A stretch of DNA of 64,000 bases from Candidatus Poribacteria bacterium (GTDB taxonomy: Bacteria > Poribacteria > WGA-4E > PCPOR2b), in NCBI GenBank assembly GCA_965205075.1, contig OZ242036.1:5822599-5886598 (forward strand), in the 5' to 3' direction. How positions within the stretch are numbered: the first letter of the stretch is position 1; each line of letters opens with the position of its first letter. Below are positions 1 to 64,000 of the stretch, piece by piece. The notes beneath the pieces are model-generated. The model ran no database searches. It saw only the letters and a list, made by a program, of their open reading frames with translations, and was not told the origin of the DNA. A program made the position numbers and the translations under genes.

Positions 1-407
1 GCGACCCCGCCAAGGGCAAGGAACTCGCATTGGCACAGTATAACAAAGGTACTGACGTGATTATAGCGGCGGCGGGTGCAACAGGCTTAGGTATACTCGA
101 AGCTGCCAAGGAAAAACAGAAATATCTCATCTGGGTGGATGCGAACGGGAACCATCTCGCACCGGGACTTGTCCTAACAAGTATGATTAAGGGGGTCGAA
201 CTCGCAGTCTACCAAACAATCCAAGCTGTTGTTGAAGGCAATTTCACCGGTGGAATAAAATTATACGGTCTCAAGGAGGGTGGCATTGAATATATCGTTG
301 ATGCTAACAATCAGGAGATATTATCACCGGAAATTCTGAAACGTGTTGAAGGGCTCAAAAAGCAGATTATTGACGGAGAGATTGTCCCCCCGTCGGAAAG
401 AGAATAA
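1..407 (+). CDS. BMP-family (basic membrane lipoprotein/PnrA-like) ABC-transporter substrate-binding protein, C-terminal fragment; 5' end lies outside the window
   Basis: The frame is open from the window edge to the stop at 405-407. The sequence IIAAAGATGLGILEAAKE...YLIWVDANGN...GLKEGGIEY resembles the BMP family C-terminal half. Confidence 0.55.
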   Translation, partial: DPAKGKELALAQYNKGTDVIIAAAGATGLGILEAAKEKQKYLIWVDANGNHLAPGLVLTSMIKGVELAVYQTIQAVVEGNFTGGIKLYGLKEGGIEYIVDANNQEILSPEILKRVEGLKKQIIDGEIVPPSERE

Positions 408-511
408 AGTGATTACCCTGTTTAGATCTGAATTGTTCTAAACAGTGATTCAGCTACAACAACGGAATACATACATTTCAGTTAGTATGACACAAAACAT
501 GGAGTATAATT

Positions 512-1387
512 ATGAACGAACGCGAAAAATTCCTCTTCGATCTGCGGGGTTACCTCCGGGTCGAAAACTTCCTGACCCACGAAGAGGTCCAAGGGCTCAA
601 CGAGGCCGTTGATGCCAACCATGACAAATACACAGAGGACAGCAAAATGTACGGTCTTGGTATGGATGGTGAGTACCATCGCCGATCTATGGTGGGGATG
701 CTGACATGGGAGCAACCTTGGTGCCAACCGTTCCGGGATCTAATCGCCCACCGGAAACTCATTCCCTACCTCAATGCCCTTTTTGGTCGTGGATGGCGAA
801 TGGACCATGAGCCTTTCTTGCTAATCTCTAGGAAGGGCACCGGTGGACACGGGTTACACGGTGCGACCAGTAGACATTTCGACGGTACGCAGTATTATAC
901 CTATGCAAATGGCGAAATGCGTGCAGGGCTAATCGTCTGTCAGTTCCAGTTGGCGGACATCAATCCCGGAGATGGCGGAATTGCTGTTATTCCGGGCAGC
1001 CATAAAGCTAACTTCCTTTGTCCCGAAGATATCATGCTTTACGACACCAACCAAGAGGTTGTGTATAACGTGGAAAGCAAAGCAGGAGATCTGGTAATCT
1101 TCATGGAAGCCACCATCCACGGTGCGCTGCCATGGACGGCTGATCATGAGAGACGTTCCCTACTTTACCGCTATTGCCCAAAGTCTATGCACACAAGTGG
1201 TGGCATCTATCAAACTAGCATGCCGACATGGGTTGACGAGTTGACAGAAGCGCAGCAGGCAGCGCTTGAACCGCCTTATATGTACAACCGACCTCTTATT
1301 GAGGACGACGGAGTTACCCTAGTACAACCCGGCCAAGAACCGGAACCCCATAGACCACGCGGCAAAGCCGAAATGAACGCAGAATGA
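512..1387 (+). CDS. Phytanoyl-CoA dioxygenase (PhyH) family Fe(II)/2OG oxygenase
   Basis: 291-aa ORF. The N-terminus FLFDLRGYLRVENFLTHEEV is typical of PhyH, with WRMDHEP (HxD) and a later IHGALPW His. Confidence 0.8.
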   Translation: MNEREKFLFDLRGYLRVENFLTHEEVQGLNEAVDANHDKYTEDSKMYGLGMDGEYHRRSMVGMLTWEQPWCQPFRDLIAHRKLIPYLNALFGRGWRMDHEPFLLISRKGTGGHGLHGATSRHFDGTQYYTYANGEMRAGLIVCQFQLADINPGDGGIAVIPGSHKANFLCPEDIMLYDTNQEVVYNVESKAGDLVIFMEATIHGALPWTADHERRSLLYRYCPKSMHTSGGIYQTSMPTWVDELTEAQQAALEPPYMYNRPLIEDDGVTLVQPGQEPEPHRPRGKAEMNAE

Positions 1388-1436
1388 AGGAAAACTGACC
1401 GCAGCAAATCCGCCAACGGATCGGAGAAATAATTTT

Positions 1437-3401
1437 ATGCAAGAAACGACGCCAGCCTCTTCCTCTACATTTCAACCTTCTCGGTCGCGTATTACCCTAC
1501 GTTCTGTGATCTTGGGTTGCATCCTTATGCCGATTAATGCCTACTGGATCGGAATGGAAGAGATGCTCTGGCACGGATTTCATTTCTCCGCAACCTCTAT
1601 CCCGATGAATGTTATTTTCATCATTTTCGTGCTGGCACTCTTGAACTACATCGCCCAACGATTCTTTCCTGCGTATGCGTTGAGCCAAATTGAACTCCTC
1701 GTCATCTATGTCATGCTGGCATGTGTTACCGCAGTGGTTGCCCACGATAACATGGTCGGTCTTATGGGACCTCTCTGCCACGCCTTCTGGTTTGCCACCC
1801 CCGAAAACGAATGGAAACAGATTCTCCAGCCTTACCTTCCGAGTTGGCTCGTCATGGGTAACACAACCATTGCCCGCCCTTTTTATGAAGGGGGAGCTAA
1901 TTTCTTCACCGAAGGCTATCTGCGCTACTGGATCGTTCCTATCATGAGTTGGACGGTCATCTCCTCCCTGATCTTCGCTCTTGTCGCTTTTGTAAATGTT
2001 CTGCTCCGACGTCAATGGATTGAGCATGAAAAACTGCCATATCCCATTACCCAACTGCCACTCGATATGACTGCACCCGGAATGGAGCTCTTCCGAAACC
2101 GCGGCATGTGGTTAGGGTTCACAATTGCAGCGGGCATCGAAATCATCAACGGAATCAATTTCCTTTATCCGTCCTTTCCAATGATACCGATTCGCGAGGA
2201 GAGTGCCGATATCTCGCGATGGCTTAACGAGGAACCGTGGGATGCGATTGGCCCAACTTTCTTTCATCTGCGCCTGTTTTTTATCGGTTTGTGTTTCCTT
2301 CTGCCACTGGATGTTAGTTTTTCAACAGCCTTTTTCTACTGGGTCCGCAAAGCGCAATACATTGGAGGAAAGGCGGCTGGGTGGTATACAATCCCTTACT
2401 ATCCTTTTCAACCGAACCAAGCTATGGGTGCAGCACTAGCGGTTGTTGTGATAGCAATGTGGGCAGGCAGGCAACATTTTCGGGAGGTTGGTAAACGGAT
2501 CCTTGGCATGAACACATCTATTGACGATTCGACGGAGCCGATGCGCTATCGATCGGCAGCTTTAGGCGTTGTAATCTGTCTCGTTCTCCTCTATTTGATC
2601 TGCAATCAAGCGGGGATGTCCCTGTGGGTATTCGCGCTATTTTTCGGATTGTACATGATGATCACAGCGTCTGTGACTCGGGTCCGTGCCGAACTTGGAC
2701 CACCCGCTCACGACATGGCTGGTGTCAATCCACAAACCGCCTTGACCACAGTGGTCGGGATACGTCCATTCGGACGTGGTAACCTTGTTATGTTCTCGCT
2801 TTTTTCGTGGTTTAATAGCCAGAATCGCAGCCAACCTATGCCGCATCAACTTGAAGGCTTTAAACTGGCGCAACGCACCGGCATGGATCATCGCAAACTA
2901 TTGTGGGTGATGCTCTTTTCGATTGTGATAGGTGTTTTCTCCGCATTTCTGATGTACCTTTATGTCCTGTATACGCATGGGGGCAGTAAGGCGGGAATGA
3001 TTTTGGGTCCCGGTTGGGGGGTTTACAACCGATTGGCTGGCTGGCTACAGTTTCCACGACCGACAGATTTTTTCGGATCGATGGTCATCGGTCTATCATT
3101 TCTATTTACGATATTTCTCGGTGCCATGCGGCTCAAGTTTATCTGGTGGCCCTTCCACCCGGTCGGTTATGTGATAGGCATCAACGGTGGAACGCTGGAT
3201 CAATTTTGGCTCGTGTTAATCCTCTCCTCAATCGCCAAGTTCGTGATACTCAAATATGGTGGGGCGCGTCTATACCGACGTGTGTTGCCTTTCTTCCTAG
3301 GGTTGGTCTTGGGCGATGTAGTCAGTGGCAGCTATTGGGCTATCCTAGGCGTAATTTTAGAGACGCCGATGTATGTCGTGTGGTTCTGGACAGTACAGTG
3401 A
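1437..3401 (+). CDS. Uncharacterised polytopic membrane protein, paralogue 1 of 5 (~650 aa)
   Basis: 654-aa ORF with GGAGA RBS upstream of the ATG and many hydrophobic segments. It shares the motifs PENEW, W-E-E-L-YP, PLD(L/V)SFS, RAELG..HD, PMPxQLE..KLA.R, WWPFHP.GY and PFFLGL.LGD with ORFs at 4781, 23813, 25887 and 27894. Confidence 0.85.
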   Translation: MQETTPASSSTFQPSRSRITLRSVILGCILMPINAYWIGMEEMLWHGFHFSATSIPMNVIFIIFVLALLNYIAQRFFPAYALSQIELLVIYVMLACVTAVVAHDNMVGLMGPLCHAFWFATPENEWKQILQPYLPSWLVMGNTTIARPFYEGGANFFTEGYLRYWIVPIMSWTVISSLIFALVAFVNVLLRRQWIEHEKLPYPITQLPLDMTAPGMELFRNRGMWLGFTIAAGIEIINGINFLYPSFPMIPIREESADISRWLNEEPWDAIGPTFFHLRLFFIGLCFLLPLDVSFSTAFFYWVRKAQYIGGKAAGWYTIPYYPFQPNQAMGAALAVVVIAMWAGRQHFREVGKRILGMNTSIDDSTEPMRYRSAALGVVICLVLLYLICNQAGMSLWVFALFFGLYMMITASVTRVRAELGPPAHDMAGVNPQTALTTVVGIRPFGRGNLVMFSLFSWFNSQNRSQPMPHQLEGFKLAQRTGMDHRKLLWVMLFSIVIGVFSAFLMYLYVLYTHGGSKAGMILGPGWGVYNRLAGWLQFPRPTDFFGSMVIGLSFLFTIFLGAMRLKFIWWPFHPVGYVIGINGGTLDQFWLVLILSSIAKFVILKYGGARLYRRVLPFFLGLVLGDVVSGSYWAILGVILETPMYVVWFWTVQ

Positions 3402-3713
3402 TCGCTGTATCTGCCGGATCAAAAATTCTATGGCTCAGCGCCTGGTTTGCCGTCAAGCGGTACATCACAGAAATCCCACTGGCTAGTGTCGAAACATATC
3501 AAGTCAGAAAAAACTTGAACTTATAGTCTAGTTGGATGTAAAATATTAAGATGGAAGCGGATTTGAGTCGTCCTGAAACGACTCAGGCTATTAGATTCTA
3601 CCCCCTAAGCGTGTATATTTTCGGTCACCTGATTGAGCGTTGATTGGATAGATTCTTAGCTTGCGAATGATTCGCAGGTTTTTCTAAGCGCTTTATGCGA
3701 AAGGAGTTACATT

Positions 3714-4571
3714 ATGCTAACTCAGCAACAGATCGACTTCTACCATGAAAATGGTTACATTGGTGTTGAAAATGTGCTTTCGGAGCAAGATATTATCGAC
3801 CTTCGTCGCGTGACAGATGAATTTGTCGAAAAATCCCGTGAAGTCACCGAACATACTGACGTTTTTGATCTTGAACCCGGTCATTCCGCAGAATCTCCCC
3901 GCGTACGCCGAATCAAAAATCCAGCAGCTCAACACATTGTCTATGATCAGGTGCGAACTTACGCCTCCATTATCGACATCGTTGAGCAATTAGTGGGGCC
4001 TGGTGTTCGTTCTATGGGCAGCAAACTGAATATGAAATACCCCGATTTTGGAAGTCCTGTTGAATGGCACCAAGATTGGGCGTTCTACCCCCATACGAAT
4101 GATGATGTGTTGGCAGTCGGTGTTGCTATTGACGATATGTCGATGGAGAATGGCGCGTTAATGGTCATTCCCGGCTCCCATAAGGGACCAATCTACGACC
4201 ATCACCAGGACGGTCGTTTCGCAGGTGCAGTCACTGACCCCAATTTTAGCCCGGACGGTGCTGTCCCCATCGCGGTCAAAGCCGGAGGCATTTCGATTCA
4301 TCATGTTCGTACCCTCCACGGCTCTGCCCCCAACATCTCTAGCACACCACGCCGCTTACTGCTCGCCGCCTACACCGCGGCTGACGCATGGCCCCTGAGC
4401 GGAGACTGGGAGGCTTTAAGTGCCAATATCCTGCGTGGTGAACTCACGAATCAGGTACGTATGGTCGAGGCTCCGGTTCGCATGGCACTTCCCCGTGCGG
4501 AGCGCGGCGGTTCAATTTACGAAACCCAGACCATTCTGAAAAAACCACTCTACACTGAGAAAACCAAGTGA
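3714..4571 (+). CDS. Phytanoyl-CoA dioxygenase (PhyH) family Fe(II)/2OG oxygenase
   Basis: 285-aa ORF with AAGGAG RBS. LTQQQIDFYHENGYIGVENVLS N-terminus, WHQDWAF (HxD) and a distal IHHVRTLHGS. Confidence 0.85.
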   Translation: MLTQQQIDFYHENGYIGVENVLSEQDIIDLRRVTDEFVEKSREVTEHTDVFDLEPGHSAESPRVRRIKNPAAQHIVYDQVRTYASIIDIVEQLVGPGVRSMGSKLNMKYPDFGSPVEWHQDWAFYPHTNDDVLAVGVAIDDMSMENGALMVIPGSHKGPIYDHHQDGRFAGAVTDPNFSPDGAVPIAVKAGGISIHHVRTLHGSAPNISSTPRRLLLAAYTAADAWPLSGDWEALSANILRGELTNQVRMVEAPVRMALPRAERGGSIYETQTILKKPLYTEKTK

Positions 4572-4780
4572 ATCTCCAGTCCCGACGTTGACGAATTGTT
4601 CCGATTCGATCAACGACGAGAATTCCGACAAATCGCAACCAGTGTGAAGGGATGACGGGTGATAAATGAGTCACTCGTCATTCCTTATCTCTCACAAGGC
4701 ACGTTTGATGTAGCTGCTGTCACAGTATACCCCAAATATCTGGTGATAGCACAACAACGACAGGAGGCACCTCATCATCC

Positions 4781-6748
4781 GTGCGCCACACATCAAACCC
4801 TCCAGCCAAACCGAATCTAACCGCACAGATTTTCAAGCTGCTTTTCATCGGTCTCGTAGTCCTACCGCTCAACAGCCTCTGGGTTGTTGACACCGGCATC
4901 ACAGGGCATGGCGTGAACTTCACGCGGGTGTCGCTGTTCATGAACGCGATCTTCCTCATCTTCGTCTTGAGTCTGATCAATCCGTGGCTCAAGCGTTATG
5001 TTCCGAGGTTCGCACTGGATTCAAGCGACATGGTGCTGATCTATGTGATGCTGTGTGTCTCGTCAGCTATCGCGGGCCACGACATGATCCAGCGACTGTT
5101 CCCGCTCATAGGACACGCATTCTATTTTGCCGCACCTGAGAATGAGTGGCAGGAACTCTTCCATCGCTATGTGCCGCATTGGCTCGTTGTTACAGATAAA
5201 TCGGTGCTGGCTGGTTACTACAAAGACCGCGGCACATTTTATGATAACACCTTTTACGTTACCGAATACTTCAACGCGTGGCTGGTGCCCTGCCTTGCAT
5301 GGTGTACCGTTATTATCGCACTGTTGATTTGTATGCTAGGCATTAACCTCCTAGTGCGCAAACACTGGACAGTCCACGAACGCCTCACCTATCCGCTCGC
5401 CCAAATACCGTTAGATATTATCAACAACGGTCCCCGCCTATTCAAAACGCGCCTAATCTGGACTGGATTTGCCCTATCTGTAGGATTCAATCTTATCAAC
5501 GGCATTCACACCCTATTCCCCGTCGCGCCAAGTATCTTTTATGGACGCTACCTTCTGAGTCAGTATTTCACCGCGAAACCATGGAACGCACTCGGTTGGA
5601 TTCCCATTGAGTTTCACCCATTCGCGATCGGGTTGGCATTCTTTATGCCGCTAGACCTCTCTTTCTCTTGTTGGTTTTTCTACTGGCTTTGGCGGCTAGA
5701 AAGGGTGGTAGGAACAGTCTTCTCTGGTGGCAGCATGTTAGCTGGGTTCCCTTTTACATGGGAGCAATCCATCGGCACTTGCGCGGCAATTTTACTTATG
5801 ACATTGTGGGGGCTGCGATTTACCGGACGGGAAATTCTACAGAGTTTTTTTAGAATGCCTACCACTGCCCAAAGCACTGGGGATCAACGACGTGAAATTC
5901 TGGACAATCGGGCGGAGATACGACGCTATCGCTGGGCAGTTTTTGGCATTTTCGCAAGCGTGAGCTATCTCATCGGGTTCTGCTACGTTGCGGGGATGTC
6001 CGTGTGGGTTTCGGCGGTCTTTTTCCTCATCTTCTTTGGGCTTTCAACGGTTGTGACACGCATCCGTGTCGAGGCAGGTTACCCGATGCACGATTTTGCG
6101 TTTCGCCCCGAGGATATTGTCGTGACAGGATTCGGCACACAAGCGGTTGGTCCCACGAGTCTCACACTATTTTCCTATCTCCACTTCTTCACTTACGCCC
6201 ATCGTAGCAATCCACAGCCACATCAATTGGAAGCATTTCGGCTGGCGGATCGGATGAATCTCTCTATCAATGGGATGCTGATTGCAGGTATCCTGATTGC
6301 TACGGTGGTTGGATCGATCGCCGCTTGTTGGGCATATCTACACACCGCTTATCAATATCAGGGGAGTACGTGGCCCGGCTGGCCCATCTTTAACCGTTTA
6401 CAAAACTGGCTAAGCTATCCGCGGGGGACGGATGTCAAATCGCTAATTTTTATGGGTGGCGGCTTCGGTATCGGGCTAGGGTTTCTGATTATGCGGCGGC
6501 TTTTTATCTGGTGGCCCTTTCATCCGGCGGGATATGTGATTGGTGGAACATGGTCGCTCAATCTCTTATGGTTTTCAATCTTTCTTAGTTGGGTAGCCAA
6601 ATTAATCATCCTTCGATTCGGTGGGCTCAAGTTGTATCGTCAGGCGAGCACGTTTTTTATCGGTCTCGTTTTGGGAGAGTTTGTAACCGCAAGTTTCTGG
6701 GGTGTGATTGGCACAATTTTGGGGCAGGCAACCTATCGATTCATCTGA
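4781..6748 (+). CDS. Uncharacterised polytopic membrane protein, paralogue 2 of 5
   Basis: 655-aa ORF with a GTG start about 13 nt after AGGAGG, so the start is uncertain. It carries the same motif set as 1437..3401 (APENEW, WTVHERLTYP, KPWNALGW, PLDLSFSCWFFYW, RVEAGYPMHD, PQPHQLEAFRLADR, WWPFHPAGY, FFIGLVLGE). Confidence 0.85.
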   Translation: MRHTSNPPAKPNLTAQIFKLLFIGLVVLPLNSLWVVDTGITGHGVNFTRVSLFMNAIFLIFVLSLINPWLKRYVPRFALDSSDMVLIYVMLCVSSAIAGHDMIQRLFPLIGHAFYFAAPENEWQELFHRYVPHWLVVTDKSVLAGYYKDRGTFYDNTFYVTEYFNAWLVPCLAWCTVIIALLICMLGINLLVRKHWTVHERLTYPLAQIPLDIINNGPRLFKTRLIWTGFALSVGFNLINGIHTLFPVAPSIFYGRYLLSQYFTAKPWNALGWIPIEFHPFAIGLAFFMPLDLSFSCWFFYWLWRLERVVGTVFSGGSMLAGFPFTWEQSIGTCAAILLMTLWGLRFTGREILQSFFRMPTTAQSTGDQRREILDNRAEIRRYRWAVFGIFASVSYLIGFCYVAGMSVWVSAVFFLIFFGLSTVVTRIRVEAGYPMHDFAFRPEDIVVTGFGTQAVGPTSLTLFSYLHFFTYAHRSNPQPHQLEAFRLADRMNLSINGMLIAGILIATVVGSIAACWAYLHTAYQYQGSTWPGWPIFNRLQNWLSYPRGTDVKSLIFMGGGFGIGLGFLIMRRLFIWWPFHPAGYVIGGTWSLNLLWFSIFLSWVAKLIILRFGGLKLYRQASTFFIGLVLGEFVTASFWGVIGTILGQATYRFI

Positions 6749-6798
6749 AGAAAACTGAACTATTAACCCGGATTTTTCGCAGCTTGACTTACCAGCAA

Positions 6799-7263
6799 TC
6801 ACCTGTCCGCAATAATCCAACCACCATCTATAAGTTCAGTAGTTGCACAACTCGGACCACCATATTTATCTGTCCCCATATATCTCGCCATAAGCACCCT
6901 ATTCAGATTTTCGGATACCTCTCTTATCATATCCCAAGTCACTTCCTCTTGGCGTAGAGATTTGGGGTAGCCCGTTGAAATCCAAATTTTTGCCCTTCTG
7001 CACCATTCACAATCCGGTTGACCTGCTAGCTCCCCGATATTGACGTAAAAGAACCGTTTCGAGGGAGTTCCTCGCGCGAATGGCCCTGTAAAGTTGGGAA
7101 CACCCGTGTTGCGCTGCGGTTTCACTGTCGCGTCAAAATCAAACGTAATATCCTCTCCCGTAGACTCGGTAACCGAAACCAAATTCCCACTGTTTTCCAA
7201 AGAGAAATTAACTCCGGCTGGAGGACTCACAACAACAATACGCATTGGGATTTTGTATTCCAT
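6799..7263 (-). CDS. Hypothetical protein, possibly DUF5990-like
   Basis: 154-aa ORF. The pattern FTGPFARGTPSKRFFYVNIG...WCRRAKIWI resembles what I recall of DUF5990 proteins. This family call is from memory only. Confidence 0.45.
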   Translation of the reverse strand: MEYKIPMRIVVVSPPAGVNFSLENSGNLVSVTESTGEDITFDFDATVKPQRNTGVPNFTGPFARGTPSKRFFYVNIGELAGQPDCEWCRRAKIWISTGYPKSLRQEEVTWDMIREVSENLNRVLMARYMGTDKYGGPSCATTELIDGGWIIADR

Positions 7264-7313
7264 AATTTTATCCTCGCGTTTCCTCTGGAGTTTATAACTG
7301 GGTTGATGTCATT

Positions 7314-8528
7314 TCAGCGAGTCGCTGCGCCCGTTGCCCTAAGCGGATATACAGGTCGATCCGCAATGGGAAGGTGAACGATAGAAGCCATCACACCGAG
7401 AATAATCGCAATTATCCACACAGGCGTGTACAGCCCTGTCGCGTCATAAATTCTTCCGCCAAGCCAAACCCCAAGAAAACTCCCCACTTGGTGGCTGAAA
7501 AATACAATTCCGTACAACGTGGCTAGGTAACGGGGACCGAAAATTTGCGCCACCGTACCGCTTGTCAACGGTACAGTAGCCAACCATAAAAAGCCGATTG
7601 CGGCACCAAAAATCATCGCCGTGGTTTCCGTTACAGGAAAAATGAGAAACAGACTGATAATAATCGAGCGACCAAAGTAAAGACCGCTCAGCAGGTATTT
7701 CTTGCGATAATGATCGCCTAGGTAGCCAAATAGTGTAGAACCAAACAGATTAAACAACCCCACCAGCGAGAGTGCAGTTGCACCGGCTGTACTTGATAAT
7801 CCGTTATCAGTGAGATAGGCGGGTAAGTGGGAGGCAACATACGAAACGTGAAAGCCGCAGACGAAAAAGCCGATAGTCAACAGCCAATATCCCGAATGCT
7901 GGCTTGCCTTAACTAATACCTGAGTGAGCGAATCGGAAGGTCCCTCTGTGGACTCACTTCCCGTAACCTGTTGCTTTCGAGTTGGATATCCCACTGCCAG
8001 TAAGGCAATTAAGCCCACAAACCCCGCAAAAATTGCAAAGGCGGTTCGCCAACCAAAGGCATTCATGATGTGTTGTGCAGCTGGGACGACAATAAACATC
8101 CCAATCGAACCGGCGGCGGTGATAAAACCAAATGTTCTGCTGCGCCGTTCAGGTGGAACTACCTGCGCCACCGCACCCAATACAACGACATACGACACGC
8201 AACTCAGAGACACCCCAGATAACAAACCGAAACCGAGCATCAAACTGGTCCAATGCGCCGTAATCGACATCAGATACATTGATACCGCGAATAGTAACCC
8301 ACCACCTATCGCTACCCAACGCGAACCGTAACGATCTGACAAGATGCCCGCAAACGGCAAACCACCAATAATGCTTTGGATGGCTATGGCTAAACTGAAT
8401 AGTTCTCGCCCAATGCCAAGTTCATCGGTAACCGGTTGCAGATAAATGCCAAATGTCTGCCGTGTTCCCATGCTAATCAGAATAATGAGGATACTGTATC
8501 CTACGATGTAGTTTTCACGTCGGGCCAC
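7314..8528 (-). CDS. MFS transporter
   Basis: 404-aa ORF with a GTG start 8 nt after AGGAG. It has about 12 hydrophobic segments and an MFS-like loop LSDRYGSRW. Confidence 0.85.
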   Translation of the reverse strand: MARRENYIVGYSILIILISMGTRQTFGIYLQPVTDELGIGRELFSLAIAIQSIIGGLPFAGILSDRYGSRWVAIGGGLLFAVSMYLMSITAHWTSLMLGFGLLSGVSLSCVSYVVVLGAVAQVVPPERRSRTFGFITAAGSIGMFIVVPAAQHIMNAFGWRTAFAIFAGFVGLIALLAVGYPTRKQQVTGSESTEGPSDSLTQVLVKASQHSGYWLLTIGFFVCGFHVSYVASHLPAYLTDNGLSSTAGATALSLVGLFNLFGSTLFGYLGDHYRKKYLLSGLYFGRSIIISLFLIFPVTETTAMIFGAAIGFLWLATVPLTSGTVAQIFGPRYLATLYGIVFFSHQVGSFLGVWLGGRIYDATGLYTPVWIIAIILGVMASIVHLPIADRPVYPLRATGAATR

Positions 8529-8580
8529 TAATCATCTCCTGTTTGCTTCCTCCTATAATTTACCTCGAAAGTCCCACCGT

Positions 8581-9393
8581 TTAACGGCCTATTTTAATAC
8601 TGCCCCAGGTGGTTGTTAATTTTTGTTTAGGCTCAACCGACAGGAGTAGACCCTTGGAATCCAACTCTACCTCCTGTTTGGTTAGGGCACGGTCATAAAG
8701 CTTAAACTCATCCATAACAAAAAAGGCAGCACGACTCGTCGTTCCACCAATGCGCAGGTGCCCTCTACCCTGAACGAAACCACGCTGAACGTTAAAATTA
8801 CCTTTTGCTTTGCCATTGATATATATCGTCAAGTTAGCAGATTTTTTGACACCTGCAATATGATACCATTTTTTCTGATCAAAACCGCCACCTTCGCCGT
8901 CAGGACCTATTGCATCAGGCCCAATCCTACCAAATTTATACACAAGGGATAGACCGGGATCAGTAAGGGAGATGCCTGGCGAATCCCCTTTCTCATCACC
9001 AACTAAGATGTTAGCCTTTTTCAAAACACTGTTAGGCGGCCGAGGAGGCGGGGCAATCAAGGGTTTAAGGACATAAAACCAAAAGGCGTAAGTGTGATCG
9101 GCGTACTTATCCATTCTGTCAAAGGAGTCAACGCGGAATTGTGCACTGATGTTGTTGAAAATTTTTAACGCCCCCGTTCCTTTGTACACCTCCGCGGGCT
9201 CATTGGTGATTGTAGCACCAAACCGGAGTTTACCATTGTTACCCCCACCGGTCAGGTCTTCAACCTTTCTTCCATCAAGCTGCTCATCAAACGTGAAATA
9301 TAGAATCATATTGGGATCTAGAGCCGCCGAGACGGAGAAAATCGTAATGGACAGAAGTGTGGTAACGAAACCTACTGCAATGAGCGTTCTCAT
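8581..9393 (-). CDS. Secreted LamG/concanavalin-A-like lectin domain protein, tandem paralogue 1
   Basis: Start moved to MRTLIAV (ATG at 9393, RBS GAAGGAAG). It has a signal peptide ending SA-ALDP. LamG_3-like signature WYHIAGVKK...IYINGK...LRIGG...FVMDEFKLYDRALT..EV. C-terminal LSVEPKQKLTTTWGSIKIGR. Confidence 0.8.
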   Translation of the reverse strand: MRTLIAVGFVTTLLSITIFSVSAALDPNMILYFTFDEQLDGRKVEDLTGGGNNGKLRFGATITNEPAEVYKGTGALKIFNNISAQFRVDSFDRMDKYADHTYAFWFYVLKPLIAPPPRPPNSVLKKANILVGDEKGDSPGISLTDPGLSLVYKFGRIGPDAIGPDGEGGGFDQKKWYHIAGVKKSANLTIYINGKAKGNFNVQRGFVQGRGHLRIGGTTSRAAFFVMDEFKLYDRALTKQEVELDSKGLLLSVEPKQKLTTTWGSIKIGR

Positions 9394-9468
9394 TTTCAAT
9401 TCTTCCTTCATCAACGGATTCGCCGGCCCCCTAGCAAAGTCAAGGCTATCCCTCTCCCTAAATAATAT

Positions 9469-9497
9469 AGCCCCAACGGATAAAATCCCTTGGGGCT
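9469..9497 (-). terminator. Hairpin downstream of LamG paralogue 2 (candidate intrinsic terminator)
   Basis: AGCCCCAACGGAT-aaa-ATCCCTTGGGGCT forms a 13-position stem with one mismatch. It lies 37 nt after the stop at 9534 on the minus strand and is followed there by AU-rich ATATTATTTA. Homologous hairpins sit behind three other paralogues. Confidence 0.45.
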
Positions 9498-9533
9498 AAA
9501 GTCGGACGGATCCAGTCTACAAAATTTCATTGA

Positions 9534-10349
9534 TTAGTGCCCTGTTTTGAGACGACCCCAAGTGGTCGTCAATTTGTCTTGTGGTTCAACCGACAGGAAT
9601 ACACCTTGTTCCATCAACTCCACCTCTTTTTCGGTCAGAATCCGATCGAACAGCGCAAACTCATCCATGGCGAAGTAGGCAGCTCGGGTCCGCGTACCGC
9701 CGATGCGGAGTCGCCCTTCACCCTGAGGGACTTTTTTGGGCACATCGAATCTCCCTTCCTCCTCGCCGTCGATGTAAATAATCAGGTCTGCTCCCTTTTT
9801 GACACCCACGATGTGATACCATCTCCTCAGTTCAAACTCCGACCCTTTACCGTCTGGACCGAGTCCGTCAATTCCACCGCCTTCACCAACCTCATACCAG
9901 AGAGTAAAGCTGTTTCCGCTAATCTGGACGGAGGGCGATTTTGAAAAGCCTGCGTTGAGTACTTGCGCTTCATCGGCATTTTTCTTGAAGATCGATCGCG
10001 CCTCACCTTGATGAAATCCTTCAAAGAAATAGATCCAAAAGGCGATGGTGTGATCTTGATACTTATTCATGCGATCAAAGGGTTCGACGCGGAATTGTGC
10101 ACTGATATTCCCTGCAATTTTTAGAGCACCGGCCCCTTTGTAGACTTCCTCTGGCTCATTGGTGAGTGTTGCACCCAGTCTGAGTTTCCCATCGTTGCCG
10201 CCGCCGGTTAGGTCCGCAACCTTCCTTCCATCCAGCTGCTCATCAAACGAGAAATACAAAATCAAATTCGGATCTAGAGCCGCTTGGGCAGAGAGAACCG
10301 TTATGAACAGAAACATGGTAATGAAATTCAACCGAATAAACGTTCTCAT
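9534..10349 (-). CDS. Secreted LamG/ConA-like domain protein, tandem paralogue 2
   Basis: Start moved to MRTFIRL (ATG 10349). The AGGAGG RBS directly follows the TAA stop of paralogue 3. Same N- and C-terminal conserved blocks; tail LSVEPQDKLTTTWGRLKTGH. Confidence 0.8.
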   Translation of the reverse strand: MRTFIRLNFITMFLFITVLSAQAALDPNLILYFSFDEQLDGRKVADLTGGGNDGKLRLGATLTNEPEEVYKGAGALKIAGNISAQFRVEPFDRMNKYQDHTIAFWIYFFEGFHQGEARSIFKKNADEAQVLNAGFSKSPSVQISGNSFTLWYEVGEGGGIDGLGPDGKGSEFELRRWYHIVGVKKGADLIIYIDGEEEGRFDVPKKVPQGEGRLRIGGTRTRAAYFAMDEFALFDRILTEKEVELMEQGVFLSVEPQDKLTTTWGRLKTGH

Positions 10350-10363
10350 TTGTGACTCCTCCT

Positions 10364-11161
10364 TTAACGACCAGTTTTGATGTGGCTCCAAGTGGTTGTC
10401 AATTTGGCTTGCGGCTCGACAGACAAGAATATCCCCTTAAAAACTGCCGTCACTTCTTTCTCGGTTAAGGGACGGTCGTAAAGTTGAAACTCGTCCATCG
10501 CAAAAGAGGCAGCTCGGCTCGTCGTTCCGCCGATACGAAGTTGCCCCTTACCCTGAATAAAGTCTCGTTTGACCTTAAAATTGCCTTTTTCTTCGCCGTT
10601 GATGTAGATGATAAGGTCGCTTGCCTTTTTGACACCCGCGATGTGATACCACGTCTCTAGGTTAAAACCTTTACCCTTACCGGCGGGGCCAACTGCATCA
10701 ACCCCCTGGCCGTCAAATTTGTATTCAAGTGCTAGACCGGGATCGGTCAGAAAGATGCCTGGCGCGCTCCCTTTCTCCTCACCAACTAAAATGTTGGCCT
10801 TTTTCAAAATACTTGATCGTGCACCCATGGGGTTGAATATATAAATCCAAAAGGCGTAGGTGTTATCTCCATACTTATCCATTCGGTCAAACTCTTCCAC
10901 ACGAAGTTGTGCACTGACGTTGTTGAAGAGTTTAAGAGCACCTACCCCTTTGTGGACCTCTGCGGGTTCGTTGGTGATTTTGGCACCAAACCGCAGCTTA
11001 CCGTCGTTACCGCCGCCGGTCATGTCTTCGACCTTTCTTCCATCGAGCTGCTCTTCAAACGTGAAATACAGAATCAAATTTGGATCTAGAGCCGCCGGGG
11101 CAGAAAAAATCGTCATGACCAGAAACGTCGTGATGAAACTTACCGTAATAAGCGTTCTCAT
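10364..11161 (-). CDS. Secreted LamG/ConA-like domain protein, tandem paralogue 3
   Basis: ATG at 11161 with AAGGAGGAA RBS; the ORF-track start is an upstream TTG. Signal peptide present; tail LSVEPQAKLTTTWSHIKTGR. Confidence 0.8.
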   Translation of the reverse strand: MRTLITVSFITTFLVMTIFSAPAALDPNLILYFTFEEQLDGRKVEDMTGGGNDGKLRFGAKITNEPAEVHKGVGALKLFNNVSAQLRVEEFDRMDKYGDNTYAFWIYIFNPMGARSSILKKANILVGEEKGSAPGIFLTDPGLALEYKFDGQGVDAVGPAGKGKGFNLETWYHIAGVKKASDLIIYINGEEKGNFKVKRDFIQGKGQLRIGGTTSRAASFAMDEFQLYDRPLTEKEVTAVFKGIFLSVEPQAKLTTTWSHIKTGR

Positions 11162-11271
11162 TTTCAATTCCTCCTTTGATCGTTCGATATTAAACTTTCA
11201 TCAATTGAACAACACACATCAGCAGCTCCATCGGTGTCCTACCAAAGTCAAAACTATTCTTAAAATAATAT

Positions 11272-11300
11272 AGCCCCGAAGAATACAATCCCTCGGGGCT
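11272..11300 (-). terminator. Hairpin downstream of LamG paralogue 4 (candidate intrinsic terminator)
   Basis: AGCCCCGA...TCGGGGCT stem, homologous to the hairpin at 9469..9497. Confidence 0.4.
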
Positions 11301-11345
11301 AAAACCGAACGCCTTCCACCTAACATACTATCAGAACTTTATCGA

Positions 11346-12164
11346 TTAGCGATCCGTTTTGAGATTCCCCCAAGTGGTCGTCAATTTTCTTTGAGGTTCG
11401 ACCGACAGGAGTATGCCTTTGGCATCCAACGCCACCTCTTGTTCGGTTAGGGGACGGTCATAAAGCTGAAACTCATCCATCGCAAAAGAGGCGGATCGTA
11501 TATTCGTTGCGCCAATACGAAGGTGCCCCTTACCTTGGACGAAATCGCGGTTAACCTTATGTCTACCTTCTTGTTTGCCATCAATGTAGATTATCAGGGC
11601 TGATCCCTGTTTGACACCCGCGATGTGATACCATTTGTTCAATTCAAACTTTTCACCTTTGCCGCCGGGACCGACCGCTTCAATCCCTATAGCCCCTTGG
11701 TCGCCAAATTTATATACCAGTGATAGACCGGGATCGGTAATCCAGATGGCTGGCGCATGACCTTTGTGAGCCTGCCCTATAACGTTACCCTTTTCCACAA
11801 CGCTTCCCTGTACACAACATGGATCTTTTCTGACACCGTATACATAGAGCCAAAAGGTGAAGGTGTTATCTCCATACTTATTCATCCGGTCAAACTCGTC
11901 CACACGGAACTGAGCACTAATGTTGTTGAAAATTTTTAACGCCCCCGTCCCTTTGTATACCTCTGCGGGTTCGTTGGTGATTTTGGCACCCAACTTGAGT
12001 TTCCCATCGTTCCCGCCGCCGGTCATGTCTTCGACCATCTTCCCATCCAGCTGCTCATCAAACGAGAAATACAAAATCATGTTTGGATCTAGAGCTGCTG
12101 GGACAGAAAGAACCATTATGACTAGGAATATGGTGATGCAACTTAACGCAATAAGCGTTCTCAT
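11346..12164 (-). CDS. Secreted LamG/ConA-like domain protein, tandem paralogue 4
   Basis: 272-aa ORF starting MRTLIALS. It has a VRKDPCC loop insert and the tail LSVEPQRKLTTTWGNLKTDR. Confidence 0.8.
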   Translation of the reverse strand: MRTLIALSCITIFLVIMVLSVPAALDPNMILYFSFDEQLDGKMVEDMTGGGNDGKLKLGAKITNEPAEVYKGTGALKIFNNISAQFRVDEFDRMNKYGDNTFTFWLYVYGVRKDPCCVQGSVVEKGNVIGQAHKGHAPAIWITDPGLSLVYKFGDQGAIGIEAVGPGGKGEKFELNKWYHIAGVKQGSALIIYIDGKQEGRHKVNRDFVQGKGHLRIGATNIRSASFAMDEFQLYDRPLTEQEVALDAKGILLSVEPQRKLTTTWGNLKTDR

Positions 12165-12279
12165 TTTTAATTCCTCCTTTGATCGTTTGATATTGAACTT
12201 TAGTCAATTAAACAACGCACATCAACAGATCTATTGTAGACCTGCAAAGTCAAGGCTATCCCCCTTTCTCAAATGACAT

Positions 12280-12308
12280 AACCCCAATGGATAAAATCCT
12301 TCGGGGCT
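12280..12308 (-). terminator. Degenerate copy of the inter-paralogue hairpin (downstream of paralogue 5)
   Basis: AACCCCAATGGAT-aaa-ATCCTTCGGGGCT. Same architecture as 9469..9497 but with extra mismatches. Confidence 0.3.
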
Positions 12309-12354
12309 AAAATTGACTGCATCCAGTCTAACATACTATTTGGAGCTCCATCGG

Positions 12355-13170
12355 CTAACGTCCTGTTTTGAGATGCCCCCATGTGGTAGTCAATTTTGTC
12401 TCTGGTTCGACTGACAGGAACTGCCCCTTAGCATCCAACTTCACCTCTTGTTCACTTAAGGCGCGGGTATAAAGCCCAAACTCATCCATCGCAAAAGAGG
12501 CGGCTCGAATCCGCGATCCGCCGATCCGCAGATGCCCCTTACCCTGAACGAAATCACGCTTGACGGCATATTTGGCTTCTTGTTTCCCGTCAATATAGAT
12601 TATTAGGTCTGCTCCCTTTTTGACACCTGCGATGTGATACCATTTGTTCAGTTCAAACTTTTCACCCTCACCGCCGGGACCGACTCCAAGCCCTACAGCT
12701 CCTTGGTCGCCAAATTTATATGTAAGTCCTAGCCCCGGATCAGTCACAAAGATGGCTGGCGAGTTCCCTTTCACATCACCAACTAAAATATTGGCTTTTT
12801 GCAGAACAATTTCCTCTGGACAACACGGATCGTTTCTTACACTGTATATGTAAAGCCAAAAGGTGTAGGTGTTCTCTTTATAGTTATCCATTTCCCTAAA
12901 GGACTCGACGAGGAACTGAGCACTGATGTTGTTGAAAATTTTTAACGCGCCCGCTCCTTTGTATACCTCTGCGGGTTCGTTGGTGATTTTAGCGCCCAAC
13001 TTGAGTTTTCCATCATTCCCGCCACCGGTCAGGTCTGCAACCATCCTTCCATCAAGTTGTTCATCAAATGCGAAATACAAAATCATCTCCGGATCCAGAG
13101 CCGCCGAGGTAGAGAGAGCCATCATAACTAGAAGCATGATGGCGAAACTTACCGTGATAAGTGTTTTCAT
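12355..13170 (-). CDS. Secreted LamG/ConA-like domain protein, tandem paralogue 5
   Basis: ATG at 13170 (MKTLITV) after AAAGGAGGAG. VRNDPCCPEE loop; tail LSVEPETKLTTTWGHLKTGR. Confidence 0.8.
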   Translation of the reverse strand: MKTLITVSFAIMLLVMMALSTSAALDPEMILYFAFDEQLDGRMVADLTGGGNDGKLKLGAKITNEPAEVYKGAGALKIFNNISAQFLVESFREMDNYKENTYTFWLYIYSVRNDPCCPEEIVLQKANILVGDVKGNSPAIFVTDPGLGLTYKFGDQGAVGLGVGPGGEGEKFELNKWYHIAGVKKGADLIIYIDGKQEAKYAVKRDFVQGKGHLRIGGSRIRAASFAMDEFGLYTRALSEQEVKLDAKGQFLSVEPETKLTTTWGHLKTGR

Positions 13171-13312
13171 TTTCAACTCCTCCTTTTATACGGAATTTAG
13201 GTTGAGTAATAAGTCAACTGTTGTAACATTTTGCACCCCCGATAAATCGGGAGCCCTCTCAAAATCTTCTCTGTAGTTGAAATGGTTGAGACCCTACTGT
13301 CCAAAATGATAT

Positions 13313-13342
13313 AGCCCTGATGGATAAAAATCCTTCAGGGCT
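13313..13342 (-). terminator. Hairpin downstream of LamG paralogue 6 (candidate intrinsic terminator)
   Basis: AGCCCTGA-tggataaaaatcct-TCAGGGCT. Homologous position and sequence to the other inter-paralogue hairpins. Confidence 0.4.
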
Positions 13343-13387
13343 AAAATAGGATGGATTTCACCTAACATACCATCAAAGGGCCATCGG

Positions 13388-14206
13388 TTAACGACCTGTT
13401 TTGAGATGCCCCCAAGTGGTCGTCAATTTTCTTTCGGGTTCAACCGATAGAAATATACCTTTGGAATCCATCTTTACCTCTGCTTCGGTTAAGGCGCGAT
13501 TATAAAGCCCAAACTCATCCATGGCAAAAGAAGCGGCTCGTTGCCGCGTTCCACCGATACGCAGATGCCCTTTACCCTGAACGAAATCGCGTTGGACCTT
13601 ATACCTCGCTTCTTCTTTACCATCAATATACATTGTTAGGCTTGTTCCCTGTTTGACCCCCGCGATGTGATACCATTTTTTTAATTCAAATGGTTGACCC
13701 TTGCCGCCGGGACCGACCGCCTCACCCTCAATAGCCCCTTGGTCGGTAAATTTATATACCAGAGTTAGTCCTGGATCGGTTATAAAGATACCCGGCGCGC
13801 TCCCCTTGTCAGCAGCATCCATAACATTGGCTTTTTTGAGGATACTTTCCACTGCACAACACGGATCATTTCTGACACTGTATATGTAGAGCCAAAAGGT
13901 GTAGGTGTTTTCTCTATAGTTATCCATCTCCTTAAAAGACTCAACGAGGACCTGAGCACTGATGTTTTGGAATATTTTTAACGCCCCTGCTCCTTTGTAC
14001 ACTTCTTCGGGTTCGTTAGTAATTTTGGCACCTAACTTGAGTTTTCCGTCGTTCCCGCCGCCGGTTAGGTCTTCAACCTTCCTTCCATCCAGCTGCTCGT
14101 CAAATGCGAAATACAAAATCATGTTCGGATCTATAGCCGCCGGAACAGAGCAAACCGTTACGGCAACAAAGGTAATAAGGAAACTGAACCAAATAAACGT
14201 TCTCAT
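13388..14206 (-). CDS. Secreted LamG/ConA-like domain protein, tandem paralogue 6
   Basis: 272-aa ORF starting MRTFIWF. VRNDPCCAVES loop; tail LSVEPERKLTTTWGHLKTGR. Confidence 0.8.
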   Translation of the reverse strand: MRTFIWFSFLITFVAVTVCSVPAAIDPNMILYFAFDEQLDGRKVEDLTGGGNDGKLKLGAKITNEPEEVYKGAGALKIFQNISAQVLVESFKEMDNYRENTYTFWLYIYSVRNDPCCAVESILKKANVMDAADKGSAPGIFITDPGLTLVYKFTDQGAIEGEAVGPGGKGQPFELKKWYHIAGVKQGTSLTMYIDGKEEARYKVQRDFVQGKGHLRIGGTRQRAASFAMDEFGLYNRALTEAEVKMDSKGIFLSVEPERKLTTTWGHLKTGR

Positions 14207-14302
14207 TTTTAATTCCTCCTTTTTCCGGTTTAGGTTTTCTGTTTAGGTTGAATGGTACTCAACTTAAGCTAGTTAGTGTGGTATTATCAGAGGTTCCATC
14301 GG

Positions 14303-15169
14303 TCAACGATTGGTTTTGATATCGCCCCAGGTGGTTGTCACTCTTCTTTCAGGTTCAACCGACAGAAGTATGCCTTTGGCATCCAACGCTACTTCCTTTT
14401 CGGTTAAGGCCCGGTCATAAAGGGAAAACTCATCCATGATGAAATTGGCAGAACGTTCCCGCGTGCCACCAATACGCAGTAACGCCTCGCCCTGAACGAA
14501 ATCTCTTGGGACATCAAATCTGCCTTGCTCCTTGCCGTTGATATAGATTATCAACTCGTTTGCCTTTTTGACGCCCGCGACGTAATACCACTTCTTGAAC
14601 TCAAACACCGTACCGTTGCCACCGGGACCGATTATTCCTTTGGCTCCTATAGCCCCTTGGAGCCCGCCGCCCCCTTTATCTTCAAATTGATAGATAAGGG
14701 CTAACGGTTCCTCCTGAAGCAAGATGCCCGGTGCCCAACCTTTCACATTGCCCTCTAGAACTCTGCCCTTTTCCAGAATGCTTGCCCTACCTTCTCCACA
14801 GGTTCCGCCACAATGTTCCCAATTCCAAGGCTTAGCGGTGTTACCTAAGATATAGATCCAGAAGGTATAGGTGTTATCTTTATACTCATTCATTCTCTTA
14901 AAGGGTTCTACGCGGACCTGAGCGCTAATGTTCGTGAATTTAACCGCCCCCGCCCCCTTATAAACCTCCTCGGGCTCGTTGGTAATCTTGGCACCCAACT
15001 TGAGTTTCCCGTTGTTTCCCCCGCCGGTCAAATCTGCTATCTGCTTACCATCAAGCTGCTCGTCAAACGAGAACCATAAAAGCATGTTCGGATCTATGGC
15101 AGCTGGTGCAGAGAGAATAATCATAAACAGAAATGTAGTGATCAAGCTCGCCCATATAAACGTTTTCAT
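14303..15169 (-). CDS. Secreted LamG/ConA-like domain protein, tandem paralogue 7 (longest variable loop)
   Basis: Start moved to MKTFIWASL (ATG 15169, RBS GGAAAGGAAAGG). Loop NTAKPWNWEHCGGTCGEGRAS; tail LSVEPERRVTTTWGDIKTNR. Confidence 0.75.
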   Translation of the reverse strand: MKTFIWASLITTFLFMIILSAPAAIDPNMLLWFSFDEQLDGKQIADLTGGGNNGKLKLGAKITNEPEEVYKGAGAVKFTNISAQVRVEPFKRMNEYKDNTYTFWIYILGNTAKPWNWEHCGGTCGEGRASILEKGRVLEGNVKGWAPGILLQEEPLALIYQFEDKGGGGLQGAIGAKGIIGPGGNGTVFEFKKWYYVAGVKKANELIIYINGKEQGRFDVPRDFVQGEALLRIGGTRERSANFIMDEFSLYDRALTEKEVALDAKGILLSVEPERRVTTTWGDIKTNR

Positions 15170-15236
15170 TCTTAACCTTTCCTTTCCCAAATCCGTCAAT
15201 CTATTTCAATTAAACCGCCCTAAAAAAATTAAACTC

Positions 15237-15266
15237 ATCGTATCACATCCATTAAATACATGTCAA
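15237..15266 (-). promoter_or_regulatory. Candidate sigma70-type promoter for LamG paralogue 7
   Basis: Minus strand reads TTGACA, then an 18-nt spacer, then TACGAT. It lies about 70 nt upstream of ATG 15169 in an AT-rich divergent intergenic region. Confidence 0.3.
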
Positions 15267-15285
15267 GAAAAAATTAAATTTTAGA

Positions 15286-15314
15286 TCGACATATTTTTGC
15301 TTTAGTATTATAAT
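15286..15314 (+). promoter_or_regulatory. Candidate sigma70-type promoter for the divergent LamG-like gene at 15493
   Basis: TCGACA, then a 17-nt spacer, then TATAAT, read directly from the sequence. It would give a ~170-nt leader. Confidence 0.35.
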
Positions 15315-15492
15315 TAATTCCTGATGTAATAATCTGCAGAGATTTGCAATGAAATGAGCAGATTCGCAGCGGTTATAGCGTTCAGCATAACTTCGGTTGG
15401 TTAATGAGATTGGCAAACGAATCGCCATTCGTGCGGACAATGTGTCGGCCAATGCAAATTTCTGGAATAACTACAAACAGGAGGATATTCAA

Positions 15493-16293
15493 ATGCAAAG
15501 GTTGAAGAGATTTCCAATCAGCACCCTGGTTCTTATCTTTTTGATAGGCTTGTTGCCATCCTTGGGATATAGCCAGATCCAATTGGATGACCCGCTCCTC
15601 GTATTCTACTTTCCTCTTAATGAAGGCAAAGGGGATATAATAAAAGACCTCGGTCCCAACCAGCTTGAGGGAGAGCTTGAAGGCGGCCCAGCATGGGTCG
15701 ATTCCGTAGATCCGAAATTTGGCACCTCCCTCTCGTTTATAGATGGAAAAGAGCAATCGGGCTTCGTAGCAGATGTTCCTGCTTTGGATCTCGGCGAATC
15801 GGATACCACCCTCGCTGCTTGGGTTAAGACTGGCAAAGAGGTAGGCCAGGGATTTGTTTATATCAAGTGGGATGGCGGTGGCTGGTATATCAAGCTAAGG
15901 GATAAGAAACTCTACACCCGCTATCACATACCTGCGCCAGTCGGCTTTGGTGCTGAAATTCCTAGCAAAACTGAGATTGCCGATGACGTATGGCATCATG
16001 TCGCCTCAATGCGTACAAACAAAGAGACGGTTCAGCTATTTATTGATGGCAAACTAGACCATAAGGATGATGCGGGTTCAGCACCCGGTTCCGCTAATAC
16101 CCCCGCCAATTTGGAAATTGGTCGGTTTAAAGAGGAGCGTTTCTGGGATGGAGAGTTTGATGAACTTTTCCTGATGAAGAGAAATTTGACAAATGCCGAA
16201 CTTCAACTGTTGATGGACGGACAGTTTTTAGCAGTTGAATCGAAGGGCAAACTTCCTCTCACTTGGGGTAGTCTCAAAGCTGCTAGGGATTAA
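15493..16293 (+). CDS. Secreted LamG/ConA-like domain protein, divergent eighth member
   Basis: Start moved to MQRLKRFPIS (ATG 15493, RBS CAGGAGGA), with a signal peptide. WHHVASMR...LFIDGK and FDELFLMKRNLTNAEL LamG signature. Tail FLAVESKGKLPLTWGSLKAARD. Confidence 0.75.
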   Translation: MQRLKRFPISTLVLIFLIGLLPSLGYSQIQLDDPLLVFYFPLNEGKGDIIKDLGPNQLEGELEGGPAWVDSVDPKFGTSLSFIDGKEQSGFVADVPALDLGESDTTLAAWVKTGKEVGQGFVYIKWDGGGWYIKLRDKKLYTRYHIPAPVGFGAEIPSKTEIADDVWHHVASMRTNKETVQLFIDGKLDHKDDAGSAPGSANTPANLEIGRFKEERFWDGEFDELFLMKRNLTNAELQLLMDGQFLAVESKGKLPLTWGSLKAARD

Positions 16294-16477
16294 TGAGGCA
16301 GCGTTAGAAATTTCTCCATTGTCCAAATGTCCAAATTTTACACTTAAGAAGATATGCAAATAATAGGAAAGCGGGCTGAATTTGAGGCGCGTTTTCAAAA
16401 CAAATTGCGGTGAGGGACCTGCCGAATGCATTCGTGCAGATTTCTCGCCGCAATTTTTTATTGGGAGAAATCTGTGG

Positions 16478-18268
16478 ATGAAAAAAGTGCTGATTATGTT
16501 GATTGGGCTTGTGGCAATTAACATCGCAGGTAGGCAGATTGCTTGGACGCAGCAAACAGATTCTGTTGCCGAATCTACCGATGAAAATCAGATCACCTTG
16601 GCTGAGTATCAATGGAACGACCAAAACTTTGAGATTTCGCTTGCGGGTTTCAAGGCGGCGATTGGAGAGTTGTCAATCTTCCAGCAGGAAAACTACGCAA
16701 GTAAAGCCGGGAAGACAGAATACCTGCCAGAGTTCATTGACGAGAAACTAAAAGTCCTCGAAGCGATAGATAAGGGGTTGGATAAAGATGAAGATATACT
16801 CAAGAAGGCGCAGGAGTACAAACACACGCTCTTAATCGAGCGCCTGACGAAGATTGAGGTCGATGAAAAAGTTTTTCCCACGGAGGAGGACCGGCGGCAG
16901 TATTACGAGGCGCACAAATCGGAATACGTTGAGGAAGCTGCAGCACGAGTAACCTGCATCAGTGTCTTGGAAAAAACGCTCGCGCAGGAGGCATTGGCAC
17001 AAATCAAAGCTGGAGTAGACATCAGTGAGCTAGCAAAAGAACTGTCAGAAAAAGACAAACTATTTGGTCCCGGGGGCAACAAGCTAGATCCAGGGAACAC
17101 TGGGCTCTTTACCAAAGACGAATCCGAAGACTGGCAGGTTTTTGTCGATGCCGCTTTTGACATGGAGGTCGGCGAAATCACCGAAGAAATCCTTGAACTT
17201 GAAATAGATCCCGAAACGTACTACCTCATTTTCCGCAAGGAGGAGCACATACCGGAACGCATAGCGGATTTTGAGGAGGTCAGAGACTATATTGAACCCT
17301 CCGTTAAGCGTCAAAAAAAACGGGAGCGAATCATTGAATGGGTGGCAGAAGTTACCTCGACAAGCGAACTGAAAGCCTACCCGGAACGGGTTCCTGAAGC
17401 AGTGTTAGACCAAGAGAAACCGGTGACAAATGCGGAAAGTATTGTCATCGCAGAGTTTGATTGCGACGGAAAGCAGCAAATTACGCTTGCTGAAATGATA
17501 CAAGACATTCGCGAACTCTCGGAGGATAGACCGGAGCGCTATAAAGACAAAGCACGCCTTGAAGAATATGTGACCCTGATGGCGGAAGGGCGCTTAATAC
17601 TCTGTCTCGCCAAAGCCCGGAAGCTCGAAGAAGAACCAGAAATCCAAAAAAAATACCGAAGGTATCTCCACTCGCTGCTAGCCAATAAACTCTGGAAAAT
17701 CGAAGTCGAGCAGAAAGTCGAAGTGACAGAGGAAGACATACAAGCCAACTATGCAGCGCGTAAAAGCGAGTTTGCCGAAGAGGAGCAGGTGAGATTAACC
17801 TGTGTCACGCTTAGGGATAGTGATCGTGCGAAGGAAGTGTTTGAATCGATTCAGGCGGGCAAAGATATAGTAGAAGTGGCGAAGGAGTTGTCAGATACCG
17901 GAGAATTGACCGGTCCCGGCGCGGATCCCCTCAACCCCGGCGATACCGGTTACCTGACCCGCGACACCTTTCCGAAAGAGCAGCAAGCCTTTACTGACGC
18001 CGCCTTTACGATAGAAGTGGGACAGACTGTTGATGACATCATGACTGTCAGCTTTCAAGGCAGGCAATACTATACAATTTTCCGAAAAGAAGAACATAAT
18101 CCAGCAACCCAAAAAACGCTCGACGATTCAGAGGTCCGGCGGATAGTGACAGCTGATACCCAAACAGAGATGCGCGATGCACTTACCGCCAAGCTACACA
18201 CTCAACTTCGTAATAAAGCGAAACTCAAAATATATTTTGACCGAATTCCGGAGGGGTCAGATAAGTGA
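16478..18268 (+). CDS. Peptidyl-prolyl isomerase, SurA/PrsA/PpiD-like, with two parvulin-like modules
   Basis: Start moved to MKKVLIMLIGLVAI (signal or anchor). An internally duplicated module contains (A)RVTCI(S/T)...IKAG.DI.E(L/V)AKELS..G.L.GPG...PG(N/D)TG...F.DAAF..EVG......YY.IFRKEEH. Confidence 0.6.
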   Translation: MKKVLIMLIGLVAINIAGRQIAWTQQTDSVAESTDENQITLAEYQWNDQNFEISLAGFKAAIGELSIFQQENYASKAGKTEYLPEFIDEKLKVLEAIDKGLDKDEDILKKAQEYKHTLLIERLTKIEVDEKVFPTEEDRRQYYEAHKSEYVEEAAARVTCISVLEKTLAQEALAQIKAGVDISELAKELSEKDKLFGPGGNKLDPGNTGLFTKDESEDWQVFVDAAFDMEVGEITEEILELEIDPETYYLIFRKEEHIPERIADFEEVRDYIEPSVKRQKKRERIIEWVAEVTSTSELKAYPERVPEAVLDQEKPVTNAESIVIAEFDCDGKQQITLAEMIQDIRELSEDRPERYKDKARLEEYVTLMAEGRLILCLAKARKLEEEPEIQKKYRRYLHSLLANKLWKIEVEQKVEVTEEDIQANYAARKSEFAEEEQVRLTCVTLRDSDRAKEVFESIQAGKDIVEVAKELSDTGELTGPGADPLNPGDTGYLTRDTFPKEQQAFTDAAFTIEVGQTVDDIMTVSFQGRQYYTIFRKEEHNPATQKTLDDSEVRRIVTADTQTEMRDALTAKLHTQLRNKAKLKIYFDRIPEGSDK

Positions 18269-18385
18269 TAACAGTCATCCACCTTCAGCTTGGAGTGCCA
18301 CCTTCAAGCCAAAGTCTCCATCCCGATTTATCGGGCTGGATTTAGCGATGCACAGCGGAAATGCTAAAATTAGGAGGATTCACAG

Positions 18386-19165
18386 ATGATGCAATCAATT
18401 AGTGACAGTCAATGGGAGCAATTCAAGGAGGAGGGCTATCTCCTGCTCGGTAGAGTGATGGACGATGAAGAACTCACTACCTTGCAGCAGCGCATTGATG
18501 ACATTATGATGGGCAAAGCCAAACTTCCCTACGATCAGATAATGATGCAAATTGATGGTAAGACCAGCGACTACAGTAAGATGGAACCGATGACCAAGGG
18601 GCACAAAGGTCCGTCGTTAAACTATCGTAAGATCACCGAACTGGAGCTTGACCCATTCTTCTTGTCGTATATGCAAAAACCTGCCTTCCGGGATATTTGT
18701 GCTAGAGCCTACGGTCCCTCTACCTCGGTTGCTACCCCGCGTGCAATGTTTATGAATAAGCCGGCCGACACAGGAACTCACCTGCCTTGGCATCAGGATG
18801 TATTTCGGAACCTTGACACACTTTCAGACATTATCATCTGGGCGGCGCTGGATCCCGCGACCCTTGATAGTGGCTGTCTCAGAGTAATTCCCAAATCTCA
18901 TCACCGCATCTATGAAGGAAACTTCCCCACGGAAGAACAGTTGGAAACCCTCTTCGCGGTGGCGGATCCCGTCACCCTTGAATTACAACCGGGCGAGGGG
19001 GTATTGCTGCACGTCAACCTGATTCACACTTCTGCGGTGAATGATACCGGTTTGCCACGGCGGGCATTCAGCGTTGCTTATGTAGATGCTGCGGCTAGGA
19101 CCAACGATGGCCAGCCTCTCCCCACTATTTTTGGCGAAGATGCCTTAACCCCGCAATTCAACTAA
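18386..19165 (+). CDS. Phytanoyl-CoA dioxygenase (PhyH) family Fe(II)/2OG oxygenase
   Basis: 259-aa ORF with AGGAGG RBS. SDSQWEQFKEEGYLLLGRVM N-terminus, LPWHQDVF (HxD) and NLIHTSAVN. Confidence 0.8.
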   Translation: MMQSISDSQWEQFKEEGYLLLGRVMDDEELTTLQQRIDDIMMGKAKLPYDQIMMQIDGKTSDYSKMEPMTKGHKGPSLNYRKITELELDPFFLSYMQKPAFRDICARAYGPSTSVATPRAMFMNKPADTGTHLPWHQDVFRNLDTLSDIIIWAALDPATLDSGCLRVIPKSHHRIYEGNFPTEEQLETLFAVADPVTLELQPGEGVLLHVNLIHTSAVNDTGLPRRAFSVAYVDAAARTNDGQPLPTIFGEDALTPQFN

Positions 19166-19247
19166 CCAAGCAGTGACAGCGTGGGAGCGAGAGGGCGAGA
19201 GGACAAGAAGGAACGAGTAAGCGAAGGGACAGGGTGGCGTGTTTTCG

Positions 19248-19317
19248 ACTCGCTTCCTCACACCCGCGCTTCCTCATAGACTCGTTCACTCGCTCCCTCA
19301 CACCCGTGCTCCCTCAT
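19248..19317. repeat. Two 30-nt pyrimidine-rich direct repeats (period 40 nt) facing a purine-rich complementary arm upstream
   Basis: ACTCGCTTCCTCACACCCGCGCTTCCTCAT (19248-19277) and ACTCGCTCCCTCACACCCGTGCTCCCTCAT (19288-19317), 27/30 identical. The region at about 19185-19235 is GA-rich and contains GGGAGCGAG, which is complementary to CTCGCTCCC. Confidence 0.6.
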
Positions 19318-19413
19318 CTCCTTCACCGCCAAGAATCGCTCACTCTTTGTTGTATTCAAGGATAGCCACACCTCGACGTGCCAGTCAAAACTAATTTCAC
19401 AGGGGAACGTTTA

Positions 19414-20358
19414 ATGCACAAAGATTCTGATGGAAAATCTGCATACAGCATGGGGCTACTTATCATCTTGATTGCTTCACTATGGCTGGGTTGTGGAAAT
19501 GATGAGCCAGAGAGTGAAGCCCCTCCTGACAGAATTGTCGGTAACGACATGGCGGAAATGGTGCTGATTCCTGCTGGGGAGTTTGAAATGGGTGATCCCT
19601 TCAACGAAGGTACTACCTATGAACGCCCCGTTCACACCGTCTTCATTGACGATTTCTATATTGATGTCTACGAAGTGACCAACGTGATGTATGCGAAGTT
19701 TCTTACTGCGATGGGGAAGCATGTGGGGGATACGGGTCATATCTGGTTGGATATTGGCGACGGTGACGAGATGATTGAATTGGTTGGCGAGCAATACCGA
19801 CCGAAGGCAGGATTTGAAGAGTATGCCGTAGTTGAAGTGAGTTGGTACGGTGCAGCGGCGTATGCCCAGTGGGCAGGCAAACGCCTACCGACCGAAGCGG
19901 AGTGGGAGAAAGCCGCCCGTGGTGGGCAGGTCAGGGAACGGTATCCGTGGGGAGATGATGAGCCTGATGGAAGTCAGTGTAACTACGCGGATAAGAATAC
20001 AAGCTATTCTTGGTCAGATCAAACCGCTGACGATGGTTACCAAACAACCGCTCCTGTGGGTCTATATCCACCAAATGACTACGAGTTGTACGACATCGCT
20101 GGAAACGTATGGGAATGGTGCGTAGACGAATTGGATGTAGAGTATTACGAAAATAGTCCAAGAGAGAACCCTGTGTCAGGCGGAACTACACTCTTGATGC
20201 CTGATAACTTCAATAATATTAGGGAACGTCGCATACTTCGCGGCGGTTCGTGGCACAGCACCCCGGAGATCCTCCGTGTGGCGTATCGTTACAGCAGCGA
20301 ACCTGCGGTCACGCTCAGTTACTTTGGCTTTCGTTGCGTAGCCCCTGTTGATCCTTAG
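19414..20358 (+). CDS. Formylglycine-generating-enzyme (SUMF1/FGE-sulfatase) family protein, secreted or lipid-anchored
   Basis: Start moved to MHKDSDGKS. MVLIPAGEFEMGD, YIDVYEVTN, WYGAAAYAQWAGKRLPTEAEWEKAARGG, GNVWEWC, RGGSW and FGFRC are the classic FGE-family blocks. Confidence 0.85.
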   Translation: MHKDSDGKSAYSMGLLIILIASLWLGCGNDEPESEAPPDRIVGNDMAEMVLIPAGEFEMGDPFNEGTTYERPVHTVFIDDFYIDVYEVTNVMYAKFLTAMGKHVGDTGHIWLDIGDGDEMIELVGEQYRPKAGFEEYAVVEVSWYGAAAYAQWAGKRLPTEAEWEKAARGGQVRERYPWGDDEPDGSQCNYADKNTSYSWSDQTADDGYQTTAPVGLYPPNDYELYDIAGNVWEWCVDELDVEYYENSPRENPVSGGTTLLMPDNFNNIRERRILRGGSWHSTPEILRVAYRYSSEPAVTLSYFGFRCVAPVDP

Positions 20359-20468
20359 TCCTATTTTAGCTTCTGAACAATTCGCGTTATGATATTCTCA
20401 TGCCATTATCGAAAACTCCTTTAGGTCTAAAACCCAAGCGTTCTCGGCTTGCGGAAAAAGCTAACCCC

Positions 20469-21608
20469 ATGAAAACCTACAAGTTCAAACTGTATTCCAA
20501 TCACGGCAACCGTGAACTGCATAAGACAATCGAAGGACATGCTTGTGTGTGGAATCACTGTGTTGCCCTCCAGCGTCGATACTACGGTATCTATGGTAAA
20601 TATATCAGCAAGTTTCGGTTGATTAACCATATCTCTAAACTGAAACGGTTGCCTCGTTTTGCCCACTGGAATCGGTTGCCGAGCCAAGCCGTTCAAGACG
20701 TAGCAACCCGCATTGATAAAGGCTATAAGGCGATGTTTGAAGCGAGAGCCAAAGGTAAAGCGTGGGGCAGACCCCGTTTCAAACCACGCGGTAAATATAA
20801 ATCCTTCACACTGCTTCAAGCGGGTTGGAAACTGCTGCCCGGTAACCAGATTCAAATCGGCAAACGCATCTATCACTATTTCAAGTCCCGTGATGTACTT
20901 GGCCCCCCGAAACGTTGCACTATCAAACGGGACGCTGTTGGTGACATCTATATCTGTATCCTAACAGACTATGAGGCACCTGACCTTCATCGAGTCATGA
21001 CGGGTAAAATCGCAGGCTTTGATTTCGGTCTGAAAAGGTATCTCACCGGTCATAACGGACATGACATAGAATCACCGCTGTTTTTCAAACGGAGTATAAA
21101 CGCAGTTAAACGTGCCAATCGTAATCATTCACGGAAACAAAAACAATCAAACAATCGTGAAAGGGCACGGCTTGACTTGGCACGGAAGCACCGCAAGGTA
21201 GCGAACCAACGAGAGGACTTCCACTGGAAACTTGCACACCAACTGACTGATGAATACGACGAGATACGCCTTGAGGACTTAAACCTACAGGGTATGAAAG
21301 CCCTCTGGGGGCGTAAGGTCAGTGATCTGGGGTTCGCCGATTTCGTCAATAAGTTGAAATACATTGCAGCCAAAAAGGGTGTCAAAATAGTTTTCATTGA
21401 TAAGTGGTATCCTTCCAGTAAGACTTGTTCGGCTTGTGGGGCAATCAATGAAGCGTTGGATCTGCGGGATAGAACATGGCAGTGTGATAATTGTGGTGCT
21501 GTCCATGATAGAGACCGCAATGCAGCAATTAACATCTACAGGGTAGGGGCATCTACCCCCGAAGGAGAGGACGTAAGTCCCGATTCGTCAGGCAATCCTT
21601 GTCGATAG
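20469..21608 (+). CDS. tnpB: TnpB (OrfB) RNA-guided endonuclease-type transposase accessory protein
   Basis: Start moved to MKTYKFKLY. RuvC-I is IAGFDFG, RuvC-II is IRLEDLNLQGM, the zinc ribbon is CSACG...CDNCG, and RuvC-III is HDRDRNAAINI. Confidence 0.85.
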   Translation: MKTYKFKLYSNHGNRELHKTIEGHACVWNHCVALQRRYYGIYGKYISKFRLINHISKLKRLPRFAHWNRLPSQAVQDVATRIDKGYKAMFEARAKGKAWGRPRFKPRGKYKSFTLLQAGWKLLPGNQIQIGKRIYHYFKSRDVLGPPKRCTIKRDAVGDIYICILTDYEAPDLHRVMTGKIAGFDFGLKRYLTGHNGHDIESPLFFKRSINAVKRANRNHSRKQKQSNNRERARLDLARKHRKVANQREDFHWKLAHQLTDEYDEIRLEDLNLQGMKALWGRKVSDLGFADFVNKLKYIAAKKGVKIVFIDKWYPSSKTCSACGAINEALDLRDRTWQCDNCGAVHDRDRNAAINIYRVGASTPEGEDVSPDSSGNPCR

Positions 21609-21690
21609 CACAATTCCATTTCTAAACGAACGGGCCTGCTCACGGAACGGAGTGAGAATCCCAATCCTTTAGGTTTGGGAGTATGTCAAT
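21480..21690 (+). ncRNA. Predicted omega/reRNA scaffold overlapping the tnpB 3' end and right end (position inferred by analogy, not seen directly)
   Basis: In characterised TnpB elements the guide RNA scaffold is encoded by the last ~100-150 nt of tnpB plus the right end. Hairpins are present here at 21639-21656 (CTCAC/GTGAG) and 21660-21679. Confidence 0.25.
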
Positions 21691-21708
21691 TGAAGAAAGG
21701 ATCGAATA

Positions 21709-22548
21709 ATGACTGCACCCCATGCGTGGACACCTGCTGAAGGCAGTCTACAAGAAATATTAAAGGAATATCCAAAGCCTCTCAATGCGTTGGTATCGGG
21801 TGAAGTGCCGGCGATTGTTCTCCGCCAAGCTTTCAATCCGGATCACTGTGTGGGTCTCATAGAGAGACTCTATGAACGTGGCTTGGCATACGACCCTCGC
21901 CCAACTGAAAACAACGAAGAAAGTAATAGACCTGTGTACGTTGGTCCCGCTTTCGTTAGGTACAGTCCCGATCCCGACAAACTCTTCGCCTACGCCGCCG
22001 ACACCCACGAACTTTTCAAAACCTTGTTCAACGGGTACGACGATCCAGTGAAGACCTTCTACGAGATGTTGTCGTGTCTGGCACCGGACAAGCGGGTGAT
22101 GACCGCTCGTGAGCCGGACGGCCGTCTTTATGGTCCCGCCGTTTTTCGCGTCTATTATGCCGATCGAGGACACGGACCACACTTTGATTCTGTAGCAAAA
22201 CGACAGAAATTGTTCCATTATCAGGTTTCGCGGTTCCAGCACCAGTTCGCTGGAGTGATGTGCTTCCAGAACTCCGAAAACAGAGGTGAAAATGGAGAGC
22301 CCTTCCTGTACAACTGTCCTTGGACCCCCGCCGTACAGGAATATATCACCGCAGGCACGTTTAGCCAATATGTCGCTGAACAAGGCATCCCCCGGGCTCA
22401 AATTCAACTTGAACCCGGCGACCTTTACTTCTTTTTTTCTGAAAACATCCATGAAGTGCCGCCGGTGGTAGGTGAGGAGCCGCGCATTGTACTCGCTGCC
22501 TTCTTTGGTATGTCCCCGGACGATGAAGAGATTTTTGTCTGGTCGTGA
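21709..22548 (+). CDS. Fe(II)/2OG-dependent oxygenase-like protein (HxD...H)
   Basis: 279-aa ORF. RGHGPHFDS gives an HxD motif and there is a distal ENIHEVPP His. The subfamily was not recognised. Confidence 0.5.
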   Translation: MTAPHAWTPAEGSLQEILKEYPKPLNALVSGEVPAIVLRQAFNPDHCVGLIERLYERGLAYDPRPTENNEESNRPVYVGPAFVRYSPDPDKLFAYAADTHELFKTLFNGYDDPVKTFYEMLSCLAPDKRVMTAREPDGRLYGPAVFRVYYADRGHGPHFDSVAKRQKLFHYQVSRFQHQFAGVMCFQNSENRGENGEPFLYNCPWTPAVQEYITAGTFSQYVAEQGIPRAQIQLEPGDLYFFFSENIHEVPPVVGEEPRIVLAAFFGMSPDDEEIFVWS

Positions 22549-22598
22549 TGTTGCTACCGTTCTCTTGCACCATTATTAGCTACTGAAAGGATAAATCA

Positions 22599-23699
22599 AT
22601 GAAAATTACGAAAATCGAAACATTCCAGATTGAAACTCCGCGCTATTACCAAAAACATCCGGTTGACACAGGCGAAGCGCCATCAGGTCACGTTATCGTG
22701 AAACTCCATGTGGCTGACGGACTCGTAGGGCTAGGGGAAGCCTCAGACAGCAAGGCTGATGATCTGGCCGCGCTAACAAAGCGCTACAACGATTTGCTGG
22801 TTGGACGCGACGCTACCCGGATTACCGAGATTAATGAATTGATGCGGACGCAGGACTTTGGTAGTTCAGTCAGCAACTCACACATAACAGCTGCCATCGA
22901 CATCGCATTGTACGATCTCAATGGCAAAGCGCAGGGTGTGCCAGCCCACAATTTAATGGGCGGAAAAGTGCGAGATAGCATATACTTCTGTTATCCAATC
23001 ATCGGGGTGCACCTAGAGGACGGTTTCGAGCGGAATGCTCATTACCTACAGCGGTTGGTGGATTTGGGACATCATCTGTTTCGTTACTACGTTTCAGGAG
23101 ACGCCGATCGGGACAACCGATTCATCACCGAGATGAAAGATCGCTTCGGAGATAAGATTAAACTCAAAGCCTTCGATTTCTCCGGACGTTTCTCGGATTG
23201 GGAGACCGCTCTGCGTTATGCAGACGTGCTACGTCACCATAACCCGTATAATTTTGAACAACCATCAAACAATTTGCGGGTATGTGCCGACTTCGTCAAA
23301 CGGATGGATGTGCCGGTGAGTCTCCATATCAGCACGTTAGAAGAAGGTTACGAAGCGATTGAGCGCGGGGCGTGCACCGTCCTAAACTTGGCGTGGGTCT
23401 GGTATGGACCGACCTACGTGCGTCGGATGTTCGCGCTAGCAGAAGCCGCGGGCTTGAAGACCTTGCTTTCAACAGATCAGGATTCAACCATAGGCACAGC
23501 CGGCGCGGTGCATCTCGGAGTTTCGGTGCCCAACTTAGATATCCCTGCCGACCCTGCTGGTCCCCTACTCTATACAGTTTCGCCTGCCAAAGAGCGCATC
23601 CGAGCTGAGGCGAGCCACCTGTATCCGCCAGAGGGCCCTGGCTTGGGTGTTGAGTTGGACGACGACAAGATGAGGGAACTAACAGTCGCCTCCGCATAA
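22599..23699 (+). CDS. Mandelate racemase/muconate lactonising enzyme (enolase superfamily) protein
   Basis: 366-aa ORF. It has the MKITKIETFQIE...GLVGLGEA capping-domain start and a barrel-domain layout typical of the family. Confidence 0.75.
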   Translation: MKITKIETFQIETPRYYQKHPVDTGEAPSGHVIVKLHVADGLVGLGEASDSKADDLAALTKRYNDLLVGRDATRITEINELMRTQDFGSSVSNSHITAAIDIALYDLNGKAQGVPAHNLMGGKVRDSIYFCYPIIGVHLEDGFERNAHYLQRLVDLGHHLFRYYVSGDADRDNRFITEMKDRFGDKIKLKAFDFSGRFSDWETALRYADVLRHHNPYNFEQPSNNLRVCADFVKRMDVPVSLHISTLEEGYEAIERGACTVLNLAWVWYGPTYVRRMFALAEAAGLKTLLSTDQDSTIGTAGAVHLGVSVPNLDIPADPAGPLLYTVSPAKERIRAEASHLYPPEGPGLGVELDDDKMRELTVASA

Positions 23700-23812
23700 A
23701 TGACGTATCTATTTTAACGCAAAATCGCCAAAAAAAACTTTTTGATAATTTCTTCTCTGCCTCCTAGCACCCTTGCGTTGAGATTAGATCGGTTTTTCAA
23801 GAGAGAATCATA

Positions 23813-25729
23813 TTGAGTCCGACAGACAGTCGTTTTCTCGCTTCAACTCACCGCCCCCAGCCAGAAATTCGTTGGCGTGTAATCTGGCTGGCAGCAGCTA
23901 TCATCCCTTTTAACAACTACTGGGTCTACGCGATGCTGCGGTGGGCACAGGGCCTCCCGACGACCATGTCGCTTTTCTTCAATGTGATTTTTATCTTTGC
24001 GATTCTGCTCGCGTTGAATTATGGAATTTCCCTATATTCGCCGCGCTTGGCATTGACCCAAGGCGAATTGCTGACGTTCTACGCCATGCTTTCCGTCGCC
24101 ACTGCAATCGCCGGCGCAGATTTCTTCGCCGTAATCATCACACATATTGCCGTTGGCGGCTGGATGGCAACTGAGGAGAACGAATGGGCGACATTGTTTC
24201 ACCGTTACTTCCCCGATTGGCTGGCATTGACCGACAAAAATAGTCTCAGAACCTATTTTGTCGGTGAGTCGGCCCTTTACCTTGACGAGCATCTGCGGTT
24301 ATGGTGGAGGCCTGTCCTTTCATGGTCTGGGTTTATCGTTGTCCTCGTTTGCACGGCGTTTTGCATCAACGTCGTTATGCGGAAACAGTGGATTGAGATA
24401 GAACGACTCAGCTACCCAATTATCGAACTTCCGCAGCAGATGACAACCAAGGGCTTCTTTCGGAATCGGTTGATGTGGGCCGGAGCGATCCTCGCTGGCG
24501 GTATGGATATCGTCAACGCGCTGCATTTCTTGTATCCATCCATCCCAGGACTCGGTGGCGATTTCTTCGACCTGCAACCCTATTTTACCACGAAACCGTG
24601 GAACGCTATCGGTTGGACGCCTGTCACGCTCTTCCCCTTTGCTGTAGGGATGGCATATTTTATGCCACTCGATCTCTCCTTCACCTTCTGGTTTTTCTAT
24701 ATCTTTTGGAAATTTGAGTTGATCATGGGGAGTATTCTTGGGTTTCAACAGATCCCCAACTTTCCGTATATCTTTGAGCAATCATTTGGCGTCTGTGTCG
24801 GTGTGCTGATTCTGGTGTTTTGGAGTGCACGGCATCATTTACGAAACGTGCTGATAGGCGCATGGCGCGGCGAAAAAGCGTCTGAGTCTAACGAACCGAT
24901 TTCTTATCGTACGGCGGTCCTCGGGGTAATTATCGGTTTCCTGTTGTTAATCGGTTTTTGGGTAGTGGCGGGGATGTCGCTCTGGGTCGCTGTCCTGGTT
25001 TTCATTATCCATTTTACGACCGTAACCGTTACGGCTCGCATCCGCGCCGAACTCGGACCACCTCTCCATGATCTCCGCAGGATGGGACCTGATGTGCTAA
25101 TTCCACAGATGTTTGGCATGCGGCGAGTAGGTCCTAGAAACCTCAGCCTGTTCGCGCTCGTATTTCCTTTTAATCGTGCCTATCGGGGCAATGCTATGCC
25201 GCCGCAACTGGAAGGACTGAAACTCGCCGAGCGAGCAGGCATCTCGACGCGGCGCGTCGGATTCGCGATACTGATTGCTGTTTTCATCAGTCCATTACCT
25301 CTGTTCTGGGGCGGATTACAACTCGGCTACGAATCCGGTGCGGTGGCGTTTTGGGGCGGCGGTGTCTTTCGGCGAACCCAAAGTTGGCTCACCAATCCAA
25401 TGCCTGTGGATGTCCTAGGAATCTTGGCAATGCTCTTCGGCACGCTCTTCACCTTCGCTCTCACCGCCTTGCGTCATCGTTTCGTTTGGTGGCCCCTCTA
25501 TCCCGTTGGGTACGGCATCACAGGCACATGGGCGGTCAACTTTTTTTGGTCTTCGGTACTCGTTGCTTGGGTGATTAAGTTGTGCATCCTCCGCTTTGGA
25601 GGCATAAGAACGTTTCGCCGCCTAGCGCCGTTCTTTCTAGGAATGCTATTCGGTGAGTTTCTGCTCGGAGGTGTATGGGCACTGATTGGTGTGATTGTCC
25701 AGATGCCAATGTATCGGTTTATTTGGTGA
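23813..25729 (+). CDS. Uncharacterised polytopic membrane protein, paralogue 3 of 5
   Basis: 638-aa ORF with an uncertain TTG start. Motifs TEENEW, WIEIERLSYP, KPWNAIGW, PLDLSFTFWFFY, RIRAELGPPLHD, AMPPQLEGLKLAER, WWPLYPVGY and PFFLGMLFGE. Confidence 0.8.
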   Translation: MSPTDSRFLASTHRPQPEIRWRVIWLAAAIIPFNNYWVYAMLRWAQGLPTTMSLFFNVIFIFAILLALNYGISLYSPRLALTQGELLTFYAMLSVATAIAGADFFAVIITHIAVGGWMATEENEWATLFHRYFPDWLALTDKNSLRTYFVGESALYLDEHLRLWWRPVLSWSGFIVVLVCTAFCINVVMRKQWIEIERLSYPIIELPQQMTTKGFFRNRLMWAGAILAGGMDIVNALHFLYPSIPGLGGDFFDLQPYFTTKPWNAIGWTPVTLFPFAVGMAYFMPLDLSFTFWFFYIFWKFELIMGSILGFQQIPNFPYIFEQSFGVCVGVLILVFWSARHHLRNVLIGAWRGEKASESNEPISYRTAVLGVIIGFLLLIGFWVVAGMSLWVAVLVFIIHFTTVTVTARIRAELGPPLHDLRRMGPDVLIPQMFGMRRVGPRNLSLFALVFPFNRAYRGNAMPPQLEGLKLAERAGISTRRVGFAILIAVFISPLPLFWGGLQLGYESGAVAFWGGGVFRRTQSWLTNPMPVDVLGILAMLFGTLFTFALTALRHRFVWWPLYPVGYGITGTWAVNFFWSSVLVAWVIKLCILRFGGIRTFRRLAPFFLGMLFGEFLLGGVWALIGVIVQMPMYRFIW

Positions 25730-25886
25730 GGGCTAAAATCTCCATTAACCCCATTCTCGTCCGATATCATCTCCCATAGGATGTTCAACTTGCAATTTAT
25801 AATGAGAGTAGAACCGTATGTCACTTTCATAAAGTCCATATTGAATTTAACGTTGTTTTCATCACCTCCATTGGAGGCTTAATACA

Positions 25887-27806
25887 GTGCCTGAAACGAC
25901 CTTCCAAAACGGTCTGACGCTCAAATCCTTTTTTATTACACTGTGTCTCATTCCTATCAATATTTACTTCGTTGTTCAACTTGAAGTTGTTCGTTATACA
26001 TTTCCCACGCTCGTCCATCCACTATCGAATGTCATTTTTATTCTATTTTGGCTACTTCTGATTGGAGCCATTCTCAAGAAAATCTCCCCCAAGCTTGGAA
26101 TTAGCTCACCAGAACTTCTGACAATCTATGTCATGTTGGGCGTTGTATCGGCTCTCTGCTCGGCTGACACGATGCAAATCTTAATCACCATTTTGGGGCA
26201 TCCCTTCCGCTTTGCAACACCTGAAAATCAATGGCGTGAACTGTTCTGGAAGGAATTGCCCGCTTGGCTCACCGTCCAAGATGAAAAGGCACTAACCCCC
26301 TATTACGAAGGGGGATCTAGCTTCTATATAAGACGGCATCTGTATGCGTGGCTCCGTCCCGCGCTGGCATACATTGTATTTATCTTTGTGCTGATGTTTG
26401 TGATGCTGTGCATCAATACGCTGTTACGGATTCAGTGGACGGAGCGGGAACGGTTGACTTATCCAATTATTCAACTTCCACTGGAAATGACGGACACCAG
26501 TAATAGGTTCTTCAAAAATAAACTGATGTGGCTTGGCTTCAGCATCGCTGCGTTGATTAGTATAATGAATTTGCTCAATTCGATTTACCCCGCTGTTCCC
26601 TATATTCCCGTCAAGCGTCAGAATTTACACCAATATTTCACTGGCCGCCCTTGGAATGCGATGGGCTCCTTCCGGGTTTCGTTTTATCCCTTTGTCATCG
26701 GCATTGGGTTCCTCATACCACTAGATCTCCTCTTTTCATGCTGGATGTTTTACGGAGTCTATAAAATTGAACTAATGGTCGGTAACATAATGGGGTGGCG
26801 CAATCTGCCGCGTTTTCCCTATTTCAACGAACAGGCATTGGGCGTCTACGTTGCACTGCTCGTATTTGTGCTGTGGGTCGGCAGAGTCCATTTCAAGGGG
26901 TTGGTGCGCCATCTGCTAGGTTCATCTTCACTCGATGATTCCCGTGAACCGATGCCATATCGCTTGGCAGTCGCAGGTATATTAATTGGATTGATATTCT
27001 TGATGGCATTTTCCTACAGAGCGGGGATGTCCTTGTGGGTTACTCCGATCTTTTTCGCGATTTACTTTCTAGTCGCGATAATGATTGCGAGACTCCGTGC
27101 GGAATTGGGTTTTTTAGTACACGATTTACACTACATTGACCCGCACAACACGCTCGTCACCGTATTTGGAACACGCCGCCTCGGATCGAGCACATTGACC
27201 GTCTTTTCGTTATATCAGTTTTTCAATCGTGCCTATCGGGCTCACCCGATGCCACCACAACTGGAAGGCTTGAAAATCGCTGAAAGACGAAATATCAATC
27301 CACGTCACATAGCTGCAGCGATTCTACTCGCCACCTTAATTGGATCGGTGAGCGTTTTTTGGGTATTGTTAGATAACTACTACCGACACGGCGCAGAAAC
27401 CGGGTACTATGGACCATGGGCACTGGGGTACGGACGAGCCATCTATGGTCAACTCGAAACGTGGCTGAACTACCCCCGAGAGACAGATGTTCCAGCTATC
27501 GCTTTCATGGGAGGCGGACTCGGTTTCGCAGCACTACTCATGTTCCTAAGAACGCGCTTTCTGTGGTGGCCCCTCCATCCACTCGGCTATGCCATGGCAA
27601 ATAGCTGGGGGATGTTCAATCTGTGGGCTTGTCTCTTTGTTGCATGGATAGCGAAAGCAATCATCCTACACCACGGCGGACTTAGGGCATACCGACAAGC
27701 GATCCCCTTCTTTTTGGGGCTTGCCCTAGGAGACTATATGTTCGGCAGCCTGTGGAGTATTATTAGTATTGCAACCAACAGCACTCTGTATCAATTTTTT
27801 CCCTAG
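25887..27806 (+). CDS. Uncharacterised polytopic membrane protein, paralogue 4 of 5
   Basis: 639-aa ORF with a GTG start 9 nt after GGAGG. It has the same motif set and aligns by eye along its full length with paralogue 5. Confidence 0.85.
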   Translation: MPETTFQNGLTLKSFFITLCLIPINIYFVVQLEVVRYTFPTLVHPLSNVIFILFWLLLIGAILKKISPKLGISSPELLTIYVMLGVVSALCSADTMQILITILGHPFRFATPENQWRELFWKELPAWLTVQDEKALTPYYEGGSSFYIRRHLYAWLRPALAYIVFIFVLMFVMLCINTLLRIQWTERERLTYPIIQLPLEMTDTSNRFFKNKLMWLGFSIAALISIMNLLNSIYPAVPYIPVKRQNLHQYFTGRPWNAMGSFRVSFYPFVIGIGFLIPLDLLFSCWMFYGVYKIELMVGNIMGWRNLPRFPYFNEQALGVYVALLVFVLWVGRVHFKGLVRHLLGSSSLDDSREPMPYRLAVAGILIGLIFLMAFSYRAGMSLWVTPIFFAIYFLVAIMIARLRAELGFLVHDLHYIDPHNTLVTVFGTRRLGSSTLTVFSLYQFFNRAYRAHPMPPQLEGLKIAERRNINPRHIAAAILLATLIGSVSVFWVLLDNYYRHGAETGYYGPWALGYGRAIYGQLETWLNYPRETDVPAIAFMGGGLGFAALLMFLRTRFLWWPLHPLGYAMANSWGMFNLWACLFVAWIAKAIILHHGGLRAYRQAIPFFLGLALGDYMFGSLWSIISIATNSTLYQFFP

Positions 27807-27893
27807 CGGGCAGAGCTATTCATGTAAAGCTATTTTAGGACTTGACATTATTTAGGGCGGCCATCTTTTACACATCACACATTACATATTTCT

Positions 27894-29876
27894 ATGAAAA
27901 GTATATTGACAGAACCTCAAAATACCCGTTTTACCTTAACAGAGAATACCCCTGTGCCGTTCCAGAGCGGTTTAACACTTAAATCATTCGTGATCGCTTC
28001 CCTGCTGATTCCGGTCACGGTTGCTTGGATCATTCAGCTTGAAGTGGTTCGCCATACCTTTCCAACGCTTGTTCATCCGCTCTCGCATGTCATTTTCACG
28101 ATTTTCTGGCTTGTTCTGATCGGGTGGATATTCGGTAAAATCTCCCCCAAGCTCGGTCTTTCTCAACAGGAACTCCTCACGATCTACTTCATGTTGTGCA
28201 TTGTTTCCACTCTTTGTTCGTATGACTGTATGGAGATCTTCGTACCGATCATGGCGCATGCGTTCCGGTTTGCTAGTCCTGAAAACGAATGGCGGCAGCT
28301 GTTTTGGCGACAACTGCCGGAGTGGCTCACAGTTCACGACGAAAAAGCGGTAACGGCTCTTTATGAAGGAGGTTCAAGTCTTTACACCGAGAGGTATTTA
28401 AAGGCGTGGCTTGGTCCGGCGGTGGCGTGGATGGCGTTTATCTTTGCGTGGATGGTTGTGATGCTGTGTATTAACGCGCTGTTGCGGGTTCAGTGGATTG
28501 AGCGTGAGCGGTTGACCTATCCCCTGACCCAACTTCCGTTGGAGATGACCAATCCGAGGTTAGGCTTCTTCAGAAACAGGTTGATGTGGCTCGGTTTCGG
28601 CATTGCTGCCCTGATCAGTATTGTGAATCTGCTTCATTCCATCAACCCTATTATCCCCTATATCCCTGTCAAACGCCAGAGCATCAGTCACTATTTTACC
28701 ACCCGTCCTTGGAATGGGATGGGTGGTGTGCAGGTCGCTTTCTATCCTTTCGCGATTGGGATCGGCTTTCTTATACCGCTGGATCTCCTATTTTCATGCT
28801 GGGCGTTTTTCTGGATCTACAAAATTGAACTGATGATTGGCAGCATCATGGGTTGGCGAGGTCTACCACGCTTCCCTTATCCCGCCGAACAGGCTTTCGG
28901 TGTATATATGGGGCTGCTAGGGTTCGTCCTCTGGACTGGCAGATCGCATATCAAAGGGATAGTGCGTCACCTGTTCAGTTCCCGTGCTTCCCCATCACAA
29001 CTAGATGATTCCGGCGAACCGATGCCATATCGCCTTGCTGTTGCGGGCATCATACTCGGCCTGATTTTTCTAATGGCATTTTCCTATAAGGCAGGTATGT
29101 CGCTGTGGGTGATTCCAATTTTCTTCGCAATCTATTTCTTACTATCGGTAATGGTTACGCGACTCAGGGCGGAGCTGGGGTTCCTAGTACACGGTTTGAA
29201 ATTCATCAGTCCACATAACATGATTGTTGCCGGGGTTGGAACATGGCGACTTAATACCAGCACACTGACTGTCTTTTCGCTGTACATGTTTTTCAATCGC
29301 GCCAACTGGGCAAATCCAATGCCGGAACAGCTGGAAGCCTTGAAAATCTCGGAAAGGCGGAATATTAACCCACGCCATACAGCCGCTGCGATTCTGCTTG
29401 CGACAGTTATTGGATCGGCGGTAACTTTTTGGCTATTGTTGGATATCTACTATCGACACGGCGCGGAATCTGGATACTTTGATCCCGCCGTATTGGGATT
29501 TGGGCGTGATGTCTATGTGCAGCTTGAAAACTGGCTGAACTCTCCTAAAGAGCCAGATCGTCCAGCACTCGCCTTTGTGGGGGGTGGGGTTGTGTTTACT
29601 GTGTTGCTGATGTTTTTGCGGGCGCGCTTCCTGTGGTGGCCGCTCCATCCACTCGGTTATGCCACAGCACAGAGTTGGGGGATGGCGAACCTTTGGTGCT
29701 GTCTCTTTGTCGCTTGGGCGTGCAAGGCTATCATCCTACGCTATAGCGGATTCAACGCATATCGACGCGCAATCCCATTCTTTCTCGGACTCGCCTTAGG
29801 GGACTATATTTTGGGTAGCCTCTGGAGTATTTTGGACATTCCAACCACTATCTCTTTATACCTATTTTTCCCTTAA
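27894..29876 (+). CDS. Uncharacterised polytopic membrane protein, paralogue 5 of 5
   Basis: 660-aa ORF with the same motif set. It is the closest relative of paralogue 4. Confidence 0.85.
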   Translation: MKSILTEPQNTRFTLTENTPVPFQSGLTLKSFVIASLLIPVTVAWIIQLEVVRHTFPTLVHPLSHVIFTIFWLVLIGWIFGKISPKLGLSQQELLTIYFMLCIVSTLCSYDCMEIFVPIMAHAFRFASPENEWRQLFWRQLPEWLTVHDEKAVTALYEGGSSLYTERYLKAWLGPAVAWMAFIFAWMVVMLCINALLRVQWIERERLTYPLTQLPLEMTNPRLGFFRNRLMWLGFGIAALISIVNLLHSINPIIPYIPVKRQSISHYFTTRPWNGMGGVQVAFYPFAIGIGFLIPLDLLFSCWAFFWIYKIELMIGSIMGWRGLPRFPYPAEQAFGVYMGLLGFVLWTGRSHIKGIVRHLFSSRASPSQLDDSGEPMPYRLAVAGIILGLIFLMAFSYKAGMSLWVIPIFFAIYFLLSVMVTRLRAELGFLVHGLKFISPHNMIVAGVGTWRLNTSTLTVFSLYMFFNRANWANPMPEQLEALKISERRNINPRHTAAAILLATVIGSAVTFWLLLDIYYRHGAESGYFDPAVLGFGRDVYVQLENWLNSPKEPDRPALAFVGGGVVFTVLLMFLRARFLWWPLHPLGYATAQSWGMANLWCCLFVAWACKAIILRYSGFNAYRRAIPFFLGLALGDYILGSLWSILDIPTTISLYLFFP

Positions 29877-29912
29877 TAGACGAATGTGCATTGTTTTGAG
29901 TCAAAGCGTGGG

Positions 29913-30818
29913 TCAATCAAGTCGCTTCAGATACTGTTTCACAATGTCTATTCCCACAAGATCACTATACACTGCCTGTATTTGATCCGTAACGGGTCCC
30001 GGTACACTGCCATCGCCGATGGTTGAACCGTTGACAGAGGACACGGAACAGAGGCAGAAACTGGTAGAGGTCACAAAAGCCTCATCGGCTGTATAGACAT
30101 CATAAAGATCGATGTCCGCCTCTTGCACCTTGATATTCAGACCTTGGGCGAGTTCGATGACAGTCTCACGGCTTATACCTGCTAAGACATACTGTTCTTT
30201 TGGTGTAACGACCACCCCATTCTTGACAATGAAGAAGTTGCTTCCAAGACCCTCGGCTATATTACCGTTGATGTCCAGCAAGATAGAGAAAGCGTCCGGG
30301 TTCTGCGCCTTCACCTCCTGATCGGCAAGTAAAAGGTTGATGTAATTGTGCACCTTGACCCTAGGACTCATGCACTCAGGCGGCGTCCGTCTTATCGAAG
30401 GGATGACGACACTCAGACCGTCACGGTAATACCGTGCCCTCGCATCGAACGGTAAAGGGTTGCACTCGATGATTACCGTTGGCTTATATTCGCCCCCGCC
30501 TGTGGGAACACCTCTACTAATTCGCTGTATCACCCAATAGTCATCGTCCGGTCCCAACAGCGGTTGATTTGCCGCTAGCACCTGCATGGTCAACTCTGCC
30601 ATCTGTTGCTGGGAAATCCCCGGATCTAGGCGCATATATTTCAGCGAATCGTACAACCGATCCAGATGCTCATTCAGTTTGAATATCACCCCGCCGAAAG
30701 TACGGGTCGCATCAAAGACCGCATCCCCAGTCACAAATCCTTGGTCCCGAAAGGATACCTTTCCTTCGCTCTCTGGAACTATCTCTCCATTGATGTATAC
30801 CATACGTTCTTGAGCCAT
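29913..30818 (-). CDS. Class IV aminotransferase (branched-chain/D-amino-acid aminotransferase family)
   Basis: 301-aa ORF. MVYINGEIVPESEGKVSFRDQGFVTGDAVFDATRTF...HLDRLYDSL is the typical class IV N-terminus. Confidence 0.8.
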   Translation of the reverse strand: MAQERMVYINGEIVPESEGKVSFRDQGFVTGDAVFDATRTFGGVIFKLNEHLDRLYDSLKYMRLDPGISQQQMAELTMQVLAANQPLLGPDDDYWVIQRISRGVPTGGGEYKPTVIIECNPLPFDARARYYRDGLSVVIPSIRRTPPECMSPRVKVHNYINLLLADQEVKAQNPDAFSILLDINGNIAEGLGSNFFIVKNGVVVTPKEQYVLAGISRETVIELAQGLNIKVQEADIDLYDVYTADEAFVTSTSFCLCSVSSVNGSTIGDGSVPGPVTDQIQAVYSDLVGIDIVKQYLKRLD

Positions 30819-31003
30819 GTCGTTTACTTACTCCTCTCAAGTTGCTAGGGACTCTCCGAAAAGTCCCCTGCCCTGCTGTGGAAACTTCTAAATCTTAAAA
30901 AATATGTGTTAAACGTCTTGATAGCGGGAATATTTTCTCGGAAGGTTACGATATCGATTGACTGTAGTTTTCGGCTTAAAGTACACGCACTTCCCACACT
31001 CTA

Positions 31004-31969
31004 TCAGGACTTCCAGTCAAATATCACACCCAGCAGAGCCTCTGGCGTGTTCTTCATCGTCTCATAGATGTGCGGTGCTTCTGTTATCGAAACCCGATGC
31101 GTCACCAGTGGTGCGATTCGGATGGCACCCAATCTGACAAAATGTAGAAGAATCTGTAGGTCTTCAAGTGTGAAATGAGATGAAGATTCAATTGAAGCCC
31201 TTTTGGAATGAAGCATGCTTTGGTGGAACTTCGTCTCGCCCCGACCAGCTAGGGCACCGATGGCTCCATATAAGGCAAGCAGGTCATTCCTATGAATATC
31301 CTCAAATAACGTCGGTGCCCCACAGGCGTCAACGATGCGGTCATAGGGAGCTCCATGCTTCAGTGCCTCGTCTGCAGATGGCTCTGAGATATTTATCACC
31401 CGGTGTGCGCCGAGCGTTCTGGCGATCTCAAGCCGGCGGGGATTGACATCTGTCACGGTCACATAGGCACCGAGGGCGCGCGAGGCCTGTGCCACAGATT
31501 GACCAATAAGCCCCAAGCCTGCCACCCACACATTATGGGAGGCCCCAACACGGATGCGCCTGGAGTGCCGCATTCCTACGCCGGCTACGCCAAACAGGGC
31601 GCAGAATTCACGCTCGACATCGTCGGGAAGTTTGATACAAAGTCGAGCTCTTTCGTTGGTGGTTTCAACGTTTACCAAATGCCATCCACGGTGACCCCCG
31701 TGAACGCCGAGAAAGATGACATCACCCACCGAAAACGCTTCGACCCGATGCCCTATACCGTCGACAACCCCGACGTGCTGATAGCCGGCACGAGTGGGAT
31801 AATTTGTTCTGCCAAAGTCATTCATCAGCGCATGCCGCTCGGTACCATTGGTCACGCCTGAATAGAGAGTGCGAATCCGTATCTCTGTTGGGTCTGGGGC
31901 TGGTGGCGGGCCCAGATCAAAAAATGCCATTTCACCCTGTACCGGAAACTCTATACCAATATTCTGCAT
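31004..31969 (-). CDS. Zinc-type alcohol dehydrogenase-like (MDR family) oxidoreductase
   Basis: 321-aa ORF with a GroES-like N-terminal domain and a VAGLGLIGQ Rossmann motif. Confidence 0.7.
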   Translation of the reverse strand: MQNIGIEFPVQGEMAFFDLGPPPAPDPTEIRIRTLYSGVTNGTERHALMNDFGRTNYPTRAGYQHVGVVDGIGHRVEAFSVGDVIFLGVHGGHRGWHLVNVETTNERARLCIKLPDDVEREFCALFGVAGVGMRHSRRIRVGASHNVWVAGLGLIGQSVAQASRALGAYVTVTDVNPRRLEIARTLGAHRVINISEPSADEALKHGAPYDRIVDACGAPTLFEDIHRNDLLALYGAIGALAGRGETKFHQSMLHSKRASIESSSHFTLEDLQILLHFVRLGAIRIAPLVTHRVSITEAPHIYETMKNTPEALLGVIFDWKS

Positions 31970-32119
31970 TGCTTCAACCTTTCAATTGAACCGTGTGAAG
32001 GTTTGAAACTTTCGCAAGGTTGGATGCGCTTTCCTTTTGAGGATAGTTCGGGGTTTAACCGTAAGCGTTGTTCCTCTGGAAATTTTGCGCGTTGCCTCCT
32101 CCTTGCCCGGTGACAATTT

Positions 32120-32911
32120 CTATCGCTCCGGGAGCAGCGCCGTCAGTCCACCATCAATAACGAAATTAGCACCGGTGATATTGGTCGCCCTTTCGCTGCA
32201 CAGAAACAGTGCTAGTTCTGCAATTTCGCGCGGTGATGTAAAACGTTGGGTTGGGTATTGTGAACGCCAGACCTCCCACTGTTCGTCTTTGGTACGGCTA
32301 AACAGTTGCGCCGCTTGGTCAACCGCTGCCTCCAATAGTGGCGTCTCCACCGATCCAGGTGAAATAGCGTTGGCGCGGATGCCGTATTTTGCCAAATCTA
32401 TGGCTTCGCTCCGGGTGAGCGATAGCAGTCCGGCTTTGGTCACTGAATAGACCATCGCATCTTCCTGGTTTGCCAAGCCCGATACCGAAGCGATGTTGAG
32501 GATAGCACCGCCCTGTTGTTTAATATACGGCACTGAATACTTTGCCATCAGAAAAGCGGACGTGAGATTAACGGCGACGGTCTTATCCCACATTGACAAC
32601 GACAGTTCTTCGACATCTCCCGGACAATCGACAATGCCGACAGTATTAATCAGGCAGTCAATCGTCCCGAAATTTTGGGCGACCGTTTCACAAAAACTGC
32701 GTACCGAGGCTTCATCTGCGACATCAATAGTTTCGCTGTGAACGGTTGCACCTGATTCTCGGCATTTTTCAGTGGTCTGTGAGAGTTCATCTTGACGGAT
32801 GTCGCAAAGACCTAACGTTGCCCCGGCATCCGCAAACTTTTCAGCGATTACCTCTCCAATACCGCCACACGCTCCAGTGATGATGACCACCTTGTTCTTG
32901 TAGTTTTCCAA
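32120..32911 (-). CDS. SDR-family oxidoreductase
   Basis: VVIITGACGGIG (TGxxxGxG), NTVG and a YSVTK catalytic Y-x3-K. Confidence 0.85.
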   Translation of the reverse strand: MENYKNKVVIITGACGGIGEVIAEKFADAGATLGLCDIRQDELSQTTEKCRESGATVHSETIDVADEASVRSFCETVAQNFGTIDCLINTVGIVDCPGDVEELSLSMWDKTVAVNLTSAFLMAKYSVPYIKQQGGAILNIASVSGLANQEDAMVYSVTKAGLLSLTRSEAIDLAKYGIRANAISPGSVETPLLEAAVDQAAQLFSRTKDEQWEVWRSQYPTQRFTSPREIAELALFLCSERATNITGANFVIDGGLTALLPER

Positions 32912-32932
32912 TCGCTTCGCTCCGTTGTGCGG

Positions 32933-33409
32933 TTAGCTGTCCACTTCATCGAAATTCTCGTGCCAATAAATGGCTTCAATTGCGCGATACTTTCCTTCTG
33001 TTTCAAAGTTCATGCTGTGAGCCTTGGGCACACGCTGATCTGTTCGATTGCTGATTGCTTCCGCGTCGCCGATGTAAAACCCTGCGTGTCTACGGATACC
33101 GCCGTCAGGAAATTCTGTCGGTTCCCAGACGAGGACACTGCCAACTTTCGGTTCTTCTATCTTTTTCCAACCTGACCGTTGGAGATTCGCCTCTAGCCCC
33201 CTGACGGTCGTGTGCAGGTCATCTATCAGTTTACAGTGGAAAAGCACCGATGAAACGAAGTAGGCACAAGAAAGTATTCCATCTCGTAGGATATCTGTCT
33301 CTTCCCCGTCAACGGAAGCGTAAAGATTTCGGAATAGATCCGAACCAACGCTGCGGTGAACCATTAGCATATAATTCTTAAAACGGTTTAGCTCAACTTT
33401 TTGCGCCAA
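32933..33409 (-). CDS. Hypothetical protein with NlpC/P60-like (papain-fold Cys...His) pattern
   Basis: SCAYFVSSVLF (Cys), then GSVLVWEP...RHAGFYIGDAEAISN (His), in NlpC/P60-like order and spacing. No signal peptide. Confidence 0.4.
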   Translation of the reverse strand: MAQKVELNRFKNYMLMVHRSVGSDLFRNLYASVDGEETDILRDGILSCAYFVSSVLFHCKLIDDLHTTVRGLEANLQRSGWKKIEEPKVGSVLVWEPTEFPDGGIRRHAGFYIGDAEAISNRTDQRVPKAHSMNFETEGKYRAIEAIYWHENFDEVDS

Positions 33410-33463
33410 AATAGTCCTCCGATTAAAGACTCATATAATCTCTCTAGGGCAATATCCCGCCCA

Positions 33464-34087
33464 TTACATGGGATCCGGCTTATATCCCCCAAACAAGGCA
33501 CGCCCCTCTGTCTGCCAAAAGCATTCCACATCAATAAACCCAATGTTTTCAAGCCAAACAACCTGATCTTCAACCGTTCCAAAGGGATCGTGGTTGTCGC
33601 GTATAGGGTCATCCGGTTTTCGGACCAAGTCGTGGTTGGCAAAGCAACCACCCGGCTTCAGCAGCTGAAAGATTTCGGTGTATAACGCCTGTTTGCGGTC
33701 ATCGACCACATGGTGAATGGCTCGCGACGAGACTACCGCATCAAACTGTCGATCCGTGGGCAGGGCTGCCAACCAATTCGGAGAATCAAAATTCGATACA
33801 ACAAAATAGAGTTGATTCTCCCAATCTGCTAGCCGCGCTTTCCCATGCTTTAGCATTTCCCCTGATCCATCGAGGCACACCACCTGTGCATTCGGATAAG
33901 CAGTCAGGATCTCGCGTGTTACAATTCCGTATCCCGCACCGAGATCTAACACCTCGATAGGTTCTTCAGCGCTGCGTCGAATCAAACCCACAAGCGCAGT
34001 AATCTGTTCTGCCCTTTCCGGGTCTGTTTTGTCACCGTCTTCTACCCATTGACGAACGTATTCGGGCGAATCCCATTCGTGTGGCAT
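33464..34087 (-). CDS. Class I SAM-dependent methyltransferase
   Basis: Motif I VLDLGAGYG, and a post-I acidic residue in VVCLDGS. Confidence 0.8.
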   Translation of the reverse strand: MPHEWDSPEYVRQWVEDGDKTDPERAEQITALVGLIRRSAEEPIEVLDLGAGYGIVTREILTAYPNAQVVCLDGSGEMLKHGKARLADWENQLYFVVSNFDSPNWLAALPTDRQFDAVVSSRAIHHVVDDRKQALYTEIFQLLKPGGCFANHDLVRKPDDPIRDNHDPFGTVEDQVVWLENIGFIDVECFWQTEGRALFGGYKPDPM

Positions 34088-34154
34088 TGCGTTTCTCCTT
34101 TCAATCGATCAGGACTGGACTAGGTTAATGGATTACCTCACCGGACTTGATTAC

Positions 34155-35243
34155 CTAGCGAATCGCTGCCAGCACGTGCTTCATCAATTGGTCAATATAA
34201 TCTGACTCTATCCACCGTACCACGACCACCAAATCGTTCTCCGGTTCAATCCAAATCATGTTCCGTCCAGCACCCAAAGCACAGAAACTAGTTTCCGGTG
34301 CGCTTGGGAATAGCTGCCTATCCGTATTAAGCCACCACATATAGCCATAATCCGGTTCAACCGGACACGGTGTGGTTGCCAAATCTATCCACCGCTCAGA
34401 AAGTATCTGCCGTTCACCCCATCGACCACGGCGCAGAAATAGATGGCCGAACCGCGCATGATCTCTGGTGCTAATCCAGACCCCACCACCCCAATGACCA
34501 CCACCGCTGACCGACTGCATCTTCAGTCCATCAATTGTCAGCCACGAATTTCGATAGCCGTGCCATCGCCAGCTATTGGAAGCACCGATAGGATTCATCA
34601 CGTTATCTTTTAGAACCCGCGGCAGCGGTTTACGCCAAACACGCAGCAAAGAAAGCGCGAGCCGGTTAACACGGACATCGTTGTAAGCAAAGACGCTGCC
34701 GGGGGCTGGAAGCGCATTATCAGGACCCCGCTCTCCCTGACTATCAGCATAGTCGGGTTTGTCCCAAAGCGTTCCCTCCCACTCGCTTGTTTGTTGAAGC
34801 AGGTGATGCCAAGTAATTTGGGCGTTGTGTGGCGAATCGAATCCACCGTCGTTTACATAGTCTCGGACAGGTTGATGTACGTCTCGAATCAGTCCACAGT
34901 CTAGTGCTAGTCCGACGATCGTGGACAGATAACTCTTGCTAATACTAAACGTCATATCAACACGCTGTGTCTCGCCCCACTCGGCGACAACATAACCGTG
35001 CCGCAATATAAGCCCATTGGTCGCGCCCCGGTCTTTTATCGATCCGATGACCTCGGGGTGGGATTCTTCCTTTTCCATCTCGGTGTAGTGCGACCGCATT
35101 TTACGGGGCCATGTGGTTTCAATCGTCTGGGCATAGTGAATTGCCTCATTGAGAGAATCAGTGTCAATACCCACCTCCTCCGGCTTCCTACGCTCCCAAT
35201 CGTCCCCTCGTTCAGGATAGTACGCATCTTGTGCAAATTGCAT
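34155..35243 (-). CDS. Serine hydrolase (beta-lactamase/transpeptidase-like family)
   Basis: SISK (SxxK) motif near residue 100. Overall class-C-like esterase appearance. Confidence 0.7.
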   Translation of the reverse strand: MQFAQDAYYPERGDDWERRKPEEVGIDTDSLNEAIHYAQTIETTWPRKMRSHYTEMEKEESHPEVIGSIKDRGATNGLILRHGYVVAEWGETQRVDMTFSISKSYLSTIVGLALDCGLIRDVHQPVRDYVNDGGFDSPHNAQITWHHLLQQTSEWEGTLWDKPDYADSQGERGPDNALPAPGSVFAYNDVRVNRLALSLLRVWRKPLPRVLKDNVMNPIGASNSWRWHGYRNSWLTIDGLKMQSVSGGGHWGGGVWISTRDHARFGHLFLRRGRWGERQILSERWIDLATTPCPVEPDYGYMWWLNTDRQLFPSAPETSFCALGAGRNMIWIEPENDLVVVVRWIESDYIDQLMKHVLAAIR

Positions 35244-35257
35244 TTGAGCCCTCCAAT

Positions 35258-37453
35258 TTAATTTTGATATTCTACGAGCAGCACTTCGTGGAGACTTACC
35301 GCTGGCACCATAACCGTTGCAGCAGCGTTTGCTGACACCTCTAGATTTGTTCCCTGTAGCGGCAAACGTGCCGATTTCACCACAAAATCATTAAACCGAA
35401 CCCGAATATTGTGGATAGGATTCACCTCACGGAGCGACAAAAAAGTAGTCATCTCTGCATCGTGTTTCTCACGATTGGCGATACGCCAAGGCAGCAGTGG
35501 AGTGGGATTGTTAAGCAGATGAATCATTAACTCATTCGCACCTCGGTGGGCAGCAGTAACCTCAATGGCTTCCGGCATCTCAAACTCAATAGGTGGAGGC
35601 GTCCGCTTCACCAAGTCCGCGATGAGCCGTTTCAGTGGCGGGTACGGATTGTTCATATATGCGCCCCCCACATCACCGCAGATATAAATCGTTTTGCCTT
35701 TCCCATAACGGTTCATTGTGATAGCCGGTTCGGGCGAATCATAGTCCATCCTTGGGTCAAAATCGTTCAGCAAGCGTTCCCCTTCTAGACGACTTCGTGT
35801 GCAAAGTACATGGATGTCCGCATCCGGCAGAACGGACACCGCAGATTCCTGACCGTAAAAACAGATGACATCGCCGAATTTGCGCGACAATTCTGCATCT
35901 TGTGGGACGTATATGATACCGTGGTCGTTTGTCCCTCCGCGTGGTCCACCGTACTCCACGCCTAATACATCGGAGAGGGCAAAGGCACCCCGCTCACGTC
36001 CAAGTTCGTCGAGCAGCGAGGTCTCATGGGTAGCGATCAACGTGCCACCTTCATGGACAAATTTTCTGATGGTCTCGCACTGTTCATCGGACAGGCAGGC
36101 ACTATTTGAGAGAAACAGCAAACGATATTGTGACAACATCTCATAGTTCAATCGCTCGTCCAAAACGAAGTCGAATAGCAGGTGTGAGCGATTCAATATC
36201 TCGTAGGCACCGTAAGCGTCTTTCTGCCCAATCTCATGGAAATAGGTCTGCCCCGTGTTCTTGGGAATTTCCGACGGACGAAAGTCCCGATTCTGCTGTG
36301 AGTAGTGAAGTGCAACGTATTTGACCGTATCGCCTTTGATGTAATCAACCCGTTTCTTGAATTCGTTAAAGACAGACTTGACCGTGTCTTTATGGAGAAC
36401 TGTCGGTCCATCGAAAGGATTTCCACACGGTGCACCGCCGTTCGCGATAGCGGCAAGTCCAGCAATCGCAGGTGAAAATGTTTCAGGATAAGGTGCACCA
36501 CCAAATCCCTGTAGTGATTGAGTAACGTTTCGGAAGAGACCGAAGGGAGTGCCGGTTGAGCGCAGCACCTTTGCTGTAAAGTTGGGTTCTCGTAGGGAAC
36601 GAAATGTTTCTACGAAAAAATAACCACCAACGTCTTCCAGATGAAATGAATTGAGTGGATGTCCGTCTGACCAATCGGCGGTCGGTCGAATGTACGAATT
36701 CATGTCGAGAATAACATCCGGATATTTCGTCCTGATCCGCCGGAAGAGATGATGCATAAAATCCTTCATTTTCTCGTAACGCCAGTTGACAAAGTGTCGG
36801 AAGTCCAAAGAATCAAAGTCAACTTTTCGGGGAATTTCCAACCCTGTTTCTTCCCGAAACAGTTTTTCGCAGTAACTACAACAGCAGGAGGGATAAAAAG
36901 GACGTTCCTCGTGGGATCCGTAGTTGGTATCATCAAAGTAGAAGCCGTCGAGGTCAAGATTATCTAGCCATTCGATGAGATACTCCGGCAACCAGTCCCG
37001 ATAGGGTGAGTTAAAACAGAACCAACCCAGATTTTCGATCTTAGATCTGCCGTCGTCTAAAAACTGCATCAACCACTCCGGACGCAGCGGTTTGAGTGGT
37101 TTGGTGTATATGACAGGATAGTAGCTGAGGATAAGGATGCCCCGTTGGTGCGCCAGTTCCAAGAATCTCGGCAGGCGATCGTTGTCAACGTTGGGATGCG
37201 GCGGAATCATCGTTGAGCGAAAGCGGGGTGTGCCTCTGTTAATCTCCCCATCGACTACCTGTACCTCGACACCGATTTCATCGATGAAGTCCACCCACTC
37301 CTCGACGGACAGTCCTACATACGACTCCCCCGGTTGCACACAGCTTGGATAGCACTCTATGCGGCATACGCGCTTTTCGTAAGACTTTTCTGCAAGCCTT
37401 TGCGCGGTAGACCCAACCCGATTCACTTTTGGTCCTCTGTCCTCTGTGCTCAC
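35258..37453 (-). CDS. Putative glycoside-hydrolase-like protein (TIM-barrel GHL-type N-terminal part plus beta-galactosidase-trimerisation/GATase1-like domain)
   Basis: 731-aa ORF. The central segment LLFLSNSACLSDEQCETIRKFVHEGGTLIATHETS resembles the GH42 middle domain. The family assignment is tentative. Confidence 0.4.
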   Translation of the reverse strand: MSTEDRGPKVNRVGSTAQRLAEKSYEKRVCRIECYPSCVQPGESYVGLSVEEWVDFIDEIGVEVQVVDGEINRGTPRFRSTMIPPHPNVDNDRLPRFLELAHQRGILILSYYPVIYTKPLKPLRPEWLMQFLDDGRSKIENLGWFCFNSPYRDWLPEYLIEWLDNLDLDGFYFDDTNYGSHEERPFYPSCCCSYCEKLFREETGLEIPRKVDFDSLDFRHFVNWRYEKMKDFMHHLFRRIRTKYPDVILDMNSYIRPTADWSDGHPLNSFHLEDVGGYFFVETFRSLREPNFTAKVLRSTGTPFGLFRNVTQSLQGFGGAPYPETFSPAIAGLAAIANGGAPCGNPFDGPTVLHKDTVKSVFNEFKKRVDYIKGDTVKYVALHYSQQNRDFRPSEIPKNTGQTYFHEIGQKDAYGAYEILNRSHLLFDFVLDERLNYEMLSQYRLLFLSNSACLSDEQCETIRKFVHEGGTLIATHETSLLDELGRERGAFALSDVLGVEYGGPRGGTNDHGIIYVPQDAELSRKFGDVICFYGQESAVSVLPDADIHVLCTRSRLEGERLLNDFDPRMDYDSPEPAITMNRYGKGKTIYICGDVGGAYMNNPYPPLKRLIADLVKRTPPPIEFEMPEAIEVTAAHRGANELMIHLLNNPTPLLPWRIANREKHDAEMTTFLSLREVNPIHNIRVRFNDFVVKSARLPLQGTNLEVSANAAATVMVPAVSLHEVLLVEYQN

Positions 37454-37511
37454 AGCGTATCTCCCTCAATACTCAACCCGATATAGCTACAACCCCTTCT
37501 TGGGGTTCCAG

Positions 37512-37925
37512 TTAGCCTCCCACACTCGCTTTTGATACAATCGTTCCCTCAATAGCGTTCAGGAACTCGATTACTTCACTTGTCGCTGGCTGTGTGATCT
37601 GAAATTTAGATTGGTATTCCCTGAGAATCTGATTCAGTCTTATCAGATCCGTTTGGCGATCTGCGGTCGCTTCTCTGACGCGCTCAAATTGAGAACGGAT
37701 CTCTTCAGCAGGCACACCATCCGGCTTTCGCAGCCAGTTGCCATCCGGGGCTTTCATCAACAGATGTGCTTCGACAGCGTTCAAGGCACGTTCCGCCATC
37801 CAATATTGTGCCCCTTCAAACCCGCCCAATCTTTGGTAAAGCAGAACCCCGACCGCAGCAATGATTATCACTACAACGAGTCCGGTGGTCGCCACACGTC
37901 GATAACAGCCCTTCCTCTGCGCCAT
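37512..37925 (-). CDS. Hypothetical membrane-anchored protein
   Basis: 137-aa ORF with a single N-terminal TM segment (GLVVVIIIAAVGVLLY). Its start lies 3 nt after the stop of the upstream amidohydrolase gene. Confidence 0.55.
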   Translation of the reverse strand: MAQRKGCYRRVATTGLVVVIIIAAVGVLLYQRLGGFEGAQYWMAERALNAVEAHLLMKAPDGNWLRKPDGVPAEEIRSQFERVREATADRQTDLIRLNQILREYQSKFQITQPATSEVIEFLNAIEGTIVSKASVGG

Positions 37926-37928
37926 ATA

Positions 37929-39044
37929 TCACAGTTTCCCCTCACGGATTGTTAAGTCTGCTTGCAACTTCCGGTTGGCAATAACCATCGTGCCGTGTGT
38001 GTCGAAAAGTTCAAATTCACCTTCGATGATATCAAAAACAGCCACATCGGCGACCGTCCCTATCTTGAGATGACCGAGTTCATCCTCACGCCCAATTGCC
38101 TTTGCCGCAGCAACCGTCGATTTCTCAATAACCTCCTCAAGCGAAAGCCCAAGATTTAAGAATTTTGATAGCGTTGTCGGTAAATCGTAGACAGGACCGT
38201 TGATATTGCCGGAGTGCAGGTCTGTACTAATGACATCGGAGATGAATCCCTGCTCCATCGCACGTTGAGCGACTTCGTAATTAAAACTCCCGCCGCCATG
38301 TCCGACATCGAAGATAACCCCATCTTCGCGGGCTGCCCACGCATCCGGGATAACCCGTCCTTTATCATCAACAATACAATCGCCATTTCCTTGAAAGCAG
38401 TGCGTAACGACATCGCCCGGACGCATCAGTTTCAGAACATCGGGAAGCGGTACGCCAGTCCCGATATGCACCATGACGGATGTGTCGGCAGCTTCAGCAG
38501 CTTGAATCGCGAGTTTTAACGGCTCTACACCATTATCACCGACTTGGGATTTACCCTGACGTACTTTAACACCGACGGTAATGTCACGATTCTGCATGAG
38601 CGTGTCAGCGACCTGCTCTGGATGGGCGTACTCTAGTTCGTGCATTTCACCTACAGGTCCATAAACGAGACCGATACCAGAGATATGGATATAGGTTAAG
38701 ATATGTGTTTGCGCCGGCTGTGCAATATACTCCCGGAAGCCGGGAAATGTCGCCCAACTTGGGCTGCCAGCATCAACAATTGTCGTGACGCCAGTCGTTG
38801 TGCAGACCGGATCCGCTTTAACTCCCCATGTCGTAACACCCGCGTAGACATGGGCATGGATGTCCACTAAGCCGGGAGTTACATACTTCCCGTCAACGAA
38901 AACCGTTTGCGTCGCCTCCCTTGCAGAAATATCCTCCTCGATTGCTGCAATCTTTCCATCAATAACTGCAACGTCGCGCTGGTCATGCAATCTCTGCGTA
39001 GGGTCAATAACGGTTCCACCTTTGAGCAATATGTCGTATTTCAT
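37929..39044 (-). CDS. Amidohydrolase/deacetylase-family metallohydrolase
   Basis: LLKGGTVIDP...GLVDIHAHVY (HxH metal motif) and later His/Asp ligands (VMVHIG, HCF, STDLH). Confidence 0.8.
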   Translation of the reverse strand: MKYDILLKGGTVIDPTQRLHDQRDVAVIDGKIAAIEEDISAREATQTVFVDGKYVTPGLVDIHAHVYAGVTTWGVKADPVCTTTGVTTIVDAGSPSWATFPGFREYIAQPAQTHILTYIHISGIGLVYGPVGEMHELEYAHPEQVADTLMQNRDITVGVKVRQGKSQVGDNGVEPLKLAIQAAEAADTSVMVHIGTGVPLPDVLKLMRPGDVVTHCFQGNGDCIVDDKGRVIPDAWAAREDGVIFDVGHGGGSFNYEVAQRAMEQGFISDVISTDLHSGNINGPVYDLPTTLSKFLNLGLSLEEVIEKSTVAAAKAIGREDELGHLKIGTVADVAVFDIIEGEFELFDTHGTMVIANRKLQADLTIREGKL

Positions 39045-39059
39045 TCAGGTTGTTCCTCA

Positions 39060-39533
39060 TTATTCTTTTTGTACTTCCGCCTCATCGCTAAACTTCTGAA
39101 ATCGGCGGTACACTTTTTCATTGAAAGCCCAAAAAGAAAATGCAGCTTCTTGACCGTGGAGTGAATCAGCGGTCAAAAATTGAAATTCCTTTACAAAAGC
39201 CATCGTCATATCCGATGATTTTTTCACGATGTGATGCCAAGAATAATCAAGGGGAAATTCCTCTATTGCAAAATCATATACTGCCTCCGATGGCACGATT
39301 GGCACACTGTTTTTGAGTGCATAAACATATACGTTCGTAACGGCAAATTGAGTTTGTTCGATCGCCTTAATGACCTCTACTGCATCTTTCAGCCGCCAAA
39401 TTGGTTCATCTATAAAGCTAGCTTTGATCGCTTTTTTGATGAAAGGACCTTGCAATTTTTGCAAATAGAGCATATTCAGATTATTCAGATCAAACTTACT
39501 CATGATCGCTTCCCCATTCTCCGCGACTGACAC
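39060..39533 (-). CDS. Hypothetical protein (no recognisable family; visibly AT-richer than neighbours)
   Basis: 157-aa ORF on the same strand as queE and downstream of it. No motifs recognised. Confidence 0.5.
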   Translation of the reverse strand: MSVAENGEAIMSKFDLNNLNMLYLQKLQGPFIKKAIKASFIDEPIWRLKDAVEVIKAIEQTQFAVTNVYVYALKNSVPIVPSEAVYDFAIEEFPLDYSWHHIVKKSSDMTMAFVKEFQFLTADSLHGQEAAFSFWAFNEKVYRRFQKFSDEAEVQKE

Positions 39534-39627
39534 TACAGATGCCCACCAGGCAAGTCAGTCGGCGTCATATTCCGATTTCTAAAACTATCCTCGGGTATAT
39601 TTGACCTCAACGGGATTATCTACAGTG

Positions 39628-41304
39628 TTATACCCCCCGTTTATCTCCCCAAATATCAACGTGAACCCGCGGTGAATAGCGATAACCGTGTTCCTTGCAG
39701 ATGTCCACAAGCCACTCCTGTTTGGGTGCCAATTCTTCGGGGGTTATGCCTTGGGGCATCAGCACAATTGTTTCTGCGGGGATCGGGATTTCTGCCTGTA
39801 GTGCTTGAATCTCTTCGATATCCGCAGGCTGATCAACGACAAACTTAACTTGGCACTCGTACCGATCAAGGAATAGCCGGATAACATCGGGGCGGATACG
39901 TCCTCGCTCATGTCTACCAAAGTAGCGGTTGTCACTGGGCGGATTGGAGTTTCGCAGTTTGGGGCTCATGGAGATGAGGTGCGCCTCCACAGGCGCAAAA
40001 AGGGTCGCATTCGTTTCGATGGTGATGTGATGACCGCGTTGATCCAGTTCTCGGCAGAGCTCGGTCAACTCCTTAACTTGGATGAACGGTTCACCACCTG
40101 TGATGACGACATGCTTGCACTCGAATTTCGTAATCGCTTCAACCGCTTCCGTGAAAGTGATGTCTTTATTTTCTGGATTCCAAGATGTAAAAGGGGTGTC
40201 GCAGTTGTGAGAGAGTAACCCTTCACTGACATAAGAGCCGGACGTGGTCTTAAGGGAAATCACTTCTTCGGCGGCAGTGTGTTCAATGCTGGTAATATGT
40301 TGGCGTGCTTGGCTAGAAATGCCCCAGAAATTCCATTTGTTGAGAGATTGTGGTTGACATAATGAATAAAACCTTAGAATCTCAGGGGTCGTTCCACCCA
40401 ATCTAACGCCACGGGATTCATTCGTTGGGCGAAACCCGAGTTTGGCTGCAAAGTCAATCGCCTTTTGTTTGAATTCCCCCTCCTTCTGAGCAAAGCGAAT
40501 TGTACCGGTATAACTCCCTTCCGCATCAAAAAAGCCTGCCAACCAGCCACGATAGTAACTTTGATCTTGTGGATGTCCTTTCAACCACCGCTCAAAGGAT
40601 TCCGCTTTTTGCGATGTTGTAAGCCATAACGCTTCCATGACACTGTAGCCTTTGAAACCGCAGTGTTGGTGTGGGGCAAAATGTAGCCGGTAACCCGCAC
40701 GTTTGGCAAACTGTTGAAATTGTTCCAATAATGATAGGTTCGATAAAACGAGTCGAAATCGGCGATAATTTTTATCTCCTTTTCGCAAACTCCAAAAACA
40801 GCCATCACCCTCCGCCATTCCACACAGCCAACCCCTTTCATACGCCTCCACGTCCAATGGTGTCTCTTCGGGCGGGAGTATACAACGAACCGCACCACCC
40901 ACACAGAGTTTTTTCGCTTTTCTCCAGCCAACGTGAATCTTAGAGCTATCTTGAGTTCGAGTTGTTACTTGATATAATAGGTGATCTGGCGAGCAGGCAA
41001 ACTGTATTCCATCTTCCGTTAAGAAACGGACCATAGAGCTTCGGCGGGCTGTGGCTTCAACGACCTGAGTTGGCTGTAGTTGTAAGTGCCCACCTTTATC
41101 TTGGCGCAATGCACCAACGACCCAATCGCCAGGGTTGAGATTCTCAATGGGCGTCCATCTAAGATCCGCACTTAAAACGCGTGTTCCTATCGCAGAGCAC
41201 CACGTGCACCTTAGATTACAGTAACTAGTCCGAAAGAAAACAGAGGGGACGCCAACTAGTTTGCCTTCGCCCTGAATTGTGTGAAAAAATTCGCTGTATT
41301 TCAT
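39628..41304 (-). CDS. queE: 7-carboxy-7-deazaguanine synthase QueE (radical SAM) precursor containing an intein
   Basis: Start set at MKYSEFFHTIQGEG (ATG 41304, 2 nt after the upstream stop). N-extein ends ...FFRTSYCNLRCTW and C-extein starts CDTPFTSW...VHVDIWGDKRGV. The joined exteins (35+191 aa) match Bacillus-type QueE end to end. Confidence 0.85.
   Translation of the reverse strand: MKYSEFFHTIQGEGKLVGVPSVFFRTSYCNLRCTWCSAIGTRVLSADLRWTPIENLNPGDWVVGALRQDKGGHLQLQPTQVVEATARRSSMVRFLTEDGIQFACSPDHLLYQVTTRTQDSSKIHVGWRKAKKLCVGGAVRCILPPEETPLDVEAYERGWLCGMAEGDGCFWSLRKGDKNYRRFRLVLSNLSLLEQFQQFAKRAGYRLHFAPHQHCGFKGYSVMEALWLTTSQKAESFERWLKGHPQDQSYYRGWLAGFFDAEGSYTGTIRFAQKEGEFKQKAIDFAAKLGFRPTNESRGVRLGGTTPEILRFYSLCQPQSLNKWNFWGISSQARQHITSIEHTAAEEVISLKTTSGSYVSEGLLSHNCDTPFTSWNPENKDITFTEAVEAITKFECKHVVITGGEPFIQVKELTELCRELDQRGHHITIETNATLFAPVEAHLISMSPKLRNSNPPSDNRYFGRHERGRIRPDVIRLFLDRYECQVKFVVDQPADIEEIQALQAEIPIPAETIVLMPQGITPEELAPKQEWLVDICKEHGYRYSPRVHVDIWGDKRGV
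40204..41199 (-). mobile_element. Intein (332 aa) with LAGLIDADG homing-endonuclease domain
   Basis: It begins CSAIGTRVL (Cys1) and has block-B SPDH. The two dodecapeptide motifs are WLCGMAEGDGCF and WLAGFFDAEGSY. It ends LLSHN and is followed by the +1 Cys (codon 40201-40203). Confidence 0.85.
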
Positions 41305-41306
41305 AA

Positions 41307-41915
41307 TTAGAAAGACAAAGCCAATGTGAGTTGTTTGGGCGGGGTGGGGTGTCCGACCTGATACCCCTTCTGAAGTTTCTCGTGGTGAAGTCGGTTCCAC
41401 TCCTTCTCAGCTGCCTCAACGTGGGAGTCAAACACCTTCTCTGTTTGCTGAAGGCCGCTGTCACGACGACCATAGCGGCTGATGACAGAGTAATCATTAT
41501 CCGTCAACGATTGAGCAAGGTAAAGATGATAGACCTTGTCCGATGTTCCCTCCTGATAGTAGAGGTGTGCAACCCGCCTTGAAAGTAATTTGTCATCGAA
41601 GGGAAGGAAAATTGCCTCCTTTGCAGGGAAATAGAGGGAGGCATTCCAGTCTCTATTCATACGGGACTGGTAATTTGTATAAGCGAAGGTGCACAACTGC
41701 TTTTCGTCTGCCGAATGAAATTGGACCCGCTGCTCAGGGATTGAACAAAGTTCAGCCAAAACGACTGGCAGCTTTTCTCGAAGAACTTCCGATGTCTCTT
41801 GGATTGAGGAGTGTGCCACCTCCAACCCTGCTGCTTGTGCGTCTTCCAAGAGTCGCGCCTTCCAATCCAAGAAACTCGCTTGGGAAACGCCGGCGGTGTA
41901 AAACTCCAATCTCAT
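41307..41915 (-). CDS. WGR-domain protein (C-terminal WGR-like domain, unknown N-terminal domain)
   Basis: The C-terminus SDKVYHLYLAQ...YSVISRYGRRDSGLQQTEKVF...AAEKEWNRLHHEKLQKGY follows the WGR pattern (KFY.L....W.V...WGRIG......F....A......K..KGY). RBS GGAGAG. Confidence 0.6.
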   Translation of the reverse strand: MRLEFYTAGVSQASFLDWKARLLEDAQAAGLEVAHSSIQETSEVLREKLPVVLAELCSIPEQRVQFHSADEKQLCTFAYTNYQSRMNRDWNASLYFPAKEAIFLPFDDKLLSRRVAHLYYQEGTSDKVYHLYLAQSLTDNDYSVISRYGRRDSGLQQTEKVFDSHVEAAEKEWNRLHHEKLQKGYQVGHPTPPKQLTLALSF

Positions 41916-42090
41916 CTGTTACTCTCCTTTTTTTAAGAAAGTTGGTCGTTTTCCGGCAGATTTCTCAAAGCGATTTATTCATTGGTATATCTCAGGTGGG
42001 AAATAAAGGAAGGCAAACTTTTTAATCCTTCATGTGAAGAAGTTTACCTTCCGCGTGATACTACCCCTGTGGGGTATCAGTCCGCAAAAG

Positions 42091-42468
42091 CTAGACTGTC
42101 CCCTCAATGAGTTCAATCTGTACGTTATCCGGCCCCTTGACGAAAGCGATCGGTAAGCCGGATGGTTTAGCGTCTTCAATCTCAGCCCCTTTTGCTTCCA
42201 TCTCTGCAAGGGTGGCATCGAGGTCTTCTACCCCAAACGCCAATTGATAAACGCCCCAGCGAGGATTGCCGCTGGTCGGTTCCACTTCCATATCACCAAA
42301 TTTCGGTGAAAGGAAGATTTTCTCTCCACCAATATTCATCCGAACGATTGGTAAACCGCGCACCTCTACCCGCTCCGTAACTTCGCCGTCAAGCATCTTT
42401 TCGTAGTAAGCAACGGCTGCCTCAACATCTTCACAACGCAGATGAACGTGATGAAATGTGTATCCCAT
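42091..42468 (-). CDS. VOC-family (glyoxalase/bleomycin-resistance/dioxygenase) protein
   Basis: 125-aa ORF. FHHVHLRCEDVEAAVAYYEKML is the typical VOC N-terminus. Confidence 0.8.
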   Translation of the reverse strand: MGYTFHHVHLRCEDVEAAVAYYEKMLDGEVTERVEVRGLPIVRMNIGGEKIFLSPKFGDMEVEPTSGNPRWGVYQLAFGVEDLDATLAEMEAKGAEIEDAKPSGLPIAFVKGPDNVQIELIEGTV

Positions 42469-42631
42469 TTTTTTACCCTCCTAAAGAATGAAATGTTGTC
42501 TTGGTCGAAGCCTATATCTCGACCTGATACGGAGATTATTATAGACTAAAAGCAGAACGGATGTAAATATAATTCTCTGTTGATGCCCAGAAATTCTCTC
42601 AAGTTGCTTGTGTATCTCAATGAAATTTGGG

Positions 42632-43618
42632 TTAAAACAAAAAGTGCGCGTGTTGCAGATACCCTTGAATCCAAGGACCTGTTCGATCGCTCATTCCGGC
42701 AAAATAGTACAGGTCCAACCAGAGCGTCATCCCGCGTAGGAAGGCAAGTTTTAAGTGGATAGGGAGCATCTCCCTTTCGGCGTCAGATAGAGGACAGATA
42801 CTCTCGTAGGCGCGCAGAAAGATAGACTGCTGATTGGTAGTTAAAGGAATATCTTGATAAACGGCGGGGAAAAAGACCAACGCGTAACCTAGGTCATATA
42901 GACGGGAGGCAGGACAAGCGGTATCCAGATCCAAGATTGCACGAATACCCATATTATCAAACTTGAGGTTTTGGGCGCGATAGTCGCCGTGTATGAGCCA
43001 CTCCTGTTCGTATCGCGTATCGTGTATTGCACCGACAGAACTCCTGAGAACCTTAACCTCATCAATCCATGAATCAATTTGAGTCGGTGCCGATGGATCT
43101 TTCTCCACAACAGGTTGGAGGTGGGATAAGCGCTCCTGCAATTGTATAAAGATCTCCGTTTCTAGAGGAGGTCCGGCAGGTTGTATTTCGGGTTGAAATT
43201 GAAGGAGTTGCTGGTGTAAACGGCCGAGCATTTCCCCCGATGCGCGTAGATGTTCCAAATTCGCAATGTCATAGTCGGACCCCTCAATGAATTCAGAGAG
43301 GGCATACACCTCCCCTGTTTCCAGAGGATTGTCGCACACGCTGAACGTTTCTCCACTACTGTTCGGCAGCAACTGAGGAACAGGAAAATCTTTCTGATGC
43401 AGAAAGGTTTGGACAACGTGTGTAAAGGCGATGCGTTGAAGATCGGGCTGCTGATTTCGCGCCGACTTATAGATTTTCAGGAATAGTGTGCCCTGATTGG
43501 TCGCAAGTCGCATCGTTGTGCTCATCGCACCGGTGCCGATTGGTGTTGCGGACTCAATGGTGAGGTGGTAGTTCTGACGGACGGATACCCGAATAGCATT
43601 GGCAAGGTTAGAAAGCAT
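42632..43618 (-). CDS. Phosphotransferase (APH/choline-kinase/homoserine-kinase-II-like) family protein
   Basis: Catalytic loop LIHGDYRAQNLKF and ILDLDTA (DxD) motif. Confidence 0.75.
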   Translation of the reverse strand: MLSNLANAIRVSVRQNYHLTIESATPIGTGAMSTTMRLATNQGTLFLKIYKSARNQQPDLQRIAFTHVVQTFLHQKDFPVPQLLPNSSGETFSVCDNPLETGEVYALSEFIEGSDYDIANLEHLRASGEMLGRLHQQLLQFQPEIQPAGPPLETEIFIQLQERLSHLQPVVEKDPSAPTQIDSWIDEVKVLRSSVGAIHDTRYEQEWLIHGDYRAQNLKFDNMGIRAILDLDTACPASRLYDLGYALVFFPAVYQDIPLTTNQQSIFLRAYESICPLSDAEREMLPIHLKLAFLRGMTLWLDLYYFAGMSDRTGPWIQGYLQHAHFLF

Positions 43619-43683
43619 AACAGGAAATACTCCCCAGCATGGACTCGGTTTTGACGTAAGGCATTAAAGAGACATGCTCTATT

Positions 43684-44031
43684 ATAACCTAAGTTGCTAG
43701 TTATAGAAAACGTTGCAAACCGAGCGAATGAAAACTATAGTAAAGTTTAGAATTAATTGGACGCTCTGTACCGGGGATGGGAAAATCCGGGCTATCACCC
43801 CGGTGCGGTTTCTAACCGCACCGCATAGGCGCAGTTGAAAACAGCGCCTACCAAACATGGGGCGCGAAAGTGTCTATTTTTTTAGAATCCACTATAAATT
43901 GAATCAATTACTGCTCGCAGTGGATTGATAAATCCACTGCATATGTACAAAGATGACTCCGTTTCGAGAGTCTAAGACTTGGATATGTCTGTCCAAGCCG
44001 AGCGGATTTGACAACTAGCAACTTGCGTTAT
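43684..44031. repeat. Inverted-repeat-bounded, hairpin-rich non-coding module (MITE-like element or structured RNA)
   Basis: ATAACCTAAGTTGCTAGTT (43684-43702) faces AACTAGCAACTTGCGTTAT (44013-44031), 17/19 complementary. Internal perfect stems: 43802-43822 (9 bp), 43826-43850 (7 bp), 43917-43940 (10 bp), 43955-43972 (5 bp) and 43978-43997 (6 bp). Confidence 0.5.
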
Positions 44032-44283
44032 TATAACTTACGCTCCATTGTGTTTCAATTGGTGTTCGATATGCAGAGAGTAATTGATGTGCAAACCCAC
44101 AATCCCGTTTCAGGTGCAATTTGGCAAGTTGTTCTTTTTGGTGCAACAATTTTCTGAACTATGTCCTAAAATGCACATTTAATTTTTCTATATCCTCCTT
44201 CGACGTTTATGATTGGTTGCTTTGTCTCAATACAGGCTTGGCATGAAACTTGCCGTTATCGTGTTAAAAGGAGGTAGTTTGTA

Positions 44284-45030
44284 ATGAGAAAATATCTGTT
44301 GGTAGCTGCGTGCTCAGGGATTTTTGCTTTACTCTGGGCCCCTGCTTCTTTAGCGCTTTTTTTTGATTTTGAAGGTGAAGAGCAGTTAGACCAGTGGGAA
44401 GTCTTAATCCCTCCCAACGATCCAGGAAACGATCCAGACGCTTCATGGCAAATCGTCAATGGTGCACTGAAGTTAAAATCTGGAGGAGCGTGGGATTTTC
44501 TTGCACTCAAAAACTTTGAGTTCACCGATGGAACGATACGCTATAAACTTAAGTGGATCGAAGGTGGGATTTGTGAAATAGGTGTGTTTTATCGTCTGGA
44601 AGAATCCCCCAATTTACCGCACTATCACGTCCATGTTTCCGCTATCAACGTTCCACCCACAGGGGTACGATGGGGGTATATCGAAAAAGTTATAAATGGG
44701 GCAAAAGCAACCGGCGGGCGGTGGGTGCCCACAATCAATAGGCAGATACCCGGATGGGGACACGCACCGGTCGATAAGTGGTTTGAGTTCAAAATCGAGG
44801 TCAGAGGGGATGAGCATGTCGTCCACGCTGGACGTGAGGGGCGGCTTAAGAAAGCCATCGAATTGAGGCACGACGCGAAGCGCAGTGGAAGGGTTGGGCT
44901 TGTCAACTATTCTGCGGAAGACACCGTACTTATTGATGATTTTGAAGTGATTCCAGACTCTATCATTGTCAGTGTAGAGAGACGCGGCAGGCTCACAGCG
45001 GTGTGGGGAAAGATTAAGGGTGACAAATAA
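44284..45030 (+). CDS. Secreted ConA/LamG-fold (DUF1080-like) protein carrying the same C-terminal tail as the LamG array
   Basis: AAAGGAGG RBS and a signal peptide. WQIVNGALKLKSGG...FEFTDGTIRYKLKW resembles DUF1080. The tail is VSVERRGRLTAVWGKIKGDK. Confidence 0.6.
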   Translation: MRKYLLVAACSGIFALLWAPASLALFFDFEGEEQLDQWEVLIPPNDPGNDPDASWQIVNGALKLKSGGAWDFLALKNFEFTDGTIRYKLKWIEGGICEIGVFYRLEESPNLPHYHVHVSAINVPPTGVRWGYIEKVINGAKATGGRWVPTINRQIPGWGHAPVDKWFEFKIEVRGDEHVVHAGREGRLKKAIELRHDAKRSGRVGLVNYSAEDTVLIDDFEVIPDSIIVSVERRGRLTAVWGKIKGDK

Positions 45031-45125
45031 AGTTTGGTTGATAACAATTGACAAACATCTTTTGAAAAATGTTGTTGACTCTGTATTCCCTGAAATCTCT
45101 GATCTGCTTGATAAATTGAAATTCG

Positions 45126-46211
45126 CTATGACGCTTGCGGCAGCATCGCGCCCTGCTTTTCGTAAATTGTTCGGAGTTGACCACAGGCGGCGGCGATGTC
45201 TCTGCCCTTACTGAACCGAATCGGTGTGACATGGCGACCATCTGCGACAATGCGGCGGAATCGTTCGATCTGATCCAGTTCAGGACGTTGAAAATCGGAC
45301 CCTTCGATCTCGTTGAAGGGAATAAGGTTTAGCTTGCACGGCAGCCGCCCCATCAATTTGCGGAGGCGTCTGGCATCTGCGATGCTGTCGTTCACGCCGC
45401 AGATCAGGACGTATTCGAGTGTGGCGGCTCGTTGTGTTGTGAGTGCCCATTCGCGTGTGGCATTGAGGACTTCATCGATTGGGTATTTGGCGTTGATCGG
45501 CATCAGGGATGTTCGAGTTTCGTCCGTTGTGGCGTTTAACGAAAGGGCAAGATTGCACTTGAGCTGCTCACGAGTGAATTGTCGTATACGGCGGGCTAAA
45601 CCGGAGGTGGAAACGGTGATCTTCCCTTCAGGTATCCCTAACCCGTTTGCATCTGTCATCAAGTGGATTGCCTTCACGGTCTGATCATAGTTTGCCAGCG
45701 GCTCCCCCATCCCCATAAACACAACATGGGTCACGCCTTTTTCGGTGTCCAGTTCACGCTCAATTGTTATCAATTGATCCAAAATCTCTGCCGCTGTTAA
45801 ATTGCGGAAAAATCCCATCTTCGCAGTCGCACAAAAGTCGCACGCCATCGCACATCCCACCTGTGACGAGAGGCAGACCGTGATGCGATCTTGATCATAC
45901 ATCAGGACGCTTTCGACCCGGCTGTCATCAGGAAGTTCAAACAAGTATTTGACTGCCATGTCGGAATTGGAAGTTGTGCGCGTGAGGACACGTGCCCCGC
46001 TGATGTAAGCGAGACCTGCCAACGTCTGTCTTAGCTTGTGCGGCAAATTGGTCATTTCCTCGAATGTCTCCACCCGTCTGCCATACATCCATGACATCAG
46101 TTGCTTAGCACGATATTTCGGTTCGCCCCACCCTGTCACCAGTTCTTCTAGCTCAAGCAGCGCCAACCCCTTCAAGTTGATTTTGTCGGTCTGTGGGTGT
46201 TGTGTTTTCAT
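45126..46211 (-). CDS. rlmN: 23S rRNA/tRNA (adenine-C2)-methyltransferase RlmN (radical SAM)
   Basis: Start moved to MKTQHPQ. GCAMACDFCAT cluster motif, MGMGEPL and the C-terminal GRDIAAACGQL are all typical of RlmN. Confidence 0.9.
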   Translation of the reverse strand: MKTQHPQTDKINLKGLALLELEELVTGWGEPKYRAKQLMSWMYGRRVETFEEMTNLPHKLRQTLAGLAYISGARVLTRTTSNSDMAVKYLFELPDDSRVESVLMYDQDRITVCLSSQVGCAMACDFCATAKMGFFRNLTAAEILDQLITIERELDTEKGVTHVVFMGMGEPLANYDQTVKAIHLMTDANGLGIPEGKITVSTSGLARRIRQFTREQLKCNLALSLNATTDETRTSLMPINAKYPIDEVLNATREWALTTQRAATLEYVLICGVNDSIADARRLRKLMGRLPCKLNLIPFNEIEGSDFQRPELDQIERFRRIVADGRHVTPIRFSKGRDIAAACGQLRTIYEKQGAMLPQAS

Positions 46212-46347
46212 AGTATTAATAACTTGTGGCTGGTAACCCGATTGCGTGTTCCGAATGGGTTGCACAAGCCACAGCACCTTGATGGAAGGCGTCTTGGATT
46301 GTCATAACTGCTTTGAACCGGGGCTTCTGCGACAAATCATTTGTTGA

Positions 46348-46543
46348 TTCCTCACCCGTCAAGTTTTTGTCGCAAAAGCTGGTTGACCATCTGTGGGTTG
46401 GCTTTGCCTCTCGTGGCTTTCATCACTTGACCGACGAGGAAACCGATTGCCTTCTGCTTCCCATCTCGATAATCTTGTGCCGGACCTGGGTTTTCTTCGA
46501 TGGCCTGATCGACGATTGACTCAATGGCAGACGCGTCGGAAAT
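46348..46543. repeat. Direct repeat copy A (duplicate of the gatB 3' end)
   Basis: 196 bp with 4 mismatches relative to 47075-47270, offset 727 bp. Confidence 0.9.
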
Positions 46544-46666
46544 ATGATCAAGCTGCACCTGAAGTTGGAGGAGATCAAATGGATTGATAACCCGCTTATC
46601 CAAATCAATGACAATGTCGGGCTTTAAGAGCTCTTCCAAACGATCGGTCTGTTTAGCTTTCGACAT
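46352..46666 (-). CDS. Chimeric small ORF: novel ~40-aa N-terminus fused to a copy of the last ~62 aa of GatB (possible gene remnant)
   Basis: The C-terminal [63 protein letters not shown] is identical to the GatB C-terminus. Its ATG lies 5 nt after the stop of the upstream ORF. Confidence 0.4.
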
Positions 46667-46671
46667 TGTAG

Positions 46672-47064
46672 CTATTCCTCCGTAAATTGAGTGAAACCGT
46701 AATAAATCCCATCTATGACTACACCAACTTCACCCTGATTAGTTTCCCGTCCTAAACGCATCAAAAACGCTTTAAGTTCTAATAAAGCAAATTCGGTTAA
46801 GTCGTTAGGATCCGCAAACGAAAGAACCATTACAGTGGTCTCAAAAAGGAGCTGTTCGCCGCGTGCATCATCGCGCCACACACCTTTACCGGGTGGGAAA
46901 GCAGTGCCTCCTCGAAAGAGCCGACCAACAACGCTCAAGCTTTCATCAACCCAGTGCACCTGATCAATTTCATGTCCTTCCTGATCTTTACTGGGAATAA
47001 AAAGAATGACTTGAGAACTACCAGACGGTGTGTCTGCCTGCAAAATGTTGGCAATCTCAGCCAT
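46672..47064 (-). CDS. Hypothetical protein (130 aa) located between the two gatB-tail repeats
   Basis: Its ATG lies 14 nt after the gatB stop. No family recognised. Confidence 0.5.
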
Positions 47065-47074
47065 TGTTTGTTAG

Positions 47075-47270
47075 TTCCTCACCCGTCAAGTTTTTGTCGC
47101 AAAAGTTGGTTGACCATCTGTGGGTTGGCTTTGCCTCTCGTGGCTTTCATCACTTGACCGACGAGGAAACCGATTGCCTTCTGCTTCCCATCTCGATAAT
47201 CTTGTGCCGGACCTGGGTTTTCTTCGATGGCCTGATCGACGATTGATTCGATGGCAGATGCGTCGGAAAT
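47075..47270. repeat. Direct repeat copy B (authentic gatB 3' end)
   Basis: See copy A. Weaker similarity continues for about 15 nt beyond the stop codons. Confidence 0.9.
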
Positions 47271-48524
47271 CTGCGAAAGCCCTTTCTCTTCAACGATTTG
47301 CTTAGGACTTTTGCCGGTTTCAAAGACATCGGGTAGGACAGATTTAGCAATTTTACCGCTGATTGTCTGATCTTTAATTAGTTGAATCAGTTCGCTGAGG
47401 TGAGCGGGTGTTACTTTAGCAGCCTGAATCTCTATCCCTGCATTGTTCAACAGCCCTGACAAGTCACCCATGATCCAGTTACTGCTCGACTTTGGATCAC
47501 TGCTGAGGCGTGCTGTTTCATCGAAAAAGTCTGCTATCTGTCGTGTGGCGGTGAGAAATTCTGCATCGTAGATAGGAATATCGTACTCTTCTACAAAACG
47601 TTTGCGGCGCTCGGCGGGTAGTTCCGGCAACGATGCTCGAATACGTTCAACTTCTGCTCCATCTACCTCAAAAGGAACAAGGTCCGGTTCAGGAAAGTAG
47701 CGATAATCGTGAGCTTCTTCTTTGCTACGCATGGGTGCTGTCCTGCCGGTGTTGATGTCAAACAGTACAGTTTCTTGGACAACTTCCTCCCCCTGATCAA
47801 GAATCCGTGCTTGACGCTGCTCCTCGTATTCCAAGGCGGTCAACACATGCTGAAATGAATTTTTATTTTTTAATTCCGTTCGTGTTCCTAGTTCTTCACT
47901 GCCAACTGGACGCAGGGAGATATTCGCATCACATCGGAAACTTCCCTCCTCCATGTTACAATCGCTGATTTCGACATACTCTAGAATTTCTTTGACGGCA
48001 CGCCAGTAGGCAATTGCTTCTGCGGGGGTGCGGAGATCCGGTTCACTAACAATCTCTAACAACGGCACGCATGAACGATTGAAGTCTACATAGCTCTGAT
48101 TTGGATTTCCTGTCACATCCGCATGGACTAACTTTCCGGCATCCTCCTCTAAGTGGATACGATTAATGCGAACACGCTTCGTTTCGCCATCCAATTCATA
48201 ATCGGCATAACCGTCGTAGGCGAGGGGTAGATCATACTGTGAGATCTGGTAACCTTTGGGTAAATCTGGATAGAAGTAATTTTTCCGATCGAACTTGCTG
48301 TAAGACGCTATTTTGCAGTTCAGGCCTAGAGCGGCACGGATTGAAAACTCGATCGCCCGCTGATTCATCACAGGCAGCACACCCGGCATCCCCAAACAGA
48401 TTGGACAGGTTTGCGTGTTTGCCTCGGATCCAAACTTCACCTCACAGTTGCAAAAGAGTTTACTGTTTGTCGATAATTCAGCATGAATCTCCAAACCGAT
48501 AACGGTTTCGTATTTATATGCCAT
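47079..48524 (-). CDS. gatB: Asp-tRNA(Asn)/Glu-tRNA(Gln) amidotransferase subunit B
   Basis: 481 aa. YETVIGLEIHAEL, CPICLGMPGVLP, RIHLEEDAGK, SFRCDANISLR and the C-terminal GatB/YqeY domain. Confidence 0.95.
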   Translation of the reverse strand: MAYKYETVIGLEIHAELSTNSKLFCNCEVKFGSEANTQTCPICLGMPGVLPVMNQRAIEFSIRAALGLNCKIASYSKFDRKNYFYPDLPKGYQISQYDLPLAYDGYADYELDGETKRVRINRIHLEEDAGKLVHADVTGNPNQSYVDFNRSCVPLLEIVSEPDLRTPAEAIAYWRAVKEILEYVEISDCNMEEGSFRCDANISLRPVGSEELGTRTELKNKNSFQHVLTALEYEEQRQARILDQGEEVVQETVLFDINTGRTAPMRSKEEAHDYRYFPEPDLVPFEVDGAEVERIRASLPELPAERRKRFVEEYDIPIYDAEFLTATRQIADFFDETARLSSDPKSSSNWIMGDLSGLLNNAGIEIQAAKVTPAHLSELIQLIKDQTISGKIAKSVLPDVFETGKSPKQIVEEKGLSQISDASAIESIVDQAIEENPGPAQDYRDGKQKAIGFLVGQVMKATRGKANPQMVNQLLRQKLDG

Positions 48525-48567
48525 GTTTTCTCCTCAATCGGGATGTCGATTGAAAAACCGATTGATA

Positions 48568-49758
48568 TTAAATCATCTTTCTTGTCAACCATCTTCGCGT
48601 ATTCAAAGGTTTAGGGCGCGCATTTGGTTTAGGGTATTGCCAGAGTTGGAAGTAAAGCACTGTGCCAATCAGCGATCCGGTTTCGCCGACAGTTCCGAGA
48701 ACTTGTTGCGCTTGAACAGTATCACCCCGTTTTACAGTTGTACCTGACAGATGCGCATAAAGAGAGGTGTATCCATTCCCGTGCAGAACAACAACTGTGT
48801 TGCCATAACCTATGATTGATTCGACAGTTGCGACAATACCATCTGCAACACACCGCACGGGTGTACCCTTTTTCGCTTGAATAGTAATACCACGGTCAGT
48901 GGGTATCTGGTTTGGGACAACCACTCCGACAACGGGCCAAGGAAGTTTGCCAAACGACGCTGGTCGGATGCTTTTAATCGTCTGCGCTTGCTCTTCAAGA
49001 TGTGCATCGCTGATAATTCCGAGGCGCTCTCCTAACTGTGCAACAGCAGCGTTTAACTCCTTTAACGCTTGGTTATGAGTTCCCTTCTCTGTCCGGTACT
49101 TATGGAGAAGTTGTTGACGCTTCCGTTCTTGAGTGAGCAGGAGTAAGCGTTCGGCCTGTTTCGCTTTCTCTGCTTCCTTTGCTAATTGGATTAGGTGAAC
49201 AATTTCGGTGGACTTTTCTGCGATTTCTTCCTGTCGAAGTTGTATCTCTTTTAGCATATCTTGATCTGCTTCAGCGATAACCCCCATATACTTATACTTT
49301 TCCACAAGATCTTGCATATCCTGAGCACCAAGCAATATCTTCAAAAAGTGCTCATCTTCCTTATTGTAACCTAGCTTATAAATCGCACGAATCCGTATTA
49401 TAGCCCGTTTCTTTTGTTCCTTGTCTTGAGAGAGCAACTCCCCCAACTCTCTCTGAAGTTCCGCAGCTTCAAGTGTATGATTTTCAATCTCTTGCTGATA
49501 CCGGGCGAGCTCTTTTTCGTTGGCGGCTAACTTGGATTCAATCTCCTGTAATTTCTGTAAGACCCCTTGTTCCTTTTGGATAATCGTGTTTCTTTGTTCT
49601 TCGAGGCTGCGCTTTTCCTCCTTTTTCTGTTCATGTTCCTGCTGCCACTGTTCCGTCTGCTCCGGCGTTTGGGCTAAGAGTAGTACGGGAGCCTGAAGGA
49701 GAATCGCAGCAATAATGTAGACAAAGGGACTTAAAATCTTCAAACCAAATAGTTTCAA
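48568..49758 (-). CDS. M23-family peptidoglycan metalloendopeptidase / EnvC-like murein hydrolase activator
   Basis: Signal or anchor sequence, a long coiled coil (Q/E/K-rich), then the LytM domain GYGNTVVVLHGNGYTSLYAHLS...GDTV...LGTVGETGS. Confidence 0.85.
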   Translation of the reverse strand: MKLFGLKILSPFVYIIAAILLQAPVLLLAQTPEQTEQWQQEHEQKKEEKRSLEEQRNTIIQKEQGVLQKLQEIESKLAANEKELARYQQEIENHTLEAAELQRELGELLSQDKEQKKRAIIRIRAIYKLGYNKEDEHFLKILLGAQDMQDLVEKYKYMGVIAEADQDMLKEIQLRQEEIAEKSTEIVHLIQLAKEAEKAKQAERLLLLTQERKRQQLLHKYRTEKGTHNQALKELNAAVAQLGERLGIISDAHLEEQAQTIKSIRPASFGKLPWPVVGVVVPNQIPTDRGITIQAKKGTPVRCVADGIVATVESIIGYGNTVVVLHGNGYTSLYAHLSGTTVKRGDTVQAQQVLGTVGETGSLIGTVLYFQLWQYPKPNARPKPLNTRRWLTRKMI

Positions 49759-49782
49759 GATGTGACTCCTTTAATTAGGGGC

Positions 49783-49896
49783 AGGACTTACGCACTCCAG
49801 ATTGTAGTTGCCCGATTCATCGGGCGTTGGTAACGGTGTCCGGCGGCGATTCATCGCCGAACTACAGGGCTTTGACCGCTCAACTGCGTAAGTCCT
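49783..49896. repeat. MITE-like palindromic element, copy 1 (114 nt)
   Basis: Terminal inverted repeats AGGACTTACGCA / TGCGTAAGTCCT. A nested stem TGTAGTT/AACTACA encloses twin hairpins GCCCGA-ttca-TCGGGC (49810-49825) and CGGCGA-ttca-TCGCCG (49844-49859). Confidence 0.65.
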
Positions 49897-50026
49897 ATAG
49901 GGAAAGATTTCCAAAGTTTCAGAAGGATGATATTTGTTTTATTGGATACTCCGATGCAAGGTCGAAGTCTATCCTTTATCGAGATTGCAGCAGTAGGGTT
50001 TGTCTAGGGATAAGCGGTGACCTAAG

Positions 50027-50788
50027 TTAATCAGCAAGTTCATTGACAATTGCAACGTTTTCTTCGACTTCGCGCTGGCTGACCATACCAATTGTCATTG
50101 CGTGAACGCAAGGCAGCCCCATGACAAATTCGATGCCTTTCCTAGGACCATCTTCTTCAGCTAACTTGCTCTGTCCGAGCACCTTCATGCCGTAGATGCC
50201 TTTGCCAAATGCTGCCATCTGTTCCATGGTCCGGATGACATCAGCGGGTGATGCATCCATGTGGACTCCAGTGTAGTTAATCCGGGCTAACACAGCTTCG
50301 ACCCATTTGGTCATGGCAGCTGTTTGGAATGCGCCATAATCGTGGCACGAAACGCCATGTGCACGTATGAGCCCCTGTTCTTTGCACCGCATTAACGCTT
50401 CCATTGCGTCCGGATAGCGCGTGGGCCAATCGAATTCGGTGAGACAGTGCAGCAATACAATATCGACGTAGTCCGATCCAATCTCCTTCAAAAATCGTTT
50501 GACATCATTTTCAACCGATTCCCTAGTGCGAGAAGTCGTTTTTGATGTGATAACGACTGAAGATCGATCCAATCCCTTGAGGGCTTCCTTGATATAGGAG
50601 TGGCTACCGTATTGGTCCGCAGAATCCCAAAACGTCACACCTTGATCATGAGCAAAATGGAGCAGGTCAACCAAACCTTTCAATCCCAATGCCGTCTGAT
50701 CCGATTTTCCACCCCAACCGTGCGTGCCTGTTCCAATCGAAAGCCGCGAGACCCGCAATCCTGTTCTACCAAAATCTACAATTTGCAT
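50027..50788 (-). CDS. Aldo/keto reductase
   Basis: 253 aa. GRTGLRVSRLSIGTG...FWDSADQYG is the typical AKR start. Confidence 0.8.
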   Translation of the reverse strand: MQIVDFGRTGLRVSRLSIGTGTHGWGGKSDQTALGLKGLVDLLHFAHDQGVTFWDSADQYGSHSYIKEALKGLDRSSVVITSKTTSRTRESVENDVKRFLKEIGSDYVDIVLLHCLTEFDWPTRYPDAMEALMRCKEQGLIRAHGVSCHDYGAFQTAAMTKWVEAVLARINYTGVHMDASPADVIRTMEQMAAFGKGIYGMKVLGQSKLAEEDGPRKGIEFVMGLPCVHAMTIGMVSQREVEENVAIVNELAD

Positions 50789-50899
50789 TGAATAACTCCT
50801 TTGGGTTAAAGGTGATTATACCAGTCTGTGATTGATTTTATCTGTGTGGACAGTATATCACACGACATTGGTCAGGTCAACCCTATTCACATAGGACTT

Positions 50900-52156
50900 T
50901 AGGGCAATCGCATGTGAGTTTTTAGAATAGTGTAGCCAAAACAGTCGTTAAGTAGTCGGTGTCCCACGCGGCTTTCAATCGCTTGGTGGCAACCCCGACC
51001 TTGGCTGATTTTTCTCCCTTGAGCAGGTTGAGTGCAATCCGCCGGAGTATGGCGAAGTTTTGACTGCCATTTTCTTTGCGAATGCGACACCCATCTTCAT
51101 CAAAAGCAACATCTAACACCCAATGACAACAGTTTTCAATCGACCAATGGGTTCGGATAGCCGCAAGCAATTGGGTGGCATCTGTCGATAACGAGGAGAT
51201 ATAATATCGGGATTTCACCGTCGTCTGTCCATTATGTTCCCGCTCGGCAGTGACTTTAACCACTGAACTGAGATTGGCAAAGGTTTGACTGCCTCTGAGG
51301 GGTTCAATCAAAGCCGGGTCAGAAACGCTGATAGCGGTTCGGGTCTCAATCCGACCATGGTCGCCATCAACGGTCTGAGCAGTGTTGGTCTGCACATCGG
51401 GTAACCGATTATCGGCAATGCCATCAAACAACAGTTCGGCATCTTCGTACAGTTGCCCTTGATTCGCTTTCAATGCGAGCACATAATCCGCATCACCATC
51501 GACGATCTGTTGAGCAATCTGTGGGTGACACCCCATTGCATCGGTGGTCACAATACAACCTGAGAGCGTCAACAACTCCAGCAGTTGCGGTATGGCGGGT
51601 ATCTCATTGGAATGGTCAGCGACTTTCAGTTGTCCCAATGTCACCGATTGGGAGGACGCCCACGCACTGACAAGCCGAATCGCACTTTGGTCGGTCGCAG
51701 TATCATAAGACCGACGTAGGTGTTTACCATCAACAGCAACCACTTGACCGTCTGTCACTTGTATAACCTGTTTTAGCCAATTGATGAAACAGTGCTCAAA
51801 CTGAACCGAGTCAAGTAAACCAAACACCCGACTAAAGGTGTCGTGCGATGGGATACCGTGAGCTAATTTCAATACCTTAGACAGCCACTGCGATTTCGCA
51901 TGACCAAACGATTCAACCGCCACCCAGCTATCGGCACCACAGATGACCGCACAGATGGCTATCACAACCATATCCAGCAGTTTATGACGTATCCGACTCT
52001 TATCTGTTCGAGGGTCGGGTAATTCGGAAAAATGGGATTCAATTGAAGTAATGGATTTATCAGACATGTCTGCGACTCCTTTGCTTTGAGGATACCTTAT
52101 ACATTACCTCAATTTACCCCATTGTCAAACACTATTTTTTATATGCGATTCCCCTA
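50900..52156 (-). mobile_element. ISAs1-family insertion sequence (~1.26 kb) with ~10-bp target-site duplication
   Basis: Imperfect terminal IRs are TAGGGCAATCGCAT (50900-50913) and the reverse complement of ATGCGATTCCCCTA (52143-52156). They are flanked by the direct repeat CATAGGACTT at 50890-50899 and 52157-52166. Confidence 0.75.
50922..52067 (-). CDS. ISAs1-family (H-repeat-associated) DDE transposase
   Basis: FSELPDPRTDKSRIRHKLLDMVVIAICAVICGADSWVAVESFG...GIPSHDTFSRVF is the hallmark ISAs1 N-terminus. The full length of 381 aa is intact. Confidence 0.85.
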   Translation of the reverse strand: MSDKSITSIESHFSELPDPRTDKSRIRHKLLDMVVIAICAVICGADSWVAVESFGHAKSQWLSKVLKLAHGIPSHDTFSRVFGLLDSVQFEHCFINWLKQVIQVTDGQVVAVDGKHLRRSYDTATDQSAIRLVSAWASSQSVTLGQLKVADHSNEIPAIPQLLELLTLSGCIVTTDAMGCHPQIAQQIVDGDADYVLALKANQGQLYEDAELLFDGIADNRLPDVQTNTAQTVDGDHGRIETRTAISVSDPALIEPLRGSQTFANLSSVVKVTAEREHNGQTTVKSRYYISSLSTDATQLLAAIRTHWSIENCCHWVLDVAFDEDGCRIRKENGSQNFAILRRIALNLLKGEKSAKVGVATKRLKAAWDTDYLTTVLATLF

Positions 52157-52159
52157 CAT

Positions 52160-52336
52160 AGGACTTACACAGCCAAACGGTTAAAGCAAACACCAGAAAC
52201 GGTCGCGCAACACGCCGGGCTGGTTGAGCCAGGACTATAGCGCAATAGTCCTGGTATCTTCGGCGATTCATCGCCGCTGGATACCGTTCCCAACGCCCGA
52301 TGAATCGGGCAACTATAATCGAAGTGCGTAAGTCCT
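52160..52336. repeat. MITE-like element, copy 2 (177 nt, inverted relative to copy 1, with an extra internal hairpin)
   Basis: Terminal repeats AGGACTTACACA / TGCGTAAGTCCT. The reverse complement of 52261-52336 aligns with 49783-49858 with few mismatches. An extra 10-bp hairpin CCAGGACTAT/ATAGTCCTGG lies at 52229-52254. Confidence 0.65.
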
Positions 52337-52528
52337 GTCACAGAAATCCGCAACTAGTGCCAAATCGAGCCGGAATTGCTAACTTCTATTTTTTTAACGT
52401 ATCGTTCAAATTTCTAGTTACCTACATTTTTTCTGTGAGAAACTTCTTGACAAATACTCTCCGTAGGTTTATAATCTCTTTAAGACCGAAAATGAGAATG
52501 AGTCTCAGTTTCAAAAAAGGAGGAAGCA

Positions 52529-53170
52529 ATGAGTCAAGACACTGTGACCACTGAGATACGCTCTGTTCCGACCGATCAGAGTTTCCCTGTTACAGAAGCA
52601 ATCCGATCTCGCCGAACAATTTTTCAATTTAAGCCGGGCCCAGTGCCCCAAGATGTTCTCGAAGAGATTCTTGAGGCAGGTATCTGGAGTCCCAATCATC
52701 ACCTAACCGAGCCGTGGCGATTCACTGTTATTGGTGAAAAAACGAAGTTAATTCTTGCTGAACGGTATAGTGAAATTCAGATTGAAAAAATTACGTCCAA
52801 CCCGAAAGCAGCTGCAGCTGCAGATGAAGCAACCCTTGCTAGGGCAGGAGAGGCAGGCTTCAAAAAGTTCACCTCCAAGCCCACAATTGTAGCGGTTTCG
52901 TGCGTCCAAGACGGAGACGAACAACGCAAGCGCGAAGACTACGCGGCAACCTGCTGCGCTATGCTGAACATTCAACTAGCTGGTTGGGAGCGAGGGGTCG
53001 GGATGCAGTGGAGCACCGGCGCAATAACGCTGGAACAGAATACTTACGATCTGCTCGGTATTGATTCCAATCAGGAATATATCATCGGATTTTATTATAT
53101 GGGCTATCCGGCTGAAGTACCAACGCTTGAGCGAAAACCCGTGACTGAGCAAGTCCGATGGACAGATTGA
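52529..53170 (+). CDS. Nitroreductase-family protein
   Basis: AIRSRRTIFQFKPGPVPQDVLEEILEAGIWSPNHHLTEPWRF is the classic nitroreductase N-terminus. RBS AAAGGAGGAAG. Confidence 0.85.
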   Translation: MSQDTVTTEIRSVPTDQSFPVTEAIRSRRTIFQFKPGPVPQDVLEEILEAGIWSPNHHLTEPWRFTVIGEKTKLILAERYSEIQIEKITSNPKAAAAADEATLARAGEAGFKKFTSKPTIVAVSCVQDGDEQRKREDYAATCCAMLNIQLAGWERGVGMQWSTGAITLEQNTYDLLGIDSNQEYIIGFYYMGYPAEVPTLERKPVTEQVRWTD

Positions 53171-53240
53171 AGAACTGATGAACTAACCTGCAATGAAATG
53201 AAACTCATCTGCTCCGACAACACGGGCTTATTCCGAATGC

Positions 53241-54284
53241 CTACCGCCGAATCCTAACGCTACCCGCCTGCATTGCGCTTTCAGCTTCTTCGACCGTTGC
53301 CCAGTTGAAATCACCGGGGAAGGTATGCGCAAGCGCGGAGTAGCCGCCACCGAAATCAACCGCTTCTTGGAGTGATTTGCCGTTGAGTAGACTATAGATC
53401 AATCCTGCGGAGAAACTATCGCCGCCGCCGACACGATCGACAAGTTCGAGATTTTCGTAGATACGCGATAGGTAGAAATCCGATCCATCATACAGGAGCG
53501 TGCGCCAATCGTTCAACCAACCGGTTTTTGCGTCACGCAGGGTGGTGCCAATCATTTCGATAGTGGGGAATGCCTCGCAAACCCGTTGTGCGACCTCTTT
53601 ATAACTTTCTGGGTCAAGTTGGCTGAAGCTTTCAGTTGTGCCCTCCGCTTTGAAGCCGAGTGCCATCTCAAAATCCTCTTCATTGCCGATGAGCACACAG
53701 ACATGATTCATCATCTCACGATTCGCAGCCTGTGCTTGTTCTGCGCTCCACAACTTTGATCGGAAGTTTAGATCATAACTGGTCTTTACGTCTGCCGCGC
53801 GGGCTGCTTGAAGCGCCTCTTTTGCCACCACCGCTGCGGAATCGGATAGTGCGGGAGTAATGCCGCTCAGATGGAACCAACGGGCACCGTCAAAAATCTG
53901 CGACCAATTAATTTCGCCGGGTTGGATATTTGAGATTGCTGAATAACCACGGTCATAGGTTACGCTACTAGCGCGAGGTCCCGCGCTCAATTCAACATGA
54001 TAGAAACCGTTCCGTTCTAGCCCGACACCGTCAAACGGTGTCCACACAATATGAGACGTATTGACACCTAACTCACGTCCTTTGTTAGCGATGAATTTTC
54101 CCGACCAGTTATCAACCAAGCGCGAGACCCATGCTGTGCGTAGTCCTAACTGCGCCCCATTGACTGCGACATTTAGCTCCGCTCCGCCGGCGTCCATCAA
54201 TAGGGTTGACGACCCTTCAAGCCGCCTAAACTCGGGCGAAGTGAGTCGTACCATCGCTTCGCCAAATGTAACTAAATCGTACAT
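53241..54284 (-). CDS. PfkB-family sugar kinase (2-keto-3-deoxygluconate-kinase-like)
   Basis: Start moved to MYDLVTFGEAMVRL (ATG 54284, RBS GAAGGAGG). The C-terminus has VDRVGGGDSFSAGLIY (the PfkB DTxGAGD-type motif). Confidence 0.8.
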   Translation of the reverse strand: MYDLVTFGEAMVRLTSPEFRRLEGSSTLLMDAGGAELNVAVNGAQLGLRTAWVSRLVDNWSGKFIANKGRELGVNTSHIVWTPFDGVGLERNGFYHVELSAGPRASSVTYDRGYSAISNIQPGEINWSQIFDGARWFHLSGITPALSDSAAVVAKEALQAARAADVKTSYDLNFRSKLWSAEQAQAANREMMNHVCVLIGNEEDFEMALGFKAEGTTESFSQLDPESYKEVAQRVCEAFPTIEMIGTTLRDAKTGWLNDWRTLLYDGSDFYLSRIYENLELVDRVGGGDSFSAGLIYSLLNGKSLQEAVDFGGGYSALAHTFPGDFNWATVEEAESAMQAGSVRIRR

Positions 54285-54351
54285 ATCAACCTCCTTCGTG
54301 GAGCCCACTTCGATGAAATCGGGCTGAACCCTAATTGTATGATGTATCTGA

Positions 54352-54648
54352 TTATGCGTTCGTAGATTCACTGATCTGCTGATTTTCCTCATCGTTTTGC
54401 TCTACTTTTGCTTGATATTCGTGGTGTAGTTGTTTAATACAGCTGCCGCAAAAACAGTAGACCCTGCTATAACCGCCGACCTCCTTCTCTAGCAGCGCAT
54501 CCATCGGAAATTCCTCATGACAGAGTGCACATTCCTCAAGTTCAACGCCGGGATCGGCTTCTTCTCTCGCTCTCCGTCTCGAAATAACCTGCAGAACAAT
54601 CCAGATGGCCAGCGGTATACAGATAATCCAGATGATGAAAAATAGCAT
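54352..54648 (-). CDS. Small membrane-anchored protein with Cys-pair (zinc-ribbon-like) motif
   Basis: 98 aa. N-terminal TM segment, then CALCHEEF...CFCGSC. Confidence 0.4.
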   Translation of the reverse strand: MLFFIIWIICIPLAIWIVLQVISRRRAREEADPGVELEECALCHEEFPMDALLEKEVGGYSRVYCFCGSCIKQLHHEYQAKVEQNDEENQQISESTNA

Positions 54649-54710
54649 AATCAGTTAGCCTGTCCAAAATAAAATTACACCAAACGCTCATGTTAAGAAA
54701 TCTTGCAACC

Positions 54711-54742
54711 GAAACCGAGTTTTTTCTTCAAAACTCGGTTTC
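54711..54742 (-). terminator. Perfect 13-bp hairpin between the Ldh_2-family gene and the small ORF (candidate terminator)
   Basis: GAAACCGAGTTTT-ttcttc-AAAACTCGGTTTC. The T-rich tract lies on the plus-strand side, so the direction of action is ambiguous. Confidence 0.4.
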
Positions 54743-54848
54743 TCTTTGCGTTTTGCACCGTCTTTTTTTGGTCTAGTAAGCCGCTCTTCCTAGCCTGACC
54801 ACACCAATGAATAATGGTTTTCACGTTTCACGCATCACGTTTCGCGCC

Positions 54849-55919
54849 TCATTCGTATCGCTCTGCATCGGCAGGTTCAACAGCATCTTCGCTCATTGAA
54901 ACACCCAGATTCTCTGCACACTCCGAAATCTGCTGATGGATAGTATCGGGGAGTTCAATGCCATCAACTAGACGCTGGACGCGATTCCGATGTTCAAAGT
55001 CACCAGGGACAAGCACTTCGTTAAAGCCCGGTGCGGGAGGGATCGACTTGATGCCATCTAGGAAAGCACGCACACCCTGTTGATATTCCGCCAACGGTGT
55101 CAGGGCATTGACGTTTATCACCTGCATAAAACAACCGCCCATCGCGCCCTTTTCAATATCGAAAGTGCCAGATAATCCGCCAAGCAAACAAACCAGCAAG
55201 CCAATTGAGTAACCCTTGTGCAAGCCAAACGGTAGGAGGAATCCGCCATCGTAAAAGTCCGCGGGTTTGACACTCGGATTTCCGTTCTTATCCACTATGT
55301 GGTCTTCAGGCAAATCTTCGCCTTTGCTCCGTGCGACTTGGATTTTGCCCTCCGCAATCATGCTTGTGGCAATATCAATGACAAAAGGCGCATCGTCGCC
55401 GGTTGGGACACCTACAGCAATCGGGTTAGTGCCTGTTGCACCGCCGGCACCGCCAAAGGGCACTGTAATTCCCTGCATTCGCCCACCGCCACCGGTGGTA
55501 ATAATGCCAATACAGCCTGCGCTCGCCGCCGCTTCTGCATACTCACCTAGCCGACCAATGTGACCAGTATTAACGATACTTACGCTACAAATATCCGCTG
55601 CTTCCGCTTTCTCTATTGCACGATTCATCGCCTGTCGAGCGATGTAATGACCGAAGCAGTTTTTCCCATCGAAAAACATGGTATTCGCGGTTTCTCTAGC
55701 GACTTCTGGTTCCACATTGGGAACAATTCCACCACCTTCAATGCTGCGCAGATATGCGGGGATGCGAAGCACTCCATGTGAGTCGTGTCCAGCTAGGTTC
55801 GCGTTGACCAGAATTTCTGCCACATCGTCAGCGATGTGGCGGGTGGCGCCTGCTGCGACAAATATCCGTCGCGTAATAGAATGCAAATGACTTGCTTGAA
55901 GTCTGTGTGTTGTTGCCAT
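54849..55919 (-). CDS. Ldh_2-family (malate/L-lactate/sulfolactate dehydrogenase type 2) oxidoreductase
   Basis: Start moved to MATTHRL. LVNANLAGHDSHGVLRIPAYL and HIGRLGEY are typical motifs. Confidence 0.8.
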   Translation of the reverse strand: MATTHRLQASHLHSITRRIFVAAGATRHIADDVAEILVNANLAGHDSHGVLRIPAYLRSIEGGGIVPNVEPEVARETANTMFFDGKNCFGHYIARQAMNRAIEKAEAADICSVSIVNTGHIGRLGEYAEAAASAGCIGIITTGGGGRMQGITVPFGGAGGATGTNPIAVGVPTGDDAPFVIDIATSMIAEGKIQVARSKGEDLPEDHIVDKNGNPSVKPADFYDGGFLLPFGLHKGYSIGLLVCLLGGLSGTFDIEKGAMGGCFMQVINVNALTPLAEYQQGVRAFLDGIKSIPPAPGFNEVLVPGDFEHRNRVQRLVDGIELPDTIHQQISECAENLGVSMSEDAVEPADAERYE

Positions 55920-55988
55920 AATTGGTATTCCTTTCATGAGTTAATAAGTGAAAAATGTTGCTTAGTCTAACCTGTTGAGTCGCTACCA

Positions 55989-58223
55989 TCATTCTCTGAT
56001 TCCGATAATTTCAGAGGTCTGTTGTTGTAACTCTACAAGATTATAAAACGCCCCCTTCTTGTCCATCAATTCACTGTGTGTACCGACTTCTACAATTCGT
56101 CCAGCATCAAGGACGACCAGCCGGTTAGCGTTCCGAAGGGTCGACAATCGATGTGCAATGGCGAAGGTGGTCCGATTTTTGACCAGCCGGCCAACTGCCT
56201 CCTGAATCTCCTTCTCGGTCTCCACATCCACCGAGGAGGTCGCTTCATCCAAAATAAGGATCTTTGGGTCGTGGAGAATTGCACGAGCGATAGAAACGCG
56301 CTGCTTTTCTCCACCCGACAGGTTATTTCCCCGTTCTCCGACATTTGTATCGTAACCATCCGCCTTTGCCACGATAAAATTGTGTGCATTCGCCGCCTGT
56401 GCTGCCGCCATAATCTCCTCAAAAGTGGCACCTGGGTTGCCGTATCCGATGTTCTCGGCAATTGTCCCACTAAAGAGGAACGGCTCTTGCAACACGATAC
56501 CAATCTGACTGCGTAGATCTTCTAGACGGAGGTTGCGTACATCCACACCGTCAATTTCAATAGCGCCACGGTCTACATCGTAGAACCGGGTGATTAGGTT
56601 CACCGTAGTTGTCTTTCCTACTCCGGATTTACCTACGAGCCCAATCATCTCCCCGGGGGTAACGTCTATATCCACTTCGTGGAGGACCGGCTTGCTCTTG
56701 TCGTAGCCAAAAGTCACATCTTTGAAAGTGACCTGTCCTTTTATTTTTCCCAGTGCGGTTGCCTCTGGATCATTGTAAGCTTCGGGTGTTGCATCAATGA
56801 CCTCGAAAATACGCTCTGCGCCGGCAAAAGCCCGTGTCATCCAACTGTTAACGCGGCTAAGCCACTCTAAGGGACCGTAGACCTGCCACATATAACCGGA
56901 AAACGCCGTGAGGATACCTAGAGTTAGGCCGCCTCTAAGCGTGTCCAATCCTCCAACCAGCCAGATGAGTATTCCTCCACATCCGGTCAGAGAGCTTGTC
57001 ACTGCAAAAAACACAAGCCAGTGACTTGCAGTTCTCCTAGAAATCCGCATCAAATCAGTGTTCTTCTTCTCAAATTCTCCTATCTCTCGCGGTTCTTGCG
57101 CGAAAGCCTTTACGACATGGATACCGGCAAATGCCTCGTTTAATCGTGCGCTCAGATGCGCCCAGCTCTGACCATGCTTGTTGAAGATTCGTCGCATACG
57201 TCGCCAGAAGAACCTGCCCCAGATTATGATGAACGGGATAGGAATTAGCATGCAAAGGGTAAGCTGCCAGTGCATCCAGAACAGGAGACCGATTATGCCG
57301 ACAATCTTCAGGATGTTGATTACCAAGTAGGGCAGCCCATCAACCAGAAATTCTCGTAACATGTCGCTGTCCCGGGTTACACGAGACATCAGTGCCCCAA
57401 CCCTACGGTCTGAGTAAAATTGCATTGTAAGCATCTCTAACCGTCGATAAAGGTGGCTTCGGATATCTGCTGTCATCCGTGCGCTTAACCAACTAATTAT
57501 CCATCCGTGTGCCAACTCCATACTCCAACTTAGCATACGAAGACCAATCAACCCAAGTATACACCAGCCCAAAAGTGCTGCCCTTTCGTCCCTGCTAGGA
57601 ATCGGTTCGCCCTGTGGCAGGAAGACATTATCAACAATATGCCGCATTATCTGCGGTGGGGCAAGATCTGAACCGATGGTTACTAGTGAAACAAGTACCA
57701 AGAGGACAACACGCCACTTATAGGGCATCAAGTAACTAGCAATTCGTCCCAACGTTGCCAACCGACGAATGCAAGCTGTGCAAATTCCGTTCTTCTCAGG
57801 TAAAAGCCTACCACATTTGGAGCACCGTGTCTGGTCAAGTTCCGTATTAATTAAAAAATCGTTTTGCTGACGAAGCTGCTCAAGCCCAAGTGCCACCTCA
57901 GAGAATTTTTCCGCAAGCGAGCTAGAGTAAGGAACAAAGAGAGTCGCCTCTTTCTTCCGCTCAATTTCCAAACGCCCACCTCCAACTAAGGGTTCGGTCT
58001 GGACAGCCGCTAATTCCCTGATGGGGACGTTAACAACCCCGTCGACTCCTTCCGCAGGCACCACAATCACTCGCCTATCTGTGGCAATGAGCCATTGCTC
58101 TCCAAAGGTGCCATCAGGATTCAGATCGGTGGACACACGAATAAGCTCTTCTTCTTCGTGAGTCAGCACATTCTGAATTTTCTGGCTGACTGTATCAGGC
58201 ATCTGTTCGAGCAATTTCATCAT
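55989..58223 (-). CDS. ABC exporter (fused permease/ATPase, MsbA-like) with ~150-aa N-terminal extension
   Basis: Walker A GKSGVGKTT, signature LSGGEKQR, Walker B ILILDEATS and six TM segments. The N-terminus has a PH-like segment plus CSKCG...CTAC. The start is uncertain (ATG 58223 versus TTG 58235). Confidence 0.85.
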   Translation of the reverse strand: MMKLLEQMPDTVSQKIQNVLTHEEEELIRVSTDLNPDGTFGEQWLIATDRRVIVVPAEGVDGVVNVPIRELAAVQTEPLVGGGRLEIERKKEATLFVPYSSSLAEKFSEVALGLEQLRQQNDFLINTELDQTRCSKCGRLLPEKNGICTACIRRLATLGRIASYLMPYKWRVVLLVLVSLVTIGSDLAPPQIMRHIVDNVFLPQGEPIPSRDERAALLGWCILGLIGLRMLSWSMELAHGWIISWLSARMTADIRSHLYRRLEMLTMQFYSDRRVGALMSRVTRDSDMLREFLVDGLPYLVINILKIVGIIGLLFWMHWQLTLCMLIPIPFIIIWGRFFWRRMRRIFNKHGQSWAHLSARLNEAFAGIHVVKAFAQEPREIGEFEKKNTDLMRISRRTASHWLVFFAVTSSLTGCGGILIWLVGGLDTLRGGLTLGILTAFSGYMWQVYGPLEWLSRVNSWMTRAFAGAERIFEVIDATPEAYNDPEATALGKIKGQVTFKDVTFGYDKSKPVLHEVDIDVTPGEMIGLVGKSGVGKTTTVNLITRFYDVDRGAIEIDGVDVRNLRLEDLRSQIGIVLQEPFLFSGTIAENIGYGNPGATFEEIMAAAQAANAHNFIVAKADGYDTNVGERGNNLSGGEKQRVSIARAILHDPKILILDEATSSVDVETEKEIQEAVGRLVKNRTTFAIAHRLSTLRNANRLVVLDAGRIVEVGTHSELMDKKGAFYNLVELQQQTSEIIGIRE

Positions 58224-58268
58224 AACTTCATCCAAAATTCCTGCTTTAGGTGATGGATCCTTGGGGGG

Positions 58269-59810
58269 TTATTCACACGGTGGAAACATCGGTCGATGTT
58301 TCGCGGGTGGTGACATAGCCACAATCTGGTCGCCTCGCCAATCAATGGTGTAGTTTTCAAAGCATATACTCTCCACCGTCCGTGCTTCGCGCATTGGGAA
58401 AGTAATAATACTGGATGAAGGAATCTCATTGCCACTAATAAGTAAATATGACTGGATGAATATCTTCTGAGATTCCACACCATTTACCTTTAAACAAACC
58501 TCTTTCTTATCCACCCAAGACGGGATACGCACCAGCACCGGCCGACCACTTCCGTTCTCAATTTCAAGGCATCCCGATCGAGAGAGATGACTGGTAAGGC
58601 ACACCCCTTCCGCCTCGTGACTGAATAGCAGATTGATGCGGACACCGGCACCGTCTGAAGTAATGATGGACGATAACGCTTCACACATTCCATCCACGGC
58701 ACCAGATGTAATATCATACGTTGCAATCGTTGCATCTAGATGTAGAAGATAATCATTGGGCGTTGGAAAGCTAAAGCCGCCGCGCAAACGTGAGGCACGA
58801 CGATGAAGGCTATCATCTGTTTCATTGGGTTCGTCGGGCAAGTCATCTACGTCAATAACCTGTGAGGGCAGGAGATGCCCGCGGAGTATACGCTCTGCGT
58901 CCTCGAAGTAGTTTGCCCAGCCCGCGTGCCCCAAAAGTAGCGCGGCACGCAGTAGGTCGCCGGTGTTGTTGGATTCACCGCGGGGATGAAATTTATGCAG
59001 CGATTCCATTGACCAACCAAAACTGCTGTTGAAACGTGGGCATCCGACATCGTAAATGGCTTTGACTCTGTTCAACAGATCTGCATCGTTGGTGAGGAGC
59101 GCAAGGTCAAGCATTCCGGCGACTATGGCGTTGAGGGAATGACCGTGTGTCCCCGCTTCTTCCTTGAGTGTGCCCTCAGGCGTGAAACAGTGTTCCAGCG
59201 CATAGGAGGTCAAAAGCCCTGCCAATTCTAAGGCAACCTCATCACCTGTAATACGATAGTTCCGAACCAGCGCATCAATGGCGCGACCTTCCTGCGACGG
59301 TTGGTGATTGTATTCCGAAACGTAAGGGGGAAGGCGGTCAAGCTGGATAGCACCATCATTATCTAGTGCAGCACGGACCGTCCGAATCAGCCGCCGACTC
59401 CACTCCTGTGCCCGTTCGTCGCCACGAAGGATGATACCGTTCAGGGCGTGCGTGGATTCCCGTATGTTGTGGAGATGGACGAAACGTTCACCTGTGTCGT
59501 TATCCGCTGTACCGGGCAGATTGTCCGCTTCATCAAACAAGGCAATCTGAAGATCGGCGAGATCCGTCCAGATAGCTTCGTCGACGCATTCCCCTGTGGC
59601 GCGCTCCGCCATGCCGATAGCGTGGATGGCTCTGGCAACATCATGACACCAGTCCCATGCGCCGGAGTGACGAAACGCCCCCAATTCTCCTTCAGCAAAG
59701 CCGATAGACCAATACGGCATGTGCTTATTCGTTGGGTCAAGTCCACCGACAAGCGAATTCAATCCCAGTCGAATATGATTCAACATATCTACCGGTTCCA
59801 GATGCTGCAT
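58269..59810 (-). CDS. Hypothetical protein (513 aa); N-terminal part possibly alpha/alpha-toroid-like
   Basis: Long ORF with coding-like composition. No motif recognised. Confidence 0.5.
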   Translation of the reverse strand: MQHLEPVDMLNHIRLGLNSLVGGLDPTNKHMPYWSIGFAEGELGAFRHSGAWDWCHDVARAIHAIGMAERATGECVDEAIWTDLADLQIALFDEADNLPGTADNDTGERFVHLHNIRESTHALNGIILRGDERAQEWSRRLIRTVRAALDNDGAIQLDRLPPYVSEYNHQPSQEGRAIDALVRNYRITGDEVALELAGLLTSYALEHCFTPEGTLKEEAGTHGHSLNAIVAGMLDLALLTNDADLLNRVKAIYDVGCPRFNSSFGWSMESLHKFHPRGESNNTGDLLRAALLLGHAGWANYFEDAERILRGHLLPSQVIDVDDLPDEPNETDDSLHRRASRLRGGFSFPTPNDYLLHLDATIATYDITSGAVDGMCEALSSIITSDGAGVRINLLFSHEAEGVCLTSHLSRSGCLEIENGSGRPVLVRIPSWVDKKEVCLKVNGVESQKIFIQSYLLISGNEIPSSSIITFPMREARTVESICFENYTIDWRGDQIVAMSPPAKHRPMFPPCE

Positions 59811-59848
59811 CTGCTATTCTCCTTTTAGCTTGGTGCCCAATCTGTGCA

Positions 59849-60937
59849 CTACACAACATGCGAGTGAGTCGGCAAACCGTCATGACTATGCTCTATAATA
59901 CTGTGGTGATGTTCGCCAGATTCCTCGACCGGGTCAATATGGATGACCGCCCTAGACAGATAGCTCAGGTGATGGAAAAGCTGATGTTGCACCTCTTTTG
60001 CTATAGCGTGCCCTTCAGCGACGGAGAGATGCGGTGGCACAGCGATATTCACTTCCGCATGTAGGCGATGCCCGATCCAACGGCTGCGAACATCTGTTAC
60101 CTCCTCAACTCCCTCAACATGGTGGGCGGCGTGGTTTATCTCATCAATTACGTCAGCCTCCACACCGTCCAACAGGCGCGTGAATACCGCCTTCCCCGAC
60201 TGCAACACAATCCCAAAAATCGCGACGGTAATAAGCACTCCGACGATGGGATCTGCAATCGGATGGACGAACCGTATCCCGATCACTCCCACCAACACCG
60301 CAAGGCTTGTCCAACCATCAACACGCGCATGATAACCATCCGCAACGAGAGCAGCACTTCCAATCTCTTTGCCAACCTTAATCCGAAATATCGCAACGCC
60401 TTCATTGCCTATAAAACCAACCACCGATGCGGCAGCAACTACCCACAGGTGCTCAACAGTTTTAGGATTAAAGAAACGATTAACTGATTCATATCCTGCA
60501 ACAATTGCGCTGAACAATATCATAAACACGATTGCGATGCCCGCCAAATCTTCGACACGTCCGTAGCCGTAGGTGAACCGTTTGCTCGGTTTTAATCGGG
60601 CGAAGGAAAAAGCAATCCACAACGGAATCGCAGTCGCCGCGTCGCCAAAGTTGTGAATTGTGTCAGAGAGTAGTGCGACGCTGTCGGAAATCACAACCAC
60701 ACCGACCTGTAACACCGCAGTTACCATCAACCCCAAGAAGGACCACTTTATTGCCCAGATGCCGCGCTCCGTGGTTATAATGGACGGGTCTATAACGCCG
60801 TGTGTATGACCATGTTCCCCATGGTCGTGGCTATGACCATGATCATCGTGTTCTTCATGGTCATGGTGGTCGCGATCGTGATCATGTCCATGATGGTGGT
60901 GATGTCCGTCGTGCTGATGCACTTTTTTCCTAAACAT
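59849..60937 (-). CDS. Cation diffusion facilitator (CDF) transporter with His-rich N-terminus
   Basis: HHHHHGHDHDRDHHDHEEHDDHGHSHDHGEHGHTHG tract, TM2 motif SDTIHNFGD, TM5 ADGYHARVD and a C-terminal cytoplasmic domain. Confidence 0.9.
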   Translation of the reverse strand: MFRKKVHQHDGHHHHHGHDHDRDHHDHEEHDDHGHSHDHGEHGHTHGVIDPSIITTERGIWAIKWSFLGLMVTAVLQVGVVVISDSVALLSDTIHNFGDAATAIPLWIAFSFARLKPSKRFTYGYGRVEDLAGIAIVFMILFSAIVAGYESVNRFFNPKTVEHLWVVAAASVVGFIGNEGVAIFRIKVGKEIGSAALVADGYHARVDGWTSLAVLVGVIGIRFVHPIADPIVGVLITVAIFGIVLQSGKAVFTRLLDGVEADVIDEINHAAHHVEGVEEVTDVRSRWIGHRLHAEVNIAVPPHLSVAEGHAIAKEVQHQLFHHLSYLSRAVIHIDPVEESGEHHHSIIEHSHDGLPTHSHVV

Positions 60938-61051
60938 TAAGAATCACCTCCTGCGATGCGTTCATTAGTACATTCGTCCATTCAAAAGAATAATGCGTAA
61001 CCAGAAAACGAGCGGATCACTGTCCCATTTTCAGCTTTTACGCATTACGCA

Positions 61052-62083
61052 TTACGTTTCACGTGGCAATGGCAAATGAATTTTCGCGCTGTCCTGTGAC
61101 TGCGATTGCAACGCCCCTAACATAATCTCTAGTGTGTGTCGGGCGCGGCGCGGCGGTGAACTACTCGGCACATCGTTCCAAACCATCTGGGCAAGTTCCC
61201 GGACAGGATGAATCAAGCTATCGCCGAAGTAATCTCCATAGGTTTCGCCTTGGGGTGCCGGTGCTTCCGTCGCTGTTCCTTCGGGCTGATCTGTCTTCCA
61301 CGCTTTGCAGTGGTTATCGTTCAAAACGTAGCGACCATTCGGACCTTGGAGATCGAATTCGCAACCGGCGGGTGTCATCTTGGCACTGTTCACGATACCA
61401 CGCACCCCGTTGGCGAACTCAATGATAATCGACGATGCTGGATCGAGGTCAGGATCTCTCCCACCTTCCCCCTTGTATTCAATGCCGTAGTCTTCAAAAC
61501 CTTGTTCGTGTGCAGCAATGAGCCAGACCGGATCCGCATCCGCAAAATAACAGACCGCGTCGATGAGATGGGTGCCGTTACGGAAAAGCATTGACCGACG
61601 CCCTCCCATGTGTGCAATAATACGGGTCAATCCACCGATTTCACCGTCCCGAACTGCGGTTCGCACCCCTTGATACAGCGGCAACCAACTCCGTGTGTGA
61701 TCCACCGACATCTTGGTCCCGTTCCGCTCAACCGTCTCAATAATCCGATCGGCATCTCCGAGGTTAATTGTCAGCGGTTTCTCGCAGAGAATTCCCTTGA
61801 CTCCGGCGTCCGATGCGTCACAGACCGGATTGGTGTGATAATCGTCCGGTGTCGCCACGCTGACGACATCTAGATTCTCCTTTTCGAGCATGGCGTGGTA
61901 GTCATTGTACTCGTGGACAGAGCCGCGTGTAATCTTTGAACGCTCGAAGAAGTTATCAAGGACATCGGGTTTCAGGTCACAAACTGCGACGAGTTCAAAT
62001 TCAGAGGCATTGGCATAGGCATATCCATGATATGATCCCAAGCCGCAACCGATAACACCCGCCCGTAGTTTTTCATTGCTCAT
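61052..62083 (-). CDS. Gfo/Idh/MocA-family oxidoreductase
   Basis: LRAGVIGCGLGSYHG Rossmann start and the EKPL motif (LCEKPLT). Confidence 0.85.
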   Translation of the reverse strand: MSNEKLRAGVIGCGLGSYHGYAYANASEFELVAVCDLKPDVLDNFFERSKITRGSVHEYNDYHAMLEKENLDVVSVATPDDYHTNPVCDASDAGVKGILCEKPLTINLGDADRIIETVERNGTKMSVDHTRSWLPLYQGVRTAVRDGEIGGLTRIIAHMGGRRSMLFRNGTHLIDAVCYFADADPVWLIAAHEQGFEDYGIEYKGEGGRDPDLDPASSIIIEFANGVRGIVNSAKMTPAGCEFDLQGPNGRYVLNDNHCKAWKTDQPEGTATEAPAPQGETYGDYFGDSLIHPVRELAQMVWNDVPSSSPPRRARHTLEIMLGALQSQSQDSAKIHLPLPRET

Positions 62084-62106
62084 CGTTCACCTCGTTTTGG
62101 TATGTT

Positions 62107-62970
62107 TTACAACTCAACAGATTGGTGTTGAGGTAAGCCTGCGGGGAAGCCGTAAGGGAGGTCATTCCGATCTGCGGGCAGGGGCCAGCTTTGCCCGCCC
62201 AGATTCTGGAATGACTTGTGGCGACCACAGAGCCATAAGAACATCTCCGACACCTTGATTGTGTCGCGGAACTGCTCTACATACGCCCCGCCAGGCCCAG
62301 TGTATTCAGCGGTCGCGAAATCGAAGTCTTGCTCGATTACCCAGTCCCGTTGTGGCGGAGTTGTGCGCCAGTAGAAGTATTTGAGTAGGTTGCGAATCCC
62401 CGAAGCGGTTGACGGCCCGCGCCGATGCCAGATGTGGTATACAGTCAGGAAGATAGAACCAGCAGGCGCGGTAGTGGGCATAGCGCCCTTGATGCTCGCC
62501 AAATGTCCCATGAACCTCGCTTTGTTTCGCACGAGATGGGTGCCAGGCACAATCTGCGTCGGTCCCATTTCAATGGGCGTATCCTGCGGGTAGTAGAAAA
62601 CCTGCAAAAAGTTGAGTTCGTGCGTGTAGTGATAGTTACCGTCCACATGCCACCCACCCACAGCCTGAATGGGACATTGCACACGATGATTGCTCATCAG
62701 TATCGGCAGGTGGAAGTTAGCACCCAGAAGGGAACGCACAGCACCAGCAGCTGCCGGATGGACTATCACATTCTCAACGAACCAGTCTTCCATCAGGATG
62801 CCGCTTGGCTCCATATAGGAGTGTTGGTCGCAGTATTCCATCGCCCTACGATTGACATCATCGGGGACAACACCCTCAAGCATTAGATAACCGTTCTTGC
62901 AGAACTCTAGCACCTGAGTATCTGTCATCGTCGGTTCACAGTCATAGGTTTTCCGTTCCGATATTCGCAT
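62107..62970 (-). CDS. Phytanoyl-CoA dioxygenase (PhyH) family Fe(II)/2OG oxygenase
   Basis: GGAGGTG RBS 5 nt before ATG 62970. QVLEFCKNGYLMLEGVVPDD, GGWHVDG (HxD) and IWHRR. Confidence 0.8.
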   Translation of the reverse strand: MRISERKTYDCEPTMTDTQVLEFCKNGYLMLEGVVPDDVNRRAMEYCDQHSYMEPSGILMEDWFVENVIVHPAAAGAVRSLLGANFHLPILMSNHRVQCPIQAVGGWHVDGNYHYTHELNFLQVFYYPQDTPIEMGPTQIVPGTHLVRNKARFMGHLASIKGAMPTTAPAGSIFLTVYHIWHRRGPSTASGIRNLLKYFYWRTTPPQRDWVIEQDFDFATAEYTGPGGAYVEQFRDTIKVSEMFLWLCGRHKSFQNLGGQSWPLPADRNDLPYGFPAGLPQHQSVEL

Positions 62971-62973
62971 GGT

Positions 62974-63345
62974 TCACCTCCAGCGTTCAAGAATGAATTC
63001 GGCACCCAAGCCGTAGAACTCTTTTTCATCTACAGCAAGCAGTGCCATATTCGGGAAAGAAATGATCCGCCAACCATCTCGGACAGCTTCTAGGACTGTC
63101 TGATAGGGCCAATCTTCTGGATCAGGCGGTCCCTCACGAAGTTCTCCATCCTCAACTAACAGCATACCGACCACCGCTGCTCCGGGGGAAGTGGTTACCG
63201 CTTGCAGATAGAGGACATCCTGCCGTTTCGGACTGTCTGAACCTACAACGTCCGCAATTCCCTTGCGCAGATTGGCTTCCGTCAGTGTCCCCTGTTGGAG
63301 TTCCGTTGCTAGTGCCTCTATGGTTTCTTTTTGCGTTTCAGTCAT
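62974..63345 (-). CDS. Hypothetical protein (123 aa)
   Basis: The ORF ends 3 nt before the PhyH start, which suggests coupling. No family recognised. Confidence 0.5.
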   Translation of the reverse strand: MTETQKETIEALATELQQGTLTEANLRKGIADVVGSDSPKRQDVLYLQAVTTSPGAAVVGMLLVEDGELREGPPDPEDWPYQTVLEAVRDGWRIISFPNMALLAVDEKEFYGLGAEFILERWR

Positions 63346-63561
63346 CGAGTTTTCCCTCGTTCAAGATTACGATTCTACTGGCAAAAGTCCCAATTATCTC
63401 TCTGTCGCATTATACACGAATTTAGTTGCCTTGCCAATAGAAAACGTGATAGCATGAGAAAATACTCTGCACCCTTGGTGCTTCGCCGATCTTCGAGTAT
63501 AGATGCTGTATCAGGGAGTCTCGATCTCTTTGTAAATGTCCTACATCAGAAAGGAATCACC

Positions 63562-64000
63562 ATGTTAAAGGCAGGATTTATCGGTGCAGGCGGCCGAAGT
63601 CAAGGCGCGCACTACCCGAATGTAAATCGTCTCGAAGATGATGTCGAGATGGTCGCAGTATGCGAACTTGACGAAGAACGATTGAATCAGGTCGCCAAGA
63701 AATATGAATTCTCCCATACTTTCACAGATCACCGCGAGATGCTCGATAGCGTTGACCTAGATATTATCTACTGCGTGATGCGTGAGGAGTGGATATTGCA
63801 GCCCGCGCTCGACTGCCTCAACGCGGGGAAACATATCTTCATTGAAAAGCCGCCCGGTGCTAACAGCGATGAGACGCAGCAACTGCTTGACACAGCAATC
63901 GCAAACGATGTCTATGCGATGGTCGGTTTTCAACGCCGTTACGCCGCGGTGACCCGTGAGGCGATGCGTCGCGTGGCGGAGAAGGGACCTGTCTCTACAG
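63562..64000 (+). CDS. Gfo/Idh/MocA-family oxidoreductase, N-terminal fragment (runs off window)
   Basis: ATG 63562 after AAAGGAA. Translated by eye as MLKAGFIGAGGRSQGAHYP...IFIEKPPG. It is not in the ORF track because no stop falls inside the window. Confidence 0.75.
   Translation, partial: MLKAGFIGAGGRSQGAHYPNVNRLEDDVEMVAVCELDEERLNQVAKKYEFSHTFTDHREMLDSVDLDIIYCVMREEWILQPALDCLNAGKHIFIEKPPGANSDETQQLLDTAIANDVYAMVGFQRRYAAVTREAMRRVAEKGPVST

Follow-up and report, generated by a model that had tools for sequence, protein, structure and literature searches.

Two PhyH dioxygenase-transporter gene pairs in a Candidatus Poribacteria chromosome are probably independent juxtapositions of members of two expanded families

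Introduction

OPT transporters take up small organic solutes, such as peptides and metal chelates, by ion-coupled secondary transport. In Escherichia coli the conserved, co-regulated tauABCD operon joins an ABC importer to a TauD-family enzyme, so that an uptake system is encoded beside the 2OG dioxygenase for which it imports the substrate. This is also the concept that an original prediction had applied to the locus described here, in which two consecutive pairs, each of a PhyH-family dioxygenase gene and a membrane protein gene, were taken for a recurring module of uptake and hydroxylation. Unlike tauABCD, the locus combines an OPT-like transporter with a PhyH-family enzyme, and the pairing is not conserved.

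Poribacteria are a phylum of sponge symbionts in which no other Pfam family is as abundant as PhyH, with more than 1.9% of genes compared with less than 0.049% elsewhere (Kamke 2014, PMC3909097). The expansion comprises 305 genes, which fall into 193 clusters at 60% identity; a few of the copies have been linked to phnY/phnZ phosphonate use, and the study makes no mention of DUF6785 transporters or of any transporter pairing (Kamke 2014, PMC3909097). The same Pfam family, PF05721, contains the PHYHD1/FJS-type 2'-O-methyl-nucleoside demethylases, which include a tested poribacterial enzyme (2025, PMC12709175). We found no paper naming DUF6785/DUF6784 in the literature searched, and a search for Poribacteria together with oligopeptide transporter returned nothing related.

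Results

The window, meaning the whole stretch of DNA analysed, is 64 kb of a Candidatus Poribacteria chromosome with 55 ORFs; gene calls, here and in the other loci, are simple longest-ORF calls. On its plus strand a Fe(II)/2-oxoglutarate dioxygenase gene, PhyH1 (512..1387), is followed after 49 nt (1388-1436) by the membrane protein gene M1 (1437..3401). A spacer of 312 nt separates this pair from the second one, also on the plus strand, in which PhyH2 (3714..4571), again encoding a Fe(II)/2-oxoglutarate dioxygenase, is followed after 209 nt (4572-4780) by M2 (4781..6748). The four predicted ORFs were confirmed, as were their common strand and the lengths of both gaps. Both pairs are therefore present, but the inventory drawn from them was incomplete, as the window has five membrane paralogues, four PhyH-family genes and one WelO5-like oxygenase gene.

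The WelO5-like Fe(II)/2OG oxygenase gene (21709..22548, plus strand; PF22814, 84.2 bits) is the first gene of the unit in which the other three membrane paralogues lie. It is followed on the same strand by an enolase-superfamily (MR/MLE) gene (22599..23699; matches to MR_MLE_N and MR_MLE_C), M3 (23813..25729; 36-39% identity to the other paralogues), M4 (25887..27806) and M5 (27894..29876), all three recognised by Pfam. M4 and M5 are 70% identical, and by its sequence M5 is a recent tandem duplicate of M4. The same pair of WelO5 and enolase genes is also found in another locus, L091. Each of the five transporter genes of the window thus belongs to a same-strand unit that begins with a 2OG oxygenase gene (PhyH1, PhyH2 or the WelO5-like enzyme), which is more than frequencies of 2-7% would predict. 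The two remaining PhyH-family genes are one at 18386..19165 (plus strand; PF05721, 87.5 bits), with no DUF6785 gene adjoining, and a divergent one at 62107..62970 (minus strand; 33.2 bits against a PF05721 cut-off of 22 bits). The four PhyH genes fit the pattern of many highly divergent copies described for the same family in the same phylum (Kamke 2014, PMC3909097).

Directly upstream of PhyH1 is the 3' part of an orphan gene for a Bmp/PnrA-like solute-binding protein (30..407, plus strand; Pfam Bmp, 70.9 bits), cut by the window edge. The complete gene in the related locus L009 encodes 329 aa and scores 228.7 bits, and the five larger ORFs scanned over the 8 kb upstream of it in L009 include no ABC permease or ATPase. 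The gaps along Bmp-PhyH1-M1 are 105 and 49 nt in the window and, by our own ORF calls, 37 and 7 nt in L009.

All five membrane paralogues match DUF6785 and DUF6784 (PF20581 and PF20580), in this order, with 479-547 and 101-123 bits (508 and 101 for M1, 479 and 108 for M2). The AlphaFold2 model of M1 (pLDDT 93.2, pTM 0.93) was compared with the PDB using Foldseek, and the only significant matches were 7wst_A (E 5.7e-9) and 7wsr_A (E 3.7e-8), both with probability 1.0 and both structures of the barley Yellow Stripe 1 transporter HvYS1; the third-ranked match had an E of 0.045. The superposition covers the whole chain over about 680 columns with a TM of 0.58-0.63 (0.59/0.63 for 7wst_A). Residues E123, N124, E198, R417, E473 and K601 are invariant and lie within the membrane. 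M1 thus resembles the OPT/Yellow-Stripe-like proteins (PF03169; HvYS1, 7wst/7wsr) in its whole-chain fold, with a TM of about 0.6, in its length of some 650 residues and in being all-helical and polytopic. It differs in that sequence identity to HvYS1 is only 14%, and M1-M5 do not reach the PF03169 threshold, giving no match at E<=1, and are filed by Pfam under two separate DUFs. A family profile search against PDB sequences also gave no match, so that only the fold comparison was informative. One of the 20 family members scanned did pass the PF03169 gathering score of 25.8: P0004, which is 70% identical to M1, scored 31.3 bits over residues 327-604, in its C-terminal half.

The model and the score of P0004 make it very likely that the M1-type membrane protein is an OPT-superfamily secondary transporter, and DUF6785/DUF6784 can now be read as a putative, divergent branch of the OPT/Yellow-Stripe superfamily which, unlike HvYS1, is bacterial and expanded in Poribacteria. 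The predicted role of the membrane protein as a substrate-uptake component is supported to this extent, HvYS1 being the only significant fold match and a close paralogue passing the OPT score. An alternative in which these proteins are some other polytopic enzyme, for example a glycosyltransferase or polymerase, and the adjacency to PhyH reflects envelope biosynthesis, could draw on the DUF-only annotation, on the lack of a PDB sequence match by profile and of an OPT Pfam match for M1 at E<=1, and on envelope genes (UPP synthase, BacA) among the neighbours. We regard it as very improbable; the whole-chain matches to HvYS1 and the OPT score of the 70% paralogue speak against it, and neither GT-C nor polymerase structures were present among the Foldseek matches of M1. 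The family is large, with about 2,800-7,700 clusters at 50% identity; nearly all close homologues, as well as the 96%-identical loci, are from Candidatus Poribacteria, and none of the 120 DUF6785 homologues listed carries a PhyH (PF05721) fusion.

PhyH1 (62.1 bits) and PhyH2 (131.1 bits) each span positions 1-212 of the 213 of the PF05721 profile. In their pairwise alignment the iron triad and the C-terminal Arg read R-H-F-D ... I-H-G ... R-R-S in PhyH1 and W-H-Q-D ... L-H-G ... R-R-L in PhyH2, and since the Asp of the triad is kept neither enzyme is halogenase-type. The nearest solved relatives of PhyH2 are EvdO2, EctD and human PhyH, while those of PhyH1 are very remote, with matches only at E 1e-4; at these distances no substrate can be inferred for either protein.

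The tested demethylase (PMC12709175) shares the Pfam family with PhyH1 and PhyH2 and comes from the same phylum, and PhyH1 follows a gene of nucleoside-binding type (Bmp/PnrA-like). As identity of this enzyme to PhyH2 is only 27% and similarity to PhyH1 is undetectable, function cannot be transferred from it, and nucleoside demethylation was rejected as a candidate activity of the pair.

As had been predicted, neither the two dioxygenases nor the two membrane proteins are recent copies: identity is 21% between PhyH1 and PhyH2 and, over the full length, 36% between M1 and M2 (BLASTP). The PhyH1 orthogroup is conserved across phyla at 57-70% identity, and PhyH2 belongs to a separate cross-phylum orthogroup conserved at 65-75%. 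The identity between M1 and M2 is no higher than that to M3-M5 (36-39%), and the two are not sisters in a neighbour-joining tree calculated without support values. Given the tree positions of M1 and M2 and the 21% identity of PhyH1 and PhyH2, no pair was duplicated. The dioxygenases share a superfamily but are assigned by sequence to two different, widely conserved orthogroups, contrary to a view of the two pairs as copies of one. Elsewhere in the membrane family PhyH adjoins a member independently in six more cases, four of them at -1 (three same-strand, one divergent) and two at +1 (both same-strand), with a convergent +1 case in addition. Compared between different transporters, the PhyH partners share 19-30% identity and the transporters themselves 33-45%, and in the same tree, again without support values, the PhyH-adjacent transporters are isolated tips whose sisters have no such adjacency.

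The two-pair arrangement is kept only in loci L008, L009 and L093, which have 84-90% DNA identity to the window region. Every compared gene that these loci contain is collinear there, nine in L008 and L009 and seven in the shorter L093. Because all flanking genes are equally collinear, persistence of the pairs in these loci carries no specific signal. Beyond them, the closest relatives of M1 at 70%, 57%, 48% and 46% identity have other neighbours and no PhyH pairing, and an M2 relative at 66% has none either. PhyH1 orthologues (70%, 68% and 62%) adjoin a gene of the Y_phosphatase3 family, PhyH genes in tandem or an ABC importer of Opp type, and the PhyH2 orthologues (74% and 69%) have no DUF6785 neighbour. 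With relatives of all four genes at 46-74% identity found outside any such pair, the idea that the pairing was maintained through divergence does not hold.

Neighbourhood statistics were obtained from 166 family members of 64 orthogroups in 158 other loci, a sample picked by similarity to M1 or M2 and not genome-wide. A first tally placed PhyH at -1 in 10 of 85 cases, an apparent enrichment that shrank on inspection: four of the ten come from the locus of the window itself, seen in two near-identical genomes, and another three represent one single orthogroup. A Pfam scan of the -1 neighbours gave PhyH in 6 of 77, with DnaN in 7, FG-GAP in 6, ankyrin in 6 and GHMP kinase in 5; PhyH at -1 is not commoner than DnaN, FG-GAP or ankyrin genes. 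Collapsed to orthogroups, PhyH was found at -1 in 4/53 (7.5%) compared with 9/262 (3.4%) at positions ±2-4 (Fisher p=0.16), and at ±1 combined in 7/112 (p=0.17). In an independent replication sample it was the upstream neighbour in 0 of 59. The recurring module thus fails the neighbourhood check, PhyH adjacency being without significant enrichment.

Measured against the published lower bound of 1.9%, the -1 rate of PhyH is nominally significant (binomial p=0.018). The local PhyH background is 3.2% and 2.1% of ORFs in two locus samples, and the point estimate of 7.5% of orthogroups at -1 is about twice this background. There may be a weak real tendency for PhyH genes and these transporter genes to adjoin. 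In the window itself PhyH accounts for 4 of the 55 ORFs. By our own arithmetic, the chance of two upstream adjacencies among five transporter genes is roughly 0.006-0.05, before allowing for the post-hoc choice of this window.

Likely ribosome-binding sites precede three of the genes, with GGAG 12 nt before the ATG of M1, AGGAG 7 nt before the ATG of PhyH2 and AGGAGG 13 nt before the GTG start of M2. The 49-nt gap and the site before M1 fit a predicted co-transcription of PhyH1 and M1, although by length alone both within-pair gaps are ambiguous. Between M1 and PhyH2 a sequence scan detected a promoter-like site, TTGAAC-18-TAAAAT (3515..3544, plus strand), within the 312-nt spacer. A scan of positions 1-8700 for consensus promoters and terminators gave counts equal to those in shuffled sequence, and the site is for this reason only a weak hint that the pairs may be separate transcription units. 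An Rfam scan of positions 1-9000 at E<=0.1 found no element.

Discussion

We favour, with a probability of about 0.72, the reading that the two PhyH-transporter adjacencies are independent, recent juxtapositions of unrelated members of two expanded families and not a conserved module. The chromosome harbours two greatly expanded families, soluble PhyH dioxygenases and predicted DUF6785+DUF6784 transporters of ~650 residues. Each transporter would act as an ion-coupled secondary carrier, in the manner of OPT proteins, and bring in some small organic solute, and each dioxygenase would oxidise a small molecule as its substrate. Pair 1 (Bmp-PhyH1-M1) at most might be an operon peculiar to this lineage, with PhyH1 acting on what M1 imports; with a gap of 49 nt, such local co-function of pair 1 is possible. 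Since no gene family is more abundant in Poribacteria than PhyH, PhyH-transporter adjacencies are to be expected, a dominance that the original prediction had missed.

A broader version of the operon idea, in which each upstream PhyH of this poribacterial genus hydroxylates or demethylates the compound imported by its OPT-like transporter and the arrangement is functional without being widespread, appears unlikely to us but has several observations on its side. The genes of pair 1 share a strand, a short gap and a ribosome-binding site before M1, the arrangement is kept in three other genomes, all five transporter genes of the window follow a 2OG oxygenase, and the -1 position shows a 2-fold excess as a point estimate. 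Moreover, a PhyH1 orthologue in locus L092 directly follows an Opp-type ABC importer and an ABC solute-binding protein gene precedes the WelO5-enolase pair in L091, so that oxygenase genes adjoin uptake genes of other transporter types too. Set against these are the confinement of the arrangement to genomes with 84-90% DNA identity and fully collinear flanks, the occurrence of the PhyH1 and PhyH2 orthogroups (57-75% identity) without such a partner in other phyla, and the 209-nt gap before M2 together with the spacer and its promoter-like site, which do not suit one tight operon. It is rather doubtful, too, that both families engage in plug-and-play scavenging, being repeatedly and transiently recruited into uptake-and-oxidation cassettes for sponge-derived compounds, with the ~2-fold excess at -1 being real and the window a hotspot.

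The original prediction itself, an ancestral PhyH and membrane protein module that was duplicated and kept its pairing while the copies diverged into recurring, conserved and substrate-specialised units, receives very little credence from us. Two consecutive same-strand pairs, and the six independent PhyH adjacencies and one convergent case elsewhere in the family, are what it would lead one to expect, but the dioxygenases come from distinct cross-phylum orthogroups, M1 and M2 are at least as close to M3-M5 as to one another and are not sisters, each of them has closer relatives with no PhyH neighbour, the PhyH partners are mutually unrelated, and the adjacency is neither significantly enriched nor replicated (0/59). 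As the module claim fails, there is no ground for treating the pairs as a new system. The preferred reading of independent juxtaposition also bears on method, in that adjacency of two lineage-expanded families calls for a lineage-specific null model.

The membrane family merits attention in its own right. DUF6785/DUF6784 is multi-copy in Poribacteria, with five members in 64 kb here, and could be the uptake-side counterpart to the known PhyH expansion, its members being candidate importers of organic compounds that are dissolved or come from the host. Downstream of DUF6785 genes, ABC_tran is the commonest neighbour (12/76). A role of DUF6785 as ABC permease was rejected at L022, the one such locus examined, where the ATPase is part of a full ABC-2 system that includes a permease and an auxiliary protein of its own; the ATPase is thus most simply a conserved neighbour within a dnaN-linked orthogroup (L016-L025).

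Organization of the PhyH and membrane protein genes

The first gene pair consists of PhyH1 (512-1387, + strand), encoding a protein of 291 amino acids that matches PF05721 with 62.1 bits, and M1 (1437-3401, + strand), encoding a membrane protein of 654 amino acids with the Pfam domains DUF6785 and then DUF6784. The second pair repeats this layout, PhyH2 (3714-4571, + strand; 285 amino acids, 131.1 bits against a PF05721 cut-off of 22 bits) preceding M2 (4781-6748, + strand; 655 amino acids, DUF6785 then DUF6784). The ORF listing gives intergenic distances of 49 nt for PhyH1-M1, 312 nt for M1-PhyH2 and 209 nt for PhyH2-M2. The enzymes are 21% identical and the membrane proteins 36%, and pairwise alignment showed that both PhyH1 and PhyH2 retain the iron-binding H-x-D...H triad as well as the C-terminal arginine. 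M1, PhyH2 and M2 each have a plausible Shine-Dalgarno sequence upstream. No Rfam element was found within positions 1-9000, and promoter and terminator consensus matches were as numerous as in shuffled sequence. The 312-nt spacer holds a 7-bp inverted repeat lacking a T-run (GAGTCGT-N6-ACGACTC, 3563-3585), just downstream of a promoter-like site (3515-3544).

All-against-all ORF comparison and Pfam scans revealed five DUF6785/6784 paralogues in the window, the others being M3 (23813-25729), M4 (25887-27806) and M5 (27894-29876). PhyH genes number four among 55 ORFs, the third at 18386-19165 and the fourth at 62107-62970. The coordinates and strand of all four ORFs of the original prediction are confirmed, but its two-pair description is incomplete, since both families have more members in the window. 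M4 and M5 are 70% identical and every other pair 36-39%, so M1 resembles M2 no more than either resembles M3-M5. M4/M5 (25887-29876) are tandem duplicates, which shows that the transporter family has recently expanded here. Directly upstream of M3-M5 lie genes for a WelO5-like 2OG oxygenase (21709-22548) and an enolase-superfamily (MR/MLE) protein (22599-23699).

The membrane proteins are predicted OPT-superfamily transporters

A literature search by name found no mention of DUF6785 or DUF6784, and a profile search against PDB sequences found nothing for the family. The AlphaFold2 model of M1, built on a 108-sequence alignment, is all-helical and very confident (pLDDT 93.2, pTM 0.93). Searching the PDB with this model, Foldseek returned exactly two significant matches, both to the barley OPT/YSL transporter Yellow Stripe 1 (E 5.7e-9 and 3.7e-8, probability 1.0, TM 0.58-0.63, whole chain); the next-best match had an E of 0.045. 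The paralogue P0004, which shares 70% identity with M1, scored 31.3 bits against the OPT family PF03169 (gathering score, 25.8 bits), and no match to PF03169 was found in any of M1-M5. We conclude that the DUF6785/6784 proteins very probably form a divergent branch of the OPT superfamily in bacteria, which makes secondary uptake transport their most likely function. The Yellow Stripe 1 match and the P0004 score thus support the proposal that the membrane protein is an uptake component. Each pair combines a PhyH dioxygenase with a predicted OPT-superfamily transporter that Pfam still lists under DUF names. Among 1.84 billion cluster representatives, a profile search recovered 2,812 family members at E<=1e-30, rising to 7,718 at E<=1e-3. 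The OPT assignment and the multi-copy occurrence of the DUF6785 family in Poribacteria are useful by-products of the analysis.

PhyH genes are not significantly enriched beside the transporter genes

PF05721 outnumbers all other Pfam families in poribacterial genomes, accounting for >1.9% of all genes as compared with <0.049% in any other genome available at the time, and its poribacterial members are extremely diverse (Kamke et al. 2014, PMC3909097). M1 homologues are overwhelmingly from Candidatus Poribacteria. In our two samples of fetched loci, PhyH genes made up 3.2% and 2.1% of the non-transporter ORFs.

The first sample comprised 78 loci from species-representative genomes, leaving out the window's own locus. 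With ORFs called by ourselves and a PhyH HMM built for this analysis, PhyH was detected directly upstream of the transporter gene (-1) in 6 cases. An independent Pfam scan of the 77 distinct -1 neighbours again gave 6, with similar counts for DnaN (7), FG-GAP/ASPIC (6), ankyrin (6) and GHMP kinase (5). Three of the six PhyH cases are one orthogroup (L056, L067, L069; 85-93% identical). In an independent replication with 80 metagenome loci ranked on M2, PhyH occurred at -1 in 0/59 and directly downstream (+1) in 2/67. Merging both samples and collapsing them at 60% identity reduced 166 genes to 64 orthogroups, with PhyH at -1 in 4/53, at +1 in 3/59 and at the background offsets ±2-4 in 9/262 (one-sided Fisher tests against ±2-4: -1 alone, p=0.16; ±1 combined, p=0.17). 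Binomial tests of the -1 position against fixed backgrounds of 1.9%, 2.5% and 3% gave p values of 0.018, 0.043 and 0.074. The excess at -1 is at most a weak 2-fold tendency, and >90% of transporter orthogroups have an upstream gene other than PhyH. By the refuting condition set in the original prediction, the recurring-module reading is not supported: enrichment at -1 was not significant in the Fisher test, and the replication yielded no case at that position.

The pairing is maintained only among close relatives

On the transporter side, P0004 lies beside a small hypothetical gene and a run of arabinofuranosidase, sulfatase and peptidase genes, P0017 (57% to M1) adjoins a cupin gene and another DUF6785 gene, and P0026 (48%) a Kelch-repeat gene and another DUF6785 gene. 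PhyH is likewise missing beside L015 (46% to M1) and beside L100, the sole M2 relative above 50% (66%). Within the 70% group of M1, L013 is a paralogue from the genome that also carries the 96% orthologue (L009). On the enzyme side, the PhyH1 orthogroup spans Poribacteria, Chloroflexota, Gemmatimonadota and Latescibacterota at 57-70% identity; its members neighbour a Y_phosphatase3 gene, tandem PhyH genes or a directly preceding Opp-type ABC importer, and none adjoined a DUF6785 gene in the loci examined. PhyH2 belongs to a separate, broad orthogroup, whose 74% and 69% members lack a neighbouring DUF6785 gene.

Two species-representative genomes carry the window's locus at 96% protein identity, and L093 (91% to PhyH2) keeps the full order Bmp-PhyH-DUF-PhyH-DUF-DUF5990-MFS. 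All compared genes present in L008 and L009 (nine genes) and the shorter L093 (seven) follow the gene order of the window, with 84-90% DNA identity, which is ordinary synteny among close relatives. The PhyH-adjacent transporters (the window's W1 and W2, L037, L052, L059, the L056 group and L041) are mutually 33-45% identical, and their PhyH partners 19-30%. In a neighbour-joining tree of 104 representatives, computed without support values, each of them stands alone at a tip, with a sister that is not PhyH-adjacent, and M1 and M2 fall in different clades. No PhyH fusion was found among the 120 DUF6785 homologues listed. What emerges is that random members of two large families have repeatedly come to lie side by side for a short time. 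The idea of a recurring module kept through divergence does not survive the non-significant enrichment, the relatives of all four proteins at 46-74% identity without the pairing, and the isolated tree tips.

Pair 1 may nevertheless be a local operon, as suggested by its 49-nt gap and by a same-strand run in L009 in which the genes for BacA, a Bmp/PnrA-like solute-binding protein, PhyH1 and M1 are separated by 48, 37 and 7 nt in our own ORF calls. The Bmp/PnrA-like gene (window 30-407; L009 8049-9038) lies directly upstream of PhyH1 and appears to be an orphan: PhyH1 and M1 follow it, and no ABC permease or ATPase was found among the five larger ORFs in the 8 kb upstream in L009. Oxygenase genes stand beside other uptake gene types in L092, where the PhyH1 orthologue follows the Opp-type importer, and in L091 (612-2589), where the WelO5-like and enolase-superfamily pair recurs with an ABC solute-binding protein gene upstream. 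These neighbours keep a lineage-specific functional link between oxygenase and transporter plausible, if rather unlikely. In the window, the WelO5-enolase pair (21709-23699) has three DUF6785 transporter genes downstream instead, and one uptake system may have been displaced by another.

Other observations at the compared loci

PhyH1 orthologues in L088-L091 (about 3000-4900) consistently adjoin the Y_phosphatase3 (tyrosine-phosphatase-like) gene, divergent or tandem, a pairing that looks better conserved than PhyH1-DUF6785. A poribacterial PF05721 2'-O-methyl-nucleoside demethylase has been experimentally characterised (PMC12709175); this identity was rejected for our enzymes, the protein being 27% identical to PhyH2 and undetectable against PhyH1. 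In L098 and L099 (5028-7310) a DarT/NADAR gene pair (ADP-ribosyltransferase toxin-antitoxin type), missing from the corresponding site in L097, is inserted beside the PhyH2 orthologue.

In many poribacterial species (L016-L025, about 8400-15600), the members of one DUF6785 orthogroup (42-43% identity to M1) always lie at a conserved site, with dnaN on the other strand to one side and an ABC ATPase gene downstream; the orthogroup looks like a core, single-copy part of the family. An ABC ATPase gene lies downstream of 12/76 DUF6785 genes; it was rejected as a partner in the one locus examined, L022, where genes for an ABC-2 permease and ABC_transp_aux come after it and the ATPase is part of a complete ABC-2 system that has a permease of its own.

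Elsewhere in the window, seven tandem secreted Laminin_G_3 (concanavalin-like) paralogues (- strand; mutually 52-75% identical) and an eighth, divergent copy (15397-16293, + strand) form a striking local gene-family array at 8581-16293. A TnpB/IS605 OrfB gene (Cas12f1-like TNB domain; 20400-21608) lies between the FGE-sulfatase and WelO5-like genes, a second TnpB gene precedes the locus in L009 (1391-2554), and a DDE transposase is encoded at 50922-52067. A 590-amino-acid radical-SAM ORF (39628-41400, - strand) has an internal LAGLIDADG_3 homing-endonuclease match and may contain an intein. A small ORF (46352-46666) shares a 66-amino-acid stretch with gatB (47079-48524, - strand) at 97% identity, which suggests a duplicated gene fragment.

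Follow-up and report, generated by a model that had tools for sequence, protein, structure and literature searches.

The closest described relatives of the proteins considered here are stand-alone bacterial Laminin_G_3 (PF13385) or 'LamG-like jellyroll' proteins, a Pfam family as such without assigned function. By profile and fold, the best matches are two kinds of non-catalytic jelly roll: the lectin-like domain of trypanosomal (trans-)sialidases and the likewise lectin-like HCN subdomain present in clostridial neurotoxins, NTNH and PMP1; even for HCN, the ligand is not firmly established. Single C-terminal elements on diverse extracytoplasmic modules with an N-terminal Sec signal are exemplified by the dockerin of the cellulosome, the T9SS C-terminal domain, SLH and the sortase, exosortase or rhombosortase signals, and side-by-side paralogous non-catalytic modules with different loops by the surface glycan-binding or CBM-only multigene families of polysaccharide degraders. 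The window analyzed here, a stretch of 64,000 nt from a Candidatus Poribacteria genome, harbours an array of LamG_3 genes with likenesses to each of these systems.

Gene organization of the array

Seven tandem genes, each encoding 265–288 aa, are arranged head-to-tail on the minus strand (8581–15169) and an eighth member is encoded divergently, in agreement with the layout described by a sequence-only reading of this DNA. Coordinates are given with ATG starts, since the TTG-start ORFs of the seven are too long and AAAGGAGG precedes each ATG; the likely start of p0 is the ATG at 15493, 8 nt 3' of AGGAGG.

14303–15169, minus strand: p1, first tandem gene, 288 aa (Laminin_G_3, E 1.3e-13), forming an orthologous clade across genomes
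13388–14206, minus strand: p2, predicted exported LamG_3 protein, 272 aa, vicinal Cys-Cys in variable loop
12355–13170, minus strand: p3, predicted exported LamG_3 protein, 271 aa, vicinal Cys-Cys in variable loop
11346–12164, minus strand: p4, predicted exported LamG_3 protein, 272 aa, reference for region numbering
10364–11161, minus strand: p5, 265 aa, shortest variable region
9534–10349, minus strand: p6, predicted exported LamG_3 protein, 271 aa
8581–9393, minus strand: p7, last array gene, 270 aa, modelled in its mature form
15493–16293, plus strand: p0, divergent eighth member, 266 aa (Laminin_G_3, E 4.4e-18), one per genome

In the alignment, p1–p7 share 58–70 % pairwise identity with each other and 28 % with p0; the longest variable insert, with a CxxxC inside, is found in p1. 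A strong ribosome-binding site of its own precedes every array gene. Only 14 nt separate the stop codon of p5 from the start of p6, and these two genes are therefore probably co-transcribed.

The spacer between p1 and p0 is AT-rich, as previously noted, and contains consensus-type promoter matches on both strands; these derive from pattern matching only and are no more numerous than in shuffled sequence. Terminator-like hairpins recur between the tandem genes.

15170–15492, no strand: divergent p1/p0 spacer, 34.7 % GC versus 48.8 % for the window
15266–15237, minus strand: promoter-like pattern match TTGACA-18-TACGAT
15286–15314, plus strand: promoter-like pattern match TCGACA-17-TATAAT
13309–13346, minus strand: recurrent terminator-like hairpin between p2 and p3, 3' of p2; a TTGAC-type box comes next, ahead of p3
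12276–12312, minus strand: recurrent hairpin in the intergenic region 3' of p3 (-17.0 kcal/mol); GGATAGCCTTGACTTTG comes next
11268–11304, minus strand: recurrent hairpin in the intergenic region 3' of p4 (-22.5 kcal/mol, stem of 14 bp and T-rich tail); TTTTGACTTTG comes next
9465–9501, minus strand: recurrent hairpin in the intergenic region 3' of p6 (-22.3 kcal/mol); GGATAGCCTTGACTTTG comes next

Since hairpin and TTGAC box recur at several genes, the duplicated unit was the gene together with its expression signals.

Domain family, fold and export

All eight proteins match Pfam Laminin_G_3 at 51.8–66.3 bits (gathering cutoff 27.6), and a single LamG_3 domain fills the mature chain entirely. 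Both canonical motifs are present, i.e., the N-terminal hydrophobic-x-Y/W-F-x-F-D-E..G..v.D.sG.GN.G.l and the C-terminal iDEf.lY.RaLt..Ev, as are the motifs quoted earlier for the array (A-A-(L/I)-D-P, ILYFxFDEQLDG..TGGGN(D/N)GKL, WYHIxGVK, LRIGG and MDEFxLYxRxL(T/S)); p0 has QIQ-LDDP in place of AA(L/I)DP. The AF2 model of mature p7 is a confident beta-sandwich (mean pLDDT 87.2, pTM 0.85), the best Foldseek matches of which are non-catalytic lectin-like domains (TMq 0.6–0.65, probability 1.0) of trypanosomal sialidases, the HCN subdomain of clostridial neurotoxins/NTNH, PMP1 Hc and an accessory domain of a GH43 enzyme. Against the PDB, the family profile retrieves PMP1 Hc (6hox) at E 5.7e-15. 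The LamG/ConA-like fold proposed beforehand is thus substantiated; lectin activity and a role in host interaction are putative.

Signal-peptide-like N-termini, likewise anticipated, are found on all eight proteins, and the export-type anatomy (basic n-region, hydrophobic h-region, then xAA|(L/I)DP) on 96 of the 102 family members; in 93 of the 102, the mature chain has either 0 or 2 cysteines. The array proteins show no lipobox when their N-termini are aligned, indicating that they are not lipoproteins.

A conserved C-terminal tail

At their C-terminus, all eight copies share a flexible tail of ~20 residues, [AS]VEPxxKLTTTWGx(I/L)Kxx. The sequence-only reading does not mention it, and no other feature of the locus is as unusual.

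8584–8643, minus strand: C-terminal tag, last 20 codons of p7 (LSVEPKQKLTTTWGSIKIGR; from alignments)
9537–9596, 10367–10426, 11349–11408, 12358–12417, 13391–13450 and 14306–14365, minus strand: equivalent tag stretches of p6 to p1
16231–16290, plus strand: tag of p0 (LAVESKGKLPLTWGSLKAARD)

An exhaustive search with a tail-only profile retrieved 65 representative proteins, all but one at most 300 aa long and matched at the extreme C-terminus, the sole exception being a spurious internal match in a 1647-aa repeat protein. In a metagenome scan, all 124 tail motifs ended 0–9 residues before the stop codon, and a relaxed motif occurred 125 times C-terminally and never internally; the host proteins are mostly of 240–290 aa. 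The bodies of 98 full-length hosts comprise LamG_3 (54), DUF1080-like (8), F5/8 type C (7), CBM9 (4), GH59-C lectin (4), pentaxin (3), CBM4_9 (2), Kelch (2) and DUF4960 (2) domains, and Big_5, META and DUF3108-like bodies likewise carry the tail; 79 of the 98 have signal-peptide-like N-termini. The tailed proteins come from environmental bacteria in metagenomes of varied composition, and in other lineages, too, tagged genes stand in tandem, as pairs or as arrays. No Pfam or NCBIfam model covers the tail and no description was found in the searchable literature; it lacks a hydrophobic segment and does not correspond to any known sorting signal. The tail is a portable, strictly C-terminal and previously undescribed tag.

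In both AF2 models the tail is not packed into the domain (pLDDT ~47); such low values could reflect a segment folding on binding or a mere limit of the model. Only small proteins, mostly of at most 300 aa, carry the tail, whereas classical sorting signals also decorate giant adhesins.

Proposed function of the array

With moderate confidence, we favour a battery of exported binding modules of differing specificities, joined by the portable tag to one envelope partner. The conserved poribacterial set of single-domain LamG_3 (concanavalin-A-like jelly-roll) proteins would be carried across the inner membrane by Sec, with cleavage around xAA|(L/I)DP. The variable loops may give every paralogue a separate ligand specificity, the ligands most likely being glycans or glycoconjugates of the sponge matrix or polysaccharide substrates. 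The tail would act as a docking or sorting handle, delivering or tethering interchangeable binding modules to a common envelope partner, for which a surface anchor, an export step or a membrane complex are candidates. The binding function is suggested by the fold and by the kinds of protein bearing the tail, and the sorting role by analogy. If so, the array would represent a fixed panel of specificities under one address label rather than an antigenic-variation system.

Restriction of the tail to small proteins fits an intrinsic role, e.g., oligomerisation, about as well as sorting. One may accordingly ask whether the tail is an assembly element instead of an address, a C-terminal hairpin that inserts into the subunit next to it (strand exchange or donor-strand complementation), with the paralogues as parts of a hetero-oligomer, be it a ring, a fibre or a surface lattice, comparable to pentraxins or pilus subunits. 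Obligate subunits would fit a tail borne almost only by small single-domain proteins, a constant N-block and tail around a variable centre, a paralogue stoichiometry that is stable between species and purifying selection; moreover, some tagged LamG relatives match Pentaxin, and p1 and p7 weakly match the LamG-containing fimbrial protein TafC (E ~1e-3, far below cutoff). However, a common acceptor groove is hard to reconcile with a tail on folds as unrelated as discoidin, CBM9, Kelch and META, and many genomes and loci hold a single tagged gene, rendering this arrangement unlikely, if worth weighing.

The gene neighbourhood bears on a further alternative. The genes around the array encode an MFS transporter, a PPIase, PhyH dioxygenases and DUF6785 proteins.

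16382–18268, plus strand: SurA/PrsA-like parvulin PPIase (two Rotamase modules), conserved beside p0 and co-directional with it

The parvulin is syntenic in all 14 genomes compared (66–88 % identity, other flanking genes mostly 84–98 %; dN/dS 0.14) and is a possible dedicated periplasmic chaperone; it is missing beside the L027 array and is no recurrent neighbour elsewhere. Among 120 metagenome loci, tagged genes neighbour GFO/IDH/MocA (14), TPR (12), DUF6785/6784 (8) and FGE-sulfatase (4) genes, these being mostly abundant families, and no untagged neighbour recurs convincingly.

The proteins could be periplasmic substrate-capture modules, the tail docking to an inner-membrane complex (e.g., DUF6785/DUF6784) as solute-binding proteins do on transporters, or its invariant Lys anchoring them to peptidoglycan, by analogy with Braun's lipoprotein (Lpp). 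There are five DUF6785/6784 genes in the window, others adjoin distant tagged genes in L026 as well as at the eight metagenome loci, a Sec signal by itself predicts the periplasm, and the tail Lys lies 0–9 residues from the C-terminus. Yet the DUF6785 enrichment is modest, and the genes in the window do not adjoin the array as they would in an operon; no known system operates in this manner. The linking Lys of Lpp is the last residue, but only 5 of the 124 tails end at Lys. Both variants are regarded as quite unlikely.

Conservation, copy number and selection

The array locus keeps its gene context across 14 Candidatus Poribacteria genomes, many being single chromosomes of 5–7 Mb, and is thus syntenic in all of them. 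Its presence on closed chromosomes and the DNA-level identity of only ~70 % between copies show that the array is no assembly artefact. A family-specific genome scan returned these 14 Poribacteria genomes, seven further loci being weak generic LamG matches (E 1e-12 to 1e-14); the LamG_3 array family is Poribacteria-specific. Tandem copy number varies from 4 to 9, always with one divergent copy, and three genomes (L005, L009, L012) each contain a frameshifted or truncated copy, lending support to the proposed birth-and-death evolution.

Each array position forms an orthologous clade across species. Orthologue dN/dS is 0.09–0.15 per gene (~0.13 overall; flanking genes 0.04–0.14), and relaxed in the signal-peptide region (0.53), in line with export. 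On p4 numbering (signal peptide 1–24, N-block 25–98, variable region 99–176, C-core 177–246, tail 247–272), a site-wise count places 189 of the 272 codons under purifying selection and gives a nominal nonsynonymous excess at only two, neither in the variable region, where dN/dS is 0.13. Paralogue differences reside mostly in ~80 central residues, which are fixed inside orthologous groups and different between them: columns with at least four paralogue-specific states yet at least 90 % conservation within groups number 19 in the variable region, one in the N-block and none in the tail. The paralogues thus look like old, fixed, distinct versions.

These data also bear on the earlier view of the array as host- or prey-interaction surfaces turning over under diversifying selection, which would amount to an arms-race or antigenic-variation repertoire. 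Copy-number variation, the damaged copies, a central loop that is the most divergent part among paralogues (dN 0.45 versus 0.14 in the N-block) and the organism being a sponge symbiont would all suit such a repertoire, whereas positional orthology, low dN/dS even in the variable region and residues fixed within groups largely refute ongoing diversification, leaving this explanation improbable. The earlier interpretation holds for fold, export-type N-termini, gene gain and loss and the reality of the array, and fails for ongoing diversifying selection. That the proteins are ConA-like glucanase-type enzymes (glycoside hydrolases or lyases) is hardly credible: Laminin_G_3 belongs to the Pfam 'lectin/glucanases' superfamily, some tagged proteins have 3-keto-disaccharide-hydrolase-like bodies and Poribacteria are carbohydrate degraders, which counts in favour, but the nearest structures are non-catalytic, PDB GH16 chains match only marginally (E 0.04–0.6), a GH16-type ExDxxE motif is not seen in the alignment by eye, and the most conserved acidic motifs (FDEQLDG, MDEF) are generic LamG_3 structural motifs.

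Comparison with known systems

The favoured battery of tagged binding modules resembles the surface glycan-binding or CBM-only families in its side-by-side paralogues, but the array locus has no SusC/D, glycoside hydrolase or transporter operon linked to it and the proteins are not lipoproteins. Compared to dockerin, T9SS C-terminal domain, SLH and sortase-type signals, the tail is only ~20 residues long, lacks a transmembrane helix, Ca-binding repeats or an Ig-like domain and is restricted to small, mostly single-domain proteins; its partner machinery is putative. HCN and sialidase lectin-like domains sit inside large multidomain toxins or enzymes, whereas the array proteins are free-standing, tagged and apparently exported; Pfam Toxin_R_bind_N gave no match in the window copies. 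With stand-alone Laminin_G_3 proteins the array members share a mature chain made up of one LamG_3 domain, both canonical motifs and scores of 52–66 bits, differing in their restriction to Poribacteria, their positionally conserved 5- to 10-gene locus and the tag on every member.

Gene layout and family membership

Gene starts were placed at the ATG 3' of a conserved AAAGGAGG box (the raw minus-strand ORFs span 8581-15199), and every gene of the locus is preceded by a strong Shine-Dalgarno box. The ORF calls agree with the arrangement described in the sequence-only reading, i.e., seven head-to-tail genes on the minus strand (p1-p7) and a divergently oriented eighth (p0):

8581-9393, minus strand: p7, ORF with ATG after AAAGGAGG box
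9534-10349, minus strand: p6, ORF with ATG after AAAGGAGG box
10364-11161, minus strand: p5, ORF with ATG after AAAGGAGG box
11346-12164, minus strand: p4, ORF with ATG after AAAGGAGG box
12355-13170, minus strand: p3, ORF with ATG after AAAGGAGG box
13388-14206, minus strand: p2, ORF with ATG after AAAGGAGG box
14303-15169, minus strand: p1, ORF with ATG after AAAGGAGG box
15493-16293, plus strand: p0, divergent ORF ending at 16293

The products comprise 265-288 aa and, in an alignment of all eight, p1-p7 are mutually 58-70 % identical vs. 28 % between p0 and p1-p7. The spacer between the divergent genes is indeed AT-rich (34.7 % GC vs. 48.8 % for the window), and every motif quoted in the earlier reading is present in the alignment. 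All eight proteins belong to Laminin_G_3 (PF13385) of the ConA-like lectin/glucanase superfamily, as had been proposed, scoring 51.8-66.3 bits (E 1e-13 to 4e-18) against a gathering score of 27.6 bits. At 90 % identity, the databases hold at least 285 clusters of the tandem type vs. only 11 of the p0 type, and family members, where named, are termed 'hypothetical protein'. Taken alone, an array of tandem secreted LamG_3 paralogues adds a new member to a kind already known; no description of this LamG family, of its C-terminal tail (a stretch of ~20 residues common to p0-p7) or of the array was found in the literature searched.

Expression signals

GC-rich hairpins of 37-38 nt are located in four of the spacers:

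13346-13309, minus strand: hairpin downstream of p2
12312-12276, minus strand: hairpin downstream of p3
11304-11268, minus strand: hairpin downstream of p4
9501-9465, minus strand: hairpin downstream of p6

Folding of three of them gave -17 to -22.5 kcal/mol. All four have a T-rich tail, followed in three cases by a conserved TTGACTTTG box. Judging from this repeated combination of hairpin and TTGAC box, what was duplicated seems to be a gene that carried a terminator and a promoter of its own. The hairpin is probably a terminator that was copied, together with a promoter, with every gene; the alternative is a REP-like or regulatory element. Co-transcription may apply to p1-p2, whose 96 nt spacer lacks a hairpin, and to p5-p6, which are separated by 14 nt. 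Rfam yielded no hairpin match at E ≤1, and counts of consensus promoters and terminators in the array region did not exceed those in shuffled sequence; evidence for expression is confined to the hairpin plus TTGAC unit repeated in the alignment.

Export signal and predicted fold

A basic n-region and a hydrophobic stretch of ~17 residues form the N-terminus in 96 of 102 family members, with a predicted cleavage junction between Q/P/S-A-A and (L/I)DP (a cut one residue earlier being equally possible), and no lipobox was seen in the aligned N-termini of the eight proteins. Since Sec/SPase I signal peptides are characterized by a basic n-region, an h-region of at least 10 residues, small residues at -1 and -3 and no lipobox, the N-termini of p0-p7 qualify by sequence as export-type, consistent with the signal peptides recognized earlier. 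The mature chains contain no or two cysteines in 93 of 102 members, which fits an oxidising compartment. Among the window copies, p2-p4 carry a vicinal Cys-Cys (DPCC) in the variable loop and p1 a C-x3-C in its long insert; the remaining mature chains are free of cysteines. A disulfide between the vicinal cysteines of p2-p4 would make for an unusual, rigid loop feature close to the presumed binding face.

With a diverse alignment, AF2 predicted a confident all-beta, two-sheet sandwich for mature residues 1-225 (pLDDT 87.2, pTM 0.85), superseding an earlier model from a shallow alignment (pLDDT 66.9). What had been described as a near-invariant N-terminal block corresponds to the opening strands of the sandwich (pLDDT 88-96), and the internal stretch of lowest confidence to the hypervariable loop (mature residues 101-110). 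Foldseek matched the model to ConA-like lectin domains (probability 1.0, TMq 0.6-0.65), upholding the suggested lectin-like fold. Together with a PDB profile search, it returned non-catalytic lectin-like jelly rolls as nearest structures: (i) the lectin domains of trypanosomal sialidases, (ii) an accessory domain of a GH43 enzyme, and (iii) the HCN subdomain of clostridial neurotoxins, NTNH and PMP1 (E 5.7e-15). The kinship of the window copies to the neurotoxin subdomain is at the superfamily level only; they have no match to Toxin_R_bind_N (PF07953) at E ≤0.1, and 6 of 98 distant relatives carrying the tail, from the matches listed, reach E ≤0.001 (best 5.8e-7).

Alternatively, the proteins could be enzymatically active. 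GH16 chains did appear in the PDB profile search, albeit as marginal matches only, and no GH16-type catalytic motif was seen in the alignment of the eight. To our knowledge, LamG_3 possesses no diagnostic sugar-binding motif; a putative sugar-binding activity of p0-p7 receives indirect support, by analogy, from the CBM9, CBM4_9, discoidin and GH59-C lectin bodies that bear the same tail.

Synteny and copy number

A family-specific scan covering one genome per species returned 14 strong-match loci, all from Candidatus Poribacteria and most on single chromosomes of 5-7 Mb, as well as 7 loci with weak generic LamG matches, whose E-values against the family profile lie between 1e-12 and 1e-14. Counted with an HMM based on the eight proteins of the window, each Poribacteria locus has a single divergent gene and, after it, 4-9 tandem genes (5-10 family genes in all). 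Damaged copies are frameshifted in loci L005 and L009 (one each) and truncated in L012 (one). The gene order (MFS transporter, array, p0, SurA-like PPIase, PhyH) is complete across the loci. Flanking proteins are mostly 84-98 % identical to those of the window vs. only 66-88 % for the PPIase, which evolves faster than most flanking genes (dN/dS 0.14). An assembly artefact or collapsed repeat is ruled out by the presence of 5-10 family genes on single-contig chromosomes of 5-7 Mb and by a DNA identity between copies of only ~70 %; the array stands as a real multi-copy locus.

A TnpB/IS605 OrfB (Cas12f-like) gene (20400-21608, plus strand) lies between the FGE-sulfatase and WelO5-like genes of the window. 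The corresponding spot lacks it in L008, in L010 and, judging by the ~300 nt between the flanking genes, probably in L012; a TnpB-like fragment (67 % identity) is located within the LamG array of L012 (9462-9773). Insertion elements therefore visit the region.

Mode of evolution

In a neighbour-joining tree of 110 full-length copies, the sequences group by array position rather than by genome; the duplications thus predate the species. Position clades are clean and the copies show no homogenisation, ruling out concerted evolution or gene conversion. Lineage-specific gains (p3/p4 in L007, p2/p3 in L008, extra copies in L011) and losses (L008, L010, L012), together with the variable number of 4-9 tandem copies and the damaged ones, sustain the birth-and-death evolution proposed earlier.

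dN/dS ratios (Nei-Gojobori; orthologues compared among eight closely related genomes)
Whole gene, per copy: 0.09-0.15
N-terminal block: 0.06
Variable centre: 0.13
Signal peptide: 0.53
Flanking genes: 0.04-0.10
PPIase: 0.14

When substitutions were counted by parsimony at each codon of the tree, 189 of 272 codons had a significant synonymous excess. Two had a nominal nonsynonymous excess, of which one belongs to the signal peptide and the other to the linker preceding the tail. The per-site analysis suggested in the sequence-only reading thus points to purifying selection, and ongoing diversifying selection finds no support at the level of regions (dN/dS 0.09-0.15) or of sites, neither of these two codons being located in the variable loops. 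The arms-race model of that reading, in which the array comprises binding modules under such selection, is the least supported explanation. Antigenic-variation families display dN/dS >1 at a site class, unstable orthology, or gene conversion among copies; here dN/dS is low, positional orthology is stable and homogenisation is lacking, and a contingency or antigenic-variation family was rejected.

The variable region contains 19 alignment columns with at least four paralogue-specific residues, each at least 90 % conserved within orthologous groups; comparable columns number one in the N-terminal block and none in the tail. Judged by these patterns, the paralogues seem to be of long standing and distinct in function. 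The locus as a whole comprises several genes and is conserved, its positions being orthologous across species and under purifying selection, with genes both gained and lost. Tandem secreted paralogues need not mean an arms race, since the paralogues here are old and conserved.

The C-terminal tail

LSVEPxxKLTTTWGx(L/I)KTGR is the C-terminal sequence of all eight proteins (also of the divergent p0), and these ~20 residues have pLDDT <50 in both AF2 models. No Pfam or NCBIfam model matched the tail, even at E 10. An exhaustive search of 1.84 billion representative proteins with a tail-only profile returned 65 matches. One is spurious and internal (in a 1647-aa repeat protein); all others are in proteins of ≤300 aa with the match at the extreme C-terminus, among them LamG_3 proteins <50 % identical to the window family as well as META and DUF3108-like proteins (the latter two types with short flanking contexts).

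Metagenomes were scanned with a degenerate DNA pattern for V-[DE]-x3-K-L-[TASP]-T-T-W-G-x-hydrophobic-K, yielding at least 120 loci. Among the matches listed, all 124 motif occurrences end 0-9 residues before a stop codon, a relaxed motif occurs 125 times C-terminally and never internally, the tagged (tail-carrying) host proteins mostly have 240-290 aa, and 79 of 98 full-length hosts have signal-peptide-like N-termini. Across these listed loci the GC content spans 0.33-0.64, and the name of at least one contig suggests groundwater; the tag therefore occurs in several lineages and environments.

Pfam bodies of 98 full-length tagged hosts, among the matches listed
Laminin_G_3: 54/98
3-keto-disaccharide-hydrolase/DUF1080-like: 8/98
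F5/8 type C: 7/98
CBM9: 4/98
GH59-C lectin: 4/98
Pentaxin: 3/98
CBM4_9: 2/98
Kelch: 2/98
DUF4960: 2/98

Single-protein scans confirmed the body types and added a Big_5 host. The tail is thus a predicted flexible, conserved and strictly C-terminal element common to unrelated binding-type folds. Its C-terminal-only placement and unrelated host bodies mark it, by sequence, as a portable, obligately C-terminal tag on small, putatively exported modules of binding type.

Tagged genes often form head-to-tail pairs or arrays (at least 13 metagenome loci). A separate three-copy tandem array of a related 263-aa LamG-plus-tail family is found on a 4.2 Mb contig (L027, 6785-10009; same in L028), with two cysteines per mature chain, a TPR protein after the array, and repeated spacers in which the called ORFs of ~100 aa are probably spurious. 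This array is independent and recent, showing that amplification of tagged genes recurs in another lineage. Unusual tagged frames were also encountered. In a 682-aa open frame found in two loci (L082, 377-2422; L147, 4488-6533), ECF sigma-factor regions 2 and 4 occur together with a Kelch beta-propeller and the tail; the frame represents either a sigma/anti-sigma-like fusion or an over-extended ORF across two genes. The predicted proteins P0176 (55 aa; little beyond a signal-peptide-like N-terminus and the tag) and P0140 (100 aa; two tag-like motifs in tandem) may be fragments from erroneous gene calls or else a minimal and a duplicated tag, respectively.

Neighbouring genes and candidate partners

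Downstream of p0 and always co-directional with it in Poribacteria, a SurA/PrsA-like PPIase is encoded, followed by three enzyme genes:

16382-18268, plus strand: SurA/PrsA-like PPIase with two parvulin modules
18386-19165, plus strand: PhyH-like dioxygenase
19378-20358, plus strand: FGE-sulfatase-type enzyme
21709-22548, plus strand: WelO5-like 2OG/Fe(II) halogenase or hydroxylase

The two parvulin modules look like an internal duplication, and the PPIase could be a dedicated chaperone of the array proteins. As universal partner of the tag it finds no support: it is syntenic only in Poribacteria, missing beside the L027 array, and does not recur over the at least 120 metagenome loci.

Untagged neighbours at these loci, among the matches listed, include GFO/IDH/MocA oxidoreductases (14), TPR proteins (12), DUF6785+DUF6784 proteins (8) and FGE-sulfatases (4). 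Of the recurring families, only DUF6785/6784 is generally uncommon; it also adjoins a distant tagged LamG gene in L026. The window encodes five paralogous multi-pass membrane proteins of ~640-655 aa:

1437-3401, plus strand: DUF6785+DUF6784 by Pfam
4781-6748, plus strand: DUF6785+DUF6784 by Pfam
23813-25729, plus strand: assigned by 36 % identity to 4781-6748
25887-27806, plus strand: assigned by similar size and position only
27894-29876, plus strand: assigned by similar size and position only

The first two alternate with PhyH dioxygenases (512-1387 and 3714-4571). No mention of DUF6785 was found in the literature searched. As tag partner, DUF6785/6784 represents a lead rather than evidence.

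Proposed role of array and tail

Following Sec export and cleavage of p0-p7, the variable loops would bind paralogue-specific ligands, probably glycans, and the tail would dock, sort or tether the proteins to a common partner. Rival explanations for the flexible, strictly C-terminal tail are oligomer assembly mediated by it, periplasmic docking of the proteins to a membrane complex, or their attachment to peptidoglycan.

Poribacteria are dominant, uncultivated sponge symbionts, and the eight putatively exported modules with their fixed loop sets are concrete candidates for contact with the host matrix. The tail itself provides a simple, sequence-searchable marker of small extracytoplasmic binding proteins (LamG, DUF1080-like, discoidin, CBM9, CBM4_9, Kelch) in many environments. 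Its recogniser could reveal a new Gram-negative-type way to display or retain binding modules and would help to annotate proteins now labelled 'hypothetical' or 'LamG domain-containing', which number in the thousands.

Comparison with known C-terminal signals

Signals for sortase, exosortase and rhombosortase (LPXTG, PEP-CTERM, GlyGly-CTERM) consist of a short motif, a hydrophobic transmembrane segment and a basic cluster, and are represented by the -CTERM models of NCBIfam. In contrast, the tail is polar to amphipathic, lacks a transmembrane helix, ends 0-9 residues past the invariant K, and has no NCBIfam match at E 10. The C-terminal domain of T9SS substrates is an Ig-like beta-sandwich of ~70-100 residues (TIGR04183 and TIGR04131, which we take to be the models for this sorting domain) and thus far longer than the tail, which comprises only ~20 residues past the LamG domain, is predicted to be flexible and lacks an NCBIfam match. 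The beta-signal of outer-membrane proteins is the terminal beta-strand of a beta-barrel with an aromatic end; the body here is a predicted soluble sandwich and the tail ends mostly in K, R, N, E or G. The encapsulin cargo motif LTVGSLK loosely resembles the tail, but a cargo peptide of encapsulins or microcompartments was dropped in view of the Sec-type signal peptides and paired cysteines.

One may speculate, with more doubt than confidence, that the tail, [ASP]-V-[ED]-[PSA]-x-x-K-L-[TAS]-T-T-W-G-x-(I/L/V/M)-K-x(0-9)-COOH, serves as recognition signal of an undescribed sorting, surface-attachment or docking pathway in Poribacteria and a range of uncultivated environmental bacteria, with the array as its largest conserved client set. 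In that case, the tail would play the part of the T9SS C-terminal domain or of dockerin in a short form devoid of a transmembrane segment and specialised in small glycan-binding modules. The tag as such looks undescribed, its kind being that of C-terminal address or docking modules.

Follow-up and report, generated by a model that had tools for sequence, protein, structure and literature searches.

A row of DUF6785/DUF6784 membrane paralogues with a WelO5-family oxygenase and an enolase-superfamily enzyme in Candidatus Poribacteria: a candidate nutrient uptake-and-catabolism cluster

The window analysed here, a stretch of 64,000 nt from a Candidatus Poribacteria genome of the sponge-symbiont type, holds five adjacent genes in which two predicted enzymes are followed by three large membrane proteins of the DUF6785+DUF6784 family, for which no literature was found. 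This arrangement raises the question of whether the five products serve one pathway, and of what the membrane proteins would carry.

The five-gene row and its surroundings

The row consists of the genes for an oxygenase (gene 1), an enolase-superfamily enzyme (gene 2) and the membrane paralogues M3, M4 and M5, all of them intact and on the plus strand (Table 1), with gaps, 5' to 3', of 50, 113, 157 and 87 nt. An initial annotation had described five same-strand genes with gaps of 50-157 nt, encoding an HxD...H 2OG-type oxygenase, an MR/MLE-type enzyme and three membrane paralogues; the open reading frames coincide exactly with this description, and Pfam matches and motifs bear out the identities. 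Three tandem paralogues of ~640 aa together with two enzyme genes on the same strand cannot be explained by sequence chance. None of the four intergenic gaps contains a terminator-like hairpin, which, together with the shared strand and the short distances, is compatible with co-transcription, and no riboswitch or regulator tying the cluster genes together was found. When compared with their orthologues at L007, one of the loci of related Poribacteria genomes (L001, L007, L089/L090, L091 and L092; six related genomes were examined), the five genes of the row exhibit dN/dS values of 0.03-0.09 (0.09 for gene 1 and 0.035 for M3), which is strong purifying selection. Across all the genes compared the values span 0.03-0.12, in keeping with functional genes throughout.

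A TnpB-only element is inserted 21 nt upstream of the start codon of gene 1. It interrupts a functional cluster and is no part of it: direct comparison of the junction sequences revealed that L007 lacks window positions of about 20410-21685, and a 68%-identical TnpB occupies a different site at L091, between the WelO5-like and the enolase-superfamily genes. The true start of TnpB is probably near 20469 (MKTYKFKLY...). Without the element, the gene for the FGE-sulfatase-domain protein, whose N-terminal hydrophobic segment ends in Cys, would end about 60 nt before gene 1.

Table 1. Features of the window, with positions counted from its first nucleotide
Feature	Position	Strand	Basis and context
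PhyH, paired with M1	512-1387	+	Pfam
M1, paired with PhyH	1437-3401	+	Pfam
PhyH, paired with M2	3714-4571	+	Pfam
M2, paired with PhyH	4781-6748	+	Pfam
PhyH oxygenase	18386-19165	+	Pfam; travels with the cluster in L007 and L091
FGE-sulfatase-domain protein	19378-20358	+	Pfam; synteny in L007 and L091
TnpB-only IS200/IS605-type element	20408..21688	+	OrfB_IS605 + Cas12f1-like_TNB domains
Gene 1, WelO5-family Fe(II)/2OG oxygenase, 279 aa	21709..22548	+	Pfam PF22814
Gene 2, enolase-superfamily enzyme, 366 aa	22599..23699	+	MR_MLE_N + MR_MLE_C
M3, polytopic membrane protein, 638 aa	23813..25729	+	DUF6785+DUF6784
M4, predicted transporter paralogue, 639 aa, conserved M4-M5 core	25887..27806	+	DUF6785+DUF6784
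M5, predicted transporter paralogue, 660 aa, conserved M4-M5 core	27894..29876	+	DUF6785+DUF6784
Class IV aminotransferase	29913-30818	-	Pfam/NCBIfam; convergent with M5
Zn-dependent dehydrogenase	31004-31969	-	Pfam/NCBIfam; convergent with M5
SDR	32120-32911	-	Pfam/NCBIfam; convergent with M5

The proposal that M4 and M5 represent the most recent duplication agrees with the 70.2% identity that they share across 638 aa. M3 reaches 36.5-39.1% with these two proteins, M1 and M2 are as distant as M3, and every M1-M5 pair other than M4/M5 falls at 36-39%. Judging from sequence comparison, the M4/M5 duplication is older than the split from relatives that are ~88-93% identical at the nucleotide level, since these relatives carry both M4 and M5 too.

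The two enzymes and the membrane paralogues

The protein encoded by gene 1 matches the Pfam WelO5 profile (PF22814) with 84.2 bits, the cutoff being 27, over profile positions 9-277 of 277, and it holds a complete facial triad (H158-F-D160 and H248) as well as R259. Among solved structures it is closest to WelO5 and Wi-WelO15 (E about 3e-9), which together with AmbO5 are carrier-protein-independent Fe/2OG halogenases. Although identity to this group is roughly 20%, the match within the family is end to end, and the two His ligands are aligned, as is the Arg that binds 2OG. The hallmark of these halogenases is Gly166, whereas gene 1 shows Asp160, its HFD aligning with the HVG of the wild type and with the HVD of the engineered entry 5IQU. 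Because the Asp160 of the triad is retained, the product is predicted to be of the hydroxylase type; a halogenase was considered and discarded as unlikely, as Asp160 sits where Gly166 would be. The WelO5 group is, moreover, cyanobacterial, unlike the host of gene 1, and no indole-alkaloid biosynthesis genes lie near this gene.

The best PDB match of the gene 2 protein is 2OQY/3HPF from Oceanobacillus iheyensis (E 6.6e-46; runner-up 7e-26), which leads all other solved structures by 20 orders of magnitude in E and corresponds to the SFLD 'galactarate dehydratase 2' subgroup. Classification by catalytic residues, which the initial annotation had suggested, assigns to gene 2 the rare 2OQY-type signature: both proteins share an unusual Arg-x-Tyr at the end of strand 2 in place of Lys-x-Lys (R162-x-Y164 in gene 2), Asp/Glu/His metal ligands (D193/E220/H243) and an Asn at strand 6 (N263). 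Enolase-superfamily enzymes use carboxylate substrates, and the product of gene 2 is predicted to be a dehydratase or an epimerase acting on a substrate of this kind. The same function as 2OQY/3HPF, reported to be a regiochemically distinct galactarate dehydratase (Rakus et al. 2009), should not be assumed. Identity to 2OQY is only 32%, and the gene 2 protein has a gap where 2OQY carries the 4-residue loop segment with Tyr90 (mutated to Phe in 3HPF). The protein stays below the cutoff of every NCBIfam equivalog, and no glucarate or galactarate pathway genes occur within the window.

M3, M4 and M5 each match Pfam DUF6785 (E 1e-144 to 1e-164) and DUF6784, a prokaryotic family found in Poribacteria and Armatimonadota. 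An AlphaFold2 model of M3 (pLDDT 89.9, pTM 0.91) was compared with the PDB by Foldseek, and the sole significant matches were 7wst_A and 7wsr_A (probability 1.00), both corresponding to barley Yellow Stripe 1 (HvYS1; 7WST/7WSR), on which the full-length predicted fold superposes with TM-scores of 0.67/0.71. HvYS1 (~680 aa) and M3 (~640 aa) are both polytopic all-helical membrane proteins, although their sequence identity is about 12%. By predicted fold, DUF6785/DUF6784 would be a prokaryotic family distantly related to the OPT/Yellow-Stripe transporters (Pfam PF03169; TC 2.A.67), from which Pfam files the window paralogues separately. Support for this homology at the sequence level is weak. 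A truncated M4 orthologue (P0017) scores 26.0 bits against Pfam OPT (gathering 25.8) at matching positions, and precomputed PF03169 matches are present on five orthologues; the window paralogues give no match to PF03169 with a threshold as loose as E<=10, none of 75 diverse DUF6785 representatives does so at E<=0.01, and a comparison of the DUF6785 family profiles with PDB sequences found nothing.

Arg, Glu, Lys and His positions are invariant (in the motifs RxRAELG, QLE, PENEW and WWPxHP), and such charged residues would be in keeping with a carrier that couples ions to the transport of anionic substrates. OPT/Yellow-Stripe proteins import peptides, glutathione, folates and amino-acid-derived metal chelates by proton coupling, and Yellow Stripe 1 has been proposed to work by an elevator-type mechanism. 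On the modelled fold, M3-M5 are best read as secondary importers, presumably coupled to protons, which constitutes a useful annotation for an uncharacterised transporter family.

Conservation and turnover among related loci

The M4-M5 tandem is common to all six related genomes, with M5 orthologues at 92-97% identity in every one of them and M4 orthologues at 88-97% in L001, L007, L089, L091 and L092. The region upstream of the array differs by genome, and consists of WelO5 plus enolase, enolase plus PhyH, PhyH alone, or a peptide-type ABC transporter plus PhyH. At L001, the WelO5-like gene is reduced to a 3' remnant. Both M3 and M1 are missing from L001 and L092, where PhyH-M2 is retained, and at L089/L090 an Opp/Dpp-type peptide ABC importer is located directly upstream of PhyH-M3-M4-M5. 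The cluster is thus a mosaic, in which M4-M5 is a stable core and the upstream enzyme genes are swapped among close relatives. The expectation of the initial annotation that homologous clusters would keep the enzyme genes did not hold, given that L089/L090 and L092 carry neither a WelO5-like nor an enolase-superfamily gene. It had also regarded the row as the third version of a module, an idea that is partly supported. As a duplicated unit it fails: WelO5-like and PhyH proteins exhibit no significant BLAST similarity, the PhyH proteins are 21% identical to each other, and the transporters are ancient paralogues. Because the oxygenase families differ and the transporters are so distant, the row is not a copy of a duplicated module.

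Neighbourhood statistics were obtained from 79 other DUF6785 loci, about 70 of which hold a single DUF6785 gene. The proposed link between the membrane family and Fe(II)/2OG enzymes stands at this locus and in the relatives, as the array has a 2OG oxygenase gene one or two positions upstream in six of six related genomes even though its identity changes, but it does not extend to the whole DUF6785 family, where these oxygenases show no enrichment at adjacent positions (3.2% versus 2.5% further away, p=0.58). Enolase-superfamily genes show a modest enrichment (5.1% versus 1.5%, p=0.008), such p-values being optimistic because the loci are partly orthologous. At least four enolase-superfamily subtypes adjoin, or sit one gene from, various DUF6785 genes, and L081 presents an independent arrangement of an enolase-superfamily gene with three tandem DUF6785 genes. 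No dominant partner family emerges among the de-replicated immediate neighbours. Relatives of M3 (48-71% identity) and of M4 (65-71%) occur in unrelated gene contexts, such as PGA_cap, Tat genes and ZnuABC.

Competing readings of the cluster

The evidence tips, by no wide measure, towards a gene cluster for nutrient uptake and catabolism, in which OPT-like importers act with a 2OG oxygenase and an enolase-superfamily enzyme; it would most likely be an ordinary and evolutionarily fluid cluster to import and oxidise rather than a fixed new machine. Each of M3, M4 and M5, most likely working alone as a monomer or homodimer, would import a distinct but related carboxylate-bearing organic solute. 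The WelO5-family enzyme would then hydroxylate the imported substrate in the cell, and the gene 2 enzyme would next abstract the proton alpha to the carboxylate, followed by elimination or epimerisation. A sequence of beta-hydroxylation and alpha,beta-dehydration would make chemical sense as a route to a 2-keto or enamine product.

A possible, though less probable, explanation is that the neighbours share no pathway, the locus being a hot spot for expanded families (PhyH, DUF6785, Laminin_G_3) and IS elements, with unrelated substrates. No Pfam family is more abundant in Poribacteria than PhyH, which makes up more than 1.9% of the genes (PMC3909097) and accounts for 2.8% of the ORFs in the loci analysed. 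The lack of family-wide oxygenase enrichment and the heterogeneity of the de-replicated neighbours point in the same direction, as do the differences in gene content among genomes 87-93% identical: deletion scars are seen, TnpB has inserted twice independently, and only some of the genomes have a Laminin_G_3 array. Against it, all six variants keep a 2OG oxygenase immediately upstream of the array despite this turnover, PhyH lies directly upstream of two of the five DUF6785 genes of the window (P about 0.007 at the background rate), adjacent enolase-superfamily genes of several subtypes are enriched, and the row is compact, on one strand and free of terminator-like sites. The initial annotation had suggested that the membrane component is multiplied or heteromeric; it is multiplied, in three tandem copies, while a single hetero-oligomeric carrier built from M3, M4 and M5, or at least from M4 and M5, is improbable. 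The persistence of the M4-M5 tandem in six of six relatives and the three tandem copies at L081 would fit such a carrier, and HvYS1, which has a disulfide and a C-terminal strand that serves dimerisation, was purified as a homodimer, so that the fold has an oligomer interface. However, each protomer of HvYS1 has its own substrate site, and a functional monomer could not be excluded by its authors (PMC9691689). Most loci are single-copy, including those of the 65-71%-identical M4 relatives, and M3 is dispensable, being absent from two related loci and having relatives that stand alone elsewhere.

The nature of the cargo admits two further readings. One of them, for which the likelihood is small, is that a metal is imported with an amino-acid-derived chelator, as by YS1/YSL, and that the enzymes recycle or modify the chelator. 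The sole structural relative carries Fe(III)-phytosiderophore, one relative of M3 lies beside ZnuABC in divergent orientation (L086), and the ABC system upstream at L089 has an SBP_bac_5 binding protein. The SBP_bac_5 family also covers nickel and opine-type metallophore receptors. The YSL clade is, in addition, the portion of the OPT family that reaches into bacteria (PMC12687453). Nevertheless, a search of the window gave no nicotianamine-synthase-like or opine-dehydrogenase-like gene, no metal regulator and no metal-responsive element, ZnuABC was adjacent in one case only, and many paralogues per genome fit a diversity of organic nutrients better than metal uptake. It is very improbable that the enzymes tailor a secreted small molecule that the membrane proteins export. 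Tailoring of natural products is known for WelO5-family enzymes, and at L088 a 62%-identical gene 2 homologue, with no DUF6785 gene nearby, is accompanied by a DegT aminotransferase, an N-acyltransferase, an ABC-2 transporter and PhyH, a set that resembles tailoring and export. Yet core biosynthetic genes (NRPS, PKS, terpene, RiPP) are absent from the window, DUF6785 occurs in many housekeeping-like and catabolic contexts, and the characterised OPT/YSL members are importers (PMC9691689, PMC12687453).

The uptake-and-catabolism reading has parallels. It would follow the logic of TauABC-TauD, a catabolic pair of an importer and an Fe/2OG oxygenase, and of PhnY/PhnZ: a small polar compound is scavenged, imported and first oxidised by a 2OG oxygenase encoded beside the transporter. 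TauABC is, however, an ABC system, in contrast to the OPT-like secondary carrier predicted here, and the oxygenase families of TauD and PhnY/PhnZ differ from those of the cluster in the window. PhnY-like PhyH genes have been noted in Poribacteria, for which a PhnY/PhnZ route for 2-aminoethylphosphonate was proposed (PMC3909097), and a PhyH protein from this phylum complemented a 2'-O-methyl-nucleoside demethylase assay (PMC12709175).

The 2-keto or enamine product could be received by the convergent class IV aminotransferase and dehydrogenases, which may be downstream catabolic enzymes. None of these three proteins meets an NCBIfam equivalog cutoff. As neighbours of M5 they are conserved, although the Zn-dependent dehydrogenase is missing from L089 and L091; the aminotransferase and the SDR are present in all the related loci.

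Gene layout and the membrane paralogues

The cluster comprises five genes on the plus strand, which encode a WelO5-like Fe/2OG oxygenase (gene 1), an enolase-superfamily enzyme (gene 2), and three tandem membrane paralogues (M3, M4, and M5), and which are separated, in this order, by gaps of 50, 113, 157, and 87 nt. The ORF listing places all five exactly where the initial annotation had located them, and its description of the cluster proved accurate in ORFs, Pfam domains, and identity ranking. In particular, the view of M4 and M5 as the latest duplication is borne out by their 70% identity, versus 36–39% for all other pairs that can be formed with M3 and the two further paralogues of the window, M1 and M2. 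Measured against the orthologues of L007, the nearest genome, the five cluster genes exhibit dN/dS values of 0.03–0.09, and all of them are under strong purifying selection.

A terminator scan revealed no terminator-like sites or hairpins in any of the four intergenic gaps, while promoter-like sites, scored with a sigma-70 consensus that may not be that of Poribacteria, numbered 9 versus 13.3 in shuffled sequence, both counts being at or below the shuffled expectation. In a related locus, L092, M4 and M5 are present although M3 and the enzyme genes are missing, which makes an internal promoter within the five-gene cluster plausible. Rfam searches of the window gave no hit at gathering thresholds, and none at E ≤ 1 across 18000–30200; no tRNAs were found in the window.

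Coordinates of the genes and elements of the window and of the compared loci
Feature	Sequence	Coordinates	Strand	Domains or context
Gene 1	window	21709-22548	+	WelO5 (Pfam)
Gene 2	window	22599-23699	+	MR_MLE_N and MR_MLE_C (Pfam)
M3	window	23813-25729	+	DUF6785 then DUF6784 (Pfam)
M4	window	25887-27806	+	DUF6785 then DUF6784 (Pfam)
M5	window	27894-29876	+	DUF6785 then DUF6784 (Pfam)
M1	window	1437-3401		PhyH-type 2OG oxygenase gene directly upstream
M2	window	4781-6748		PhyH-type 2OG oxygenase gene directly upstream
Fe/2OG oxygenase gene	window	512-1387		PhyH
Fe/2OG oxygenase gene	window	3714-4571		PhyH
Fe/2OG oxygenase gene	window	18386-19165		PhyH
TnpB-only IS200/IS605-type element	window	20408-21688	+	21 nt upstream of gene 1 start codon
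Seven tandem paralogues	window	8581-16293	six -, one +	Laminin_G_3 (concanavalin-like)
158-aa ORF	window	32933-33409	-	between SDR and methyltransferase genes
590-aa ORF	window	39628-41400	-	Hint and LAGLIDADG homing-endonuclease hits, C-terminal Radical_SAM
Transposase gene	window	50922-52067	-	DDE_Tnp_1
TnpB	L091	4315-5466		between WelO5-like and enolase-superfamily genes
ABC importer	L089	1-8817		Opp/Dpp type
ABC importer	L090	1-8817		Opp/Dpp type
WelO5-like remnant	L001	6961-7300		aligned from window 22206 onward
M3 remnant	L001	9731-9904		5' end
Gene 2 relative and neighbours	L088	5960-12671		high-GC marine metagenome
M3 relative and metal transporter operon	L086	7807-10920		ZnuA/ABC-3
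Enolase-superfamily gene and three tandem DUF6785 genes	L081	152-7818		NZCC01000060.1, MAG labelled Chromatiales

M3, M4, and M5 match the Pfam families DUF6785 (PF20581; 480–547 bits, cutoff 25) and DUF6784 (PF20580; 111–123 bits, cutoff 26.4), and M1 and M2 likewise match both. According to these profiles, the five proteins are assigned to DUF6785 plus DUF6784, a family that numbers 7,439 representative 50%-identity clusters at E ≤ 0.001 (2,686 when the threshold is E ≤ 1e-30), and which reaches at least into Armatimonadota. Candidatus Poribacteria is the source of the closest homologues that bear a name, and of nearly all the 79 related loci. The source names found for the family are only "hypothetical protein" or "DUF6785 family protein", NCBIfam holds no model for it, and no mention of DUF6785 was found in the literature searched. 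Invariant charged residues recur across the family alignments (RxRAELG, QLE, PENEW, WWPxHP, and one Lys).

An AlphaFold2 model obtained with the five window paralogues only was unusable (pLDDT 44.8). A second model, that of M3, was built from a 109-sequence alignment with the M3 clade added, and it reached a pLDDT of 89.9 and a pTM of 0.91. When this model was compared with the PDB by Foldseek, the only two significant matches were 7WST and 7WSR, the cryo-EM structures of the barley Yellow Stripe 1 protein HvYS1, with 7wst_A aligned over 671 columns at E 5.7e-8 (probability 1.00, TMq 0.67, TMt 0.71) and the remaining PDB hits at TM values of ~0.1. M3 is predicted on this basis to have a Yellow-Stripe-1 type fold over the whole protein.

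While the predicted fold of M3 resembles that of HvYS1, the OPT sequence profile (PF03169) misses the window proteins: it matches none of M1–M4 even at E ≤ 10, nor M5 at E ≤ 0.01, and it is matched by 0 of 75 diverse family representatives at the latter threshold. The only sequence tested by the scan to reach the gathering cutoff is P0017, a truncated M4 orthologue (26.0 bits, cutoff 25.8), in which the match lies at corresponding positions (356–498 against 356–494); precomputed OPT hits exist for five orthologues. Profiles from two family alignments (A1 and A4) retrieved nothing from PDB sequences at E ≤ 10, a tblastn search of plasmids with the protein P0013, seeking an annotated OPT gene, gave no match, and a five-paralogue profile search yielded almost exclusively proteins already found. 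Comparison of the N- and C-terminal halves of a third alignment (A3) by hhalign also found nothing (probability 0.8%), as would be expected even if ancient inverted repeats were present. Membership in PF03169 was rejected, the window proteins giving no match to the OPT profile at these thresholds. Because sequence support for OPT is thin, the DUF6785/DUF6784 family is therefore called a putative remote fold-level relative of OPT/YSL. We consider it very likely that M3–M5 are transporters.

Predicted activities of the two enzymes

Gene 1 matches PF22814 with 84.2 bits (cutoff 27) over the full profile, and aligns end to end with the solved WelO5 and Wi-WelO15 chains (E about 3e-9), which places it, as judged by sequence, in the WelO5 family. 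In Fe/2OG halogenases, Gly or Ala replaces the carboxylate of the His-x-Asp/Glu...His triad, opening a halide coordination site. The residues of gene 1 are H158-F-D160, H248, and R259, whereas the wild-type WelO5 chains show H-V-G in place of H158-F-D160, and the entry 5IQU shows H-V-D. A halogenase activity was rejected owing to this HxD instead of HxG. Gene 1 keeps the carboxylate ligand that Fe/2OG halogenases lack, and a hydroxylase activity is therefore predicted for it.

Gene 2 holds both the N-terminal capping domain (PF02746, 54 bits) and the C-terminal barrel domain (PF13378, 90 bits) of MR_MLE enzymes. Its best solved relative, ahead by 20 orders of magnitude, is the Oceanobacillus iheyensis enzyme of entries 2OQY/3HPF (32% identity), which we take to be a regiochemically distinct galactarate dehydratase. 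The 2OQY signature is common to gene 2, with R162-x-Y164, D193, E220, H243, and N263 aligned; the Asp, Glu, and His of this signature (D193, E220, and H243) presumably coordinate the metal from the ends of strands 3, 4, and 5, respectively, and the Arg-x-Tyr (R162-x-Y164) is presumably located at strand 2. The structural roles of 2OQY-type residues were reportedly described by Rakus and colleagues in 2009. The enolase-superfamily proteins encoded beside other DUF6785 genes exhibit KxK, KxD, or KxH in place of the Arg-x-Tyr.

A difference from the O. iheyensis enzyme lies in the segment 'yy(y/f)e', which contains Tyr90 (Phe in 3HPF) and which corresponds in the HMMER alignment to a 4-residue gap in gene 2; no Tyr is present around this missing loop, within the FGSSVSNSHITAAID stretch. 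Gene 2 reaches no NCBIfam equivalog cutoff (44.5 bits for the talarate/galactarate dehydratase model, with a cutoff of 500), neither a 5-dehydro-4-deoxyglucarate dehydratase nor an aldehyde dehydrogenase was found among the window genes scanned, and the window holds no glucarate or galactarate pathway genes. Owing to the missing Tyr90 loop and the lack of pathway context, the galactarate dehydratase reading was not adopted. To our knowledge, enolase-superfamily enzymes always act alpha to a carboxylate. The classification by catalytic residues that the initial annotation had recommended for narrowing down the substrate class returns the 2OQY-type signature and points to a carboxylate substrate, the safe reading being that gene 2 encodes a putative dehydratase or epimerase acting on such a compound.

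A metagenome scan for gene 2 relatives returned two near-identical contigs only. The only more distant relative found (62% identity) is that of L088, where the neighbouring genes encode a DegT-type aminotransferase, an NAT_N/GNAT_C N-acyltransferase, an ABC-2 transporter, and a PhyH oxygenase, with no DUF6785 gene nearby. The pairing of a gene 2-type enzyme with a PhyH gene recurs in this locus even without DUF6785.

Variation of the cluster and of its neighbourhoods

Six related Poribacteria genomes, with about 87–93% nucleotide identity, show the cluster as a mosaic. The window order, PhyH, FGE-like, WelO5, enolase, M3, M4, and M5, is the same in L007 and L091. In L089 and L090, an Opp/Dpp-type ABC importer is followed by a gene for a 279-aa PhyH protein and by M3, M4, and M5; L001 carries the enolase gene, the 279-aa PhyH gene, M4, and M5, plus fragments left over from the 3' end of WelO5 and the 5' end of M3; and L092 carries the 279-aa PhyH gene, M4, and M5. 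This PhyH protein is orthologous among L001, L089, and L092 (87–90% identity) and is absent from the window. The stable core consists of M4 and M5, followed by a convergent block with an aminotransferase and an SDR.

The initial annotation had linked the membrane family to an Fe/2OG-type enzyme within a recurring module, and this holds insofar as some 2OG oxygenase is always encoded one or two genes upstream of the array in the six genomes, but not for the specific WelO5-plus-enolase pair, which is not conserved among them. In fact, homologous clusters lacking the enzyme genes, which had been named as counting against the cluster reading, are found in L092 and in L089/L090, where both WelO5 and the enolase are missing. 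The idea of a duplicated module was rejected, given that the oxygenase genes did not arise as copies of a common unit by homology.

The importer of L089 and L090 is complete (SBP_bac_5, two permeases, and two oligo_HPY ATPases, one of the ATPase genes being split into two ORFs in L090), takes the place of the PhyH-FGE-WelO5-enolase genes directly upstream of the 279-aa PhyH gene and M3-M4-M5, and hints at peptide-like or opine-like substrates. The two remnants in L001 are deletion scars, in which roughly the final third of the WelO5-like gene (about 90% identity) and about 180 nt of M3 (76% identity) are preserved. M1 is missing from L001 and L092, where the PhyH gene upstream of it is retained.

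Mobile elements also differ among these loci. The TnpB element of the window is absent from L007, and its protein is only 68% identical to that encoded in L091, at a different insertion site, so that this small cluster has been hit twice, by separate insertions. At its end, the element of the window has a stretch able to form a hairpin (CCCAATCC...TTTGGG), which may belong to its guide RNA or to its right end. Mobile elements of the window include a second type, represented by the DDE_Tnp_1 transposase gene.

Beyond the close relatives, neighbours were counted in 79 loci that are partly orthologous, which makes the p-values optimistic. Enolase-superfamily genes represent 5.1% of the genes adjacent to DUF6785 and 1.5% of the more distant ones (p = 0.008), and belong to at least four active-site subtypes, whereas 2OG oxygenases represent 3.2% and 2.5%, respectively (p = 0.58). 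No dominant partner family emerges among the de-replicated immediate neighbours of DUF6785, and relatives of M3 (48–71% identity) and M4 (65–71%) occur in unrelated contexts, including PGA_cap, Tat genes, a ferredoxin-reductase-like gene, and ZnuABC. In L081, an enolase-superfamily gene with a KxH motif (25% identity to gene 2) forms an independent array with three tandem DUF6785 copies, which share 73–76% mutual identity and only 34–42% identity to M1–M5; the taxonomic label of this locus may be due to gene transfer or to an error in binning.

PhyH has been reported as the most abundant domain family in Poribacteria, with >1.9% of genes (PMC3909097), and it accounts for 2.8% of ORFs in the 79 loci. 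The four Fe/2OG oxygenase genes that the window carries within its first 23 kb fit this published abundance, and the three PhyH proteins among them share at most 25% mutual identity.

Proposed function and competing explanations

As a locus for catabolism or uptake, the cluster is ordinary and fluid in evolution, and it is no new kind of system. Considering the cargo of characterised OPT/YSL members, the recurrent adjacency of enolase-superfamily genes, and the Opp-type peptide ABC system of L089, we infer that M3–M5 would be ion-coupled importers of carboxylate-bearing, peptide-like or amino-acid-derived solutes. The gene 1 oxygenase would hydroxylate the imported compound, gene 2 would dehydrate or epimerise the hydroxylated product, and the resulting compounds would pass to the convergent class IV aminotransferase and dehydrogenases. 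Such a functional link between enzymes and transporters is tentative, and we regard it as slightly less probable than its absence. This link might extend to swappable import-and-oxidise cassettes, in which DUF6785/DUF6784, as an unrecognised prokaryotic OPT/Yellow-Stripe branch with many copies per Poribacteria genome, is combined with interchangeable Fe/2OG oxygenases (PhyH or WelO5-like) and enolase-superfamily enzymes to handle host-derived (sponge) carboxylate or peptide-like metabolites; this broader proposal is speculative and rather unlikely. If it were true, tandem arrays like M3-M4-M5 would represent substrate diversification.

Against functional coupling, the genes may merely be co-located in a paralogue-rich, IS-active hot spot, an explanation which the two TnpB insertions favour and the enolase enrichment speaks against, and which is considered unlikely. 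As regards the membrane component, the initial annotation had presented it as multiplied or heteromeric; the three paralogues agree with the former, but relatives can do without M3 and most members of the family are encoded by single genes, so that independent work of the paralogues, with differences in specificity or affinity, is probable and a heteromeric carrier quite improbable. Uptake of metallophores, by analogy with YS1, finds some favour in the one ZnuABC adjacency and in the SBP_bac_5 system, and is equally doubtful as an account of the cluster. The adjacency in question is that of L086, where alone among the contexts found there is a hint of metal-chelate uptake, and where an M3 relative (48% identity) lies divergently beside the metal ABC transporter operon. 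Finally, the L088 context of the gene 2 relative would suit a role in biosynthesis and export, which is nonetheless very improbable here.

Placement in the Yellow-Stripe/OPT fold class would give about 7,400 clusters (50% identity) of hitherto unannotated DUF6785/DUF6784 proteins a testable function, namely the proton-coupled import of peptide-like or amino-acid-derived carboxylates, and would constitute a bacterial addition to a fold so far known from a single plant protein. Poribacteria are dominant, uncultivated sponge symbionts whose abundant PhyH oxygenases are largely unexplained, and the recurring local pairing of 2OG oxygenases with importers suggests a route to PhyH substrates. The new point is the fold-level placement in Yellow-Stripe/OPT, along with the multi-copy presence of the family beside this PhyH expansion.

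Several other features of the window deserve mention. The Laminin_G_3 paralogues (roughly 270–300 aa) are missing where L001 and L092 are syntenic with the window, and such genes recur near DUF6785 genes elsewhere in Poribacteria (e.g., L043 and L006). The 158-aa ORF is kept in every related genome (L001, L089, L091, and L092), and no Pfam hit is on record for its orthologues. The 590-aa ORF, in turn, resembles a radical-SAM protein with an intein inside it.
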